Below, one piece after another: positions 1 through 64,000 of a stretch of DNA of 64,000 nucleotides (the stretch's first letter is position 1; every line of letters begins with the position of its first letter). Under the pieces are notes generated by a model. It searched no databases. It saw only the letters and a list, made by a program, of their open reading frames with translations, and was not told the origin of the DNA. Origin of the DNA: a bacterium (lineage in GTDB: Bacteria; UBA8248; JACPRG01; G963555815); NCBI GenBank assembly GCA_965218795.1, contig OZ244653.1:4640001-4704000 (forward strand). Reading direction: 5' to 3'. The position numbers were made by a program, and so were the translations under genes.

Positions 1-631
1 CGGCAACGGCGAGCGCCAGGAAGATGCCGATGTGGATCCCCGTCAGATCGTGGAGTACCGGGAAGCGCGTGGATTCGGGCACCTCGGCGGACCAGGGGTA
101 GTAGCTCGCCTCGTCCAGCATGGGGCCGTGCACCAAGTAGCTCACAATCCAGAAGGCGATGTAGTTCAACATGATGGTGGTGATGATCTCGCTGAGGCCG
201 AACTTCGCGCGCATCCACCCGGCCATGCCGCCCCAAAGCCCTCCTGCCAGAAAGCTGCCCAATAGGATCATCGGGAAGTGGACGCCCCAGGGCATCTCCG
301 GTAGGTACAGGGCGAGCGCGGTGGACGCCAGAGCGCCTATGTACAATTGGCCCTCGCCGCCGATGTTGAACAGGCCGCACCGAAAGGCCAGCGAGACGCT
401 GAGGCCGACGAAGAGCAGCGGCACCGTCCGCGTGATGCCCAGGCCGAACCCAGCGGGCGTACCGAAGGCTCCGTTCCACAGTGCGGCGTAGGCGCCGAGT
501 GGGTTGATTCCGATTCCGCCGATGATGAACCCGCCGACCAGGAGCGCAATGATGACCGCCAGGAGGGGGGAGACCACCTGGAACAGGGCCAGCAGTCGGA
601 AACGGGAGGCGGCAGAGGTTTCGGCCGTCAT
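1..631 (-). CDS. ABC transporter permease (nucleoside/BMP type), runs off the left edge
   Basis: ATG at 631 overlaps the ATPase stop (ATGA). Manual translation MTAETSAASRFRLLALFQVVSPLLAVIIALLVGGFII...GLFNIGGEGQ...AKFGLSEIITTIMLNY is hydrophobic with motifs typical of these permeases. Confidence 0.9.
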   Translation of the reverse strand, partial: MTAETSAASRFRLLALFQVVSPLLAVIIALLVGGFIIGGIGINPLGAYAALWNGAFGTPAGFGLGITRTVPLLFVGLSVSLAFRCGLFNIGGEGQLYIGALASTALALYLPEMPWGVHFPMILLGSFLAGGLWGGMAGWMRAKFGLSEIITTIMLNYIAFWIVSYLVHGPMLDEASYYPWSAEVPESTRFPVLHDLTGIHIGIFLALAVA

Positions 632-2148
632 GTCGCGTTCTCCGTGACCCCGGCCATCCAGAGACCGATGGTGAGCTCGTCCGCATCGGCGCCCGGGACC
701 TCCCCCTGAAAGCCCCCTTCATAGATCACCAGAACCCGGTCGCTCAGGCTCATGATCTCGGAGAGCTCGCCGGAGAGAAGAAGGACCGCCGCGCCCTGTT
801 CGCGCCGATCGAGAATCGTCTCGTAGACGAAGGCCGCCGCGCCGACGTCTAATCCCCGCGTCGGATTCATGGCGACCAGAACGTCCGGCGCTTCCATCAT
901 GACGCGGGCGAAGATCACCTTTTGCTGGTTGCCGCCGGAAAGGGCCCCGGCGGTGAGCCCCGGCGACGGCGGGCGGATGTCAAACCTTCGAATCAACTGG
1001 TGGCTGTTCTCCTCGATGACCTTTCCGGCCAGGAATCCCTTCCGTGTGAAGGGGTGGTTCTGGAAACGCTCCAGGTGAAGGTTTTCCCGCACCGTCAGGC
1101 CCAGCATGAGGCCCATGCCGTGTCGGTCTTCCGGAATCCGGCCGACGGCGTGCTTCGTCAGGTCCCGGGGGTTCCAGGCGCTGATGTCCTCGCCGTGGAT
1201 GCGGACTGTGCCGGCCGAAGGGCGCCGGAGCCCGAAGACGACCTCCGCCAGCTCCCGCTGCCCGTTGCCGTCGACCCCCGCGATGCCGAGGATCTCCCCG
1301 CGCCGGACAGCCAGCGACGCCCCCTTGAGCGCGGCCAGGCCGTTCTCATCCGTCACGCGGACATTCTCCAGTTCCAGGACGACCTCGCCGGGCTCTCGAT
1401 CCGATTTGGGGAAATCGAACACCACCGGGCGGCCGACCATCATCTGCGCCAGGTCGGCCGTAGAGGTCTCGGAAGTCCGGACGGTGTCCACGACCCGCCC
1501 TTGCCGCAGGACCGTCACCCGGTCCGTGACCTGCATGACTTCCTCGAGTTTGTGCGAGATGAATACGATGGAGACGCCGTTGTCCACCAGCGCCCGAAGG
1601 ATTTGAGAGAGCTCTTCGAACTCCTGGGGAGTCAGAACCGCCGAGGGTTCATCCAGGATGAGAAGGCGGGCCTTCCGGTACAGGGCCTTGAGGATCTCCA
1701 CCTTCTGGCGGGTGCCCAGCGGCAGGGTTTCCGTGACCGCCCAGGGGTCGAGGTCCAGCTTGAATCTCGCGGCGAGGGTGCGGATCTCCTCCGCCAATTG
1801 CTCGAGCTTCAGGACCGGGCTCTTCGTCTCCCGCAGGCCCATCGCCACGTTTTGGACGACCGAAAAAGGGGGGACCAGCATGAAGTGCTGGTGGACCATC
1901 CCGATGCCGTGCCGGATCGCGGCTTTGGGTGACGGGATGCTGACCTCCTGGCCGTCCAGATGGATTCGGCCCCTATCCGGGTGATAAAGGCCCGTCAGGA
2001 TGTTCATCAGCGTGGTCTTGCCCGCGCCATTCTCGCCCAGGAGGGCGTGGACCTCTCCCCTCTCGACCTCGAAGTTCACATGGTCGTTGGCGATGACACC
2101 CGGAAAGACCTTCGAGATGTCCTCCATGCGGAGGAGGGGATGGGTCAT
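628..2148 (-). CDS. ABC transporter ATP-binding protein with two ATPase domains (CUT2/nucleoside type)
   Basis: Walker A GENGAGKTT, LILDEP, ISHKL, second-half LSGGNQQK; 506 aa. Confidence 0.95.
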   Translation of the reverse strand: MTHPLLRMEDISKVFPGVIANDHVNFEVERGEVHALLGENGAGKTTLMNILTGLYHPDRGRIHLDGQEVSIPSPKAAIRHGIGMVHQHFMLVPPFSVVQNVAMGLRETKSPVLKLEQLAEEIRTLAARFKLDLDPWAVTETLPLGTRQKVEILKALYRKARLLILDEPSAVLTPQEFEELSQILRALVDNGVSIVFISHKLEEVMQVTDRVTVLRQGRVVDTVRTSETSTADLAQMMVGRPVVFDFPKSDREPGEVVLELENVRVTDENGLAALKGASLAVRRGEILGIAGVDGNGQRELAEVVFGLRRPSAGTVRIHGEDISAWNPRDLTKHAVGRIPEDRHGMGLMLGLTVRENLHLERFQNHPFTRKGFLAGKVIEENSHQLIRRFDIRPPSPGLTAGALSGGNQQKVIFARVMMEAPDVLVAMNPTRGLDVGAAAFVYETILDRREQGAAVLLLSGELSEIMSLSDRVLVIYEGGFQGEVPGADADELTIGLWMAGVTENAT

Positions 2149-2176
2149 GGGCCGGTCGCGGTCGGTAGAGGAGCCG

Positions 2177-2213
2177 ACGGGGGGAAAGCCGGGCGATGCC
2201 GGCCCTCCCCCGT
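2177..2213 (-). terminator. GC-rich hairpin between binding-protein and ATPase genes (mRNA stabiliser or partial terminator)
   Basis: ACGGGGGGAAAGCCGG...CCGGCCCTCCCCCGT imperfect inverted repeat with no clear U-tract. Confidence 0.45.
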
Positions 2214-2238
2214 GTCCGAATCGTATGGACTGAGACGG

Positions 2239-3228
2239 CTAGTTCTTCAGGGGTTTCGGAATGAACGGCACCTTGATCTTTCCGGCGATGATGTCGTCCC
2301 GAATCTTCAGCACTTTGTCCTGTATGGATTTGGGGACGTTGTGAAACTCGGAAAGATCGGTGACCCCTCCGACCTTCATCGGATTGACATAAAGGCCGGG
2401 GGTGAAGGACCCGTCCTTGAAATACTTGACGATGGGATCAACGGCGGTTCCGCCGTAATCGACGAGTTGCGTCACGATCACGGCCTTGGGCGCCACCTTG
2501 TATTGGTCGAGCCCGTTTCCGATCGCCATAACCCCCTTGTCCTGCGCCGCCCGGACAATCGCCAGGCCCGCGTGGTCGGCCACATGGTAGAGAACGTCCG
2601 CGCCGGCGGAGATCTGCGCCAAGGCCGCCTCCTTGGCCTTGCTCAGGTCTTCAAAGCTGTTGATGTACACGATGTTGGTTTTCGCGCAGGGATTGACCGC
2701 CTTGACGCCGAGCCGGAAGGCCTCCGCCTGTGAGACGATGGAAGGAAACGGGAACCCGCCGATTGCCCCCAACCGGTTCTTTTTCGTGATCATCCCGGCC
2801 AATGCGCCCGCGACATAGGCGCTCTCGTTGCTGGCAATCTGGAGCACGCGAACGTTCTTCTGCTTCCCGTCCTGGTTCACAATCCCGACGATATTGAGGA
2901 ATTTCGTTTTTGGAAACTTGGGGGCGACCTTCATGATCGGATCGCCGAACTCGAACCCCTGTCCGACGACCACGTCGTATCCCTGGGCGGCGTAATTGCT
3001 CAGTGTGGAGACGAATTTCGGAGGCGGAGTGTTCTCCGAGTAGGCGACCTTGTACCCCATCTTTTTCAGGCGCAACACCGCCTCGTATCCCGTCTGGTTG
3101 AATCCCTCGTCGTTGATGGTTCCGGGAAACACCCAGGCCACCCGCTTTTGAGCCCAGGCCTGTCCTCCTATCAGAAACGATGTGATCAAGAAACCCGCGG
3201 CCGCAATCCCTATGAGAATCTTCTTCAT
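2239..3228 (-). CDS. BMP-family ABC substrate-binding protein, copy 1
   Basis: Signal peptide (…AWA|QK), PGTINDEGFNQ, GQGFEFGD, AYVAGALAGMITK, GADVLYH. Confidence 0.92.
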   Translation of the reverse strand: MKKILIGIAAAGFLITSFLIGGQAWAQKRVAWVFPGTINDEGFNQTGYEAVLRLKKMGYKVAYSENTPPPKFVSTLSNYAAQGYDVVVGQGFEFGDPIMKVAPKFPKTKFLNIVGIVNQDGKQKNVRVLQIASNESAYVAGALAGMITKKNRLGAIGGFPFPSIVSQAEAFRLGVKAVNPCAKTNIVYINSFEDLSKAKEAALAQISAGADVLYHVADHAGLAIVRAAQDKGVMAIGNGLDQYKVAPKAVIVTQLVDYGGTAVDPIVKYFKDGSFTPGLYVNPMKVGGVTDLSEFHNVPKSIQDKVLKIRDDIIAGKIKVPFIPKPLKN

Positions 3229-3392
3229 TTCACTCCATCCTTTCCATGGCAGTATGCCTTCGAACCCTTCCGGAACTCCCGATCCGCTCCCTCGGGCCGA
3301 CCGGCGCCCGGACGATGCCGGCCGGGTATCCGGTATTCCGGGGAAGCGTCCTACGCTCCACCCGCTTCTGCGCTTCCGGTCTCAACCTCCGC

Positions 3393-4391
3393 TCATTTGG
3401 GGTTGGGACGGGGCTTCGGGATAAACGGGACCTTGAGCTTCCCGTCGAGGATGGCCTGACGGGCCTTCATCACCCGTTCTCTGATCGGCTGCGAGACGTT
3501 GCCGTGAATCTTGCCGAGGTCCGTAGCCCCTGACTTCATGTTATACCGGAGGACCCCAGGCTTGAATTCCCCGGTTTTCAGATATCTGCCCACCGGCTGG
3601 ATCCACATGCCTCCCCAGTCCACGAGGTGGGTCGCGACGACCGCTTTGGGCGCCTGACTGTGCTGGTCCATCCCCCAGCCGATGGCCATGACGCCTTTCT
3701 CCTCAGCCGCCCGAACGACGCCGGCCCCCGCATGATCCGCTACGTGGTATACGACATCCGCTCCCACGCTGATCTGGGCGAGCGTCGCCTCCTTGCCCTT
3801 CGCGATATCTTCAAACGAGTTGATGAAGGAGATCACGGCCTTCGCGCAAGGGTTGACCGCCTTGACGCCTTCCCGGAAGCCCTCGAGCTGCGACACGATA
3901 GGGGGGAAGGGAAATCCGCCGATGATGCCGATCCGGTTTTTCTTGGTGATCAGCCCGGCCAGCACCCCCGCGACATAAGCCCCTTCCCGGGCTGCCGGCT
4001 GGAGGCTGACCACGTTGGGGACCTTTCCGTCCGTGTTGTGGTTTCCGGCGTTCACGAAGAACTTGGTCTTGGGATATTTTTTCGCGATTTTCATGACGGG
4101 ATCGCCGAACTCGAAACCATGCCCCACGACGACCTCGTATCCCTGCGAGGCGTAGTTGGAGAGGGTCGATACGAACTTCGGCGGCGGGGTGTGCTCGGAG
4201 AACGCGGTCTTGACGCCGTGCATTTTCCGAAGCCTCACCAGTCCGCTGTAGGCGCTCTGATTGAAACCGTGGTCGTTGATGGTTCCAGGCAGGACCAGCG
4301 CCACCCTTTTTTGGGCCAGGGCCGGTCCCGCACCCATCCACAGGACAACAAAGAAAGCGGTGATCGATATTGTTGCGAGAATCCGCCTCAT
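3393..4391 (-). CDS. BMP-family ABC substrate-binding protein, copy 2 (paralogue)
   Basis: Same motifs as copy 1. Start placed at MRRILA (4391), which has a GGAGGG RBS and a signal peptide. Confidence 0.92.
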   Translation of the reverse strand: MRRILATISITAFFVVLWMGAGPALAQKRVALVLPGTINDHGFNQSAYSGLVRLRKMHGVKTAFSEHTPPPKFVSTLSNYASQGYEVVVGHGFEFGDPVMKIAKKYPKTKFFVNAGNHNTDGKVPNVVSLQPAAREGAYVAGVLAGLITKKNRIGIIGGFPFPPIVSQLEGFREGVKAVNPCAKAVISFINSFEDIAKGKEATLAQISVGADVVYHVADHAGAGVVRAAEEKGVMAIGWGMDQHSQAPKAVVATHLVDWGGMWIQPVGRYLKTGEFKPGVLRYNMKSGATDLGKIHGNVSQPIRERVMKARQAILDGKLKVPFIPKPRPNPK

Positions 4392-4503
4392 GTCTGTCCC
4401 TCCCTCAGACAAATGGGTTCACTTCGCGAGCCAATGCTTAACAAATGCTCAGCGATCGTCGCGCACGATGCAGTGCAATCTTGCCAAAACAAGGTATGTC
4501 GCT

Positions 4504-4546
4504 ATTCTCCACAATATTCGGTCTTGTCTCAAGCGAATATTGCTTG
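4504..4546 (-). promoter_or_regulatory. Possible sigma70 promoter with overlapping palindrome
   Basis: Minus strand TTGAGA-N17-GAGAAT with an upstream TG; CAAGC-N7-GCTTG palindrome overlaps the -35. Confidence 0.4.
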
Positions 4547-4559
4547 TGTCGGTCAGACA

Positions 4560-5639
4560 TCATGCCACCGCGTCCAGATTCTTGGCCAGAAAGTCCGCCA
4601 GGGGATGGCGGTTGACGTGGGACATGTTGTGGCAGCAATGAATCCCCTTCTCTTCGTATTGGGTTACGAGCACAGGCACGTTCACGGCGGCCGCTTCGAG
4701 CTTGTTCGCCTGCTCGAAGGGAATCAGATCGTCCTGGACGCCGTGTTGAATATAGAGGGGACAGGTGATATTGCCCGCATGATCCGTCAGGTCGATGAAC
4801 CCCATCTTTTCCTTCGCCTTCGCCAAGTCGGTCTCGCCGCAGCAATACGCGACGCCGTCTTGAGTGAACTTGTCCAATCCGTCCCAGATGCTTTCGTAAT
4901 CGAACATCGCGCCCCAGCAGACACAGACCTTGAACCGTTGGTCATGGGCGGCGCTCAAGGCGGCGTAGTAGCCTCCCAGACTCCTGCCCAGAAGTCCCAG
5001 GCGGGACATGTCCACCTGTCCGGAGCGTTCCTTCTCGAAGAAATCGACCACGGCTGAAGTGAATCGGTTGAAATCCCTGCGGATCGGGGTTTGGAAGAAC
5101 ATCTCTCCCTGACCGGGACCGTCGAACGCGTACGTCGCCATCCCCCGGTCCAGGCAGAGGCGCTCGAAGAGAAAGCTCTCTTCTTTCGTGCTTTCCAGTC
5201 CCCCGATGAGGACGACCAGCGGTGGATTCTCAACCCCGCGGGGGATTCGCAGATAGCCGGGAATGGAGAACTCATCCAGTGGGATCTCAATGCGCTCGCC
5301 CGGCGGGAAGAACAGGGGGGCGGCCCGCTTGTAGAGCTCGACCTTCTTCTCTTGACCGGCTTCCCGAAGATCCGGCCGCTCGAACATGTAGAACTGCGCG
5401 TAGTGGTAGTACATGCTGGCGCGCCAGAGCATCTCTCCGGCCGAGATGTTGCCGCCCTTGGAAAGATATTCCTCCGCTATTCGCTCGTAGCGGTCGCCGA
5501 TGTCGGCCACGACTTCATACCAATCGTCGAAGGTCGCGCATCGTTCGAGAATTTCGTCGAGATCCAGTGTCTCCAGTCCGTCGCCGAGCATGCGGCCCCG
5601 GCTGCTGTCCAACAGTTCCTGCAATGGATCTTGGCTCAA
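4560..5639 (-). CDS. Alpha/beta hydrolase, 2,6-dihydroxypseudooxynicotine hydrolase-like (C-C hydrolase)
   Basis: GGLESTKEESF, DRGMAT-FDGPGQGEMF, nucleophile GRSLGG and HCCHN, all as recalled for the Arthrobacter DHPON hydrolase. Confidence 0.85.
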   Translation of the reverse strand: MSQDPLQELLDSSRGRMLGDGLETLDLDEILERCATFDDWYEVVADIGDRYERIAEEYLSKGGNISAGEMLWRASMYYHYAQFYMFERPDLREAGQEKKVELYKRAAPLFFPPGERIEIPLDEFSIPGYLRIPRGVENPPLVVLIGGLESTKEESFLFERLCLDRGMATYAFDGPGQGEMFFQTPIRRDFNRFTSAVVDFFEKERSGQVDMSRLGLLGRSLGGYYAALSAAHDQRFKVCVCWGAMFDYESIWDGLDKFTQDGVAYCCGETDLAKAKEKMGFIDLTDHAGNITCPLYIQHGVQDDLIPFEQANKLEAAAVNVPVLVTQYEEKGIHCCHNMSHVNRHPLADFLAKNLDAVA

Positions 5640-7186
5640 TTTCCGTTTCCTTTCTTCGAATCGGTGAGGCTCCGATATTCACGTTGCAGAGGCCCGGGAA
5701 TCGGGCGCTCCGCGGTCAGGTCATCGCAGAAGCGCTCATACAAGGCGACCGCCCGATCACGTTCGGATTCTCCCGGCCAATCGGGTTCGCCACGCGACTT
5801 GACGGCTTCCAGAACTTCGCCGGTTACGTCCGCTTCGTTGACGGTCAGGACCTGGCCCTCCTCTACGACCACCTTCCCTGCCACGAGAACGGTCCGCACC
5901 GATTGCCCTCCTTCGCAATACACGAGGTTTCGGACCGGATCGTTGATCGGTACCCATGGGATCGATTTCCGGTCGAGCAGCACGAGATCGGCCGGGCATC
6001 CGGCCTGAATCCGGCCCAGGCTCTCGGTCTCCAGCATGGCCGCGCCGCCTCCCCGGGTGGCCATCGAGACGGCTTCGTCGGCGCTGACGTGCTTGCGGTG
6101 ATCGGGTTCCAGGTTGTTGTGCATGTAGCAGCCCATCCGGATGGCTTCGAACAGGTTTTGATGATCGTTGCTGCACGCCCCGTCCACTCCGATGGCCACT
6201 GGGAGCCCTCGGTCCAGCATTTTCCGCAGCGGCATCCATCCGCTGCCCATTTTACTGTTGGCCATGGGATTGTGAACCGGAACGGCCCCGGCTTCGGCGA
6301 TGAGGTCGAGGTCATGGTCGTCCACCCAGACACAGTGCGGCATAGAGACCTCCGGTCCCAGGAACCCCGCGTCTTTCATGTAGGCAATGCCGCTCTTTCC
6401 GAACCGCTTCCGATTGGCCCAGTCCTGGATGAAGGTTTCGTTGATGTGGATGTGGAAACCCGCCCCGTGGGACCGGGAGAGCTCGATGCAATCCTCCAAA
6501 AGACGATCACTGCACCACTGGAGCCCGCCGGGACCCGTCATGCACCGGAGACGGCCCTCCTCGGCGCGGTCCCACGTCCGGAAGAAGCTCTTCAGGTGGC
6601 CGAGCGTCTCTTCCCAGGGCGGGGCGTTTTCATAGCGATTCGCGAAGAAGGTATCCTCCAGAGCATGTCCCCGCTCGATGGCGTACTGCGTGACGTAGTC
6701 GGTGTCGGTGACGAGCGGGGCCAAGGCGGTCCGGATTCCGGCGTCCCGGTATGCCTTCATGGCCGCGTCCAACCGATCGGGCGTAACCCCCGGTGACATC
6801 CAGCAGTGGTCGATGACGCTGGTGCTTCCCGTCTTCAGCATCTCGATTGCGCCGATGAGGCAGCTCAGGTAGACGTCCCGGGGAGAATACACGCCGGCGG
6901 TGCCGTAGACGAAGGGAAGCCACATCTCCAGCGGCTGGCGGTCGTTGATCCCCTTCAGGAAATTCTCGGCGGAATGGGTGTGCGCGTTGATCAAGCCCGG
7001 GATGACCAACCGGTCCGTACCGGGGATGATCGTATCGCTTACCTGTTGTCCGGTGGGTTCGATGGATGAGATGGCAGCGCCGGCGATCAGGATGTCCCGG
7101 CCTTCCAGGATTTGGTCGCTATGGGCGGGATCCAGTATGGCGCAGTTTTTTATGAGCAGGCTGTCCGCCACGTCACGCTCTCCCAC
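5636..7186 (-). CDS. Metal-dependent amidohydrolase (SsnA/AtzA/MTA-deaminase-like)
   Basis: PGLINAHTH, HIHINE, PHCVW, HNP, GVDG, ADLVLLD. Confidence 0.9.
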   Translation of the reverse strand: MGERDVADSLLIKNCAILDPAHSDQILEGRDILIAGAAISSIEPTGQQVSDTIIPGTDRLVIPGLINAHTHSAENFLKGINDRQPLEMWLPFVYGTAGVYSPRDVYLSCLIGAIEMLKTGSTSVIDHCWMSPGVTPDRLDAAMKAYRDAGIRTALAPLVTDTDYVTQYAIERGHALEDTFFANRYENAPPWEETLGHLKSFFRTWDRAEEGRLRCMTGPGGLQWCSDRLLEDCIELSRSHGAGFHIHINETFIQDWANRKRFGKSGIAYMKDAGFLGPEVSMPHCVWVDDHDLDLIAEAGAVPVHNPMANSKMGSGWMPLRKMLDRGLPVAIGVDGACSNDHQNLFEAIRMGCYMHNNLEPDHRKHVSADEAVSMATRGGGAAMLETESLGRIQAGCPADLVLLDRKSIPWVPINDPVRNLVYCEGGQSVRTVLVAGKVVVEEGQVLTVNEADVTGEVLEAVKSRGEPDWPGESERDRAVALYERFCDDLTAERPIPGPLQREYRSLTDSKKGNGN

Positions 7187-7330
7187 AAGCCCCCCGAAAC
7201 GCCCTGCGGAATCTTGGAGGGATAACTCTTGCCCGTTTTCCCCTCCTGGGAACGAAGCGAGGGCATCGGAGCGGAACGAGAAATCAGGCCAATGTCATTT
7301 GTTCGGTAAGTAGAGGGCGGCTTTTGGCAG

Positions 7331-7376
7331 ATGGTAGTTCAGGGCCACAGGGGTGTCAAGCGCGATAGTTGCTTGA
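7331..7376 (-). promoter_or_regulatory. Sigma70 promoter for the leftward operon, with overlapping palindrome
   Basis: Minus strand TTGACA (7359-7354)-N17-TACCAT (7336-7331); TCAAGC-N9-GCTTGA palindrome at 7356-7376. Confidence 0.6.
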
Positions 7377-7554
7377 GCGGGACCCGCTGGGGTGAATTTC
7401 GGTTTCCACGTCTCGAAGCAGGGATTGTCCTTCTTCCATTTCATGGATTAGGATGAGGGGTTCGAAAATCGAGGCGTTATGCAAATCACCCGTGATCGGG
7501 ATAGCTCCGTCACGTGGCGATGGTTTTGACCGACTTGAGCGTGGAGTCCTGTAG

Positions 7555-9861
7555 ATGAGCGGAGTGATTGGGCAATCCCTTCCTCGCCTGGACGGCGTCG
7601 AGAAAGCAAAAGGGTCCTTCCAATATGTGAGCGATCATTTTCCGACCGATTGTCTGAAGGGAGCGCTTCTGCGCAGCACGATTCCCCACGGGCGGGTCAG
7701 GGGCCTCAACCTGGAACGCGCGCGACAGGCACCCGGAGTTCACGCCGTGATTGGTATCGGCGACAGCCCCGGGCGGCGGTACAACCCCATTTACAACCAG
7801 TCGAATCCCACGACGGACCTGTTGGTGAAGGACGAGGTGGTCTTCGAGGAGGTCATCCGCTACCTGGGCCAGCCCGTCGCTGCAGTGGCGGCGGAGAGCG
7901 CCGATCGGGCAGAGAAGGCCCTGGATCTCATCGAAATCGAGTATGAAGAGTTGCCGGCCGTTTTCGATATGGACAGGGCGCTCGAGCCGGGGGCCCCGGT
8001 CGTCCGTCCCGGCGGCGAGGGCAACATCGCGTTCGGCTGGCGCGACGCCGATGAACCCATCACGCTCCAGCGGGGTACATTGGAGGAGGGATTTGCCGAA
8101 GCGGAACACATTTTCGAGGATGAATTCTCGACTCAGCGCATCAATCAGACCGCTCTGGAGCCGCACCTGGCCGTTTCGTGGCCCGAGTCGAGCGGCCGGT
8201 TGGCCATGCTGTCCACGACCCAGTCGATCTTCGGACTTCGGTCCTGCCTCTCCGAGGCCCTCGGGATGCACCCGGGAAGGATCCGGGTCCTCCGCCCGAA
8301 CCTGGGCGGCGCATTCGGAAAGGGGCTGGACCTGGCCGTCAACGAGGTCATCTGCGCCATCCTGGCGATACGCGCCCAGAAGGCCGTCCGGATTGAGTAC
8401 ACGCGCGAGGAGGAGTTCATCGCGAGCGCCCGCCACCCCTCGCGCATCCGGATCCGGACGGGGCTCAAAGGCGACGGGGCCATCACTGCCCGGCATATGA
8501 AAGCGTGGATGGAATGCGGATCGGCGGCCAACCACGGCCCTTCGGTAGTTCTGGTGGGGGGAATGACCTTCATCGGGGCCTACAATACGCCCCATTATCT
8601 ATTCGAAGGGCACGCGGTTTATACGAATGTTTTCCCGTCGGGAGCGATGCGCGGGTACGGCGGCGTTCAGACGAACTTCGCAATCGAGTGCCACATGAGC
8701 CGGATCGCCTCCGAGATGGGGCTGGACGAGTTCGATTTCCGTTTGAAGAACGCGTATCGGGTGGGCGACGTATCGCCCCTTTCGGGTTTTCGGGTTGAAT
8801 CGTGCGCCCTTCCGGAATGCGCGAAAATCGTCCGGGAGAGGATCGGATGGGACCGGCCGGAGGCCCGGGAAAGCGCAGGGCCGGCCCGCAAGGTGGGGTT
8901 GGGGGTGGCGTTTGCGAACATGCGCAACACGGGCGTTCACGGATCGGATGACCGGCCGGAGAAGATCCTCGAATACTCGGGGGCCATCGTGAAGGTCAAT
9001 GAAGACGGCACGGTCAATCTCGTCACGGCGTCCATCGAGCAGGGCGCGGGACAGAGCATGGTGCTCGCGCAGATCGTGGCGGACGCCATCGGGATCTCCG
9101 CGGATGAGGTGATCATCGCGCCGACGGACACGGACACGGCCCCCTTCGACGTGGCCACACATGCCAGCCGCATCACGTACGTGTCGGGACACGCCGCTCA
9201 CCGGGCGGCGCTGGAAGCCCGGCGGCAGCTTGCGGAGACGGCCGGAAGGATGCTCGGCGAGTCGCCGGATGACCTCGACATCCAACAGGGCGTCGTGTCC
9301 GTCCGCGGCTCGGCCAAACGGCTGGATGTTCGGGAAGTCGCCGCGCACTGCCATTACGAAGAGATGAAGACCATCATGGGGACGGCCAGCTCAACGCCAC
9401 CGGGAAACCCCCCGCCGTTCGGAGTGCAATGCGTCAAGGTCGCTGTGGACATCGAGACGGGGGAGGTCGAGATCCTGGACATGGCGGACGCCCACGACGC
9501 CGGGAAGGTCGTGAACCCGCTGGGCGCGGAGGGTCAGATCACAGGCGCGTTCGTCCAGGGAATCGGCTACGCCCTGACGGAGAACCTGGTCATGGACCCG
9601 GATTCCGGCGCCCCGGTCAACGGCCAGATGGCCGATTACAAAATCCCGACGACGCTCGATGTTCCGACCGGCCCGGTCGTGGAATTCGCAGAAAACGTCG
9701 ATCCCTCGGGGATGGGGGTGAAGAGTGTTGCGGAGTCCGCTGCACTCCCGCCAGCCCCGGCCATCGCCAACGCCGTCTCCGATGCCATTGGCGTCAGGAT
9801 TCACGAATTGCCGATCACGCCGGAAAATATCCTCCGCGCGATTCGCGAAAAAGGGAAGTAG
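7555..9861 (+). CDS. Xanthine dehydrogenase family molybdopterin-binding subunit, copy 1
   Basis: RSTIPHG, GGAFG, AMRGYG, EQGAG, ASR, GQITGAFVQGIG, DYKIPT, KSVAE (catalytic Glu position). Confidence 0.93.
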   Translation: MSGVIGQSLPRLDGVEKAKGSFQYVSDHFPTDCLKGALLRSTIPHGRVRGLNLERARQAPGVHAVIGIGDSPGRRYNPIYNQSNPTTDLLVKDEVVFEEVIRYLGQPVAAVAAESADRAEKALDLIEIEYEELPAVFDMDRALEPGAPVVRPGGEGNIAFGWRDADEPITLQRGTLEEGFAEAEHIFEDEFSTQRINQTALEPHLAVSWPESSGRLAMLSTTQSIFGLRSCLSEALGMHPGRIRVLRPNLGGAFGKGLDLAVNEVICAILAIRAQKAVRIEYTREEEFIASARHPSRIRIRTGLKGDGAITARHMKAWMECGSAANHGPSVVLVGGMTFIGAYNTPHYLFEGHAVYTNVFPSGAMRGYGGVQTNFAIECHMSRIASEMGLDEFDFRLKNAYRVGDVSPLSGFRVESCALPECAKIVRERIGWDRPEARESAGPARKVGLGVAFANMRNTGVHGSDDRPEKILEYSGAIVKVNEDGTVNLVTASIEQGAGQSMVLAQIVADAIGISADEVIIAPTDTDTAPFDVATHASRITYVSGHAAHRAALEARRQLAETAGRMLGESPDDLDIQQGVVSVRGSAKRLDVREVAAHCHYEEMKTIMGTASSTPPGNPPPFGVQCVKVAVDIETGEVEILDMADAHDAGKVVNPLGAEGQITGAFVQGIGYALTENLVMDPDSGAPVNGQMADYKIPTTLDVPTGPVVEFAENVDPSGMGVKSVAESAALPPAPAIANAVSDAIGVRIHELPITPENILRAIREKGK

Positions 9862-9921
9862 CGGAAGTGCCGGCGGCATGGGAGAGCTCCCCGAACCGGA
9901 AATGGATGCGCCCCCGTACCC

Positions 9922-11403
9922 TTGAGCGGGCTGACAGGAGAACTTCCATTGGCATATGAAGACCTGAGGGCCTATCTGGACGCCCTTGAGCGGGACGAGT
10001 TGTTGCACTGGGTGGAGAACGAGGTCGATCCGTCCTGGGAAATTTCGGCGCTTGCCCGGATGATCTTCCGGGGGTATCGCGAAGAGGACCGATACGGCCT
10101 CGGGTTCCGGAACATCAGGGGGTGTCCGGGAGGACGTCTCGTGACGGGGGTCACGGCGATTTCTTCCAGGCAGATCGGCGTGGCGGTGGAAACGAAATCC
10201 GAACCCGGAGCGATCTTCGAGCGGGTCAACGGAGGCATCCGGAACCCGATCTCGCCCGTGATGGTGGACTCGGGACCCTGCAAGGATGTGGTCCTCATGG
10301 GGGAAGAGGCGGACTTGACGCTGTTGCCCGTTCCGACCTGGACTCCAGAGAAGGACGGAGGCCCTTATCTCACCCCCCTCTGGGTCACGAAGGATCCGGA
10401 AACGGGGGTGCGGGATATCGGCGTCCGCCGGTGCCAGCTCAAAGGGCCGAGACACACGGGCATTCAATTCGCCGCGCCGGACCGCTACGGGGCCGTTCAG
10501 TGGGCCAAGTGGAGGGAGCGGGGGGAGCCCATGCCCGCCGCGCTTTTCAGCGGCGTCGATCCGGTGATCACGCTGGTTGGTCCGGGCCGGTACGGGCGCG
10601 ATGAGCTTGAGGTGGCTGGGGGAATTCGGGGCGAGCCCGTGGAACTGGTCAAATGCGAAACGGTTGATCTGGAGGTTCCCGCAACAGCGGAGTTCGTGGC
10701 CGAAGGGGAGATCACCACGGATCGGGTGGAGGCGGAGGGGCCCTTCGGGGAGTTCACCGGCTACATGGCCGGGAACCGGGAGTGTCCCGTGTTTCACGTC
10801 AAGTGCATCACCCACCGGCGCGACCCCATCCTCGTCGGCCTGATCAGCCAGTTCCCGCCGAACGAGAGCACCGTGTTGAAGCGGCACTTTTTGGAGACCG
10901 CGATCCATCGGCATCTCGTCTCGACGCTGAAGATTCCCGGGTTGGTGGACCTTCATATGCCCGAGGCGGGGGGCAGCGCCGCCGCGCTCTGGATGAGCGT
11001 GCGCAAGGTCTATGCGGGCCAAGTGGAGCAGCTCATGAACGGCGCCCTGGGATTTTGCGGTATGAGCTACTTCAAGTGGATCGTGGTGGTGGACGATGAC
11101 GTCGACGTTCGGGATCCGTTCATTCGGGAATGGGTGATGAACTATCGCGTCCGCCCGGACAAGGACATCCGCGTCCTAAGCGACATGGGCGCGCTCGAGC
11201 TGGACCCATCGTCGGACGACCCCGCCAGGGGGGACCGGCCCATGACGGGGGCCAAAGCGCTCATCGACGCGACGAAGAAGTGGAAGTATCCGGATGTCTC
11301 CTTCCCGCCCCGAAGGTATCTGGAGCGGGTTCGGGAGGATTGGTCCAAGTATGAGCTCCCGCCATTGGGAGAGGTCAATCTGCCGAGGGGGCTGGGGGAT
11401 TGA
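9922..11403 (+). CDS. UbiD-family (prFMN-dependent) decarboxylase
   Basis: DLRAYL N-terminus, KDGGPY, VPATAEFVAEG, EGPFGEFTGY, VVVDDDVD, IDATK. Confidence 0.93.
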   Translation: MSGLTGELPLAYEDLRAYLDALERDELLHWVENEVDPSWEISALARMIFRGYREEDRYGLGFRNIRGCPGGRLVTGVTAISSRQIGVAVETKSEPGAIFERVNGGIRNPISPVMVDSGPCKDVVLMGEEADLTLLPVPTWTPEKDGGPYLTPLWVTKDPETGVRDIGVRRCQLKGPRHTGIQFAAPDRYGAVQWAKWRERGEPMPAALFSGVDPVITLVGPGRYGRDELEVAGGIRGEPVELVKCETVDLEVPATAEFVAEGEITTDRVEAEGPFGEFTGYMAGNRECPVFHVKCITHRRDPILVGLISQFPPNESTVLKRHFLETAIHRHLVSTLKIPGLVDLHMPEAGGSAAALWMSVRKVYAGQVEQLMNGALGFCGMSYFKWIVVVDDDVDVRDPFIREWVMNYRVRPDKDIRVLSDMGALELDPSSDDPARGDRPMTGAKALIDATKKWKYPDVSFPPRRYLERVREDWSKYELPPLGEVNLPRGLGD

Positions 11404-11436
11404 TGAGCGCCGCGAAAACGCGGAGGCACGTTGTCT

Positions 11437-13758
11437 TCACAAAGCGCCCCCCGCCTCGATGTCTGATGTCTTCCGCAGGGCCGCCCAGACCGCTTCAGGA
11501 GACAGCGGAAGATCCTTGAACCGGACGCCCACGGCGTCCCGGATGGCATTGGCGATGGCGGCGGCCGTCGGCGCGAGGGCGGGCTCGCCGACGCCTTTCG
11601 CGCCGAAGGGGCCGTCGGGGTGGGGAACCTCGACCAGCCGGGCCGTCAGGCTCGGCACGTCCAGCGTGGAGCACATGTGGTAATCGACGAACGTCGGGTT
11701 GAGGAACTTCCCCTCCTCCAGCGTGACTTCCTCGATCAAGGTACAGCCCAGCCCCATAGCCAGGGCGCCCTCCAACTGCTGAAGGCAGTTCATGGGGTTG
11801 ATGGCCCGGCCGACGTCGTGGGCCGCGACCAGCCGAAGGACCCTAACCTCCCCGGTTTCATGATCCACCTCGACTTCGGCCGCCTGGGCCCCATACATCC
11901 AGAAAGGCACCGGCCGCGACCCCTGTCCGGTCTCCGGGTCGAGGGGCGTGACGTCCTCCATGTGGTACTCGCCCCGGCCGACGACAGCCCGCTCACCCCG
12001 GATCCCGAAAACCAGCCGGCCGAGTGAAAGCGTCCGTTCCGGGGACCCGGTGACGGTGACCTGCCCGCCTTTCAGCTCGATATCCTCGGGCGCCGCCTCC
12101 AGGACGTCCGCCCCCATTGCGAGAATCTGGGTCCTGGCGTCCGCGGCGGCCCGTTGCAGGGCCAGCCCCATTGAGAAGGTCGTCCGGCTCGCCGTCGTGG
12201 AGCGGTCGTAGGGTGTGACGTCCGTATCGGGCACGGCCAGGCTGATTTGCGCCGGGTCGACGCCCAGCTCCTCGGCGACGATCTGTGTCAGTACGGTCTG
12301 GGCCCCCTGACCGACTTCGATACTGCTCGAGAGCGCCTGGACGGTCCCGTCCTCGTTGATCTTGACGAATGCGGAGGAGGAGCCGTACCCGGCCGCCCCG
12401 CCCTTGTTCATCGCTGCGATGCCGCGTCCCGTTCCCGGGGTTTTCGGCTCGGTCCAGCCGATCGACTCGGCCGCGGCCCGGAGCGATTCGAGCACGCCGA
12501 CGCTTTTCAACGACTCGCCCGTCGGGGAGATATCCCCTTCGCGGTGGGCGTTGCGAAGGCGGAATTCCAGCGGATCGAGCCCGAGTACCCGGGCAATTTC
12601 GTCTATCTGGCACTCCGACGCCCACGTCACCTGCGGTATCCCGTATCCCCGAAAGGCGCCCGCCACGGGGTTGTTGGTGTACACGCAGAGGCTGTCGATG
12701 TGAACGTGGGGAATCCGGTAGGGTCCGCCCGCGGAGTATCCGGCGTTGGTGGCCACCGTCGGACCCTTTTCCGTGTAGGCCCCCGTGTCCCAGTAGACCT
12801 TGATCTCACGGCCCAGCAGGAGACCATCCTCTGTAACGCCCGTCCGCAATTCGTGAACGGTCGGGTGCCGCATCATGGTCGATGTAAAGACCTCCTCGCG
12901 GGTGAACAAGACCCGAACGGGTCGTCCCCCGGCATGGAGGGCCAGCAGCGCGGCGAGGGGTTCCGCGTTGAGCCCCCCCTTTCCGCCGAAGCCTCCGCCC
13001 ATGGGCAGGGAAGTGACGCGCAACCTCGTCATGGGGAGGCCGAAGGCCGCCGCCAGCTCCCGCCTGCATCGATAGGGAGCGTCATTGTGGGTCCAGACGG
13101 TCAGCTTGTCGCCCGAGGTCTGGGCCATGGCGGCGTGGACTTCCAGCGGCGCATGATGGACCGCGTGGCTCGAATATCGATCCGTGAAAACCCGGTGGGC
13201 CTTGGAGAAGGCTTCCTCGACGCTTCCCCGGCGCAGCCTGAAGTGATGGCAAATGTTCGTTCCCTCGACCGGCAGACAACTCTTGTCGCGCCGGTACGTC
13301 ATCATGTCTTCATGGACGACGGGCGCTTCCGGGGAGACCGCCGTTTCGGGGTCGTGCACACCGGGGAGCTCTTCGTATTCGACATTGATTCGCTCCAGCG
13401 CCTCCAGGGCGGCATCGTCGCTTTCCGCCGCCACAGCCGCGACCCCCTCCCCCTGAAACCGGGTCGTCCCAACCGCAAGGACCGGGCGGTCCAGCATGGA
13501 CGAACCGTACAGCCCGGGGTTGTCCCGTCCCGTCACCACGACCCGGACCCCGCGAACCTTCCCGGCCGATGAAACGTCGATGTTCCGGATTCGCGCGTGA
13601 GGATAAGGGCTCCGCAAGGTCCGCCCCGCGAGCATTCCCGGCAGCTTGAAGTCGGCCCCGTAAACGACGGTACCGGTGGATTTGTCCCCGGCGTCCACGC
13701 GGGGCAGGGATGCGCCCACCAGAATCGATCCGCCGGTGACTTCGGCTTCCTGTCTCAT
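11437..13758 (-). CDS. Xanthine dehydrogenase family molybdopterin-binding subunit, copy 2
   Basis: RSPYPHA, GGGFGGK, AFRGYG, EVGQG, TASR, PFGAKGVGE. Start placed at MRQEAE after a GAGGGA RBS. Confidence 0.93.
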   Translation of the reverse strand: MRQEAEVTGGSILVGASLPRVDAGDKSTGTVVYGADFKLPGMLAGRTLRSPYPHARIRNIDVSSAGKVRGVRVVVTGRDNPGLYGSSMLDRPVLAVGTTRFQGEGVAAVAAESDDAALEALERINVEYEELPGVHDPETAVSPEAPVVHEDMMTYRRDKSCLPVEGTNICHHFRLRRGSVEEAFSKAHRVFTDRYSSHAVHHAPLEVHAAMAQTSGDKLTVWTHNDAPYRCRRELAAAFGLPMTRLRVTSLPMGGGFGGKGGLNAEPLAALLALHAGGRPVRVLFTREEVFTSTMMRHPTVHELRTGVTEDGLLLGREIKVYWDTGAYTEKGPTVATNAGYSAGGPYRIPHVHIDSLCVYTNNPVAGAFRGYGIPQVTWASECQIDEIARVLGLDPLEFRLRNAHREGDISPTGESLKSVGVLESLRAAAESIGWTEPKTPGTGRGIAAMNKGGAAGYGSSSAFVKINEDGTVQALSSSIEVGQGAQTVLTQIVAEELGVDPAQISLAVPDTDVTPYDRSTTASRTTFSMGLALQRAAADARTQILAMGADVLEAAPEDIELKGGQVTVTGSPERTLSLGRLVFGIRGERAVVGRGEYHMEDVTPLDPETGQGSRPVPFWMYGAQAAEVEVDHETGEVRVLRLVAAHDVGRAINPMNCLQQLEGALAMGLGCTLIEEVTLEEGKFLNPTFVDYHMCSTLDVPSLTARLVEVPHPDGPFGAKGVGEPALAPTAAAIANAIRDAVGVRFKDLPLSPEAVWAALRKTSDIEAGGAL

Positions 13759-14072
13759 TTCCCTCGCCGTGCTTCCAGCCGGGCCGTCTTCGGCCCATAT
13801 CGGGACGCCGGCCCCCGAAGGAGTCCGCCCTGTCCATCCCGTTGGGATCCAATCTCCCAATTCCGGTCAGACAATATACACGAACCCCCCGAAAGCCGCT
13901 GGAAGGCTCCGGCCCATTTGAATCGAAGGGATTCGTGAATTCGACGATGCTGCCGAATGCCCGCGCGGTCCAAGCTCCCCAAGATGGAAACCGAGCAAGG
14001 TGGAGGACCTTATAATGTCCCGGTGGTCCATGAGGGCCCGAGACCCAACCGTCCGGACGGAGACGAGGAATC

Positions 14073-14894
14073 ATGACTCATTCTTACGAAACCATAGCAG
14101 TCGAAAAGTCGGATGGCGTCACCACGCTGCGATTCAATCGGCCGGAGAAGAAGAACGCGATGAGCCCCCGACTGCACCGGGAGATGCTGGAGGCGATGGA
14201 TGTCCTGGAAGATGACCCGGATACGCGGGTTTTGATCGTCACCGGGTCGGGTGACAGCTTTTGCGCCGGGCAGGACCTGAAGGAATTCTTCGCGGAGTTG
14301 GAGGGGAAACCCGTCGAGCGGCGGCGGGCCGCCAAAACCTCCGCAGAGTGGCAGGCCCTGAAGCTTCGTCTTTTCGCGAAACCCACGATTGCGGCCGTCA
14401 ACGGCTGGTGTTTCGGGGGCGGGTTCGTCCCCGTGGCCGTTTGCGACCTTGCCGTGGCGGCGGACGAAGCGGTATTCGGTCTAAGCGAGATCAATTTTGG
14501 ACAATTTCCCGGAGGTTTGGTCACTCAGGCGTTGGATGAGGTCATGCGCCCCCGGGATTACCTCTACTTTGCGATGACGGGGGAAACCTTTGACGGTCGG
14601 AAGGCCGCGGATATCGGACTCGTGAATTTTTCGGTTCCACTGAAGGATCTGGACGGCGCGGTCCGAAGGCTGGCGACAAAACTGATGGAAAAAGACCCGG
14701 TCGCATTGCGACAGACGAAGGAGGTCTACAAAATCGGAAAGCGGATGGATTGGGAGCAGGCGTACGCGTGGGCGATGGCCAAGGGGAATGAGTTGACCTT
14801 CCACCAGGAGGGGGCCTGGGTGAACGAAGGGATCGGTCAGTTCAAAGACAAGAAATACAAGCCCGGTCTCGGTTCTTTCAAACCGGAGGAATAA
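14073..14894 (+). CDS. Crotonase, hydroxycinnamoyl-CoA hydratase-lyase (HCHL)-like
   Basis: NRPEKKNAMSP, FCAGQDLKEFF, AKPTIAAVNGWCFGGGF, FGLSEIN and C-terminal KPGL match the HCHL subfamily as recalled. Confidence 0.85.
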   Translation: MTHSYETIAVEKSDGVTTLRFNRPEKKNAMSPRLHREMLEAMDVLEDDPDTRVLIVTGSGDSFCAGQDLKEFFAELEGKPVERRRAAKTSAEWQALKLRLFAKPTIAAVNGWCFGGGFVPVAVCDLAVAADEAVFGLSEINFGQFPGGLVTQALDEVMRPRDYLYFAMTGETFDGRKAADIGLVNFSVPLKDLDGAVRRLATKLMEKDPVALRQTKEVYKIGKRMDWEQAYAWAMAKGNELTFHQEGAWVNEGIGQFKDKKYKPGLGSFKPEE

Positions 14895-14944
14895 ATCAAC
14901 CTTCCATCGGATTCCGGGCGATTGAGTTTCCGCAACGCCGCCCG

Positions 14945-15940
14945 TCAGGCCACGGCGGGAATGATCTTTTCTGAAAACGTGCGCATGAGCGACGCGGCGT
15001 CCCCGGTCGTCGAGAGCAGGAACACCTGATTCACGCCGGCCTGGACAAAGGCGTCGAGTTTTCCGATGACTTCGTCCGGAGTCCCCGCCAGGGAGAAGTG
15101 GTCGATCCATTCCTCAGGCACCAGGTCGGCGTGCTCCGCCTGCGTGAGCATATGCTCCTGGTATCGGTAGGCTTCCTGGAAGCGCCGGGTTTCCTCCGCC
15201 GTGAAGCCCGACTTTTCCAGGGGGACCGCTGCGATGGGCCGTCGGGCCACGTAGGTCCGCACGTTCCGCCGGGCCTCTTCTCTGTCCTCGGAGACGTCGC
15301 AACCGATCTGGACGACGATATCAACGGATTTGGGGTCGCGCCCGGCTTCTTCCGCGGCTTGGCCGATGGTCTCGACAACGTACGTCAGGAGCTCCTCAGT
15401 GGCCCCGACGGACGCGATGACGCCGTCGCAGAGCCTCCCGGCCAGGCGCAGCATCTTGGGTCCGTTGGCCGCGAGATAGATTGGGACATTGGTGGGTTCG
15501 AATGTGGATAGAGCGGGGACCTTCCGGCCCTCATAGGTTCCGTCTTCCCCGTCCAGCAGATTGCGCATGCACGTGATGGCGTCTTCCAGGACTCCGGTCG
15601 ATGCGGGTTTCAGTCCCAGATGGAGGCAGGTTGTGTCGCCCGCCCCGATGCCCAGAATGGCTCGCCCGTTGGAGACTTCGTCCAGGCTGGCGAAGGCCCG
15701 GGCGGTCACGGCCGGATGGCGCGCGACGGGAGTCGTTACCGCCGTTCCCAGCTGGATGGTCGAGGTTTCCCTGGCGCATATGGCGAGGGTCACATAGGGG
15801 TCGCGAAAAATGCTTTGACTGTCTCCCTTCCAGGCATGAGAGAATCCCGTTTCCTCGGCCACCCGGACGGCCTCCACCACTTCAGCCGTCGAGCGCCGCT
15901 CCTCATGCGGGAATATCCCGATTCCGAATTTCAGGCCCAT
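14945..15940 (-). CDS. LLM-class oxidoreductase (Mer-like; F420 or FMN dependent)
   Basis: LGTAVT, RHPAVTA, SNGRAILGIGAGD, PIYLAANGPKMLRLAG, GTPDEV. Confidence 0.88.
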   Translation of the reverse strand: MGLKFGIGIFPHEERRSTAEVVEAVRVAEETGFSHAWKGDSQSIFRDPYVTLAICARETSTIQLGTAVTTPVARHPAVTARAFASLDEVSNGRAILGIGAGDTTCLHLGLKPASTGVLEDAITCMRNLLDGEDGTYEGRKVPALSTFEPTNVPIYLAANGPKMLRLAGRLCDGVIASVGATEELLTYVVETIGQAAEEAGRDPKSVDIVVQIGCDVSEDREEARRNVRTYVARRPIAAVPLEKSGFTAEETRRFQEAYRYQEHMLTQAEHADLVPEEWIDHFSLAGTPDEVIGKLDAFVQAGVNQVFLLSTTGDAASLMRTFSEKIIPAVA

Positions 15941-16141
15941 GCCACCGCTCCTCCCCCCCGAGCTTGCTGACGGTTGCTCTCTTACCTTCCCGTGCTGTAT
16001 CTATGGGAATCATTCATTGATCAGAAAAGGGAAGTCAAGGGTAGCCCATGGGACTTTCTCTGGCCTGAAAAATCGTTCGAGGGGGCGAATCCGGAAGTCT
16101 GATAGGGACTGTCACGCAGGCGCGATTGGAAAGAGACCTCC

Positions 16142-17287
16142 ATGAATTTTGATCTTACCGAAAAACTGCGGCTATTGCGCGAAATGGTGCGAGAGTTCGT
16201 TCGGCAGGATCTGCTCCCGCACGAAGAGTGGGTGGAGGAGCTTGACGACGTCCCTCCCGAACTTCTGAAAGAGCTTCGCGTCAAGGCCCGCGACCTGGGC
16301 CTTCTGGGCCTCACCATTCCCAAGGAATGCGGCGGCGCAGGAATGGGTTTTTTGGCCAACTGTGTTCTCAGAGAAGAGCTGGGCCGGGCGAGCCTGGCCA
16401 TGTCCTATGCAGTCCGGGGTCCGGCTCCCATTTTGTCGATGGGCACGCCCGGGCAGATCGAGAAGTATCTCGCCCCATGCCTGCGGGCGGAAAAGCGGGA
16501 CTGTTTCGCCCTGACCGAGCCCAACGCCGGCTCGGACGCTTCGGCCATTGAGACCAGCGCCGTGCGGGATGGAGAAGACTTCATCCTGAACGGCAATAAG
16601 ATCTTCATCACCGACGGGATCAAGGCGGATTTCACGATTGTGTTCGCCGTGACGGACAAAGAGAAGCGGGCGCGCGGGGGCGTGACCGCGTTCTTGGTGG
16701 ACAAAGGGACGCCGGGCTTTCAGGTGGGGCAAAAGTTCCAGAAGATGGGTTGGCGCGGGACGGATCTGTCCGAGCTGGTCTTTCAAAACTGCCGGGTCCC
16801 CGATACGCAGGTATTGGGTGAAATCGGTCAAGGGTTCCGCTTGGCGATGGAATGGATTGACGTCGGGCGCCTGGGCATCGCCGCGGCGGCCGTGGGAACA
16901 GCGGAGCGGTTGCTGGAAATGGCGAAAGGTTACGCAAGCGAAAGGGTGACCTTCGGCAAGCCTTTGGCGGACCGCCAGGCCGTTCAGTGGATGATCGCGG
17001 ATTCGGCCATGGAAATCCGGGCGGCCCGCCTCCTCACCTACCAGGCGGCGGCCGAGGGGGATCAGGGCCGCGAGACGCGGCAGGCGGCGGCGATGGCAAA
17101 GCTGTACGCGACGGAGATGGTGGGGCGCGTGGCGGACCGGGCGCTCCAGATCCACGGTGGGATGGGATACATGAAAGATCTGCCGATTGAGCGCATGTAT
17201 CGGGATGTCCGCTACAACCGCATCGGGGAGGGCACCTCCGAGATCCTTCGCCATCTCATTGCACGGGGGATCCTGAAGGGGAAGTAA
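16142..17287 (+). CDS. Acyl-CoA dehydrogenase
   Basis: FALTEPNAGSD, LNGNKIFIT, RVTFGKPL, QIHGGMGY, IGEGTSEI. Confidence 0.95.
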   Translation: MNFDLTEKLRLLREMVREFVRQDLLPHEEWVEELDDVPPELLKELRVKARDLGLLGLTIPKECGGAGMGFLANCVLREELGRASLAMSYAVRGPAPILSMGTPGQIEKYLAPCLRAEKRDCFALTEPNAGSDASAIETSAVRDGEDFILNGNKIFITDGIKADFTIVFAVTDKEKRARGGVTAFLVDKGTPGFQVGQKFQKMGWRGTDLSELVFQNCRVPDTQVLGEIGQGFRLAMEWIDVGRLGIAAAAVGTAERLLEMAKGYASERVTFGKPLADRQAVQWMIADSAMEIRAARLLTYQAAAEGDQGRETRQAAAMAKLYATEMVGRVADRALQIHGGMGYMKDLPIERMYRDVRYNRIGEGTSEILRHLIARGILKGK

Positions 17288-17289
17288 TC

Positions 17290-17454
17290 CAGTTGGAAGC
17301 GGCCCGGCGTGCCTGGCGTCGCTTCGGCAAGGGCAATCACCCTGCGGCGCTGAACGTTGGGGACTGCTTGGCCTATGCGCTCGCCGATGCGACGGGCTAG
17401 CCGCTGCTGTTCAAGGGCGAGGACTTCGCCCAAACCGATATCGGGCCGGCGTGA
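17290..17454 (+). pseudogene. vapC: 3' relic of a VapC PIN-domain toxin
   Basis: Manual translation QLEAARRAWRRFGKGNHPAALNVGDCLAYALADATG*PLLFKGEDFAQTDIGPA*; in-frame TAG at 17398-17400; no 5' half. Confidence 0.85.
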
Positions 17455-17674
17455 TCGAGAAAACGGGCCGGAGAACGGAAATGACGATGACTGAGCGGGA
17501 ATGGATGCCTCAGCGATCGCGAATCCACGTGGATGACCGCCGCATCATTTCGCTTGGGTCAGCGCATCATGCAATAGGCTGATTCAGACTGCCACCGCAG
17601 AGCTTGCCGACTTCCTTACGGCACATCTGCCCCCTCTCGGCGGGGATTGGTGGAAGAAGCACGTTGAAGATCGC

Positions 17675-20600
17675 TTGAGTTTCCAGCAACAGCGTACGGT
17701 GCGGGAGCGCGAGCTCACGACGCTGGAGCAACTGGACTTTGCCGCCCTGCTGCGAGTTCTTGACCAGAACTGGCACGAGCTTTCTCAGGTGCTCAGTCTG
17801 CCTCGCGAAGGACGCACATGGGTCAAGGAGCTGCAAACGGTACGTAACAAGTGGGCGCATCTATCGGCCCAGACCATGGAGGCGAGTGAAGTCTATCGTG
17901 ATGCCGATACCCTCGGCCGTCTCCTCGATATGCTGGGCGCTGCTCCGGAATCCGCCGCAGCGGTTGAGGCCGCGAAGACGGATGCTCTTGCAAGTATGGC
18001 GACCGCCCGCGGCGTGATGGCCGGTTCTTCGGAGCCTGCCGAGGGGACAGGCGAACCAGCCGTTGAGGAGACAGCGCAGGGTGGCGGATCCGGATCGTCG
18101 GGACCTCCTGAGACAATGTTCCAGGTCGGTAGCTTGGTCGCGCTGCGATCCGATCCGGCGATTGTCATGCCGGTCATCGAGGTCGTGCCGAGTGGGGCCG
18201 AATGTCGCTACCGTGTATTTCAGGACACCAGGAAGGTTACCTACTACGAGAGCCAGCTACGACATCCCGAGCAGACCGAGGAAGCGCAGCCCCGACCGAG
18301 CGCGGCGGACCTGCGCGCGTACCTGACGAGCCTGCATCTGCTCTCGCCCTCGACGGCCAACCTTCATTCGCTGCGCTCGGGGCGTATTCAGTTCGTGCCT
18401 TACCAGTACCGCCCCGTGCTGAAGTTGATCCGGGCGGATCGGCCGCGTCTGCTCATCGCCGATGAGGTCGGCGTCGGCAAGACGATCGAGGCCGGCCTGA
18501 TCATCAAGGAGCTGCGGGCGCGCATGGACATTTCCTCCGTGCTCGTCATCTGCCCGAAGGCATTGGTCTCCGAGCGCAAGTGGTTCGTGGAGATGAAGCG
18601 CTTCGACGAACACTTCACGGCGCTCGATGGTCCGATGCTGCGCCACAGTCTGCGGGAAACGCATCTGGAAGGCGAGTGGCCGGACCAGTACGCCAAGGCG
18701 ATCGTCCCGTTCTCGCTGTTCGATTCGGACCTGCTCTTCGGGAAGGATAGGGAGGGTCGCCTAAAGAGCGAGGGGCTACTCGCCCTCGACCCGCCGCCGA
18801 AGTTCGACCTCGTGATCGTCGACGAAGCGCACCATATCCGCAATCCGGAAACGTACCTCCACCAGGGCGTGCGCTACTTTTGCGACAACGCGCAGGCCGC
18901 CATCTTTCTTACCGCTACGCCGGTCCAGTTGGGCAGCGAGGATCTCTTTACGCTGCTCAACGCACTCCGGCCGGACCTGGTGATCGACCGTCCGAGCTTC
19001 GAACAGATGGCCGCGCCCAATCGGTCCATCAACATGGCCGTGCAGCATTGCCGTTCCGCCAAGGAGGACTGGCAAGGGCAAGCGCGGGCGTGCCTGGATG
19101 AGGCCGCGCAAACGCAATGGGGCAGCCTGTTTGTGCGGGAGTCACCGGCTTTTCAGAACATCTACGACCGGCTGGGAGGAGAGCAGGTCGATGACGCGGA
19201 TCGCATCGGCATCGTCCGGTCTCTGGAGGAGCTCTATACCTTCAGCCCGATGATCAACCGGACGCGCCGCAGGGATATCGGCGAGTTCACGACTCGAAGG
19301 CCGGAGACGCTGACGACCGAGTTCACGCCCGAGCAGCAGCGCCTGCACGACGATCTGATCGATGTCGTGGCCCGTATCCTGGCGTTTGCGCACGGACAGC
19401 AGAACGTCAAGTTCATGATGACCACGATTCGCCGCCAGGCGGCGAGCTGTCTGTATGGACTGGCGCCCCTGCTGCGCAGCATCCTCGCCGGCAAGCTGGA
19501 TGGCCTTGAGACGATGGAAGCGGGCGATGTCGAGGGCGAAGCCGATCTCGGCTTCCTCGCCGAGGCGCGGAGCGATATCGAGGCGCTTCTGGAGAGAGCC
19601 GACAGCCTCGATCCGCGGGACCCGAAGGTTGATGCTTTTGTCCAGGTTCTGCGCGACAAGAGCCGAATGGCCAACAACAAGGCCCTGGTGTTCAGCACCT
19701 TCCGGCACACGCTTGCGTATATCGCAAGGCACACGGAAGACGCGGGATTGCGCTACGGGCTTGTGCATGGTGACGTGGCGGACGAGGAGCGGGCGGACTT
19801 GCGCCGCCGGTTCGCGCTGCCGAAGGAAGACCCGGACGCGCTGGATGTATTGCTCTCCTCGGAGGTCGGCGGCGAAGGGCTCGATTTTCAGTTCTGCGAC
19901 CTGTTGATCAACTACGATCTGCCCTGGAACCCGATGCGCGTCGAGCAGCGCATCGGGCGCATCGACCGCTACGGTCAACAGAGCGAGGCCGTTGCCGTCG
20001 TCAATCTGGTTACGCCTGGCACGGTGGATGCCGATATCTACGAACGCTGCCTGTTGCGCATCGGCGTGTTCCAGCACGCGGTCGGCGGCAGCGAGGAGAT
20101 TCTTGGCGAGATAACCCGTGAAATCCATGATGTCGCGGAGAGCTTCACGCTTACGGCCGAGGAACGCGCGCAGCGCTTACAGCAGCTCGGCGACAACGGG
20201 ATTCGGCAAATTCAGGAAGAGCAGGCGCTTGAGGAAAAACAGGCCGAGCTATTCGGGTTGACGGTTCCGAAACAATCCTGGCGTCAGGAGATCGAGGCCG
20301 CCGAGAGTTTCTGGCTGTCGCCAAGCGCCTTGCAGCGCTGCGTCTCGACCTATCTCTCCGGGCTGATGGAAACCGGGGGGGAGTTTTTTCTCGGCGAGAA
20401 GCCGCTCAAGACACTGAGGTTGAATCAGGGGGCCCGGGCCAAGCTGCTTGAGGACTTCAAGCGTCAGCCCCGTTCGACCGACCCGGTGGCCCGGCAATGG
20501 GAAAAGTGGCTCAAGGGCACCGGTCCGATGCTGTCGGTCACGTTCGATCAGGAAACCACCGCGGCCGTCCCCGACGCCGTTCACCTGAACGGCCTTCACC

Positions 20601-21169
20601 CTCTGGTGCGCCAAGCGGCCCGGTTCCAGGAACGTTCCGAGGTTGCCCGCGTCAGCCTGACCGCATCGAGCGAGAGTCTGCCGGCAGGCGAGTACCCGTT
20701 CGCGCTTTACCGCTGGCGCAAGGTCGGGGTGCGAACCGACGAAGCGCTGCTCGCGATCAGTACCGAGCCGGCAATGGACGACGCCATCATGTCATTGCTG
20801 GAGGAGGCCGGCGACGCGCGCGCTGAAATACGGGATGCCGATGAAGCCCTGGATGCGCTCGATCATCGGCACCATGACGAATGGAGCGTCGCGCGAGCGA
20901 ACCACGTGGCGGAGAACCGGGAGTTGGTCCAGCATCGCCTCCAAAGCCTGAAGGTCAGCCATCAGGCCCGATGCAGGCTGCTTGAGGACCAGGTTCAACG
21001 AGCGACCGATGACAGGATTCGCCGCATGAAGGAGTCCGAGCTGGCGAGAGCCGGATATGACTGCGAGCGGAGGGTTGCGGAATTGGAGGAAGCGGCGAAC
21101 AGCGCGGACATTCACGCTACACAGGTTGTGTTTGGGATGCTCACCGTGACCATGAGCGACATGAGATGA
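17675..21169 (+). CDS. SNF2-family helicase with N-terminal Swt1-like HEPN domain
   Basis: HEPN RxxxxH (RNKWAH); LIADEVGVGKT, DEAH, LTATP, GGEGLDFQ, EQRIGRIDRYGQ. The frame is open upstream to 17537; the likely native ATG at 17569 is one base out of frame. Confidence 0.88.
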   Translation: MSFQQQRTVRERELTTLEQLDFAALLRVLDQNWHELSQVLSLPREGRTWVKELQTVRNKWAHLSAQTMEASEVYRDADTLGRLLDMLGAAPESAAAVEAAKTDALASMATARGVMAGSSEPAEGTGEPAVEETAQGGGSGSSGPPETMFQVGSLVALRSDPAIVMPVIEVVPSGAECRYRVFQDTRKVTYYESQLRHPEQTEEAQPRPSAADLRAYLTSLHLLSPSTANLHSLRSGRIQFVPYQYRPVLKLIRADRPRLLIADEVGVGKTIEAGLIIKELRARMDISSVLVICPKALVSERKWFVEMKRFDEHFTALDGPMLRHSLRETHLEGEWPDQYAKAIVPFSLFDSDLLFGKDREGRLKSEGLLALDPPPKFDLVIVDEAHHIRNPETYLHQGVRYFCDNAQAAIFLTATPVQLGSEDLFTLLNALRPDLVIDRPSFEQMAAPNRSINMAVQHCRSAKEDWQGQARACLDEAAQTQWGSLFVRESPAFQNIYDRLGGEQVDDADRIGIVRSLEELYTFSPMINRTRRRDIGEFTTRRPETLTTEFTPEQQRLHDDLIDVVARILAFAHGQQNVKFMMTTIRRQAASCLYGLAPLLRSILAGKLDGLETMEAGDVEGEADLGFLAEARSDIEALLERADSLDPRDPKVDAFVQVLRDKSRMANNKALVFSTFRHTLAYIARHTEDAGLRYGLVHGDVADEERADLRRRFALPKEDPDALDVLLSSEVGGEGLDFQFCDLLINYDLPWNPMRVEQRIGRIDRYGQQSEAVAVVNLVTPGTVDADIYERCLLRIGVFQHAVGGSEEILGEITREIHDVAESFTLTAEERAQRLQQLGDNGIRQIQEEQALEEKQAELFGLTVPKQSWRQEIEAAESFWLSPSALQRCVSTYLSGLMETGGEFFLGEKPLKTLRLNQGARAKLLEDFKRQPRSTDPVARQWEKWLKGTGPMLSVTFDQETTAAVPDAVHLNGLHPLVRQAARFQERSEVARVSLTASSESLPAGEYPFALYRWRKVGVRTDEALLAISTEPAMDDAIMSLLEEAGDARAEIRDADEALDALDHRHHDEWSVARANHVAENRELVQHRLQSLKVSHQARCRLLEDQVQRATDDRIRRMKESELARAGYDCERRVAELEEAANSADIHATQVVFGMLTVTMSDMR

Positions 21170-23049
21170 GCGTCATTGAAGAAATCCGTCGAAGGAGAGA
21201 AAAGCTTCTCGATGCCTTGAAGACGAATCCTGAGATTCAGATTCGCAAGGTGGTCGAGGACATATACCCCGATCGAGTACATTTCATATACGAGCTTCTC
21301 CAGAACGCCGAGGATACGGGCGCGTCCGAGGTCAGATTCGATCTCTCCGAAAAGAAGCTTGTGTTCGAACACGATGGGCGGTCCTTTGATAAAGCGGACA
21401 TCGAAGCCATTACGGGTATAGGCACCGGAACCAAGAAGGACGATGGCGACAAGATCGGCCGTTTCGGCATCGGATTCAAGGCGGTCTTTGCCTATACGGA
21501 GACGCCGCGCATCTGGTCGCCGACGTTCAGTTTCGAAATCTCGGACTTGGTGTTGCCGAACGAAATTGAATCAGTTTCTTCACTTGGTGGAAAGACGCGG
21601 TTCGAGTTCCCGTTCGACTCCCCGAAGAAGCCGGCGTCGGATGCATTTCCAGAAATTCGGGATGGACTCGAAGGAATATCGGAAACCACGCTGTTGTTCC
21701 TCTCCCATATCGAATCGATTCACTGGCAAGTAGATGGCGGTTCGGAAGGACGCTTGTTGCGAATCTCGCACCCCGATCATCACGTTGAGATACTGAGGGA
21801 GAGAGATGGCAAGGCGACGAAAAGTTCGCACTTCCTCCGATTTACGCAACCCGTCGAGGGACTGGAACTGCAACACGTCGCCATCGCGTTCGCGCTCGAA
21901 GCGTTACCGGCCGCAAGCAGATTCGACGCGGCCAAGCCCTTGGCGAAACAGTTCCGAATCGCACCGGTCGTGCCGGGGCGCGTCGCGGTTTACTTTACCG
22001 CCGAGAAGGAGACGTCGGGACTGCGTTTCCATCTCCATGCGCCCTTCGTGCCCGAACTCAGCCGCGCCAGCATCAAGGACACGCCGGCGAACGAACCGCT
22101 GTTTCAGCAGTTGGCGGAGCTTGCGGCGCGTTCCCTGTTTGCGATCCGCGATCTCGGTTTTCTGAACACCGATTTTCTCTCGGTGCTGCCGAACCCGAAT
22201 GACGTTCTCCCCGACAGATACGAATGCATACGCGATGCCATCGTCGATGAGATGAATGAGCAACCGCTGACGCCCACCCATGCGAAGACTCATGCGCCCG
22301 CCACGCAACTGCTACAGGCGAGAGCGTCTCTGAAGACCCTCTTGGCCAAGGAAGATATCGAGATTCTCGTCGACTTCGAGGAGACGCCGCTTGCCTGGGC
22401 GATTGGCGCAACTCAGAAGAACAGCGACATTGACCGCTTTCTCTCTGGCTTGGCTATCAGGGATTGGGACATTAAACAGTTCGTGGAGAGGTTGGTAGAA
22501 GGGTTAAGCAGTAAGCCGAGATTTTCTCATGACGGCACAAAATTTCTTACCGAGCCTGATAAGACGTTGCTTCAGTGGTTGCGGTCGAAATCCGATGATT
22601 GGCACCAAACACTGTACGCGCTTCTCAATGGGAAAGAATCAGAGGGAGCTGCGTCCCGACTGAAGTATTCCTACATCGTTAGTCTCTCTACCGGCGATTA
22701 TATAGTTGGCAACGAATGCTACTTTCTTACGGAGGACGTTCAAGAGGACACAATGCTACCGAGGGTAGCGATCGGTACTTACACTTCGGGAAGGAACAGA
22801 AAGGAGCAGATACAGGCTAAAGAATTTCTTGAATCCATCGGCGTTCGTGAGGTAGGCGAGCGTGAACAAGTCGAGGCCATTCTCAAGCAGCGATACTCGA
22901 AAGAAGCCGAAATACCTGACAAGAAAACGCATAAGAACGATCTGAGACGCTTCATTTCGTTGGTGGAGAACGATCCAAAGGCGACTTGTCTCTTTAAGGA
23001 TTACTTTATATTTGAGCTGGCTGACGACCAATGGAGACAGCCTGCTCAG
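21166..23049 (+). pseudogene. Sacsin-like GHKL ATPase, 3'-truncated (ORF runs on out of frame to 23349)
   Basis: HFIYELLQNAED, EHDGRSF, ITGIGTGTK, IGRFGIGFKAVF, LRFHLHAPF. ATGA overlap with the helicase. After DDQWRQPAQ the DNA belongs to another gene. Confidence 0.82.
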
Positions 23050-23417
23050 GCACGTTCTGCAATAACCCCTTCGGTAACACCAGTTGCACAATCCTGCCGC
23101 GTATCGCAACCGGGCGCGACGATGCCCGGGAGACCGAACTGGCGGGAGGCAGCCTCGAGGAACTGGACCGCGAGCAATTGCCGCCCTGCGTGGACGAACA
23201 TGCCACCATCATGGCGCCGTTCGCGTTGCCGATGGTCAAGAACCATCCCTACGCGAAATCGGCCGAACAGACGCACGGTCATTTCGCCCCCACCCCTTAC
23301 ACGATCCAGCCCTATTCAGCGGCGGCCATTCCGTTCCACTGGATGCTGAAAGAGCAGGCCGAGGGCAACGAGGAGTTCGGCGTTCCGAGCAGGGCCGAGG
23401 ATCTCAAGCTGGGCTAT
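23049..23417 (+). pseudogene. 5' fragment of RecD-like helicase-nuclease (native start deleted)
   Basis: GTFCNNPFGNTSC...LPPCVDEH...HPY...PYSAAAIPFHWML...KLGY continues in frame into TAEREPDLGF after the second IS copy once the transposon and one TSD copy are removed. Confidence 0.82.
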
Positions 23418-25113
23418 CCTGGATATCTCACAAAGAAAGAGAGCCAAGCCGGTTTTTTTCGGGTAAACTCTTTTTGATCAACGGGTTGCCCGAAGAAAGG
23501 AGACCGACTTGACTCGCACACAGAGTATCGCAGAACAGATGGAATTCCAAGGGTTGGGTTCTCGGCGTGTGATCGCCACTTCCAACGGCGGGGCGATCAC
23601 CTCTGATGCGGGCGGTCTTTTGCTACGCGACACCGAGGGGCGGGTGAAGCTGATCGCAGGCTTCGCGGCCTGTTTTGAGGACGGTCGGGACGCGAGGCGG
23701 GTGGAACATGAGTTGGGGGCGTTGTTGCGGCAGCGGGTGTACGCGCTGGCGCTTGGCTATGAGGACGTCAACGACCACGAGCGGCTTCGCTTTGACCCGA
23801 TGCTCCAGATCCTCTCGGGCAAGCTGGAGGCCACGCGGCGCAAGGGGGGTCCGGCCCTTGCGGGCAAGAGCACGCTGAACCGTTTGGAGCGTCTTGCGGG
23901 CGATGGCGATGAGCGCTACCACAAGATCGCCTACCGAGGCGAGGCGATCGACCGGCTGTTGGTGGACAACTTCCTTCGGTCGCAGAGGCGGGCGCCGGGT
24001 CGGATCGTTTTGGACATCGACGCCACCGACGACCCGGTGCACGGCTGTCAGAAGGGGCGTTTCTTCCACGGCTATCACGGTCATTACTGCCACCTTCCGC
24101 TTTACATCTTCTGCGGGGATTTCCTTTTGTGCGCTCGGCTTCGGCCCTCCAATATCGACGCCTCCTCGGGGGTGGTGGAAGAGTTGGAGCGGATCGTTGC
24201 CCAGATTCGGGCACGCTGGCCGCAGGTGTCGATCCTGCTTCGGGCGGATTCGGACTTCTCGCGCGAGTGGATCATGGCCTGGTGCGAGGCGCAGGGGGTG
24301 GATTACGTGTTCGGCCTGGCCAAGACCTCCCGGCTGCAGGAAGCGGTGAAGGACGAGCTGGCCGAAGCGAAGGCGCGTCATCAGAGCACGGGGAAGGGGG
24401 CGCGGTTATTCCGGTCGTTTCCTCACCGGACGCTTACATCCTGGAGCCGGGTGCGGCGGGTGGTCGCCAAGGCCGAGCACCTGGCCAAGGGCGCCAATCC
24501 GCGCTTCATCGTGACTTCGCTGGACGAGGAGGCGATCGACGCGAAGCCTCTGTACGAGCGCATCTACTGCGCCCGGGGGACGATGGAGAACCGGCTCAAG
24601 GAGCAGCAGCTCGACCTGTACGCGGACCGGACGTCGTGCACGCGGATGCGCTCCAATCAGTTGCGGCTCTACCTGTCGGCGGTGGCCTATGAACTGATGC
24701 ATGCGTTGCGTCGGCTAGGCCTTCGGGGGACGGCGTTTGCAAAGGCAACGTGTGGAACGGTGCGGACGCGGCTGCTGAAGATCGGGGCGCAGGTTCGGGT
24801 GAGCGTGCGGCGGGTGCACGTGGCCCTTGCGACGGGTTATCCGTACATGAATGTGTTCTTCCACGCCTGGCGGAACCTGCGCGCGGGGCCGGAGGGAGAG
24901 CCCGCCGTCTAAGACAGATTGCAAAATGAACGCGCAGGGAGTCGAGGCAAACGTGCGTGCGGAGCCGAGCCAAATCGGCCAAAAAGCCCCTCTCACGGGT
25001 CAACTCCAACCACCCACCGGCCCTGGCATCCACCGCAAAAGCGACAGACAGGAAAAAACACTCCAATTCACACCCGATAATCCATCCGCCGAGTGGGTGG
25101 TGAGAAATGCGGG
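23418..25113 (+). mobile_element. IS1380-family insertion sequence, copy 1 (1696 bp)
   Basis: IRL CCTGGATATCTCAC; IRR reverse complement CCCGCATTTCTCAC (11/14 match); apparently identical to copy 2 at offset 4499. Confidence 0.93.
23509..24912 (+). CDS. IS1380-family transposase
   Basis: TSDAGGLLL, LDIDATDD, LLRADSDF, RGTMENRLKE (DDE triad). Confidence 0.95.
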   Translation: MTRTQSIAEQMEFQGLGSRRVIATSNGGAITSDAGGLLLRDTEGRVKLIAGFAACFEDGRDARRVEHELGALLRQRVYALALGYEDVNDHERLRFDPMLQILSGKLEATRRKGGPALAGKSTLNRLERLAGDGDERYHKIAYRGEAIDRLLVDNFLRSQRRAPGRIVLDIDATDDPVHGCQKGRFFHGYHGHYCHLPLYIFCGDFLLCARLRPSNIDASSGVVEELERIVAQIRARWPQVSILLRADSDFSREWIMAWCEAQGVDYVFGLAKTSRLQEAVKDELAEAKARHQSTGKGARLFRSFPHRTLTSWSRVRRVVAKAEHLAKGANPRFIVTSLDEEAIDAKPLYERIYCARGTMENRLKEQQLDLYADRTSCTRMRSNQLRLYLSAVAYELMHALRRLGLRGTAFAKATCGTVRTRLLKIGAQVRVSVRRVHVALATGYPYMNVFFHAWRNLRAGPEGEPAV

Positions 25114-25223
25114 CTAGGTCCACGTCCTTCATTGCCAAGTCCGAAGCAGATTCATGCCCACCTAACCGCACCTTCACACGCCTTTCGAATGCATTTGAGC
25201 ATCCCTCACTTCTGGCCGTGTAG

Positions 25224-25259
25224 GGGAGAACACCCACCGACGTATGCGGGCGTTCTCCC
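25224..25259. repeat. Stem-loop in transposon cargo
   Basis: GGGAGAACACCC-N12-GGGCGTTCTCCC (11/12 pairs). Confidence 0.55.
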
Positions 25260-25637
25260 ATCGTGAATGATGGCGTATAGCGTAAATGCTTTTTCTGTGT
25301 AGATTTACCAACAGCCGAAAGGCTGATTTTCCCAACGGCCATAAGCCTCCATCTCTGCGCTTCGTTCTATTTGTGGCCGATGAGAGTTATTACTTCCAGT
25401 TATTTGGATCATTGCATTTTTCGTTACTAATTCTTTTTTTTATTAACGCCAGTTCATATGATTGCCCTGCACAAGCACCTATGATCGGTTAAATCCCTAT
25501 CATCCAGAGAGCGGTGACCCTCGCCGAGGACATTGCAGCGGTGGAGACGCGAATCCAGACGCCGACGGGCTTTCACTGCGGCTTCTTCGCCGTTCGCACA
25601 CCATGATATACTAACCGATCTTATACGTTGGCAGGGA

Positions 25638-27305
25638 CTACTTCTTTTTGGTAGCAGGGGCCTCTTTCGCAGGGCGGGGTACCAGGCCTTGTGCCAGATT
25701 GCTCTGTCCGAGGATTGCCGCAGCACCGGCGAGTCCGCTTCCCGCGCCTTGCACCAGGACATTGGGAACCTTCACAAGTGCTGGATTCTTTACGGCAGCA
25801 GCCAGCATTTTTTCGAGCAATGCCAGTTGCAATACGCGATCCTGTCCCAGAACTTCGGCCTGGGCCCTCTGGCCGGCGGCGATTTCCAGGAGGCGAAGCT
25901 TTTCCCCCTCGCCCTGCAGCTTGGCAGCCCGTTTTCGCTGTTCGGCGACCTTCACCGCAATCTCAGCCGCAACCAGTTGCGGTTGTCTGTCCGCCCGCGC
26001 TCTCGTATTCTCGGTCTTGATCCGCTCCTGTTGCGCTTCTTGCTCTCTTTGATAGGTTCTCCTCAAAAGCTCGGCAAGCTGTTCACGTCGCCGGGCGACC
26101 AACAATTCAGGAGGAATGATGGGCTCGCCAAAACGGACTTCTCGAATAGAAAGACCTGCCTTCTGGCCTTCCGGCTGAATTCTTTTCTCCACCCGTGACT
26201 CAATTTCCGCTCGTTGCTCTTGAAGGTCCAGAACCTTGCGTCCCTTTGCGCCAACGACATTTCTTATGACGCTTCGGATCGCCGGCGTCAGAACTTTATC
26301 CTCGACCTCTTTAATCCCGCCAACCGAGGCGACGACGAAGGGAGCGTCTTCGGGTGTTACCTGGCCCAAAACCCGGAGCTCAAGCGGGACATCCCATCCT
26401 TCAATACGGGCCATGATGGCATCCACCGCATTAGGGGGAACAGGAATGTCCCGGCGTCTTTCTCTCTGAGTGATTTTCCCCTCTTGATCCACGGATAGGT
26501 CGATATAGCGCCGCAGATATCCACCTTTGTATGTCCATGCATGGATGAGGGTGCTGATGATTGTGACTTCATAGGCACGATGGTTTAAATAATACTTTCC
26601 GGGAAAGAGCGGCTCGCTCCAAACGCCGATACAGTTTTTCGAAACAAGCGGAACCGAAATGAAGGCTTCCCGTCCAGTCGTCATGCGCTTGCAATCTTTT
26701 ATCGCCTGGACGTTTGACTTGACCACGCCGACTTCGCCGGCCCGGATGCTTGTCGCATTACCCTGCTTGACCTCAAACAAATACTGATTGACGCGGTATC
26801 GTCCGGGTTTCAACACCGTCAGTTGAGGACCCTTCTGCCCTCCTTTCTTCAGGAAGTACGCCGCATCCTGAACCATCTTTACGAACTCGCGCTCCGGCCA
26901 TCTATCGGAGAGAAACTGTTCTTTTCTCAGTGAACGGCCATCTCGGGCGGTAACAAATCCGTATTTCCCCTCGGGGATCTCCAAGATGGACTTCTGCTCA
27001 ACGTCGTGAATGACGTTGAGCAAAGGTCGGAAATGGAACCCCGGAGGCAAAATCTCCGCTTGGGGGCCCTTCTCTCCGTTTGCGGCGATGATCCTCCCTG
27101 GAGGCAGAGACCTTCCAAAATAAATTTTCTTGAGGTGGCCGACCTCATCCGCACCGATATGCACGTATGAGGTGGAGAATACGAGAAACACGGCGATTAT
27201 TCCTAACACAGCTCTCAGGGCCATCCTTGAGGCTGCATCAGGAATTCTTCGAGGAACAAATACTGCGGCCACAAGAAGCACGATTGCAAAGAGCACCCAC
27301 GTCAT
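25638..27305 (-). CDS. Large SPFH/flotillin-like membrane protein
   Basis: Two N-terminal TM segments, KGPQ-LPPG and KGPQ-LKPG-Y repeats, LTPAIRSVIRN SPFH core, Glu/Gln/Ala-rich coiled coil, LVKVPNVLV; GGAGG RBS. Confidence 0.85.
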   Translation of the reverse strand: MTWVLFAIVLLVAAVFVPRRIPDAASRMALRAVLGIIAVFLVFSTSYVHIGADEVGHLKKIYFGRSLPPGRIIAANGEKGPQAEILPPGFHFRPLLNVIHDVEQKSILEIPEGKYGFVTARDGRSLRKEQFLSDRWPEREFVKMVQDAAYFLKKGGQKGPQLTVLKPGRYRVNQYLFEVKQGNATSIRAGEVGVVKSNVQAIKDCKRMTTGREAFISVPLVSKNCIGVWSEPLFPGKYYLNHRAYEVTIISTLIHAWTYKGGYLRRYIDLSVDQEGKITQRERRRDIPVPPNAVDAIMARIEGWDVPLELRVLGQVTPEDAPFVVASVGGIKEVEDKVLTPAIRSVIRNVVGAKGRKVLDLQEQRAEIESRVEKRIQPEGQKAGLSIREVRFGEPIIPPELLVARRREQLAELLRRTYQREQEAQQERIKTENTRARADRQPQLVAAEIAVKVAEQRKRAAKLQGEGEKLRLLEIAAGQRAQAEVLGQDRVLQLALLEKMLAAAVKNPALVKVPNVLVQGAGSGLAGAAAILGQSNLAQGLVPRPAKEAPATKKK

Positions 27306-27916
27306 CGCACCCCTCCTTCTAGAACGGGTTGTCGGTTCTTTGATACCAAGCGGGAATTTCCCATTTCAACTTGGACCGAATCCCCTCTGGTCTCGTTTGG
27401 AGCTTGAACTTAAATTCACCATTCCGCAGCACCCGGATTGAAACCACGTCTCGCAATTCTGATAGCAGCATGATCTTCCTTATAATTATTGGCTGTAGAT
27501 CTGAAAAGCAGCGAAATAAAAATTGGAAGGATGCGACCATCTTCCATTATGACGTAACCTTAGTCCTCGCTGGCATTAACGCACGTCTCCTTTCTTTTTA
27601 GATATCAGAAGTGCCATCTTGTTAATCGATCCCAAGCTCTCTCGATTGATTTCATGATCCTCAATCGTTATTACCGGAATTTCCCATATCAAATCCGGAC
27701 AGGCCTGTACCGACCCCTCGTTGCTGTTTAACTCAATTAGACCCCTCTCTATCCGGACCTGTCAATCCCATTTCAGGTGCCTGAAACCTTAATCGGAGCG
27801 TTATCCACCATTGAAAATCATGCCACCCCTCCGGGTAGGCGAGCCTTCCCAGCAGGTCATCTGGAAGGGACAGAACATTCACCATTTTGTCCTCGAGTGG
27901 ACTGCGCCAAGGCTAT

Positions 27917-29612
27917 CCTGGATATCTCACAAAGAAAGAGAGCCAAGCCGGTTTTTTTCGGGTAAACTCTTTTTGATCAACGGGTTGCCCGAAGAAAGGA
28001 GACCGACTTGACTCGCACACAGAGTATCGCAGAACAGATGGAATTCCAAGGGTTGGGTTCTCGGCGTGTGATCGCCACTTCCAACGGCGGGGCGATCACC
28101 TCTGATGCGGGCGGTCTTTTGCTACGCGACACCGAGGGGCGGGTGAAGCTGATCGCAGGCTTCGCGGCCTGTTTTGAGGACGGTCGGGACGCGAGGCGGG
28201 TGGAACATGAGTTGGGGGCGTTGTTGCGGCAGCGGGTGTACGCGCTGGCGCTTGGCTATGAGGACGTCAACGACCACGAGCGGCTTCGCTTTGACCCGAT
28301 GCTCCAGATCCTCTCGGGCAAGCTGGAGGCCACGCGGCGCAAGGGGGGTCCGGCCCTTGCGGGCAAGAGCACGCTGAACCGTTTGGAGCGTCTTGCGGGC
28401 GATGGCGATGAGCGCTACCACAAGATCGCCTACCGAGGCGAGGCGATCGACCGGCTGTTGGTGGACAACTTCCTTCGGTCGCAGAGGCGGGCGCCGGGTC
28501 GGATCGTTTTGGACATCGACGCCACCGACGACCCGGTGCACGGCTGTCAGAAGGGGCGTTTCTTCCACGGCTATCACGGTCATTACTGCCACCTTCCGCT
28601 TTACATCTTCTGCGGGGATTTCCTTTTGTGCGCTCGGCTTCGGCCCTCCAATATCGACGCCTCCTCGGGGGTGGTGGAAGAGTTGGAGCGGATCGTTGCC
28701 CAGATTCGGGCACGCTGGCCGCAGGTGTCGATCCTGCTTCGGGCGGATTCGGACTTCTCGCGCGAGTGGATCATGGCCTGGTGCGAGGCGCAGGGGGTGG
28801 ATTACGTGTTCGGCCTGGCCAAGACCTCCCGGCTGCAGGAAGCGGTGAAGGACGAGCTGGCCGAAGCGAAGGCGCGTCATCAGAGCACGGGGAAGGGGGC
28901 GCGGTTATTCCGGTCGTTTCCTCACCGGACGCTTACATCCTGGAGCCGGGTGCGGCGGGTGGTCGCCAAGGCCGAGCACCTGGCCAAGGGCGCCAATCCG
29001 CGCTTCATCGTGACTTCGCTGGACGAGGAGGCGATCGACGCGAAGCCTCTGTACGAGCGCATCTACTGCGCCCGGGGGACGATGGAGAACCGGCTCAAGG
29101 AGCAGCAGCTCGACCTGTACGCGGACCGGACGTCGTGCACGCGGATGCGCTCCAATCAGTTGCGGCTCTACCTGTCGGCGGTGGCCTATGAACTGATGCA
29201 TGCGTTGCGTCGGCTAGGCCTTCGGGGGACGGCGTTTGCAAAGGCAACGTGTGGAACGGTGCGGACGCGGCTGCTGAAGATCGGGGCGCAGGTTCGGGTG
29301 AGCGTGCGGCGGGTGCACGTGGCCCTTGCGACGGGTTATCCGTACATGAATGTGTTCTTCCACGCCTGGCGGAACCTGCGCGCGGGGCCGGAGGGAGAGC
29401 CCGCCGTCTAAGACAGATTGCAAAATGAACGCGCAGGGAGTCGAGGCAAACGTGCGTGCGGAGCCGAGCCAAATCGGCCAAAAAGCCCCTCTCACGGGTC
29501 AACTCCAACCACCCACCGGCCCTGGCATCCACCGCAAAAGCGACAGACAGGAAAAAACACTCCAATTCACACCCGATAATCCATCCGCCGAGTGGGTGGT
29601 GAGAAATGCGGG
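27917..29612 (+). mobile_element. IS1380-family insertion sequence, copy 2
   Basis: Same ends and sequence as copy 1. Confidence 0.93.
28008..29411 (+). CDS. IS1380-family transposase (identical protein to copy 1)
   Basis: Identical 467-aa translation. Confidence 0.95.
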   Translation: MTRTQSIAEQMEFQGLGSRRVIATSNGGAITSDAGGLLLRDTEGRVKLIAGFAACFEDGRDARRVEHELGALLRQRVYALALGYEDVNDHERLRFDPMLQILSGKLEATRRKGGPALAGKSTLNRLERLAGDGDERYHKIAYRGEAIDRLLVDNFLRSQRRAPGRIVLDIDATDDPVHGCQKGRFFHGYHGHYCHLPLYIFCGDFLLCARLRPSNIDASSGVVEELERIVAQIRARWPQVSILLRADSDFSREWIMAWCEAQGVDYVFGLAKTSRLQEAVKDELAEAKARHQSTGKGARLFRSFPHRTLTSWSRVRRVVAKAEHLAKGANPRFIVTSLDEEAIDAKPLYERIYCARGTMENRLKEQQLDLYADRTSCTRMRSNQLRLYLSAVAYELMHALRRLGLRGTAFAKATCGTVRTRLLKIGAQVRVSVRRVHVALATGYPYMNVFFHAWRNLRAGPEGEPAV

Positions 29613-32600
29613 CTATACGGCCGAGCGCGAGCCGGACCTCGGTTTCACCACCAGTTGGGTACAGGAAGGCACGAACCAACGCGTGCTGCTGGACACGTTC
29701 TTCAGCGCCGCCAGGCCGGATCAATCGCTCGTCTTTTTTTACGCGAAACGCACACCGATGGCGGAAGACGTCCGCCGCGTGATTGTTGGCGTCGGGCGTG
29801 TGAAAACCATTGGCGCGGCGACAGCGTATCGCGACGTCGTCGGCACCCGGCCGAATAGCAAGATCAATGGCTACCTGTGGGAACGCAATATCGAGCACTC
29901 GATACGCCCTGATGGTACGGACGGATTTCTGCTGCCTTATCGCGAACTGATCGCACTCGCCGAAGACGATGCCAGTCTCGATCTCGGTGCCTGCACCGCT
30001 TTTGCCCCGGACGAGTACTTTGAACAGTACTCCTATGGCAGCGAGCTGCTGCCGCAGGATGGCGCCATTGCCTCATTGCTGGCGCTGGAGAAGGCAATTA
30101 AGTCCATGCGTAGCCTGCTCGAGGCACCCTGGGCGGAGTACCTTCAGTGGATAGACCGAGAGCTTAACCGGCTATGGCAGGTGCGCGGCGCCTTCCCCGG
30201 CCTCGGCGCGACCCTGCATGCGTTCGGCCTGCCACATGGGAATCTGTTGGTGTGGCACCTGGTGGGCGACAGCGAGAAAGCCATCGACCCGTGGCCTGTA
30301 TTGACTGCGGCACTCAAAAAGCCGTCGTCCCTGCCGGAATACCTCCGCGACGGCATTGGCAAAACCCAGCAACAGAAGTGGGAAAAACTTCCGGACTCGC
30401 GCCGCGCGTTGCCGGACTCGCGCCGCGCGTTGCTGATGCTGTTGGCGCGGTTCAACCTGACCAATGTTCAGGCGCTGCGGTGGTATCAGGAGACCGAGAG
30501 GGACAGCGCAGGCATCACGCTCGACGACAAGGATATCCTGGCCAACCCGTACACGATCTATGAAGCTGATCGTCTTCAAGCGGACCCCATTGCATTCGCG
30601 GTGATTGACCGCGGCATGTTCCCCCCGGAGCCGCTGCGCAAGGATTTCCCGACCCCCGAGCCCAGCAGGGTGCATGAGGCGATAGACCCGCGACGCGTGC
30701 GCTCGGCAATGATCCAGACGCTGGAAGACGCGGCCGGTGAGGGGCACACACTGATACCGGCCTCCTGGCTGATCCAGCGCGTGCGTGCGCGGCCCATGAA
30801 ACCAGAGTGTCCCGTAGATGCAGACACGCTTGCTGTCGTGGGAGACAGCCTGGAACCATTGATTACGACAGTCAATCTGGAAACAGAGGACGATGCGTTT
30901 CAGCTCGATCGCTATGTCGAAACGTCGAAGCTGATCGGCGCTGCGATTACGAAGCGCAGAAACGGCAAGGCAAACGGCGGTGAATCCGATTGGGCCGCGT
31001 TGGTTAATGAGGCGATTGATGAGGGGAAAAAGAAATCCGCACTTACCGCTGACGACAAAAAGGCACGTCAGGAAAAGGCTGCTGCGCTGAAAGAATTGTA
31101 CCGGGGCCGGGTTTGCTTATTGATGGGATCTGCCGGTACCGGTAAGAGTACATTGCTGAAAGCCCTATGCCGCATCGATGCAGTGTTTAAAGGCGGCATC
31201 CTGTTGCTCGCCCCTACCGGCAAAGCGCGCGTCAGACTCGAACAAGCCAGCGGCATGGCCGGCCAGGGGAAAACCGTCGCGCAATTCCTGAACGGATTGC
31301 AGCGTTACGATGGCAATACCGGACGTTATTACGTCAATACCGACGCTCCTCGCTCATCGGCGCATAAGACCGTCGTGATCGACGAATGCTCGATGCTGAC
31401 CGAAGAGCAGCTCGCGGCTCTACTTGACGCCGTCAAGGGTGTTGAGCGTTTGATCCTGGTTGGCGATCCGAAGCAGTTGCCGCCGACCGGAGCCGGACGC
31501 CCCTATGTGGACATCGCGCAATGCCTGAAGCCCGACAACATCGACAGTTTGTTCCCGCGCGTCGCTTCCGGATATGCCGAACTGACAGTAACCATGCGGC
31601 AGGAGACCACAGGCGATGCGGCACGTGTGGATGTGCTTCTGGCCAATGCATTCAGTGGGCGCGCGCTGGATGCTGGCGCCGACGAGGTGTGGCACGCGGT
31701 TACGGCTGGGGAAACCCGATTTGTGAAGTTGGTACGCTGGAATCAGCCGGACCAATTGCAAAAGCTACTGCTAGCTGAATTGGCGGCAGTACTCGGATTG
31801 AAATCCGCCGATGATGAAATCGGCTTTGAGGAATCCATCGGTGGCACGGCTTCCGAGTACAACGGCCAGACCAATATCTTCTTCAACACGCGCTACAAGG
31901 CGCTCTCTGGGGCTGCGGAAAAGGCCGAGCAATGGCAAATCCTAACCCCAGTCCGCCAGAACCAGACAGGTGTACTGGCGCTGAACCGCGCCATTCAACA
32001 GCAGTTTCGTAAACGTTTCCTTGATCTCGCGGTACGTTCGGGGTCCCAGAAAAGGATCATCACGAGTCCTGCCGGGCCGGAAAGCATCATTTACGGCGAC
32101 AAAGTGATCAATATCGTCAATAGCAGTCGCCGTGGTGTCTACCCTGACAAAGACGACCGTTATGTTGCCAACGGCGATATCGGGGTGGTGACCGGGCACC
32201 GGCGCACGAAGAAGAAAGACTGGAAGCCGGTGGAGGTTGAAGTTGAACTGGCCTCGCAACCGGGGTTTGTCTACAAGTACAAATCATGGGAATTCGACGC
32301 CCAGGAGAGTTCCCCGCCCCTGGAGTTGGCCTATGCGCTGACCATCCACAAGACGCAAGGCAGCGAATTCGGCACGACGTTTTTGGTGATTCCCAATCCC
32401 TGCCGGGTACTCAGCCGGGAAATGCTGTACACGGCATTAACGCGGCACATGGGAAGAGTCATCATTCTCCATCAGGGTGATTTCCGCGAGCTGCAACGCT
32501 TCAGCCATGATGAGGCGTCGGAAGTCGCGCGACGCATGACGAACCTGTTCAGGCCGTCGCGACCTGTAGAAGTGCGAATCAGCAACCAGTCGGTGTTCCT

Positions 32601-32991
32601 TGACAGCAACCTGATTTATTGGACTGAGCGCGGTGAACTGGTGCGCTCCAAGTCTGAATGGATCATCGCCGACAAGATGCATGCCGCCGGCATCGACTAT
32701 CAATATGAACAAGCTTTGCTCCTGGCAGGCATTGAACGTTTCCCGGACTTCACCATCGTAGATGACGATAGTGGGAGCACCTGGTACTGGGAGCACAATG
32801 GCATGCTCAGCAACAAGGATTACCTCAAGCGTTGGGATCGCAAGCTGGCTGCCTACCGAGAGCAAGATATTCTGCGGTTAGAAGAAGGTGGCGGGAAGAA
32901 CGGCACCTTGCTGGTCACAGAAGAGCAAGCAGGCACCGGGCTCGACGCCGGGCACATACAAAGCAATATCGATGCGATTCTGGCGGGATAA
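29613..32991 (+). pseudogene. 3' part of RecD2-like SF1B helicase with C-terminal PD-(D/E)XK-like nuclease
   Basis: GSAGTGKS, LLAPTGKA, VIDECSM, VGDPKQLPP, AYALTIHKTQGSEF, YTALTR; C-terminal VRSKSE...PDFTI...YWEHNGM. Confidence 0.88.
30391..30432 (+). repeat. Exact 21-bp tandem duplication (PDSRRAL x2)
   Basis: CCGGACTCGCGCCGCGCGTTG twice. Confidence 0.95.
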
Positions 32992-33007
32992 ATGTACACC
33001 GAACAGG

Positions 33008-33350
33008 TGAAGTTACCCCGTTTCGATGGACGATTTAGGGTTTTCGCCACCAGTCCTGAGGTGGGCGATAGCCGGTGGACGTAAAGTCTTACCCACGCCC
33101 GGTGGATAGGGTCCCACCCGGAGGGTATTTCTGGACCTCCGGCTCGCCGATCCGGGAAGCATCGGGGACGGATCGAGCCGGGCGATGAGCGTTGCGCGCC
33201 GCACGCGGCGTTGCCTTCGCGGCGGACCGCTCGAAGCCGTTGGGGCTGAGGTAACCCAGGGCAGAGTGGCGGCGGCGCGGATGATACCAGCTCTCGACGA
33301 AGCCGCCGCAGCTCCTCGAGCTCCGTGCTCCTCAGACCGTCCTCACCTTT
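33008..33350 (-). mobile_element. Internally deleted IS3-family remnant, related to the IS3 at 56072-57257
   Basis: IR TGAAGTTACCCCGTTTC; minus strand reads orfA EELRRLRRE joined to orfB FVESWYHPRRRHSALGYLSP; homologous to the reverse complement of about 56980-57257. Confidence 0.85.
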
Positions 33351-33446
33351 CACACAGTCCGATGGCTCAAACCTAGCCAAGCTATAAGGGTCGGATTTAT
33401 GCGTCCTTTGGATTGATCCTGGCTTCAGCGAGCGCAGACCTCGCTC

Positions 33447-36386
33447 TCAAAGGCCCAAGTCCATCTCGACCCGTTTCCCACGGTCCGGCGCAGCCGGCTC
33501 CCGGTTCCTCACGACCGGCTCGGTCTCTTTCCCGGCCGCCTCGCTCCCGCCTCGGTCCGTATCCCGGGTGGCTTCTGTCTCCCGCGCCGCCGTCCGTCCC
33601 GCTTTCGCATCGGCTTCCATGCCCTTTGTCCGCTCGTCCCGCGCCGCCTCTCCGATCCCCTCCAGCGCCGAGACCCGCTCGCCCGTCGCGGTTTCGAGTT
33701 GCTCGCGCAGTCGCGCCGCATCGTCCGTCACCAACTCGGCCCGGTCGCGGGCGCGGCTGATCTCCACATAGAAGCTCTTCTGCGTGGTGAGGTGGGGGTG
33801 ATTGGCCTCCATCGCCGCGATCACGTTGTCCACCGTCCGCCCCTGAAAGGCATGCACGGTCGAGGCCCAGGCGTGGTCGAGATGGCGCAATTGGGGATCG
33901 CCCGCCTTCATGTCGAGCATGCGCCCGTCCTCCAGACGGAAGGTCACACGGCCGTCCTTCACGCTCGCGACCTCGGCGGTGCGGCTGTTGACGAGGCCGA
34001 GGCCCTTGTCGTTGCGGGTCCAGCGGATGCGCTCCCCGGCGCGAAGCTCGATGCCCTCGGCGCGGTAAACCTCGACGCCGCCGGACCGCCCGGCGATCCG
34101 GCCCGGCTTCCAGGGAACGGTAGCGCCGTCCCCGCCTTCGAGTATCACCGTATGGCTCTTGTGATCCACGCCGGCAACCCGGCGCTCGTCGCCCTTGTCG
34201 ACCCCCAGGGTCTTGTAGGGGCGATGGAAGGCGACGATATCGCCCTCGGCGTAGTTGGCCGCGAGCGATTTCTCGGCGTTCGTGTAGCCGTGGGAGACCA
34301 GCCGCTCGCCCGTGAAGGCGGGGCCGTGGATCCTGCCGTCGCGCGCGAGGCGCTCCCGGATATGGCCGTTGATCTCCCGGCGAAGCTCATGGCTCGGCGC
34401 CATGACGCCGGTGTTCTCTCTCGCCTCGGGGGACAGCTTGAGCCAGCGCGCCGCCACCGCGCCCGCGATGTTGTCGGCCTGGACCTCGGCCACGTTGGGG
34501 CCGAGCTTCTCGAAGGCCCTGCCGATCTCGCCGGCGAGGCTCGCCTCCACGGCCGCCTTCAGCTCCGGGTCGCGCTGGCGCAGGATCTCGTCCATCACCG
34601 CCGTCTTCATCCCTGCCCGCTGCAACTGCGCAAAGGGTTTACCGGCGTCGACCGCGTCGAGCTGCTTCTCGTCGCCGACCAGGACCACGCGGGGAAGGCG
34701 CAATACGTTAGCGATCCTCAGGAGGTCGCGGGCCTGGACGGTGGAGGCGAGCGAGCCCTCGTCCACCACCAGCACGGTCTTCGCGAACGCCGCGCGCATC
34801 TCCTTCTCGCCCTTCTTCGTCAAACGCCCTTCGGCGACCCCGGCGTTCCGCGCGAGGAAGCGTTGCAGGGTCTCGCTCTCGATCCCGGCTTCGGTCGCCA
34901 GCGTCTTCACCGCCGAGGCCGAAGGGGCCAGTCCCATCATGCGGTAGCTGTTCTTCTCCGCGAGCGCGCGGGCGCGGTTCAGCATGGTGGTCTTGCCGGT
35001 GCCGGCATAGCCCTGCACGCCGACGACGCGGTCCTTCGAAGACAGGATCAGCTTGACCGCCTGCTTCTGGCCCTCGGTGAGCGGTCCCTTGTGCAGCCGC
35101 GCGCTCGCCATCCAGCTTCGCATCACCACCGGGCTTCTGTCCTGTCCGCCCTGCATCAGCCCGATCGTCTCGCGCTCGTCGGCGAGGGCCTTGTCGGTGG
35201 TCAGGCCGTCGCCTGCATGCAATGCCGGCGCGGCATGGAGCCGTCCCTGACCTTCGAGATCGCCCAACGCCTTCTCCGCGGCCTCGACGGACACGGCGCC
35301 CGGTTGCCAGGCGAGCGCGGCGGCGAGCAGATCGGCGCGCGAGAACACCGCCTCGCGTTCGGCGAGATGCGCCGTCGCCCATTCCGCGGCCTCGGCCGAA
35401 GCGGGATCGATATCCCGTGCGGGAGCGTTCTCCCGGCCGGAGTCCCTGCCGGCTTCCCTCACCGCGGCCTCGGCGGCGAGCGCCCGCGCGTCGAACCCCA
35501 GCCCGGCGGCCTGCTTCTCCCAGCTTGCCCTGAGCGCCACCTTCTCGACCTCGCGCTTGTGGGCCCGGGTCATCAGCGCCGCGCGCTCGGCCAGGCGCTG
35601 GTTCTCGGCGGTGCCGCTCATGCCCCGCTCGGCCATGGCCGCTTCGATCTCCGCCCGCCGGGTCGAGAACGCCTCGATCGCCTTGCGTGGGACCCCGGCG
35701 ATCTCGAAGCGTCCGTCGGCATGGCTCTTCTCGATGCCGTAACCGAGCTTGCCCAACTCCCGCGCGAGCTCGCTCCGGTAGATCATGCCGATCAGCTTCT
35801 GGCGGCGGTAGAGCGCCTCGTTGGCCATGGTCCGCCACTTGCCGTCCCCGCCCTGGACCATGTTGGCGAGGACCGCGTGGGTGTGGAGCTGGGGATCGAG
35901 ATTGCGCGAGGCGTCGTGCCGGAAGGTCGCGGCCACCGTCTTCTGGTCCCCGGCCCGGACCATGCGTCCGGTCTCCGGGTCCTTCAACCGGGTCTCGGCG
36001 GCGTTGCCCTCGATCCAGGCCAGCGAGCGCTTGACCGCCCGGTCATGGGCGTCGACCACGCGCCCGTCGCCGCCGATCAGCGCCGCCAGCGAGACGGATT
36101 TTGGGGCCGAGAAGGTGAGATCCCGCCCGGGCCGGTGCTGCAGGGCCCCATCGGGTCCCCCGCGTCCGAGTTGCCGTCCGGTCCCGTCGAGTACCTTGCC
36201 CTCCAGCACCGCCTTGAAGAGGTCCGGCTCGACCGGACCGGAGAGGCCGAGGTCCTCCGCGCCCTTGCCGGTCCAGGCGCTCGCGTCCCTGTGGGCCGGG
36301 TCGTCCCTGGCGTAGTAGCCGTCCCTCTCGTAATAGGAGATGCCCTGGGCCGAGGACGCGACGGCGCCGATCGAGACGACCATCAC
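33447..36386 (-). CDS. traI: MOBF conjugative relaxase-helicase (TrwC/TraI)
   Basis: YYERDGYY, DLTFSAPKSVS, HDASRNLDPQLHTH, GYAGTGKT, VVDEGS, TVHAFQG; appears intact. Confidence 0.95.
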   Translation of the reverse strand: MMVVSIGAVASSAQGISYYERDGYYARDDPAHRDASAWTGKGAEDLGLSGPVEPDLFKAVLEGKVLDGTGRQLGRGGPDGALQHRPGRDLTFSAPKSVSLAALIGGDGRVVDAHDRAVKRSLAWIEGNAAETRLKDPETGRMVRAGDQKTVAATFRHDASRNLDPQLHTHAVLANMVQGGDGKWRTMANEALYRRQKLIGMIYRSELARELGKLGYGIEKSHADGRFEIAGVPRKAIEAFSTRRAEIEAAMAERGMSGTAENQRLAERAALMTRAHKREVEKVALRASWEKQAAGLGFDARALAAEAAVREAGRDSGRENAPARDIDPASAEAAEWATAHLAEREAVFSRADLLAAALAWQPGAVSVEAAEKALGDLEGQGRLHAAPALHAGDGLTTDKALADERETIGLMQGGQDRSPVVMRSWMASARLHKGPLTEGQKQAVKLILSSKDRVVGVQGYAGTGKTTMLNRARALAEKNSYRMMGLAPSASAVKTLATEAGIESETLQRFLARNAGVAEGRLTKKGEKEMRAAFAKTVLVVDEGSLASTVQARDLLRIANVLRLPRVVLVGDEKQLDAVDAGKPFAQLQRAGMKTAVMDEILRQRDPELKAAVEASLAGEIGRAFEKLGPNVAEVQADNIAGAVAARWLKLSPEARENTGVMAPSHELRREINGHIRERLARDGRIHGPAFTGERLVSHGYTNAEKSLAANYAEGDIVAFHRPYKTLGVDKGDERRVAGVDHKSHTVILEGGDGATVPWKPGRIAGRSGGVEVYRAEGIELRAGERIRWTRNDKGLGLVNSRTAEVASVKDGRVTFRLEDGRMLDMKAGDPQLRHLDHAWASTVHAFQGRTVDNVIAAMEANHPHLTTQKSFYVEISRARDRAELVTDDAARLREQLETATGERVSALEGIGEAARDERTKGMEADAKAGRTAARETEATRDTDRGGSEAAGKETEPVVRNREPAAPDRGKRVEMDLGL

Positions 36387-38323
36387 AGCCAGTCGGGCGG
36401 ACAGCGCCCGTCCGCGCCGCCGGCGCCGTTGTCCTCGGGTTTATCCTGATCGGCCGCGGGGTCTTCCCGTTGCCCGGAAAGGACGGAATCCCGGCCGCCG
36501 GAACCGGCAGCCGGGACCTCGGGCATTTCCGCGCCTTCCGCTTCCACCGCGCGGCATTCGGCCGGGGCCGGCTCGAGACCGAGCTCGGGTTGATCGCCGG
36601 TCCATCCGGCCGCCGAACCCGCCGCGCCCGTATCGCCATTCTCACTTTCGTTCCCGGCATCGCCCGGGGCCGGGGCATCGGTGTCGTGCCTGCTTCCGGA
36701 ATCGGCCGCGGTCACATCGGAGACCCAACCGCCTTGCTCCGAAGGACCTTCCTCCCTTGGCACGAACCGTTCGGCCGCCTTGGGCCTCTTGACGTAGTCG
36801 AGCTTGATCCGGGCCACGGGCCACGGCCCCGGGAACTTCAGATACCCCTGCAGGTTCTTAAGCCGCATGATCTCCGACGGCAGGGCCAAAGAACGCATCT
36901 CCCGGCGCTGGGTCAGCGACACCCCGTCCCGCAGGACGCTCGCCCCGTAGCTCAGGCCGTGGGAATACTCCTCCACCTCGCCCCGCCCCAGGCTCTCGGC
37001 CGACCACCGGGCCGTCTCCTGGTCGGGCGCGGCCAGGACCACCCGGGTGCCGCACAGCCCGGAGATGGTCTCCGCCCCGTTCTTTCCGTAGAGGTCGCGC
37101 AAGGCCGAGATCACCTGGATCCCGAGCACGAAGCACCCGCCGAACTGTCGGGATTCCGCGAGCCCCGGCTGGAGGCTCGGCACCTGATGGAGGGTGGGCA
37201 GCTCGTCCAGGACCACCCAGACCCTGCGCGCGTCGTCCTGATGGAGGGACAGAAGCGCGTTGACCGCGATCTCCAGCCAGGTGGAGATGAGCCCCCGCAG
37301 GCTCGCGTGCTGGTCGCCCCTCGAGGTCAGGAACAGGAACCCCGTCCCGTCCTCCCTCCCCACCCAGTCCCGGATCGAGAAGGGCTCTCCCGTATCGGGC
37401 AGGAACTCGAGGGCCCCGAGGTGCGCGGTCAGCATGGCCCGGACCGAGAGGGCGGTCTTGGGGTTTTCGGGATCCACGATGGACTGGGCCACCGTGCCCT
37501 CCATGGCCCGGGCCAGGGCCGTCAGGTCGGTCTTGAGCAGGTGGTCGACCAGCACCCGGTTTTCGGTCACGCCCTGCTTCCAGAGCACGCCCGCGCCGTT
37601 GGAGAACAGTTGCCTGGCGGCGGTGACCCAGAAGGGGTCCACCGTGTCCTTCTGCTGGGGGATGAGGGCGGCCGCCATCATGTCGAAGTCCCGGGGGGTC
37701 CTGGCCTCGAAGAAGGGGGACCAGCGCGGCGCCCGGGCATCCAGGGGGTTCATCAGCACGGTCTTGCCCGAGCCGGTGGTGCCGGAGACGATGGTGTGCT
37801 GGGTCTCGGCGCGTTCTGGCCATGGGATCCCGGCGATACGGCAGGAGGCCCGGCGCGCGGCGGGGAACAGGGCCTCGGCCAGGCGGAGCGAAAGAGGCTG
37901 CACGCGCCTTCTCAGCTCCCGGGACGTGGCCATTTCCGCGCCGCGGACCGCGCCTCCCGCGCCGATCCAGAGGCCGAGCCACGCCTTGGCGTAGACGGTG
38001 TGGAGCAGACGTTTGCGGATCCGTTCGATCCTGGGGTCTGAGGCGATGTCGACGATCCTGAGCGTCGTCTTCTCGCCCTCTCGCCACTCGTACGCCTGGA
38101 GGGAATGGCGCGGATACCCGAGTGCGAGCTTGACCTGGGCGAGGGTACCCGTTCCGACGAGGCGCCATTCATGGGCGGTGGTGGTGCGGAACAGGGCGAT
38201 GGCGGGGACCAGGACGACCGTCAGGGCGATGCCGAAAAGCCCCCAGCGGACCAGCTGGCCCCACATGTGGACGTCGTGGACCAGGGTCTGGCCGCCCCTG
38301 AGCGTTGCGTTGCCGAACATCAT
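36383..38323 (-). pseudogene. traD: Type IV coupling protein with in-frame internal deletions
   Basis: GTTGSGKT, DPFW, LDELPTL, ESRQFGG. Walker A is followed directly by MNPLDAR (the usual IYDK segment is absent) and the second TM region is absent. Confidence 0.85.
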
Positions 38324-38407
38324 CGGGTCCTCCCGTTCGAGGTTATGTGGATAGCGGCGGTCTTGGCGCCGTTGTGTTGCGATGCGCCGGGCGGGAGGCC
38401 GAGGAAG

Positions 38408-38470
38408 GCGGGGTCAAGGGCGCGGGACGCCGGGGCCGGAGAGGCTGGCGCCCGCGATGTCTTGAACCGC
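38408..38470. promoter_or_regulatory. Long imperfect hairpin in the traD divergent intergenic region
   Basis: GCGGGGTCAAG-GGCGCGGG-ACGCC...GGCG-CCCGCG-ATGT-CTTGAACCGC nested inverted repeats. Confidence 0.5.
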
Positions 38471-38489
38471 AACCCCGGAGGAACCACCC

Positions 38490-38858
38490 ATGTCCAATCC
38501 ACCCGACCCATCCAACGGCTGGCGCGCCCGGGCCTTCGTCCTCGGCGGGATCGCACTCGCCCTTGCCGTCACCGTCGTTTCCGTGGCCGCCGGGACCGGT
38601 GTCCGCTTCCTGGGGGGCATCTGGTTCTGGGCGGCGATCTGGACCGTTCTGGCCGGACTCACGTGCACCCTGTGGCGGGGGTTCCGCCATGGGGACTGGT
38701 CCGCCTTCGGCCGCTGCGGGCTCCCGGAAGAGGGCGGTGACCGGTTCGACTGGTCGACCCGGACCGGCCGCTATGCCTGGCTCCGCGATCTCGAGGATCC
38801 ACATCTCCACGACCACGATCCCCTTCGCGGTCATGGCCCCAGCACCTGGTCCCCGTAG
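38490..38858 (+). CDS. Small two-TM membrane protein, antisense to the tra operon
   Basis: GGAGG RBS; two hydrophobic helices and a charged C-terminus. Confidence 0.65.
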   Translation: MSNPPDPSNGWRARAFVLGGIALALAVTVVSVAAGTGVRFLGGIWFWAAIWTVLAGLTCTLWRGFRHGDWSAFGRCGLPEEGGDRFDWSTRTGRYAWLRDLEDPHLHDHDPLRGHGPSTWSP

Positions 38859-40770
38859 AAGGGACCGTCGCGTCCGCGGTCGTCCTTCTCACCCTTCTTC
38901 CCCCGGTCCGGCGCCGCGTTCCTGGCCGTTCCGTAGAGTTTTCCCGCGAGCCACTCGCCGATGAACGGCGCCTCCTTCGCGGCGTGCTCCTGAAAAGGTT
39001 TGGCGAGCTCGGCCTTTACGCCTTCACGGCCCCGCGCCATGCCGGCCTTCACGTCCTTGGCCCGCTCCTCTCGTCCCGCTTGCCGGGCCCTCAGATCATG
39101 CTCGGTCTGGGCGCGCCCGCGCCTTGCCCGGGTCTCGACCTTGCCCGGCCCGGCCCCGCGTCCCCGGTCGCGCACCGCGTCCGACCAACCGCCCCAGGCC
39201 GCCTCGGTCTCTCTCGCGTGCGACTCCTTCAGCCCGTCGCGCGTCCGCTCGTAATCCGCCAGCCCCGGGACCGAGGCCGGGTCAGGTCCCTCGGGCGTTG
39301 GGAAACGCTCCGCGATAAAGGCGGCGGCATGCGCGCGCAGCTCTTCGGCATCCTCCGGGGTCTGGGGCGAGGCGAGCCGCATGGCGCCGGCCACGCCGAT
39401 CTCGCGGCCGCCGGCGCCAGGCCGGGCGGTCAGCCAGGCGAAGAAGGGCTGGCCGAGCTCCCGGTCGATGGCCCGGGACCGGCTTCGCACCTCGGCCGCC
39501 TGAGAGATCCAGCTCTCGGCTTCCCGGTGGCTCAGGGCCTCCTGCTCGCCGTAGCGGCGCATCCGGGGGTCAGGTTGGCGCCAAAACTTTCCTCCAGGCT
39601 CTTGAGCTCGCTCTCGCCCGAGGCGGTGGAGTAGCGCCTGGAGGCTTCGGCGACCCGGGACCAGAGATCGAGCACTTGGTTCTGCTCGGCATAGTCGGTC
39701 ATCCGGTTCCAGGCCTCCCGGCCGAAGGTCTGGCCCCGCCAGCTCGCCGAACCGTCGGCGCCGAACTTCACGATGAAGTCGAAGCCCCCTCCCACCTTGG
39801 CCTCGCCCGACCAGTGCCGGGCCTGCTCCCGGGCCGCGCCTGCCCGGCTCTCGTGGCTGACCGCAAGGGATTCGGAGAGCCGGACGCCCGCCGCGGGGAT
39901 CCGGCTGGTGGCGGCGCCGGCGTCCATGACCGCGGCGCCGTCGCCGGTCACGGTGAAGGCCGCGCCCTCCGGGGCGAAGCCGGTATAGCGGTCCGTATCG
40001 ACGTGCATGGAGGTGCGGAGCTGCCGGCCCTCAAGCGTCGCGAAGCGGTGGACGTCGGCCTGGGTGTTGGCGAGGGAGATGTTGCCCGTCGTGCCCTCGT
40101 GGGCGGCCGAGGAGGCCGCGTCCTGGCCGACCGGCATCAGCGCGCCCGCGCTCATGCGTTCGGGCGAGGCCCCGGCGGACGGCGATCCCGTGGCGGTGAC
40201 GAGCGACCAGATATCGGTGCTCTCGCGCAGGTCGTCGGCCGAGACGTGGCCCAGGAGCAGGGCGTGGAACACGCATTGTCTCGCATAGGCCCGGAGGTTC
40301 CGGGCGAACACCGTATCGGTCACCTCCATGCGGGTCGCGGCGGCCGCGAGCCTCGCGCCGAAGATCAGGCCGTGGCGGCGGTAGGTCAGGTCGTCCGGAA
40401 GGGAGAAGGCCTGTTCGGTCAGCCGTGTCAGGCCGTCACCCACCTGGCTCGTCAGGGAGGCGAAGAGGGCCAGGCCGAGCGGGACGTTGTCGATGACCGC
40501 GGGCGCCAGCGCCGGGTCGAGTCGATCCACCACCCGGACGGTCGCCTTGGGCACGATCATCGCGCCCCAGACGGCGACGAAGAGGAGGATCCACTTGGCG
40601 TTGTCCTTCCACGAGCCGCCGAAGGCGGTGCGGAACAGGGCCCAGGCGAGCCCGGCGATGCCCGCGATCCGGGCCAGGGTCACGAAGGCCCCGCCGCCGG
40701 TGATCGCAGCGACCGCGTTCAGGAGGTCGACCAGATAGGTCCCGCCGCCCAGGGTGAAGAGCTCGTACAT
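38831..40770 (-). pseudogene. traG: TraG mating-pair stabilisation protein, deleted and frameshifted
   Basis: MYELFTLGGG-YLVDLLNAVA, VIDNVPLGLA, YARQCVF; far shorter than normal and split into ORFs 39532-40770 and 38831-39562. Confidence 0.85.
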
Positions 40771-40792
40771 GGTCGCGTTCTCCCGATATTGT

Positions 40793-41840
40793 TTATCGGG
40801 CCCCTGCGCCGCCCCGTGAGAAGGCCAGCGCCGCCCTGAGTTCGGCCGAGAGCGCGCCCGCGAGCTCGGTCTCGATCAGCCTGAGCTTCTCCACCACGGC
40901 GAGGGCGGTGTTGAACCGCTCCAGCCCCTCATGACGGTGTCTGGCGAGGGCGGTCCGGTTCCGGCGCAGCCCCTCGCGCCAGCGCTCCAGCTGGTCGTGG
41001 TCGGCGATGTCGAGGGTGCCGGCGCGTTCCTCGATTGTCCTGTGCAGGTCCGAGATCCAGACCTGGAGCACGTCCAGGGCCACGGCCTCGGCCAGGGCGT
41101 CCACCTCCTGGTCCACCACCGCGCCGCGATAGGCGGCGGCGGTGTTGATGACCCGGTAGACCGGCAGGGTGGTGAGATTGACGAGCCCCAATGCGTCCGC
41201 CGGGGGCGCCGTGTCGGCGCGCACCGCCTCGACCAGCCGGCGGAGCAGGCCGGCGACCCGGTCCCGGAATCCCCGGGCCGCCGGCACGGTGAGCCGTCCG
41301 AGGACGGGGTTGAGGCAGTCCACGGAGGTGTCGCAGCGGTAGACCGGGAGGTCGCCTCCCCCCTCCATCAGGATCTCGGTCACCCGGCGGTCAAGGGCCA
41401 GGGGCTCCAGGATGCGTATCCTGGGGCCGGAATCGTCGCTGTCCGAGACCGGGGCGGTGACGATCGCGGTGCCCGAGATCGACATGGCGAACTCGCCGAG
41501 GTCGCGGTCGGACGCCAGGAAGCCCGACGCCCTCACCGCGCGCCAGGCGTAGTTGACGTTGACCGGGGCCTGGTCCTTGAGCGGTCCCGAGGCGGCGGCC
41601 AGGGTCGAGTGGCGCTTGCCGTCCGCGCCGCAGCCGTGGCGCGCGGCCGCGTAGTCGGAGAAGATCCCCTGTCTCGTGCCGATGGCCGCGCAGATCGCAG
41701 CGCTCGCCCGGTCGTTTTTGGACCAGACCGCCCCGACCAGGGCCTGGGCGGTCTCGCAGGAGTTGAGGTTCTGGCTGTTCACCCACTGGGCCAGGGCCCG
41801 GAGCTTGGACAGGGTCTCGGCGATCACGGGCGAGATGGTC
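40793..41840 (-). pseudogene. traH: TraH, 5' part deleted
   Basis: NSQNLNSCETAQALV, MSISGT, VYRCD, LPVYRVI; begins at a junction with traF. Confidence 0.85.
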
Positions 41841-42439
41841 CTCGGCGACCACGCCGAAGGAGACCGGCAGCGTCCGTCGGGTTCGCGTGTCGTAGAGGAC
41901 CACGGCGGGGAAGACTGGGGCCTTGAGGCCGAGCCGCTCGGCCCGGCCCTGGTCGGGGACCGCCTCGGGCCATCCCTCGAGGGGCTCGCCCGTCATCGAG
42001 ACCGCGAGCACGTCGAGTCCGTGACGGAGCGCGAAGGCGCGCAGAAGCGGACCGAACACCCGGCATCCCGGGCATTGCGCATGGCCGAGATAGATGAGGC
42101 CGTAACGCTCCCCGAGCCGGGCCAGGACGGCGTCGCGCTCGGCCCGGCGCTGCTCCGACCAGACCTGCTTGGCGAGCGCGCCCACCGGACGCTTCAGGGT
42201 GTAATCGAGATCGGGGCTCGCCCAGACCGTGCGGCGGAAGGCGTCCGAGAAGGAGGCGGCCCTTTGCAGGGCCTCCTGCTGGAGGCGCAGGTAGGCCGTG
42301 ACGTTCCCCTCGCTCGGGTCCAGGATGGCCCGGGCCCGGGCTTCCTCCAAGTCCCGGCGTATCTTCAAGACGCGTGCCATCGCGGTCCCGGGCGGCGAGG
42401 ACCCGGCAGGAGGCAGGCGAGGGCGTACGGGATGGTCAT
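41836..42439 (-). pseudogene. traF: TraF thioredoxin-like protein, deleted at both ends
   Basis: AILDPSEGNVTAYL, PDLDYTL-RP, CPGC, VFPAV, GVVAED; start MTIPY is out of frame with the body. Confidence 0.85.
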
Positions 42440-42450
42440 GGCCGCCTCCT

Positions 42451-43527
42451 TCACTTGCTCTTGGTGTAGAAGTCATGGATGCGCTCGCGCATCGCCGCGC
42501 CGGTTCGGCCGGCTTCCGGAAGCTCGATAGAGGGCTCATGCGACCCGTCGATCAGGTTCTCGGCGAACTCGGAGAGGTCCACGGCCTCGAAGTCGATGCG
42601 CTCCATCTCGTCGACCGTGAAGCCGCGGCAGCTGCCCCAGCCGATCCCGAGCTGGCCGCGCGTCGCTTCCTGCAGGATGCGCCCGAGCTTCGAGCCGAAC
42701 ACGCACCAGGAACGTTTCCAGCGGATGCACACGCCGAAGATCCGCTTCGCGCATCCACGGCCCAGGTAATGCGTGTTCCCGGCGTGGCGCTCCTCGGCCA
42801 GGAGGCGTTCCTCCCTGGTGCAGCCGGCCACGCCCACGAGCGCGCCCGAGTTCCTGCAGCAATCGGCGAGCCCGCCCCACTGGATCCGGCAGGACCGGCG
42901 ATCGCCTTGGAAGAACCGGAGGTTTTGGCGGTCGAATTCCTCGCCGCCCAGCTCGATGGCCATGTTGAGCCGGGCCGCCGAATCGACGAACCCGGTGTTT
43001 GCCCGGGACGGCGCGGTCCCGCAGTCGGCCCCCACGCACCAGGAGACCGAGCCGCAATGGCCGCCGGCCTCGGCGCGCTCGAGTCCCGCCTCGCAGTCCG
43101 TCACCGATCCGGAGGCGATCCCGTCCGCGCCCCAGAGAGGGGAATCGGCGTCGCCTTCGATCCCGTCCCCGCGCTGCGCGATCGGATCGTCCGCCTTGAC
43201 CGGCGCGTCCGGACGCGCGGCCGCGCCCTCGATCACGGAGCGTCCGGCTTGGCCTCCGGGATCGACTGGATCGGCCAGCACCTGGTTCGCGGCGTCCTCC
43301 AGATCGCCGGCGCCCAGGCCTCTCTCGGGCAGGTTCGTTCCAGCGTAGCCCGGCACATGAGCGGTTGAATCCGCATCCTTCGCGATGGCCCCTGCCGCGG
43401 CCTGTCCCGCTTGGCCGATCGCGCGGGCCGCCGCTGCCGGGTCTTCGGCCTTGGCGTTGCCGGTGGTCAGGTACGCCAGGACCGGTAGAGCCAAGACGAA
43501 GGCTTTCATTCCGTTTTTTCGGCTCAT
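42451..43527 (-). CDS. traN: TraN (short, 358 aa)
   Basis: Cys-rich C-terminus DCC...CTREE...HYLG...WCVFGSKLGRILQE...CRGFT...IDF; short length may reflect deletion. Confidence 0.85.
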   Translation of the reverse strand: MSRKNGMKAFVLALPVLAYLTTGNAKAEDPAAAARAIGQAGQAAAGAIAKDADSTAHVPGYAGTNLPERGLGAGDLEDAANQVLADPVDPGGQAGRSVIEGAAARPDAPVKADDPIAQRGDGIEGDADSPLWGADGIASGSVTDCEAGLERAEAGGHCGSVSWCVGADCGTAPSRANTGFVDSAARLNMAIELGGEEFDRQNLRFFQGDRRSCRIQWGGLADCCRNSGALVGVAGCTREERLLAEERHAGNTHYLGRGCAKRIFGVCIRWKRSWCVFGSKLGRILQEATRGQLGIGWGSCRGFTVDEMERIDFEAVDLSEFAENLIDGSHEPSIELPEAGRTGAAMRERIHDFYTKSK

Positions 43528-44237
43528 GGCCGGTCTCCTCTCAGGCTTGCGAGATGGCGGCGCGCCGCCGCTCGGCCCGGTCCGCCCTCGCCGGCGATGG
43601 CCTCGAGGGCCGCTTCCAGGCCGATGTTCCCCGCAATGCGGTCGTGGGGCGGCGCAGGATCCGTTGCGCAACCCCGGCTCTTGCAAGGCGGGGCCCCGCC
43701 AGGGACCACGGCCACGGCCGGGATCACCGTGATGCCGAAGAGCCGGAACAGACGCGGATCGATCGTGGCGTCGGACTTTCGGTCCAGGTACGGGCCGATG
43801 CGCTTCACCGTGGCTCGCAACCCGTCCGGGCCGATCCCGCGCAGCACCAGCGGCGCGCCGACCCGCGCGGCCTCGCGGCTCCACTGCCGCCAGCTCGCCG
43901 CGGGCGCCGAGAGGCTCATGAACACGATGACCTCGGGGCCATGGGGACGCGCGGATAGGCCGCGGGCAACGCGGCCGGCATGGCGCTCGGCCGGGAGCGG
44001 GCCGGAGGCCCCGGGGACGTTTTTCCCCGCGCGTTCCAGCGCGCGCTCGATCACCGAGCGCGACCAGGCGTCCAAGTCGTTCCCGCGGGCTTTCCTTGTC
44101 TTCTCCAGGACCCGTTCTGCCATATCGCGCGCCATGTCCCCGGCTGTTTCCTGGGCCCGGGCCGGGCCGCACCAGGCCGCCAGCGCGAGCGCGGAGGCGA
44201 GAGCCGGGATGGTCTTGCGAATCGGGTTATCGTTCAT
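43524..44237 (-). CDS. trbC: TrbC F-type pilus assembly protein
   Basis: IVFMSLS-P, LVLRG, IDPRLFRLFGITVIPA, DRIAGNI. Confidence 0.9.
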   Translation of the reverse strand: MNDNPIRKTIPALASALALAAWCGPARAQETAGDMARDMAERVLEKTRKARGNDLDAWSRSVIERALERAGKNVPGASGPLPAERHAGRVARGLSARPHGPEVIVFMSLSAPAASWRQWSREAARVGAPLVLRGIGPDGLRATVKRIGPYLDRKSDATIDPRLFRLFGITVIPAVAVVPGGAPPCKSRGCATDPAPPHDRIAGNIGLEAALEAIAGEGGPGRAAARRHLASLRGDRP

Positions 44238-44247
44238 GTCAGCCTCC

Positions 44248-45249
44248 TCAGAGCAGACAGCAGTTGCGCTTGCGCCAGAGCAGGTAGCCGAAGCTCTCGC
44301 CCGCCACGGGCAGCTCGCGCAGCGCTTCCCAGATCACCGAGGATCGGCCCGTGGGGTTGCAGCCCGTGAGGGGCGAGGTGGCCGGGACCGGCTGGGTCAT
44401 CTGCCAGCGGTACTGGGACTTCTTCATGATCGGCATGGGGTAGCGCCCGCAGAGCGCCGCCGTCCCCGAGGTCCCCCAGGCGAGCAGTAGCCGGTGAAGA
44501 CGGAACACGAGCCGCCCGGCCGCGAGGAGCGAGGCCTGGACCCCGCCCACGTGGGCGGCCACGTTGCCGGTCAAGGGATACATTCCCCCCTGGCAGCCCG
44601 CGCACCAGAACAGCGGATCCAGCGGCAGGCCCGCCGAGGCGGCGGCGCAATCGGCCGCGCAGGCCGCCTGGGCCGGCAGGTCCGCGAACAGCGCGGCTTC
44701 CGGGTTCAACAGGAAGGACAGCTCGTCGTCGAGCCAGGCGGGGTCGAGCTCGGAGACCCAGGCGATGTCGAGCCCCCCGCTTTCGAGGCAGCCGATGTCG
44801 AGCAGGGCCCCGATCCAGGAGAGAAGGGGATAGGCGTAGTCATGGACGTGCCACACGGAGCCCGAGGCGCCGTCGCCACCCGAGGATCCGGTGCGTCCGC
44901 GCCCTGCTGGCAGGCCCGGGTCTATGGTCATGCCCCCGAGGTTGGGGAAGCACCAGGGCGCGCGGCTGACGTCGATCAGCCGCGCCGGCTCCCACAAGCC
45001 CAGGGAGAGCCCGATCCGGGGGATCGGCTTGCCGCAGAGGCAGATCGGCGATCCCGGATTGGGCGTGTCCGGCGCGCCCGCAGCGCCGCCCATGCGGATC
45101 GGCCCGATCGAGATCGGCAAAAGGCACTCCCAGCACACGTCCGTGACGGGGTTCACGAAACGCCCGGTGCAGGACTGGGCGGATGCGGTCCCCGTGGACA
45201 GGACTCCGGCGAGGACCAGCGCCGCGCAGACGGTCTCCAGGGATCTCAT
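44248..45249 (-). CDS. traU: TraU
   Basis: GRFVNPVTDVCWECLLPISIG, WEPARL, SELDPAW, WCAGCQG, KSQYR, WRKRNCC. Confidence 0.95.
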   Translation of the reverse strand: MRSLETVCAALVLAGVLSTGTASAQSCTGRFVNPVTDVCWECLLPISIGPIRMGGAAGAPDTPNPGSPICLCGKPIPRIGLSLGLWEPARLIDVSRAPWCFPNLGGMTIDPGLPAGRGRTGSSGGDGASGSVWHVHDYAYPLLSWIGALLDIGCLESGGLDIAWVSELDPAWLDDELSFLLNPEAALFADLPAQAACAADCAAASAGLPLDPLFWCAGCQGGMYPLTGNVAAHVGGVQASLLAAGRLVFRLHRLLLAWGTSGTAALCGRYPMPIMKKSQYRWQMTQPVPATSPLTGCNPTGRSSVIWEALRELPVAGESFGYLLWRKRNCCLL

Positions 45250-45899
45250 GGATGGTCTCCGGCGGTCGCGGGATTGGCTTCGTCCCTGAGCGGCACTTCC
45301 GTGATCCGGAGCATGGATCCCACGACCTCGACCAGGGACGGGGTGGCGCGGAGCCCGAACCGTTTCGAGAGCCGGCCGTTCTGATCGAAGAAAAAGGGCC
45401 GTCCGTGGGCGCGCATCAGGTCCAGCGGCCGGCCCGCCAGGAGCACGATCCGCGCGGGCCGTTCGTGGCCGAGGGCCCAGGCCACCTCAACCGGCCGCGC
45501 GCCGTCGATGAACAGCAGGTCCCGGGTCAGCGGGTACACCTCGAGGGGGTTGATCCGAGCGCCCCGGGCCGCAATCAGGGTTCCGTCGTGCGCGAGGATG
45601 TCTTGCTCGACCGTGATGGAAGGATCGTGCAGCCGGGTGCGAGGGACGCGCGCGGGCCCGATGCCCTCGACGCGTCCGGGCGCCTCGATGCGCTCCCGGG
45701 CCCGGTCCAGGGCCTCGCGGCCCATGCGGGCCAGCTCGCCGGAGGCCTCCAGCGCTCCAAGCCGGGCCTCGATCCGGGCGAGCAGGTCGGGCTCGGCGAT
45801 CGGCCACACCGCGCCGCGCACGCCGAGGTCCTTTGCAGGAGCGGGCCGCGCCACAAGCATCAGCGCGCAGCCAAACGCGACCAGTAGGAAGCGGGTCAT
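45246..45899 (-). CDS. traW: TraW
   Basis: DLGVRG-VWPIAEPD, HDPSITV, INPL, FFDQNG-LSKRFG. Confidence 0.93.
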   Translation of the reverse strand: MTRFLLVAFGCALMLVARPAPAKDLGVRGAVWPIAEPDLLARIEARLGALEASGELARMGREALDRARERIEAPGRVEGIGPARVPRTRLHDPSITVEQDILAHDGTLIAARGARINPLEVYPLTRDLLFIDGARPVEVAWALGHERPARIVLLAGRPLDLMRAHGRPFFFDQNGRLSKRFGLRATPSLVEVVGSMLRITEVPLRDEANPATAGDHP

Positions 45900-46429
45900 G
45901 GCCGTGCCTCCTTAGGTCTTGCGAGCGGTCCCTTGAGCCCGAGCCAGGGAATGTCGGGCAGCGCCCAGGCCCGGCCCCGGATGCGTTCCCGCGGGACCAG
46001 CCCGATTTCCCGATAGCGGCTGTCGTGGCTGTCTATGTGATCGGCGTGGACGTAGTAGCGGCCCGGCGGGATCACGCCCGGTTGGGCCGCGTCCAGGACT
46101 CGGCCGTCCATTGCGTGGGTCTTGGCGATCCCGAGGACCGCGCCGTTCACCGAGACCCGGCACTCCCTGTCCACCTCCACCCGGTCTCCGGGCAAGCCGC
46201 GCACGGTCTTGAGGTAGGGGACCGTCGAGCCCACCGCCTCGGGCGGATCGAACAGGACCGCGTCGCCCCGTTCTGGCGCGCCGAGGAGGGGCAGCACGAG
46301 ATACCCCCAGGCCCCGTCGGACCAGCTGGCATTCACGTAGACGCGAGAGGCCGCAACGAGCCAAAGTGTGGCCAGCATGGCCGCCCAGAGCAGGAACTTG
46401 CGCCCCAATGCGTTCGCGTCCTTCCTCAT
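45896..46429 (-). CDS. Conjugative S26 signal peptidase (TrhF-like)
   Basis: NASWS, YLKTVRGLPGD, DSHDSRY; start MRKDAN overlaps the trbI stop. Confidence 0.88.
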   Translation of the reverse strand: MRKDANALGRKFLLWAAMLATLWLVAASRVYVNASWSDGAWGYLVLPLLGAPERGDAVLFDPPEAVGSTVPYLKTVRGLPGDRVEVDRECRVSVNGAVLGIAKTHAMDGRVLDAAQPGVIPPGRYYVHADHIDSHDSRYREIGLVPRERIRGRAWALPDIPWLGLKGPLARPKEARP

Positions 46430-46806
46430 GGTTCTTCCTCCGGATTCGTTGTCGGAAGGGTTCGCGGCGGGGCCGCCTGGATCGCCGCCTTTATCTCGGC
46501 GGTGAGGTCCGGCGCGCCGGCCGCGACCGCCCTTGCCGGCAGCAGCACCGCGCGGTGGCGCGCCGCCGTCCGGACGAGCGCGGCTTCCAGCCGATACGCC
46601 CAGCCGCGTACGGCTTTCACGGCCTCCTCTTGGTCGCCGTGCACCCGGGCGGCCTTTGCCATGTAGTCCGCCGTGAGCTCGGCCAGCCGCACGCTCGCGA
46701 TGCGCGGGACCCTCTCCAGGGCCATGCGCGCCGTGACGGCCGCGACCGCCGCGGCCACGCCCGCGGACAGCAGAAGCGCGGCGGTCAACGTTGTGGGCCC
46801 GCTCAT
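46426..46806 (-). CDS. trbI: TrbI
   Basis: TM anchor, VLLPARAVAAGAPDLT; position between traC and trhF. Confidence 0.8.
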   Translation of the reverse strand: MSGPTTLTAALLLSAGVAAAVAAVTARMALERVPRIASVRLAELTADYMAKAARVHGDQEEAVKAVRGWAYRLEAALVRTAARHRAVLLPARAVAAGAPDLTAEIKAAIQAAPPRTLPTTNPEEEP

Positions 46807-47555
46807 GACCCAGTCCGTTCCGGCGCCGTCTCTTCGTGCGTGACATGCGATTCCTCCGGTGGGGCTTGGTTGTTCTTTTTGGAGGACTCCTCCGGGATGG
46901 GTGCGATGGCGTCCCGTCCCGCACCCTTCGACCCCTTCAGGGCCCGCAAGCGTTCCAGCCAGAGCCTGGCCGCCCGGCCGGGCTCCACGGTTCGGATGCG
47001 GCGCTTGAGGGGCGGGAAGGCGACCGCGGAAGCCGCTCCGTCCCGCGCTCCCGGCAGGTCCCGGTCCTCCGCGGCCTCGGCCATGCGGGCCACGAAACGC
47101 AGCAGTTCCGCCTGCTCATGGGAGGGTTCCGCATCGAGCCCGGCCGACTCGCGCACGGCCCGGTCGACGATCCCGTTGAGCCGCTTCAGCCGCTCCGCCC
47201 CGCGCTGGGAGGAGGCGGCCTCGGGCCCCAGCCACGCAACGCTCGCGTCAACGAGAAGCGCATGGAGCGCCGCCTCCCGGCGGTCCCCGGATCCTTCAAA
47301 GGCCTCGATCTCCTCGCTCATCAGCACCCCGTGGGCCGCCAGCGAGTGGAACCGCCCGAGCCGGCCGCCCAGGCGGCAGGTGTTGGCCAGCACGTGAGCC
47401 AGGGCCTCGAAGTCCACGGCGTCTGGCGTCAGCCCCTCGGGATCCCCCGGCCAGGCAAGGGGCCGGTCCCCGGGTCCGGGCTCCTCCGCCCGGGCCGCGG
47501 TCCGTTTGGGGGATGTGGCGCTCAATGGGGCCCGCCTGTTCCTGTCCTTGCTCAT
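46803..47555 (-). CDS. YfbR-like HD-fold protein with degenerate HD motif
   Basis: ALAHVLANTCRLGG...HSLAAH...HALLVDA (usually LLHDA)...EDRDL. Confidence 0.7.
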   Translation of the reverse strand: MSKDRNRRAPLSATSPKRTAARAEEPGPGDRPLAWPGDPEGLTPDAVDFEALAHVLANTCRLGGRLGRFHSLAAHGVLMSEEIEAFEGSGDRREAALHALLVDASVAWLGPEAASSQRGAERLKRLNGIVDRAVRESAGLDAEPSHEQAELLRFVARMAEAAEDRDLPGARDGAASAVAFPPLKRRIRTVEPGRAARLWLERLRALKGSKGAGRDAIAPIPEESSKKNNQAPPEESHVTHEETAPERTGS

Positions 47556-47592
47556 GTGTGTCTCCTTCTCGTTCTTGAGGTATGAAGAACCG

Positions 47593-49872
47593 TCACGGCG
47601 CATCGTTCCCGGGGCCCGCTGCCTCCCCGGGCAGGCCGCTCTCCGCGATGCGGTCGATAGCCTGCTCGGTGGTGAGGCCTTCGTCCTTCAGTTTTTCGAC
47701 CGCGGCGAAGGCGGGTCCGCGCGAGGAGTAGAGGGCTACCGACCATGGGTCCAGGGCGAGGCGCGCCACGCGCCAGCCGTCCGGGCCGTGCAGCACCAGC
47801 TCGGCATGGCGCCCGTCCACGGTGGCCAGGCTCTTGAGGGCCCGCTCCATGCCCGGATCGCAGTGGATGCGCTTTTCCTGCTTGAGGAGCTCGACCGACT
47901 CGTCCTTCTGGGCCAGGAAGATCGTCCAGTCCGCGTTGTCCCAGGCGGCCCGGGCCGCGGGGTTGGCGTAGTAGTCGTTGACGCTCTGGGTGCCGGTGAC
48001 CAGCGCGCCCCGGTACTTGCGCGCCCGCCTGGCCGCGCCCTCGAGGAAGGCCCGGCTGTCCTCGCCCGACAGAAGGTCCCAGGCCTCGTCGATGACGATG
48101 GCCTTCGGTCGCGTGCGGGGGCCGTGATACATGCGCTGGGTGGCGAGGAAGACCACCAGCATGAGCACCACGCCCTGGACGTCGCCCCGGCCCTTGAGCT
48201 CGGCGAGCTCGAACACGGTGAGCGCGGCGTCCAGGGCCGGGGTCTCCGATCCCTCGAAGAGCCGCCCGAGGGCGCCGCCCGCGGCCGCCACGGTCCGAGG
48301 GCGAGAGCCATGTCCGATGCCCGCCGGTCGCCCGCTTCCTCCAGCCGGCGCTGCACGGTCCCGAGATCGGCGCCGTTGCCGGCCTCCTCCCAGGCGCGGG
48401 CGATGGCCTCGTCGATCAGCGCCGCCTCGATGTCGTCGATGCGCCCGCGCCTTCGGCACATCCGCCCGATCACGGCGGCCAGCATGGAAAAGCATTCCTC
48501 GCGGTAGTCCCCGTCCCGGGCCGCCACGTCCGCGTCGATCATGGCGAAGGGGTTGAGTCTCGCCGGGTCCTTGCCGAAGGCGATGAAGGCGCCGCCGAGG
48601 GCTTCGGCCGTGTGCTGGAAGGAACGCCCGTCATCGATCACCACGGCCTCGCCGCCCGAGCCCGCGATCCCCGAGACCAGCTCCTGCATCAGGACCGACT
48701 TGCCCGACCCGGACTTGCCGGTCACGGCCACGTTGTAGTTGCCGGCCTCGTTGGCGAAGGGGGACCAGCACGCGGGCTGGCCCCGCCTTCCGATCAGGAG
48801 CAGCGCCGGCGGCGCGTCCGGCGACGCCCCCTGGCCGCGCCACTCACCGTGCACCGGTGCGAGATTGACGGCCGAGGAGGTGAGCAGGGTCTTCATCCGG
48901 CCCATGCGGGCGAGATCGGCGTCGAGCCCGCCGGCCGGGACCATGGGCAAACAGGCGAGCCAGGCCGGCAGGTGGGCGTAACGCTCGGCGCCCAGGCGCC
49001 AGCCCTGGCCGTGATAGATGGCGCGCACCGCCTGCTCGGCCTCGTCGATGGCGTCCAGGGGCGCGTAGACCGCGATCATGTAGCAGGCCTTGACCAGCCG
49101 CTCGCCGTCCTTGAGCCGCTCGGTGACGAAGCGCCAGTCCTGGGCCTTCTCGGGCAGGCCCGGCAGGTAGCGCGCGATCCCCGTGCCCGCCTGCTGCGTG
49201 GCCCGGGCCGAGAGCACGCGCACCGCCACGTCCGTCCCGTCCGGGTGGTGGAAGACCAGGCCCGTGGGCGCGACGGTCAGGGCCCGGCCCGGGGCCGCGC
49301 ACTGAAGATGAATGGGGTCCCTGGGCGACCAGCGCCTCCGCCCCGGCCGAGGCGAGGGTGCCTTCCAAGGCCCGTCGGAACCCCCCGAGGGCGGTCTCGG
49401 CCGCCGGTCCGGCCGGGCCCGCCATACAGGCCGCCAGGAACACCCGGCAGTCGTTCAGCGTAAACGGCGGTCCGCCCGCATGAAGCGGGCGCCATCCGGC
49501 ATGGGCGAACAGGGTCCCGCGCCGTTTTGCCATCCCCGCCTGCACGCCGCCCGTCAGGCGCCGGGATTCGGCCCAGCTCTCGATCGCCGCCCCGTAGCGT
49601 GGGCTCGTCCAATGGATGATCTGCACCACCGCGCGCTCGGGCGCGGCGTCGGCGAGGGTGCCGGCCAGTGCGCCCAGCGTCTCCTCGTCGATCCCCACGA
49701 AGGGCGGCAGCTCCAGCAGGAAGCCGCAGCTCGCGGCGTTGATAAAGAGCTCGCTCCCCTCGTCCCAGGCCCGCCAGGGCAGGAGGCCGGCGAGGGGCGC
49801 CGGCAGGGCCGGAAGGGTCCAGGGCTGAAGCGCGTCCGGTCCCCTGAGCAGGTCCTTGAGGCGCTGGATCAC
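47593..49872 (-). pseudogene. traC: TraC (VirB4 ATPase), multiply deleted and frameshifted
   Basis: LLPWRAWD, NYNVAVTGKSGSGKS, IDDGRS, IDEAW, RRARKY-GALVTGTQ spread across three frames. Confidence 0.9.
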
Positions 49873-50530
49873 GGCAGCCTCCAGTGCGCCGGCTCCAGCA
49901 CCGTGCGAACCCAGTGGGCCTCGCGGTTGGGAACGCCGACCGCCAAGCGCCTCGCGCCGATGGCTCCAGCACCGTGCGAACCCAGTGGGCCTCGCGGTAG
50001 ACCCCGTCGGCGTCCACGAAGGGCGCGATCCAGATCCGCGCGATGCTCTCCTTCGTACGCAGGCGGTCATTGATCGCATCCTGGGTTCCTTCGCCCGGCG
50101 GAGCCGGCTTTGGTTCGGCGGGGGCCGCGGGGGTGGGATGTCCCGCGTCCGTGGACTCCTCTGTGGCGGTGTCGCGATCCCCTACGGTCCGGAACCACTT
50201 CGCGAGCCAGGCCAGGGGATCGCAGCCTCCGGCGCAGGGGGTGTCGTCACTCGGCTTTGTCGCCGGGGCGCCGGACCCTTGGGCATCGTCGGTCTTTGCC
50301 TGGTAGAGCGGCGTCCGGGTGGCGAGCCCTTGCGCCTTGCCGGGGGCCGCGACCGCCGGATCGGTCTCCGCGACGCTCGTGCAGGCCGCGCCCTGGGCCA
50401 GGGGGCACTGCCAGGAGTCGCCCACGTGGGTCGCCGCGCAGCCGCCCAGGACCAGGGCCGCCGCAAAGATCGCGGGGACCAACGTCCAGCCCTGTCCGGT
50501 TCGTGGATGAATCGTCGATTGCGTTCTCAT
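49869..50530 (-). pseudogene. traV: TraV lipoprotein, disrupted near its 3' end by a 71-bp duplication-plus-insert
   Basis: Lipobox LGGC, WQC...C, RIWIAPFVDADG; native end VLEPAHWRLP* follows the second repeat copy. Confidence 0.88.
49891..49998. repeat. 37-bp exact direct repeat flanking a unique 34-bp spacer
   Basis: GGCTCCAGCACCGTGCGAACCCAGTGGGCCTCGCGGT at 49891-49927 and 49962-49998; spacer TGGGAACGCCGACCGCCAAGCGCCTCGCGCCGAT at 49928-49961. Confidence 0.97.
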
Positions 50531-51609
50531 TTGCCTCCTCTCTTCTTGTCCTTGCGCCCGTCGAGCCAGGCGCCCTCGATGAACACCACGGTCACCCGCG
50601 TGCCCGTCTGGAGCTGGATCACCGGCTGGTACTGCTCGGCCCGGCGGATCAGGTAGTCGGCGACCCTGCGGCCGGCCGAGCCCGCGCCGGCGCCGATCCC
50701 GGCTTGGCCGAGCGCGGCTAGGCTCGATGCGTTCACGGCTCCGTCCGAGCCGGTTGTCCTGGCCGGGGCCTGAAGCAGGTTGGCGGCCGTTTCGCCCACG
50801 CCCGAGATGAGGCCCGCGAGGAACGCCTTCTCGACCAGGGCCCCCTCGCGGCTCACCACCGGACCCCGGATGCCCACCTTGCCGCTCCCGGCCACGAAGC
50901 CCGCGACCTGCGTCTCGGTCACGGTGCCCCGGGAAGGCCCGGCGCCGGTCAGCGTGGATCCCGCCACGTCCGCCTCGAGCGCTTCGCCGCCCTCGGCCGC
51001 GCTCCGGGCGGGGCCGGTCAGCCGCAGCAGCACCGGGCGCGGCTCGCCCTGGGAGGCGACGCCCTTACCCGCCGGATCCGCATCGCCTTCGAACACCTGG
51101 ATCATCGGTACGGCCGGTGCGGCATCCGAGGTCGCGGGGGCTCTCTTGCCGGGAGCGGGGTGGCTTGAACCCGCACGGGTAAAATCATCCGTGCCCGCCG
51201 GACCCGGCGCGGCCGCCCGGGCTTCGAGCCGGCCGCGCAGTTCCTCGATGGCCGCCTCCTGTTGGTCGATCACCGCCCGGCCGTCCTCGGCGCCGCGCGC
51301 GAGGCGCTCTCTGAGCTTGACGTTCTCCTGTTCGGCCCGCCGGCCCCGCGTCTCCATGTCCCGGAGCCGCGTCTCCAGTTCGCCGATCCGCGCCTCCGAG
51401 CGGCGCACCCAGCTCACCTCCGCCGTATCCGGTCCGGCCAGCTTCGCCTCGATCCCGGTCGGCGGCGGCCAGCCTCCGCCTCCGCCCGCCGAGATCCACA
51501 CCGCGAACACGATCAGCACTGCCGCGGCCACGCCCGAGAACAGCAGCACCTGCCGCTGGCGGGTGCGCCGGGCCTCCGGATCCATGGGGGTCTTGTCCGC
51601 GCCGCTCAT
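50527..51609 (-). pseudogene. traB: TraB (VirB10-like) with in-frame deletions
   Basis: PVLLRL, GKVGIRGPVVSREG, ADYLIRRAEQYQPVI; lacks the usual LPAGS and GDLSSE segments. Confidence 0.85.
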
Positions 51610-52400
51610 GGCGCCTCCTCCTCCTCCCCCGCCGGAACGGTCCGGAAGGCGTCATGCACGGCCACGGCGAGCCGTCCGCCCGAGGGGCCGGTCCCCGGCG
51701 CCGCCAGCCAGATCGCGGCCGCGCCCGGCGCGAGACGGCCCGCCAGGGCCTCGGCGCCGGTTCCCGGGCCGGGGCCCGCTTCCAGCACGCGCGCAATGAA
51801 CCGCGGCCCCCGCCAGACCTCGATGACTGAAAGACCTTCCTTGTAGAATGTTCCTGAAGGCGTCTCGATCGTGTAGCCCGGAAGGGTCTCACGCCGCGCC
51901 ACTGCGCGGACGAGCGCCACCAGCGTGCCCACGCGCCGATGGCCCGGCCTTTGGACGTCCGGTTCGGACATCGCGGCCGCATTGCGGATCAGGATCTGGG
52001 CCGAGCCGCGTTCGGCCACGGTCAACGCCAGCCGGTAGGTGAAGCCCGCGGCCGTCCCGATGAAGAGCGTCACCGGCTCCCGGGGAACGCCGTTGAGGCC
52101 CGCGGGCCGCAGGTAGATGTCGCCACGCGCCGCGTCGTGCTCGACCTGGAAACCGTCCGGCCCCCGGATCACCCGGGCGATCCGATCGCCCGCCAGCGCG
52201 ATGCGGCTCACCGCCCGGTCCGAGACCTCCGCTTCCAGCTCCGCGTGGTCCACGGCCTCCAGGATCTGCATGGCCGAGGCCGGCGTGCAGTAAAAGAACG
52301 CTCCCAAAAGCAACACCGGAATGAAAAAATACGTGAAGCCCGCCCCGGCACGCGCCGGGGCCCGGCCTTTTGCACCCCTGGTTCTCTTCCCTTGCTTCAT
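51606..52400 (-). CDS. traK: TraK
   Basis: SRIALAGDRI, GDIYLRP, TLFIGT-AGFTY; position between traE and traB. Confidence 0.85.
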   Translation of the reverse strand: MKQGKRTRGAKGRAPARAGAGFTYFFIPVLLLGAFFYCTPASAMQILEAVDHAELEAEVSDRAVSRIALAGDRIARVIRGPDGFQVEHDAARGDIYLRPAGLNGVPREPVTLFIGTAAGFTYRLALTVAERGSAQILIRNAAAMSEPDVQRPGHRRVGTLVALVRAVARRETLPGYTIETPSGTFYKEGLSVIEVWRGPRFIARVLEAGPGPGTGAEALAGRLAPGAAAIWLAAPGTGPSGGRLAVAVHDAFRTVPAGEEEEAP

Positions 52401-52402
52401 GC

Positions 52403-52972
52403 TCAGTCCTCCAGCTCTTCGAAACGCACCAGGCCGATCCGCCCCGCGTCCACGCGGAAGGCCAGCCGGTAGCGCTTGCGCTCGCGCGAGACCGGCTCGC
52501 GCCCGAGCCAGGTCGCGAGCTCTCCGGTCACCAGGACCGTCAACGCCTCCGGCTTTGCCTCGATGCGCTCGGGATAGAAAGCGGTCGCCAGGTCCCGCCG
52601 CGCCATGCGCCCGGCCTCGGCCGCGACCCAGGCCCCGATCGCGCCCCAGGCCCCGATCGCGCCCCGGGCCGAGGCGTGGCTCAGCCGCGTTGCCGCCTCC
52701 CGCACGTGCTCCGCGTTCTCCGGCGTCAGCGTCAGCAGCGTCACCGCCACGGTCCGTCCCATGTCTTCCAGATAGCGAAGCCCGGCCCGGCTGCTCCCGA
52801 CCTCCCAGGCAGGCCCCGTGACCGCCGGGATCAGCACCGCCATGCGATCCACCGAGGCCAGGCCGACGCTCAGGCCCAGATTGGCCAGGAGCGAGAGGCC
52901 CAGGAGCCCGGCCAGGGCCGCACGCCCGTCGCGCACCCGCCGCCGCTCCGCTTCCATGATGTCCCGTCTCAT
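52403..52972 (-). CDS. traE: TraE, with an 18-bp tandem duplication
   Basis: TM segment, VLIP, YLEDM, LTLTPEN, AFYP, GELATWLG, RFEE. Confidence 0.88.
   Translation of the reverse strand: MRRDIMEAERRRVRDGRAALAGLLGLSLLANLGLSVGLASVDRMAVLIPAVTGPAWEVGSSRAGLRYLEDMGRTVAVTLLTLTPENAEHVREAATRLSHASARGAIGAWGAIGAWVAAEAGRMARRDLATAFYPERIEAKPEALTVLVTGELATWLGREPVSRERKRYRLAFRVDAGRIGLVRFEELED
52628..52663. repeat. Exact 18-bp tandem duplication (GAIGAW x2)
   Basis: CCAGGCCCCGATCGCGCC twice. Confidence 0.95.
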
Positions 52973-52982
52973 CCAACTCTCC

Positions 52983-53229
52983 TCATCCGATGAACCGGCG
53001 CACGTGGCTCGGAGGCGCGCCCTTGAGGCCCAGGGTGAAGCCGGGCAGGAACCAGTAGAGCGCGCATATCGCCACATCCGCGCCGCCGCCCCGCTTGGCC
53101 CGGCGCAGCAAGGCCCAGGCCCCGAGCCCGGCCACCAGCCCGGTCACGAAGGCGTTGGCGGCCAGCCCCAGGACCGCGGGCCCCAGGAGCGCCGCCGCCT
53201 CGTCCAGGGTCCAGAACAGCCAGCGCGGC
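52983..53229 (-). pseudogene. traL: TraL, start deleted
   Basis: Manual translation PRWLFWTLDEAAALL...ALYWFLP...PPSHVRRFIG*. Confidence 0.88.
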
Positions 53230-53382
53230 CGCGAGCTGCCCGCCCGTGCCCGAGACGATGTCGGTCACCGTGCCGAGCGGACTCGAGAAGGTCGTGTCCG
53301 TCGAGGCCCAGGCCGCCTCCAGGCTACCCAGCGTCAACACGAGCGCCGGAAGCATCCGTTTCGTCGGAAAAAGCGTTCTCAT
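53219..53382 (-). pseudogene. traA: TraA pilin, 3' half deleted
   Basis: MRTLF...AAWASTDTTF...DIVSGTGGQLAAALA, propilin-like; fused out of frame to traL. Confidence 0.75.
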
Positions 53383-54107
53383 CGCGCCTCCCTCCTCCGT
53401 CCGTCCCCTCCGTCGTCCGAGGTCGAGACCCGCCGCCGCGCCGAGGCCCAGGTCTCCAGGTCGGCGAGCAGGTAGCGCACCCGGGCCCCGAACCGGTGGA
53501 ACACCGGTCCCTCGCCGCTCACCCGGTAGCGGTCCAGGGTCCTCGGCGAGAGGCCCAGCCATGCGGCCGCCTCCCGCGTGCTCATGTAATGCCTGCCGTT
53601 GTTGTCGCTCATGCACTTGTCTCCTTCTCGCTTGTGGGTGGATGAACCGGGCCGGAACGCCCCGGCAAGAGGGTTCTTGTCCGTCACCCCGGCGCGGATG
53701 GCCCGGGCCTCTTCCGCGCTCGCATGGGCCGCCATCCAGGCGCGCACCCGATCGACCGTGGTCAGCCGCGGCGACACTCCCCGGCGCAGCCTTCCCACGA
53801 AGGACGGATTGCCGGCGGCCTCCAGGCCCAATACCGAGAGCTTGGTCCCGGTCACGGCCAGGAATGCCTCGACCTCGCGCCGGAACACAGGACCCAGGGG
53901 CGGATCCCCCATGAAGACCAGCACCCGGTCCGCCGTGGCCAGCCGCAGCGAACGCCCCCGCATCTGGGAGGCCACGAAACCCGGGTCCCCGAGGGCTTCC
54001 ATGCCGAAGCGCCGGGCGCTCATGCCGTGGCGTGCGCGCCAGGCCGCAACGGTCCGGCGGAGGCGCTCGTCGAAAGGCATATCGGAGGGGGTGCCAGGCG
54101 TTGTCAT
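53379..54107 (-). CDS. Tandem Cro-like domains fused to an excisionase/AlpA-like HTH (internal ATG with RBS at 53612)
   Basis: Repeated unit (FG-EALGDPGFV...GRSLRL-TADRV; LG-EAAGNPSFV...GVSPRL-TVDRV), then STREAAAWLGLSPRTLDRYR...VRY. Confidence 0.75.
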   Translation of the reverse strand: MTTPGTPSDMPFDERLRRTVAAWRARHGMSARRFGMEALGDPGFVASQMRGRSLRLATADRVLVFMGDPPLGPVFRREVEAFLAVTGTKLSVLGLEAAGNPSFVGRLRRGVSPRLTTVDRVRAWMAAHASAEEARAIRAGVTDKNPLAGAFRPGSSTHKREGDKCMSDNNGRHYMSTREAAAWLGLSPRTLDRYRVSGEGPVFHRFGARVRYLLADLETWASARRRVSTSDDGGDGRRREAR

Positions 54108-54136
54108 GTGCATGAAAATAAAGGGGAGATTCGCGC

Positions 54137-54167
54137 TTGATAATAGGTATAAATAGTGTATAACCTG
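54137..54167 (+). promoter_or_regulatory. AT-rich divergent promoter/operator region
   Basis: TTGATA-N16-TATAAC; imperfect palindrome AGGTATA...TATAACCT. Confidence 0.5.
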
Positions 54168-54255
54168 CAGTTGGATTACATTCGTATGCACGTCCGCGGT
54201 GGAATGCGCGGGGGTGCGGCAAAAAACCGGGGAGACGGCAGGTGGAAGGGAAAGG

Positions 54256-54999
54256 ATGAACCTAGAGGGAAAGACGGACGAAAGGGAGGCGATCAGGCGC
54301 GACCCGGTCCGGCTCAGGCTGAGGGACCAGCTCCGGCGCAACGACCTCACTCTCGCCGCCGCGTCGCTGGCCATCGGTCGTAACAAGACCTATCTGCAGC
54401 AGTACGTGGACCGCGGGGTGCCCGCGGTCCTCGGCTATCGCGACAGCGAGGCCCTGGCCGACCTGCTCGGCTGCGGTCCCGGGCAGCTGCGACACGAGAC
54501 CGTGCCCAAACGCAGGCCCATGAAGCGCAGACGGCCCCGGCCGCCGGCCGGGCTTCCCGGCGCCCCGGTGGCGGCCATCCCGGAGATCGCGGTGGAGGCC
54601 GGGGCCGGGGCGGGAGCGCTTGCCGAGGAGTTCGTCTCCGAGACGGCGCGCTGGCACTGGCCGGAGAACATGCTCCGCTACGAGGGCGGCACGGCGCCCG
54701 AGAACGTGCGCATCCTCAGGGTGCGGGGCAACTCGATGCAGCCGGAGATGCGCGAGGGCGACCGGATCGTGGTGGACGTCTCGCGCCGTTTGCCGTCAAC
54801 GGGGGAGACGTTCGTGCTGTGGGACGGCAACGGGCTGGTGGTCAAGCAGGTCGAGGCGGTGCAAAGCCATGGGGCGGGCGAGGACAAACCGCCCCGGCTC
54901 AGGCTGATCTCCGCCAACCCGGACTACGCCCCCTACTCATGCCTCGCCCAGGACGTCCACGTCCTCGGCAAGGTGTTGTGGGTGGTAAGAAGGGTGTGA
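54256..54999 (+). CDS. CI/LexA-like repressor with S24 peptidase domain
   Basis: N-terminal HTH, AGAG cleavage-type site, VRGNSM (Ser) and VVK (Lys), LISANPDY. Confidence 0.9.
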   Translation: MNLEGKTDEREAIRRDPVRLRLRDQLRRNDLTLAAASLAIGRNKTYLQQYVDRGVPAVLGYRDSEALADLLGCGPGQLRHETVPKRRPMKRRRPRPPAGLPGAPVAAIPEIAVEAGAGAGALAEEFVSETARWHWPENMLRYEGGTAPENVRILRVRGNSMQPEMREGDRIVVDVSRRLPSTGETFVLWDGNGLVVKQVEAVQSHGAGEDKPPRLRLISANPDYAPYSCLAQDVHVLGKVLWVVRRV

Positions 55000-55188
55000 G
55001 CGCATGGGTCCGGGAATCAAGGGAGGCGTGGACCGGGACGGTCGAACCCTTGCACATGCTTCCGGGTGGTCATACGGATCGAACCCGTCACCGCCTTGAC
55101 CCGCATACAGGGAACCGGTCCATGATGGAAGCGCACTGGCGTTCCGATCCACGATCGCCTATATTTCTTCCAGAATGGAGGAAGCATA

Positions 55189-55812
55189 ATGGCGACGAGC
55201 ATTGTGTCCCAGACCCTGTCGGCGAACGAGGCGGCCTGTGTGACCGGCGTTCCCCTGAAACAGGTCCACCGCATCATCGACGCTGGCCTGTTGGGCAGCG
55301 CCGCCACAAACCACAAGGGCTCCCGTGTCGTCCTTCGCGACGGCTTGGTGGGCCTGAAGCTCGCCCACGAGACGACGGACACCCTCACCCTCGATGGACG
55401 CCGCCGGCTCGTGCGCTATCTCCTCGACAATCCGGAGGCCCGGGCGGCCCGTGAGAGCCACGTTTCCGTGGACGTACGGCTCATGAAGGGCGAAGTCCGG
55501 CGAGGGCTTTCCACGCTGGCAAGGGCGCGGAAGATGATCGCGGCCGACAAGGCCGTACTCTCCGGCGCCGCGTGCATTAAGGGAACCCGCATACCCGCTC
55601 ACGATATCGCCGAAATGCTCGCCAACGGCGACGGCGTTCACGCAATCCGCGACGCCTACCCGGCGCTCACTGGTGCACAGATCGAAGCCGCGGTCCTCTA
55701 TGCCCGGGCCTACCCGCGCCGTGGCCGTCCCCGTGGCGAGCCCTTCTGGCGCAACCGAAAGCCGGTCATCTCGAGCGAGGTCGCCTTCCACGAGCTGCCT
55801 CCGACCCGGTGA
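55189..55812 (+). CDS. DUF433-family antitoxin
   Basis: LSGAACIKGTRIP...YPALT-AQIEAA; GGAGG RBS; GTGA overlap with the toxin gene. Confidence 0.88.
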   Translation: MATSIVSQTLSANEAACVTGVPLKQVHRIIDAGLLGSAATNHKGSRVVLRDGLVGLKLAHETTDTLTLDGRRRLVRYLLDNPEARAARESHVSVDVRLMKGEVRRGLSTLARARKMIAADKAVLSGAACIKGTRIPAHDIAEMLANGDGVHAIRDAYPALTGAQIEAAVLYARAYPRRGRPRGEPFWRNRKPVISSEVAFHELPPTR

Positions 55813-56071
55813 AGTTTCTGATCGACGAATGTCTGAGCCCCACGCTCGCGACCATCGCCCGAAAACAAGGGTTCCCGCAATCGACGCACGTGAGCTGGCT
55901 CGGGTTGAGGTCCAGGAAGGACTGGCTCCTCGTCCGGCGCGCGATCCGGGACGGGTATGTGCTCGTGACGAACGACACGGCGGATTTTACGTCGCTGATG
56001 GAGCGGGAGCACCGCCATCCCGGTCTGGTCTGCATGAACGTGGCGCATGGCCTCATGAGCCTCGACGTGCA
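55809..56071 (+). pseudogene. DUF5615 PIN-like toxin truncated by IS3
   Basis: MKFLIDECLSP...KDW...LVTNDTADF...HPGLV, then the IS3 IRL. Confidence 0.85.
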
Positions 56072-57257
56072 TGGAGTTGCCCCGTTTTTGTGGACACCTT
56101 CAGACTGTGCGGAGGAGGTGTTCAGATGGCGAGAACTCATTCACCCTACGCGCCGGAATACCGGCGCCAGATGGTTGAGTTGGTTCGCTCGGGAGACCGG
56201 CTCGGTCCGGGCGAAGTCTTCGAACTCGTGAAGGCGAATCAGGCCTGCCATCGGGTGGCCACGATGTGCCGTCGGCTGGGTGTCTCCCCAGCGGATACTA
56301 CGCGTGGCGAAGCCGTGGGCGTTCGAATCGTGCGAAGCGCGACGAGGAGCTGCGCGGCACGATCCGGGCCATCCACGAGGGCTCTGGTGGCACCTATGGG
56401 GCGCCTCGGGTCCATGCCGAACTCGTGGCCAACGGGCGCCGGGTGAGCCGCAAACGGGTGGCTCGGCTGATGCGCGAGTCGGGCTTGGCCGGGGTGAGCC
56501 GGCGCCGAGGCACGGGTACTACGCGCGTGGACCCGAGCCATCGTGCGGTCCCGGACCGGGTCGAACGCCAGTTCCAGGCCGATGGGCCGGACCGAATCTG
56601 GGTGGCCGACATCACCTACGTGCCGACCTGGACGGGGTTCGTGTACCTGGCCATCGTGCTCGACGTGTTCAGCCGCCGGGTGGTGGGATGGTCCATGACC
56701 CACCATCTTCGCACCGAACTGGTGCTCGGGGTCCTGAACATGGCGTTGGGACAGCGCCGCCCCCAAGGGGTCGTACATCACTCCGACCAGGGCTCGCAGT
56801 ACACCTCGCTTGCCTTTGGGAAGCGGTGCCGGGAGATGGGGGTGGTTCCGTCGACCGGGTCGGCCGGGGATTGCTTCGACAACGCCATGGCCGAGAGCTT
56901 CTTCGCCACGCTGGAGTGCGAGCTCATCGACCGGCGCTCGTTCCGTACCCAGGCCGAAGCGCGCATGGCGATCTTCCAATTCATCGAAGGCTGGTACAAC
57001 CCACGCCGTCGTCATTCGGCCCTGGGTTACCTCAGCCCCAACGACTTCGAACGCGCCGTGGCGAAGGAAACGCCACGTGCAGTGCGCAACGCTCATCGTC
57101 CGGCTCGAACCGTCCCCGGTGCTTCCCGGAGCAGCGAGCCGGGGGTACCCTATCTACATCTACCGGATAGGGAGAAGACTTTACGTCCACCGGCTTTCGC
57201 CCACCGCAGGACTGGTGGCGACAGCCCAAACCCGTCCACTGAAACGGGGTAAATCCA
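56072..57257 (+). mobile_element. Defective IS3-family element (orfA deleted, orfB frameshifted near 56285)
   Basis: IRL TGGAGTTGCCCCGTTTTTGTGGAC; IRR reverse complement TGGATTTACCCCGTTTCAGTGGAC; WVADITY, HHSDQGSQY, DNAMAESFF; no TSD. Confidence 0.92.
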
Positions 57258-57879
57258 GGGGCAAGTGTTTCCAGTAACGAACGCCGATCTCCGCCAGCGC
57301 ACAGCGGTTGCGGCGCCCGCGTTGGATCCGGTAGCTTCCGTCGCAATGCTGTTCGCAATAGACCGGATCGTCAGGACGCAGTCGCGGGCGCGAGCAGGTG
57401 CCAAAGTCCTGCTCGGTGAACTTGCATTCGACGGCGACCCGCTTTTCCGGTCCACGGAGCAACACGTCGATACTGGTCGGTCTCGGCTCTTCCAGGCAGT
57501 GCACCTCGTACTCGAAGTCCAACGCCGAGCCGCGGTGGTCTTCAAAGAAGGCCGGTCGCCCGCACTCGGCGGACACATCCCGAAGCAGATCAAGCCGGTC
57601 GAAGGCGCGGACCGCCCCGAACACGCTTTGGGTCAGTGCCTGGGAGCTCTTCAGGCTACCAAACCATTTATGCCGCTGGTTTTGAGGAATGGCGGCACGG
57701 ATGTCATTCGCTTTCGACCCATCCGGCGGAACCAAGACCCCCTTCAAGGCGAACTTGTCTGCGAGAACAGGTGGACGCCCCTGCCGCTTGCCGCCGTCGA
57801 GTTCGCCCCTGTGGTGTCGGTTGGCCCAGGTCCACAAAGCCCGGAGCACTGCCTTTTCATAATCGGCATAGCTCATCAT
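57258..57879 (-). pseudogene. Putative PD-(D/E)XK restriction endonuclease-like protein (PGN_0703-like), 3'-truncated by IS3
   Basis: LKSSQAL...F, FEY, PTSIDV, VECKFTE, Cys-rich tail. Confidence 0.7.
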
Positions 57880-58008
57880 CGCCAATTCTCCACGACGCTC
57901 ACTTCGTTGACCCAATGAAGAAAAGAACGAACAATCTATTCAGTGAGCGCATTCCTGCACACCTCTGCGCATGTGTGTCGCAATCGAGCGGCAAGACTGA
58001 CAATCCGT

Positions 58009-58051
58009 CTCATACCCGAAGGCCGCGGGTTCGAATCCTGCCCCGCAACCA
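58009..58051 (+). other. Degenerate 3' half of initiator tRNA-Met; att-site relic
   Basis: CTCATACCCGAAGGCCGCGGGTTCGAATCCTGCCCCGCAACCA: CAT anticodon, TTCGAATCC T-loop, ACCA end; no 5' half. Confidence 0.82.
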
Positions 58052-58161
58052 GATGAAACATCGCTAACTTGTCCACTTAACCATCTTGGCTAACGAATAG
58101 ATTGATGGTTTCGATGGGCCTTCGGCCCTGGTTTCGATACCCCGGATGGGGTCGTTCGGTG

Positions 58162-58297
58162 TGGATTCCCGTTGCAGCCTGCACTCGAATGTTCCCCGCT
58201 TACTGCCTGCGGGGACAAGCTCAGTCGGGGGCGGGAATGACAAGACGGGGGGCTGCATGGTCTCTGTTCTGTCATTCCTGCGCAAGCAGGAATCCAG
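58162..58297. repeat. Pair of inverted REP-like palindromes (GTCATTCC...GGAATCCA type)
   Basis: TGGATTCCCG...CGGGAATGAC (58162-58241, with internal insert) and GTCATTCCTGCGCAAGCAGGAATCCAG (58271-58297). Confidence 0.72.
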
Positions 58298-58862
58298 AGG
58301 AGGGGGTCAGCTGGCAGGTTGCCATAGGAATCCGGGGGCAGGCCCCGATACGTTGTCCAGTTCGCGCCAACTCCAGAACGCTCAGTCGGTGCTCGGCCGG
58401 CTCGCCGCCGCGCGCTTCCCATCCCATCTCACCTTTGACAGCCTCCTTATTCAGTATGAAATAGCACGGAAAGTCGGTGCGCTCAAGGGCGCGGTGACGC
58501 TCTCCCCGGGTATGGACTGACCTCTCCTGCTGGAGGGGAATGGAACGCCGCGCGATAGCCGGCAATGCCTGTCTTTCTTCTCGATACCTGCGCCGTGATT
58601 TGGGTCGCGAACGGCGACCGCCTGCGAGAACCTGCCGCTCGTGGCAGATTGCTTGGCCACCGAACCACCGCCGGCTACCGGCGAGGCGCCCAGGCCGTAT
58701 TTGCGCCCGGCGACACTTCCCCGCCGAACCGTGGTGGCTGACCTCGTGCGCTGAGCTGGCCGGGCCGGCTCTCGGCGGAGCCAATCGGAGGGGAATCCGG
58801 TTGTTTTTCGCCAATACAGATGGGACCTCGGGCGACAACCGGGCTTCTTGTGGAGATTGACA

Positions 58863-59861
58863 ATGAAAAGGCAGTTTTGCAAAGCTGCGATCATCGCGGT
58901 CTCGGCGCTGTTCGGCGCGGCCGGCGGTGCGCACGCGGTCGATGTTACGGTCGGCTATCAGCTCGTTTACGGGCCGTGGAAGGCGAAGATGAAGGAACTC
59001 GCGGCGAACGGTCTCGGAGGCAAGAGCATCGAGTTTGTGAAGTTCACCTCCGGCACCGAGGTGAACAACGCCATGGCCTCGGGCTCGGTGGACATCTCTC
59101 TCAACGGCTCCTCGTCGACCGCGGCGGGCTACAGCCGGGGCGTCGATCTGCAGGTCATCTACATCTATGACGACATCAACGATGCGGAAGCGCTGGTCGT
59201 CGACGATTCGATCACTGCTCCGCAGGACCTCGTCGGCAAGACGATCGCAGTGCCCTTCGGCTCCACCACGCACTTTCACATGATGTTCGCGCTTGAGCAA
59301 TTCAACATCTCGCCGAAGGATCTCGACGTGCTCGACATGTCGCCGCCGGACATGGTTGCGGCCTGGGAGCGCGGTGACATCAACGGCGGGTTCGTCTGGG
59401 ACCCCGCGCTCGGCCGCATGAAGGAGAAGGGCCGCGTGCTGTTGACTTCCGGCACTCTCAACAACTGGGGCAAGGCCACCTTCGATGCGATGGTCGCCCG
59501 CAAGGGGTTCACCGACAGGCATCCGGATTTTGCGGGCCAGTGGGTCAAGATGGTGTCGTCGGCCGATGCCGATTATCGCGCCAACCTGAACGCCTACGGT
59601 CCGGGAAGCGACAACGCCATGGCGATTGCCAGGAGTGTGTCCGGCAACGCGGACCAAGTGGGTGGGGTGCTCGCTCTGTACGGCTATCCGACCCTCGAGG
59701 AGCAGGTATCTGGCACTTGGCTCGGGGGCGGCGTGCAAAATGCTCTGAGGGCGGCATCGGAGTTCCTCATGTCACAGGGCAAGCTGGACCAAGTGCTGGA
59801 CAGCTACGCCGCCGCCGCGACGCCCAAATTCGCGCAGATGGTCCTGGACGGCGAGTGCTGA
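58863..59861 (+). CDS. tauA: Taurine/sulfonate ABC substrate-binding protein (orphan)
   Basis: VTVGYQ, KFTSG-EV, GSS, AEALVV, DLVGKTIAVPFGSTTHF, AAWERGDI, FVWDP. Confidence 0.85.
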   Translation: MKRQFCKAAIIAVSALFGAAGGAHAVDVTVGYQLVYGPWKAKMKELAANGLGGKSIEFVKFTSGTEVNNAMASGSVDISLNGSSSTAAGYSRGVDLQVIYIYDDINDAEALVVDDSITAPQDLVGKTIAVPFGSTTHFHMMFALEQFNISPKDLDVLDMSPPDMVAAWERGDINGGFVWDPALGRMKEKGRVLLTSGTLNNWGKATFDAMVARKGFTDRHPDFAGQWVKMVSSADADYRANLNAYGPGSDNAMAIARSVSGNADQVGGVLALYGYPTLEEQVSGTWLGGGVQNALRAASEFLMSQGKLDQVLDSYAAAATPKFAQMVLDGEC

Positions 59862-60065
59862 CCGCGCCGGCCAACCTTCCCGCCGCGCCGACCGCGTTCA
59901 GGAGATTGGCGAACGGCCCATAGCGAGACCGCTCTCCGGTCGCGCCGCCCGAGCCTGTGAAATGGAACGGAGGCACGATGCGGACGCCTTTCGGCGGTTG
60001 GTTGTCACACCCGACGCATCGTTGATGCCCTCATTCCAGAGCCACTCTCCTTGGATGGGCGAAGG

Positions 60066-61094
60066 TCAGCCGCTGTCTGATGTCGAACCCCCGTCCATCG
60101 CCGCCCGGATGGCCTGCTGAATCGGGCTCAGAACGCGTGGAATCGCCTCCTCCAACGGTCCGGGAACACGAATGCCGGCGGCAAAGGGATGACCGCCGCC
60201 GCCCAGCGCCATGGCGACCTCATTGACCCTGACCAGACCTTTGGACCGTACGCTGGTGCGGATGATGCCGGAGTCCAGCTCGATGAATAAAACGCTGGCC
60301 TGGACCCCATTCAGCATTCGCGGAAAATCCACGAAGTCTTCCGTGTCCTGAGGCCTGGCCCCCGCCTCCCGAAGCATTTCCCGGGTGACGGCTATCCAGC
60401 CAACCCGGCCGTCCGGAGTGACATTCAACTTGCTCAGGGCAAGCCCAAGCAGGCGCAAGCGCGCAGGATGCGTTGATTCATAGATATTCGAATACACGAC
60501 CTCGGCCCGGACGCCCAAGTCCAAGAGCTCCGCCGCGATCTGGTGTGTTCTGACGTTTGTATTGTTGAACCGGAAGGAGCCCGTATCGGTCATGATGGCG
60601 GAGTACAGGGCCTCGGCCACAGGCAGGGAGAGCGGACGACCGTAAGACTTGATGAGATCGAAGATGATCTCACCGGTTGCGCAGGCGCGCTCGTTGATGA
60701 CCTGCGGGTTGCCGAAAGGGCCCTCGCTCGGGTGATGATCGACGCACAGAACCGGGAGCCCCGACTGATGCGCCGTCTCGGTCATCGGCCCCATTCGCTC
60801 CCACTTGCCGAAGTCCAGGGCGACGAGCAGGTCCACTTCCTGGGGAAGAGGGCGGTCGGGGCGAAACTCCTGAATAATCCCCTCGGGGTCCAGAAATTCG
60901 CAAAAAGAAGGCGTGGGAGACCCGTTGATCACGCTCGCCCTTCGTCCCTGATCATCGAGGAATCGGTACAGGGCCATTTCGGACCCGATACCGTCGCAAT
61001 CGGGATTGACATGGGTTGTGATCAGGGGATGTTCGTAACGGTCCAGCGCTTCACGGACAAGAACGAGACGCTCTTCGGGCGTTCCCGGGTTCAT
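60066..61094 (-). CDS. nrnA: DHH/DHHA1 oligoribonuclease/pAp phosphatase
   Basis: HVNPDCDGIGS, LD, VDHH, TDTGSF, SVRSK, GGGGHPFAAG. Confidence 0.92.
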   Translation of the reverse strand: MNPGTPEERLVLVREALDRYEHPLITTHVNPDCDGIGSEMALYRFLDDQGRRASVINGSPTPSFCEFLDPEGIIQEFRPDRPLPQEVDLLVALDFGKWERMGPMTETAHQSGLPVLCVDHHPSEGPFGNPQVINERACATGEIIFDLIKSYGRPLSLPVAEALYSAIMTDTGSFRFNNTNVRTHQIAAELLDLGVRAEVVYSNIYESTHPARLRLLGLALSKLNVTPDGRVGWIAVTREMLREAGARPQDTEDFVDFPRMLNGVQASVLFIELDSGIIRTSVRSKGLVRVNEVAMALGGGGHPFAAGIRVPGPLEEAIPRVLSPIQQAIRAAMDGGSTSDSG

Positions 61095-61095
61095 C

Positions 61096-62289
61096 TTACC
61101 GGCCGGGTTCTATTTCGGGTACATGACTCAATTGGTCCAAGACTCGTTCACGGATTTCCGCAGCCGAATATAAGGGACGGACGACTCGACCGTTCTCAAT
61201 CAGACGGGTCAAGAGGTCCTCCCCACCGCCCCCCTCGCTCTCAGAGGCCCTCTTCAGTGGAATGATTTCGTCCTCCAGTGTTTCTGGATTTCGAAGAACC
61301 GTCTTGGCTCCTGATGACTTGCCCCGCTTGGCGAACGGCACGCCCTCGACCTCGACAATATCCATCGAGAAATCCACAACGGCCGCGCTGCTGATGCTGG
61401 TCCCCACGCCGTACCCATCGACATGGGTGCGAAGATCGAATATCGCCGCTTCGTCCAGTCCGCCGCTCACGAAAATCTGGACATCCTGGAAGCCGCGGAG
61501 GTCGAGCTCCCACCGGACTTCCTGAAGAATCTGGATGAAGTCGCCCCGACGGGAGGAAGGGGTATCCAAGCGGACGGCCGCCAAACGGTCCCCCAAAGCC
61601 TCAGCGACCCGGACAGCCTCGAATTTTTCATCGGCAAAGGTGTCAATCAGCGCAACGCGCCGAGCCTGCGGCTCAATGACCTCGTCGAACGCTTTCATGG
61701 CGGTGACCGTATCCCCCATCAGGAGCATCAGGGTGTGTGGTGTCGTCCCGGAGGCCTGTATCCCGAGAAGCTCGCCGCTCTTGACCGCCGCCACCCCGTC
61801 GCATCCTCCGATGTATGCGTTCCGCTCGACCATCGGCGCGATGGTCGGGTGAATTCGACGGGCGCCAAACATGATCAAGGGGACTTCCTTCGCGAGCATC
61901 CGGCACCGTGCCGCCTTTGTGGCAATGCCGGTCGCCTGGCAGAGGTATCCCAGAATGGCGGTTTCGTAGATTCCGAAGTCTGCATAATCTCCTTCGATTT
62001 CCATCACCGGCTGAAACGGCCGGAAGACCGTTCCCTCTTCCATGCAACGGACGTTGACCGGAAGATCCCGAAACAGGTCCACGGCTTCTTCCACCCCGGC
62101 CAATAGTCCCCAGGGCCACTGGTTGGGAAGGGACTTGGCGACGAATTCAGCGCGGACCCGTTTTTGAATGCCCTTGGCCCGCAGGATCTTCAAGGTCCGC
62201 TGGAAGTAGATGTCCGAAACCCGCCCTTCTTTGATCTCCGCATGGGTGGCCGTCTGGCGGACGAGCTTGTCTGGATCGATGGGCGGCAT
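61096..62289 (-). CDS. pncB: Nicotinate phosphoribosyltransferase
   Basis: SDIYF, FGARR, SGTTPH, LIDTF, VRLDTP, VSGGL, YGVGT. Confidence 0.93.
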   Translation of the reverse strand: MPPIDPDKLVRQTATHAEIKEGRVSDIYFQRTLKILRAKGIQKRVRAEFVAKSLPNQWPWGLLAGVEEAVDLFRDLPVNVRCMEEGTVFRPFQPVMEIEGDYADFGIYETAILGYLCQATGIATKAARCRMLAKEVPLIMFGARRIHPTIAPMVERNAYIGGCDGVAAVKSGELLGIQASGTTPHTLMLLMGDTVTAMKAFDEVIEPQARRVALIDTFADEKFEAVRVAEALGDRLAAVRLDTPSSRRGDFIQILQEVRWELDLRGFQDVQIFVSGGLDEAAIFDLRTHVDGYGVGTSISSAAVVDFSMDIVEVEGVPFAKRGKSSGAKTVLRNPETLEDEIIPLKRASESEGGGGEDLLTRLIENGRVVRPLYSAAEIRERVLDQLSHVPEIEPGR

Positions 62290-62330
62290 AGGTTGGGGAC
62301 TCGAAAGGAGTCAGAGGGGTGGCAAGAGGA

Positions 62331-62789
62331 TCAGTTCTTGTACTCTACGGGTTGCCACTCCAAGACACCGAGGAGCTGCTCCATGTTCAGCGTCTGCTCC
62401 CGTCGGTTGTCGGTCGCCATCTCATAATGAGGGGAGTGGATGATGGACTTCGGGTCCGTGGGACAGGCCTCGACGCAAAGTCCGCACCACATGCAACGGG
62501 TAAAATCGATGAGAAACTCCTTGGCGCGCCGTTCCTTACCCTGACCGATCGGCTGAATGGTGATGCAGTCCGTCGGGCAGGCGATCTCGCAGAGCAGGCA
62601 CCCGATACAATAGGCCTCCCCATTTTCATCCTTCGTGAGAGCGAGCACTCCTCGGGATCGTTCTGGAAGCACTGGGCGTTCCATGGGGTACTGGAGGGTG
62701 ATGGGTTTTTTGAACAGATGTTTGAACGTCGTAGCCAGCCCTTTCCGGATATCACCCAGAAACAGCGTGTTCATCACTTTACTCAGCAT
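62331..62789 (-). CDS. nuoI: NADH-quinone oxidoreductase subunit I (2x4Fe-4S)
   Basis: TLQYP, CIGCLLCEIACP, CMWCGLCVEACP. Confidence 0.9.
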   Translation of the reverse strand: MLSKVMNTLFLGDIRKGLATTFKHLFKKPITLQYPMERPVLPERSRGVLALTKDENGEAYCIGCLLCEIACPTDCITIQPIGQGKERRAKEFLIDFTRCMWCGLCVEACPTDPKSIIHSPHYEMATDNRREQTLNMEQLLGVLEWQPVEYKN

Positions 62790-62869
62790 GAAGTCTCCTC
62801 TCCCTCACCCGTTTGGCCAGAACCCCGATTTTGGAGCGGTCTCACGGAAAGGTCCCGATCGATCCGCTT

Positions 62870-63820
62870 CTACGCCGAGCCTGACGGGGCGGCTTGCTTG
62901 TCGTGGAGCGATTCGATGTATTTCTCAGCCGCCACGGCCGCCGTGGTCGCGTCTCCCACGGCGGTGGTCAACTGACGGGCCACCTGCGTCCGAACGTCTC
63001 CAATGGCGTATATGCCCGGAATGTTTGTCACCATCGTCTCATCGGTCAGGTAATAGCCGTTTTCGTCCTTTTCCAGGTGGTCCCGCACCAGCCCGCTGTT
63101 GGGCGTGAATCCGATGAAAATGAAGACGCCGCCCACTTCCAATTCGCTGGATTCTCCGGTCTTGGCCTTCTTGAGTCGGATTGACTTCACTTCTTTTCCG
63201 TCGCCGACGATCTCCTCCACAACGGTATCCCAGATAAAATCAATCTTTTCTTCTTTGAAAGCCCGCTCCTGGATGATCTTCTGAGCGCGGAGCCGGTCCC
63301 GACGGTGGATAATCGGCACTTTGCTTCCGTACTTGGTGAGGAAAAGACCTTCTTCGACGGCCGCATCGCCGCCGCCGACGACGGCAATCACCTCATCCTG
63401 AAAGAAAGCGCCGTCACAGATCGCGCAGTAGGAGACGCCCTTTCCCCAATACTTTTTTTCTCCGGGGATCTCCAGATAGTTGGGACTTCCGCCGGCCGAG
63501 AGAATGACAACCTTCGACCGATATTCATTCTCATCTGTGCGCGTTATCCGGTCCTCACCGTCGCAATAAACTTCCAACACCTCTTCCATACGAATTTCGG
63601 CACCGAATTTCTTGCAATGCTCTTCCATCTTCTGGGCCAGCTCCGGCCCCATGATGTGTTCAAATCCAGGGTAATCCTCGACATCGCTGGTGTTGACGAT
63701 TTGCCCTCCCGGGATTCCTTTCTCGAGTACAACGGTCTTCAGCTTTGCCCGGCCGGAATACAGGCCCGCACAAAGTCCCGCCGGTCCCCCGCCTACAATG
63801 ACAACATCGAAAATTTCCAT
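62870..63820 (-). CDS. trxB: Thioredoxin reductase
   Basis: GGGPAGL, GGQ, GVSYCAICDG, GGGDAAVEE, HRRD, GD...RQ. Confidence 0.95.
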   Translation of the reverse strand: MEIFDVVIVGGGPAGLCAGLYSGRAKLKTVVLEKGIPGGQIVNTSDVEDYPGFEHIMGPELAQKMEEHCKKFGAEIRMEEVLEVYCDGEDRITRTDENEYRSKVVILSAGGSPNYLEIPGEKKYWGKGVSYCAICDGAFFQDEVIAVVGGGDAAVEEGLFLTKYGSKVPIIHRRDRLRAQKIIQERAFKEEKIDFIWDTVVEEIVGDGKEVKSIRLKKAKTGESSELEVGGVFIFIGFTPNSGLVRDHLEKDENGYYLTDETMVTNIPGIYAIGDVRTQVARQLTTAVGDATTAAVAAEKYIESLHDKQAAPSGSA

Positions 63821-64000
63821 CTGGGCCCCTTATGAACTATCAACAGGTCTTGAAGAACATAAATCAAGCGGGTCACGAGAAGGGGTCGCGGATTCTCCCC
63901 CCGAACGGCGAACCCGAGATTCGGAGTGACCGAGCGGGCTTTGCCTCCCTATCCGTTGGCTGAATCCGAGAAATACCCGGAAATTCCGAATTTCGTTAAA

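Follow-up and report, generated by a model that had tools for sequence, protein, structure and literature searches.

A repeat-spacer-repeat insertion in traV of a degraded conjugative element as a possible fossil of off-target CRISPR spacer integration

Within the 64,000-nucleotide stretch of DNA analyzed here (the window), the traV gene of a degraded F-type ICE carries a 71-bp insertion in which 37 bp of coding sequence are duplicated exactly around a unique segment of 34 bp. The favored reading is that this insertion is the fossil of an ectopic spacer integration, carried out by an integrase that is not resident in the genome and that has a native repeat of 36-37 bp. The evidence for this reading is circumstantial and it is unproven; its probability is put at about even. 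If true, the site would be a natural instance of the off-target integration known from the enzymes of E. coli and P. furiosus. The more specific version, the natural birth of a one-spacer proto-CRISPR array from coding DNA through an ICE-borne Cas4/Cas1-Cas2 that mis-integrated into the traV of its sibling family, is offered tentatively, as a possibility that falls somewhat short of even probability.

The two repeat copies, R1 (49891-49927) and R2 (49962-49998), are 100% identical, lie 71 bp apart from start to start and are exactly two in number according to a repeat search. They enclose the insert S (49928-49961), a unique 'spacer' of 34 bp with a GC content of 73.5%, for which no source was found in the searches. 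The bases bordering the two copies are unlike (c/t before and t/a after them), which sets the length of the repeat at exactly 37 bp and that of the spacer at 34 bp; a split into 36 and 35 bp is equally possible, given one chance match of the spacer end to the flank. In the single-contig genome of 5,174,045 bp the 37-mer is found at these two sites only, and the 34-mer once. The layout of 37, 34 and 37 bp put forward in the original prediction is thus confirmed. On the minus strand, which carries the genes of this region, the repeat codes for the conserved C-terminal end of TraV. Translation of the downstream (second) copy, the traC-proximal R1, yields REAHWVRTVLEPAHWRLP* in the frame of the native TraV end, and its stop overlaps the GTG of traC (GTGA), as had been predicted for this junction. 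The upstream (first) copy, R2, continues through the insert into another frame (...VLEPSARGAWRSAFPTARP...). Two small palindromes inside the repeat, which had also been pointed out, are indeed present. However, the 37-bp repeat folds no better than shuffled sequences (z +0.55 and +0.44), and the palindromes therefore carry no weight.

The identity of the gene is supported by its sequence and by its neighborhood. The traV open frame (49277-50530, minus strand) contains the lipobox LVLGGC and reaches 23.9 bits with the Pfam family TraV (PF09676, cut-off 21), and its annotated plasmid relatives are labelled 'TraV family lipoprotein'; the plasmids matched by BLAST are alphaproteobacterial, with matches of at most 70%. 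The frame is shifted after ...VLEP and extends to 417 aa, whereas the native stop would lie at 49869-49871. Pfam identifies the neighbors as TraE, TraK_N, TrbI-like and TraC_F_IV, the adjoining traC matching PF11130, and the gene order on the minus strand is F-type: traE, traK, traB (TrbI-like), traV and traC, followed further on by traU and traN, and thus includes the run traK-traB-traV-traC. These genes form part of the degraded ICE backbone at 33447-56100 (minus strand), which starts with the traI relaxase gene (33447-36386) and traD (about 36641-38353) and continues with traN, traU, traC, traV, traB, traK and traE.

This copy of the element has decayed extensively. The traC gene (47593-49872, minus strand) is split into three frame pieces (48844-49872, 47736-49229 and 47593-48495). 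Paralogue 1 retains an intact traC, and alignment to it shows that the gene in the window has lost 101 bp near 49337 and 156 bp near 49208, with microhomologies of 6 and 9 bp flanking these deletions, and has gained 2 bp near 48282. Comparison of the ICE copy in the window with the two paralogues revealed 18 window-specific gap runs of at least 15 bp, which can be read from the alignments as deletions, probably produced by about 16 events. Insertions specific to the window are only two, namely the 71-bp unit and a plain tandem duplication of 18 bp near 52627. The insertion had been credited with inactivating a conjugation gene, which is right only in part. It does shift the frame of the last six traV codons, but the same copy bears the 18 deletion runs and a traC that is broken three times, and is dead regardless of the traV insert.

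Two paralogous copies of the tra region lie elsewhere in the genome, at about 536 kb and 2,666 kb, and relatives have many more, so that the ancestral state of the site could be established by comparison. Ten homologous traV/traC junctions were aligned: the two paralogues of the genome itself, one copy from the related genome G004 and seven from another genus. The matches L018, L020 and L021, which lack the junction or gave short partial matches, were omitted. In all ten, the 37-mer occurs once, the 34-mer is missing and TraV ends in the same way, with the GTGA overlap; in G004 the match pairs overlap by 43 bp in each of the six complete copies, i.e. there is no insert. This shows that the 71-bp unit is a derived insertion with a target duplication of 37 bp, in agreement with the ancestral state originally inferred. 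Both window copies of the repeat share two substitutions that are not seen in the paralogues, which places the duplication after the divergence of this ICE copy. The site combines an exact duplication, a spacer-sized insert and a single-copy ancestral site, as expected of an ectopic Cas1-Cas2 full-site product.

CRISPR systems with matching dimensions are linked to the same ICE family in relatives of the host. Cas1 was detected in 13 of 41 genomes of the class. In the sister family of the host, the genomes G020, G029, G034 and G038 possess a high-scoring Cas1 class beside arrays with repeats of 36-37 bp. The locus of G034 is arranged in the order traD, traI, 1.4 kb of intervening sequence, Cas_GSU0053, Cas_GSU0054, cas3 (with a C-terminal HD), cas4 and cas1, after which comes an array whose repeat measures 37 bp and whose spacers measure 35-37 bp. 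Homologues of traV and traC are found on the same contiguous stretch at a distance of 13-28 kb, with the gene order of the window, and the TraD and TraI proteins of G034 share 70-79% identity with those encoded in the window. Judged from its Pfam content, the G034 system looks like type I-U/I-G. In G020 a P4-type integrase gene is followed by cas3, a DevR-type cas7, a Cas4/Cas1 fusion and an array with 36-bp repeats, with a TraI homologue 5.6 kb further on. This system, with its N-terminal HD in cas3 and its DevR-type cas7, may be another subtype with a Cas4/Cas1 fusion. Its spacers measure 34 bp (n = 7), 35 bp (11), 36 bp (10), 37 bp (2) and 38 bp (1). The commonest repeat-plus-spacer unit in G020 is 71 bp (11 of 31), and in G045, whose repeats belong to the same family, a spacing of 71 bp was counted by hand in 17 of 43 cases. 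In size, the insertion thus agrees to the base with the ICE-linked modules but not with the resident system of the host (see below), and the lengths of 37 and 34 bp fit Cas1-Cas2 systems that the element could have met (G034 and G020). With a Cas4 fused or adjacent to Cas1 and with long spacers, these ICE-linked systems resemble type I-U modules; for a Cas4/Cas1-fusion module of type I-U (now I-G) examined in E. coli, the accessible text of Almendros et al. 2019 (PMC6547450) gives a predominant spacer length of 36 bp and describes no off-target integration.

That the length of the target duplication is informative follows from work on off-target integration. For P. furiosus Cas1-Cas2 in vitro, the available part of the report (PMC6698737) describes paired attacks on opposite strands at the distance of the native repeat, the off-target sites being 30-31 bp apart with a native repeat of 30 bp; these non-CRISPR sites are only about 43% like the repeat. 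If the distance of the native repeat is preserved in off-target full-site events, as it was in vitro, a duplication of 36-37 bp points to a system with a repeat of 36-37 bp. The traV site differs from those P. furiosus products (30-bp spacing, on a plasmid, in vitro; PMC6698737, as far as its accessible text goes) in its spacing of 36-37 bp, in having arisen in vivo and in a likeness to a repeat that does not exceed chance.

In the proposed mechanism, a Cas1-Cas2 carrying a prespacer of 34-35 bp would have attacked the 3' end of traV on both strands, at positions 36-37 bp from each other, and gap repair would then have duplicated the stretch between the cuts and produced the repeat-spacer-repeat. 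As its agent we propose not the resident type I-E enzyme but an adaptation module of the Cas4/Cas1 type, with a native repeat of 36-37 bp and spacers of 34-38 bp. This module may have been active in a previous host of the element, or in the strain's own ancestry, from which it would since have been lost. The insertion with its derived state and exact size, the foreignness of the 34-mer, the misfit with type I-E and the fit with the ICE-linked systems are shown by the data; that a Cas1-Cas2 made the insertion, which one it was and when it acted, we infer. The off-target Cas1-Cas2 acquisition of the original prediction hence stands on the architecture and the derived state of the site, but not on the resident system, and survives only with a non-resident module of the Cas4/Cas1 type as its agent.

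Several observations count against this spacer integration. The genome contains no Cas4, no Cas_GSU0053 and no second Cas1, and tblastn with the cas proteins of G020 and G034 gave no match in it, which argues against integration by a Cas4/Cas1 module, as does the finding that the family of the host has only Cas1 of the I-E type, in two of the seven genomes searched (G000 and G004). No protospacer was matched in any of the collections searched, and accordingly no PAM could be read. Compared with the repeats of four relatives, the traV 37-mer is identical at 6-15 of 36-37 positions, which is the range expected by chance, and no leader-like flank was seen by eye. The closest repeat family has a length of 36 bp, so that the observed 37 bp require one chance base match. 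Finally, the event is single. A scan of the genome for exact pairs (repeat of at least 24 bp, spacer of at least 15 bp, within 150 bp) returned 117 pairs, and apart from the traV pair all of these belong to the CRISPR array, to tandem or protein repeats, or to five isolated pairs that were inspected. On inspection these five turned out to be duplicated local DNA (tandem, REP-like or complex) and not repeat-spacer-repeats of the traV kind. Likewise, no isolated repeat-spacer-repeat outside arrays was present in 300 kb of relatives' loci. The suggested search for further isolated duplications therefore yielded none of the traV kind genome-wide, and this uniqueness, too, weakens the case for spacer integration.

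Routes that do not involve CRISPR, i.e. repair, transposition and template switching, together account for rather less than half of the probability. The strongest among them, itself unlikely although it deserves consideration, is that 34 bp of filler were captured at a double-strand break with staggered ends, or during transposition or integration gone awry, and the gap was filled in; alternatively, the unit would be the footprint of a mobile element that duplicated an exceptionally long target and was later lost but for 34 bp. The state of the ICE copy lends it some credit: the 18 window-specific deletion runs and the microhomologies of 6-9 bp at the two traC deletions inspected indicate that illegitimate recombination was rife here, and in a copy so full of its scars an odd repair product is not far-fetched. 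The genome also contains no matching integrase today. On the other hand, it has no Ku gene, which makes classical end joining unlikely, and under such a route the agreement in size with the unit of ICE-linked CRISPR systems would be mere coincidence. Moreover, we know of no bacterial process that yields a 37-bp duplication with a 34-bp insert. As in transposon target-site duplications, direct repeats of the target flank the inserted DNA. However, the target duplications of most bacterial IS measure 2-14 bp, and the traV insert differs from an IS in being only 34 bp long, in having no inverted termini on direct reading of the sequence and in matching no repeat or IS of the genome over at least 16 nt. 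The inspected IS of the window (1705 bp) shows no long target duplication either, so that the hallmarks of an IS or transposon footprint are lacking. A 15-mer match inside an IS630-like transposase gene present in 10 copies was set aside as a single chance match multiplied by the copy number.

Template switching during replication, as in microhomology-mediated break-induced replication, is improbable. Replication would have copied the repeat, switched for 34 nt to another template, a replicon or ICE variant then present in the same cell and since lost, and gone back to where the repeat begins; copying the repeat again after the jump yields the same layout, and the GC content of the 34-mer resembles that of the ICE (70.9%) and not that of the genome (60.5%). 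Against this, no microhomology was seen in the sequence at the two joints, and a template was not found in the genome, in the paralogous ICE copies (the 34-mer is absent from the traV regions of relatives in the aligned junctions) or, at up to 3 mismatches, in the 50 other genomes of the class. The best ungapped match of the 34-mer elsewhere in the genome reaches 24 of 34 positions, compared with 23-25 for 20 shuffled sequences, and its local alignment to the flanking sequence (about 630 bp per side) does not surpass that of shuffles, 41 of 300 of which reach the score. An origin of the 34-mer from adjacent ancestral DNA, which had been named as the case that would speak for template switching, is consequently not borne out. 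Copying from the genome as it now stands, whether by slippage, tandem duplication or template switching, thus does not account for the 34-mer.

The search for the 34-mer in the genome, its mobile elements and viral contigs, which had been proposed as a check, was equally negative as to a source. Neither the exact 34-mer nor its 24-mer core matched anything in public collections of species genomes or of viral contigs, and BLAST against phages and plasmids returned chance-level hits only (E ≥ 0.07). The core has one match, on the metagenome contig L022 (24/24 in the core, 1/5 and 3/5 in the flanks, 28/34 overall), inside a 257-aa ORF that belongs to no family and lies among housekeeping genes. 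Because of the disagreeing flanks and the housekeeping context, this match was treated as chance. None of the spacers in the relatives' arrays or in the host array, compared with the host genome, matches the ICE.

Aberrant off-target integration by the resident type I-E Cas1-Cas2 is a very improbable origin, even though this is the sole Cas1-Cas2 of the genome. Its single Cas1 lies in a locus that looks complete (cas3, cse1, cse2, cas7, cas5, cas6e, cas1 and cas2) and has one array of 27 repeats. An IS630-like element is situated between cas2 and this array. The repeats are 29 bp and the spacers 32 bp long, with a spacing of 61 in every adjacent pair listed, so that the unit is incompatible with the 71 bp of the insertion and the unit-length comparison that had been recommended refutes the resident system as agent; neither the 37-bp duplication nor the 34-bp insert has the length used by a Cas1-Cas2 system of the same genome. 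In type I-E, two molecular rulers that are anchored in the repeat keep its size at 28 bp to within about 1 bp, and changing a single base alters it by no more than one base (PMC5039180). With a unit of 61 (29/32) and a repeat fixed by rulers, a 37-bp duplication with a 34-bp insert is not the kind of product this integrase makes.

Independently built contigs support the assembled structure. Logan contigs from three runs of one study contain the whole 34-mer together with repeat sequence on both sides (30-37 nt per side) and show no differences. The X5 and X6 contigs, each of 94 bp, correspond to 49898-49991 and the X8 contig, of 101 bp, to 49891-49991; X5 may be the source sample of the assembly. 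Confirmation by spanning reads, which had been called for, is provided to this extent: under a rule of 31 letters only the X8 piece formally bridges a joint, that between R1 and S, and all three contigs reach 30 letters into R2, where k=31 unitigs are expected to stop when they run into a repeat of 37 bp. A further run, X7, which bears another organism label, has no cover over the 34-mer, and X8 has none upstream of 50056; neither gap in cover counts as evidence. For an artefact of assembly or sequencing nothing speaks beyond the general possibility, and it is left with hardly any probability, since the contigs of the three runs were built independently and the element is otherwise damaged by large deletions and not by homopolymer errors.

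If the insertion is a product of off-target spacer integration, it can be placed beside systems in which this reaction has been studied. In E. coli, over-produced type I-E Cas1-Cas2 integrates spacers off target and creates 'neo-CRISPR' loci (Nivala, Shipman and Church 2018, per the accessible text of PMC7054753, PMC11788318 and bioRxiv 10.1101/148544). Like these loci, as far as they are described there, the traV site has a spacer-sized insert outside an array, is flanked by target duplications and forms a one-spacer proto-array. Unlike them, it arose naturally and in ICE coding DNA, its sizes are not those of type I-E, and the genome lacks the presumed integrase. Off-target integration has been proposed as a route to new CRISPR arrays; the natural examples mentioned in the accessible part of the same preprint (bioRxiv 10.1101/148544) are few, and this natural evidence is so far circumstantial and comes from two other species.

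The traV site also resembles the mini-arrays and solitary repeat units (SRUs) of mobile elements, in that a repeat-spacer-repeat is found outside a cas locus and on mobile DNA. In mini-arrays and SRUs the repeat resembles a genuine CRISPR repeat, whereas the 'repeat' in traV is traV coding sequence. The value of the traV case lies in its clean product, in an ancestral state known from many paralogues, in the exclusion of the resident CRISPR system by size and in a plausible agent linked to the same element family. It provides a concrete and testable pair of site and enzyme. If the integration was the work of an ICE-borne module, such adaptation modules would now and then damage, and perhaps inactivate, elements that are their siblings or rivals. 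If the insertion was not made by CRISPR, an unexplained insertion with a 37-bp target duplication is also worth knowing. The site also draws attention to the CRISPR-Cas cargo carried by these ICEs and to solitary repeat units in array-less genomes.

Two solitary repeat-like units of the SRU kind occur elsewhere in the host genome. The unit at C1:3789422-3789457 matches the G020 repeat at 30 of 36 positions, compared with a chance maximum of 24-25, and the unit at C1:166334-166369 matches it at 22 of 23 positions in the 3' part that comprises the hairpin and the handle. Rfam reports CRISPR-DR33 over the full 37 nt with 22.2 bits (E 0.041), which is below the gathering score. Judged by this likeness, the units show that the lineage had contact with the G020 repeat family, which would not imply that its enzyme acted in the host. 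As relics of that family they count in favor of a Cas1-Cas2 origin of the traV insertion. If an ICE-borne module indeed made the insertion, such scattered units in array-less genomes might be traces of the same conflict among ICEs. Both units are intergenic, and ordinary metabolic genes adjoin the one at C1:3789422. Similar lone repeat units are present in G004, G047, G048 and G020, where they stand in different contexts.

Class 1 CRISPR-Cas systems that include Cas4/Cas1 and have 36-37-bp repeats in their arrays were found as cargo on ICEs of the window's family in two genomes of a sister family, G034 and G020. The system of G034 (C4:3457000-3496999; loci L045/L046) directly follows traD-traI, and that of G020 (C1:3296000-3335999; L047/L048) has a P4-type integrase on one side and a TraI homologue on the other. 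ICE remnants are also located on both sides of the type I-E locus of the host, G000 (C1:194246-216757; L023 covers 200001-215000). These comprise two TraI N-terminal fragments (C1:194246-194623 and C1:213778-214194) and TraD (C1:214469-216228), and the host I-E system itself may be former ICE cargo. Its cas2 and array are separated by an IS630-like element, and spacer 22 of the array shows a partial self-match of 24/25 bases to the host chromosome (C1:3205566-3205590). An I-E-type Cas1 in genome G033 (L035/L042) adjoins an array with units of 61 or 65 bp, in which a 29-bp repeat is combined with spacers of up to ~36 bp, unusual for I-E.

Several ICE copies within the host genome are decaying, chiefly via deletions of 15-600 bp, as assessed by comparing window positions 37700-56100 with C1:521800-542600 (paralogue 1) and C1:2661300-2680400 (paralogue 2). 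traC is truncated in paralogue 2 too, and additional partial copies occur near 2,220, 2,875 and 2,922 kb. The window ICE is adjoined by defence-like cargo (window 17675-23349 and 29350-32991), whose members are an SNF2 helicase carrying a Swt1-like HEPN domain, a protein with a sacsin domain and a RecD-like helicase of 1213 aa; window positions 18946-21143 share 99.96% identity with C1:1635210-1637407. Two identical 1705-bp IS copies encoding a DDE_Tnp_1_4 transposase (window 23412-25116 and 27911-29615), the only ones in the genome, enclose an SPFH/Band-7 gene in the cargo region after traI and likely form a composite transposon with it.

Lone close matches to the 36-bp CRISPR repeat shared by G020 and G045 were detected in genomes without that array. 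The motif is a GNRA-loop hairpin with a GAGCAC tail, and the solitary units lie in intergenic contexts unrelated to one another. Two are present in the host (C1:3789422-3789457 and C1:166334-166369; L060, L055), and further units occur in G004, a member of the host's family (L054), G047 (L058), G048 (L059) and at G020:C1:512838. They may represent decayed arrays, decoys or regulators.

Two other repeats were noted in the host genome. In GC-rich DNA at C1:4128553-4129332, the array scan picked up a 63-bp unit repeated in tandem about 12 times, which is not a CRISPR. An exact 66-bp duplication (C1:1113811-1114001) lies inside a gene whose predicted N-terminus appears thiolase-like by eye. Insertion of foreign DNA was rejected here in favour of a complex local duplication with the layout R-x-y-R-y: 59 bp separate the copies, and the 11 bases after copy 2 repeat the end of the spacer.
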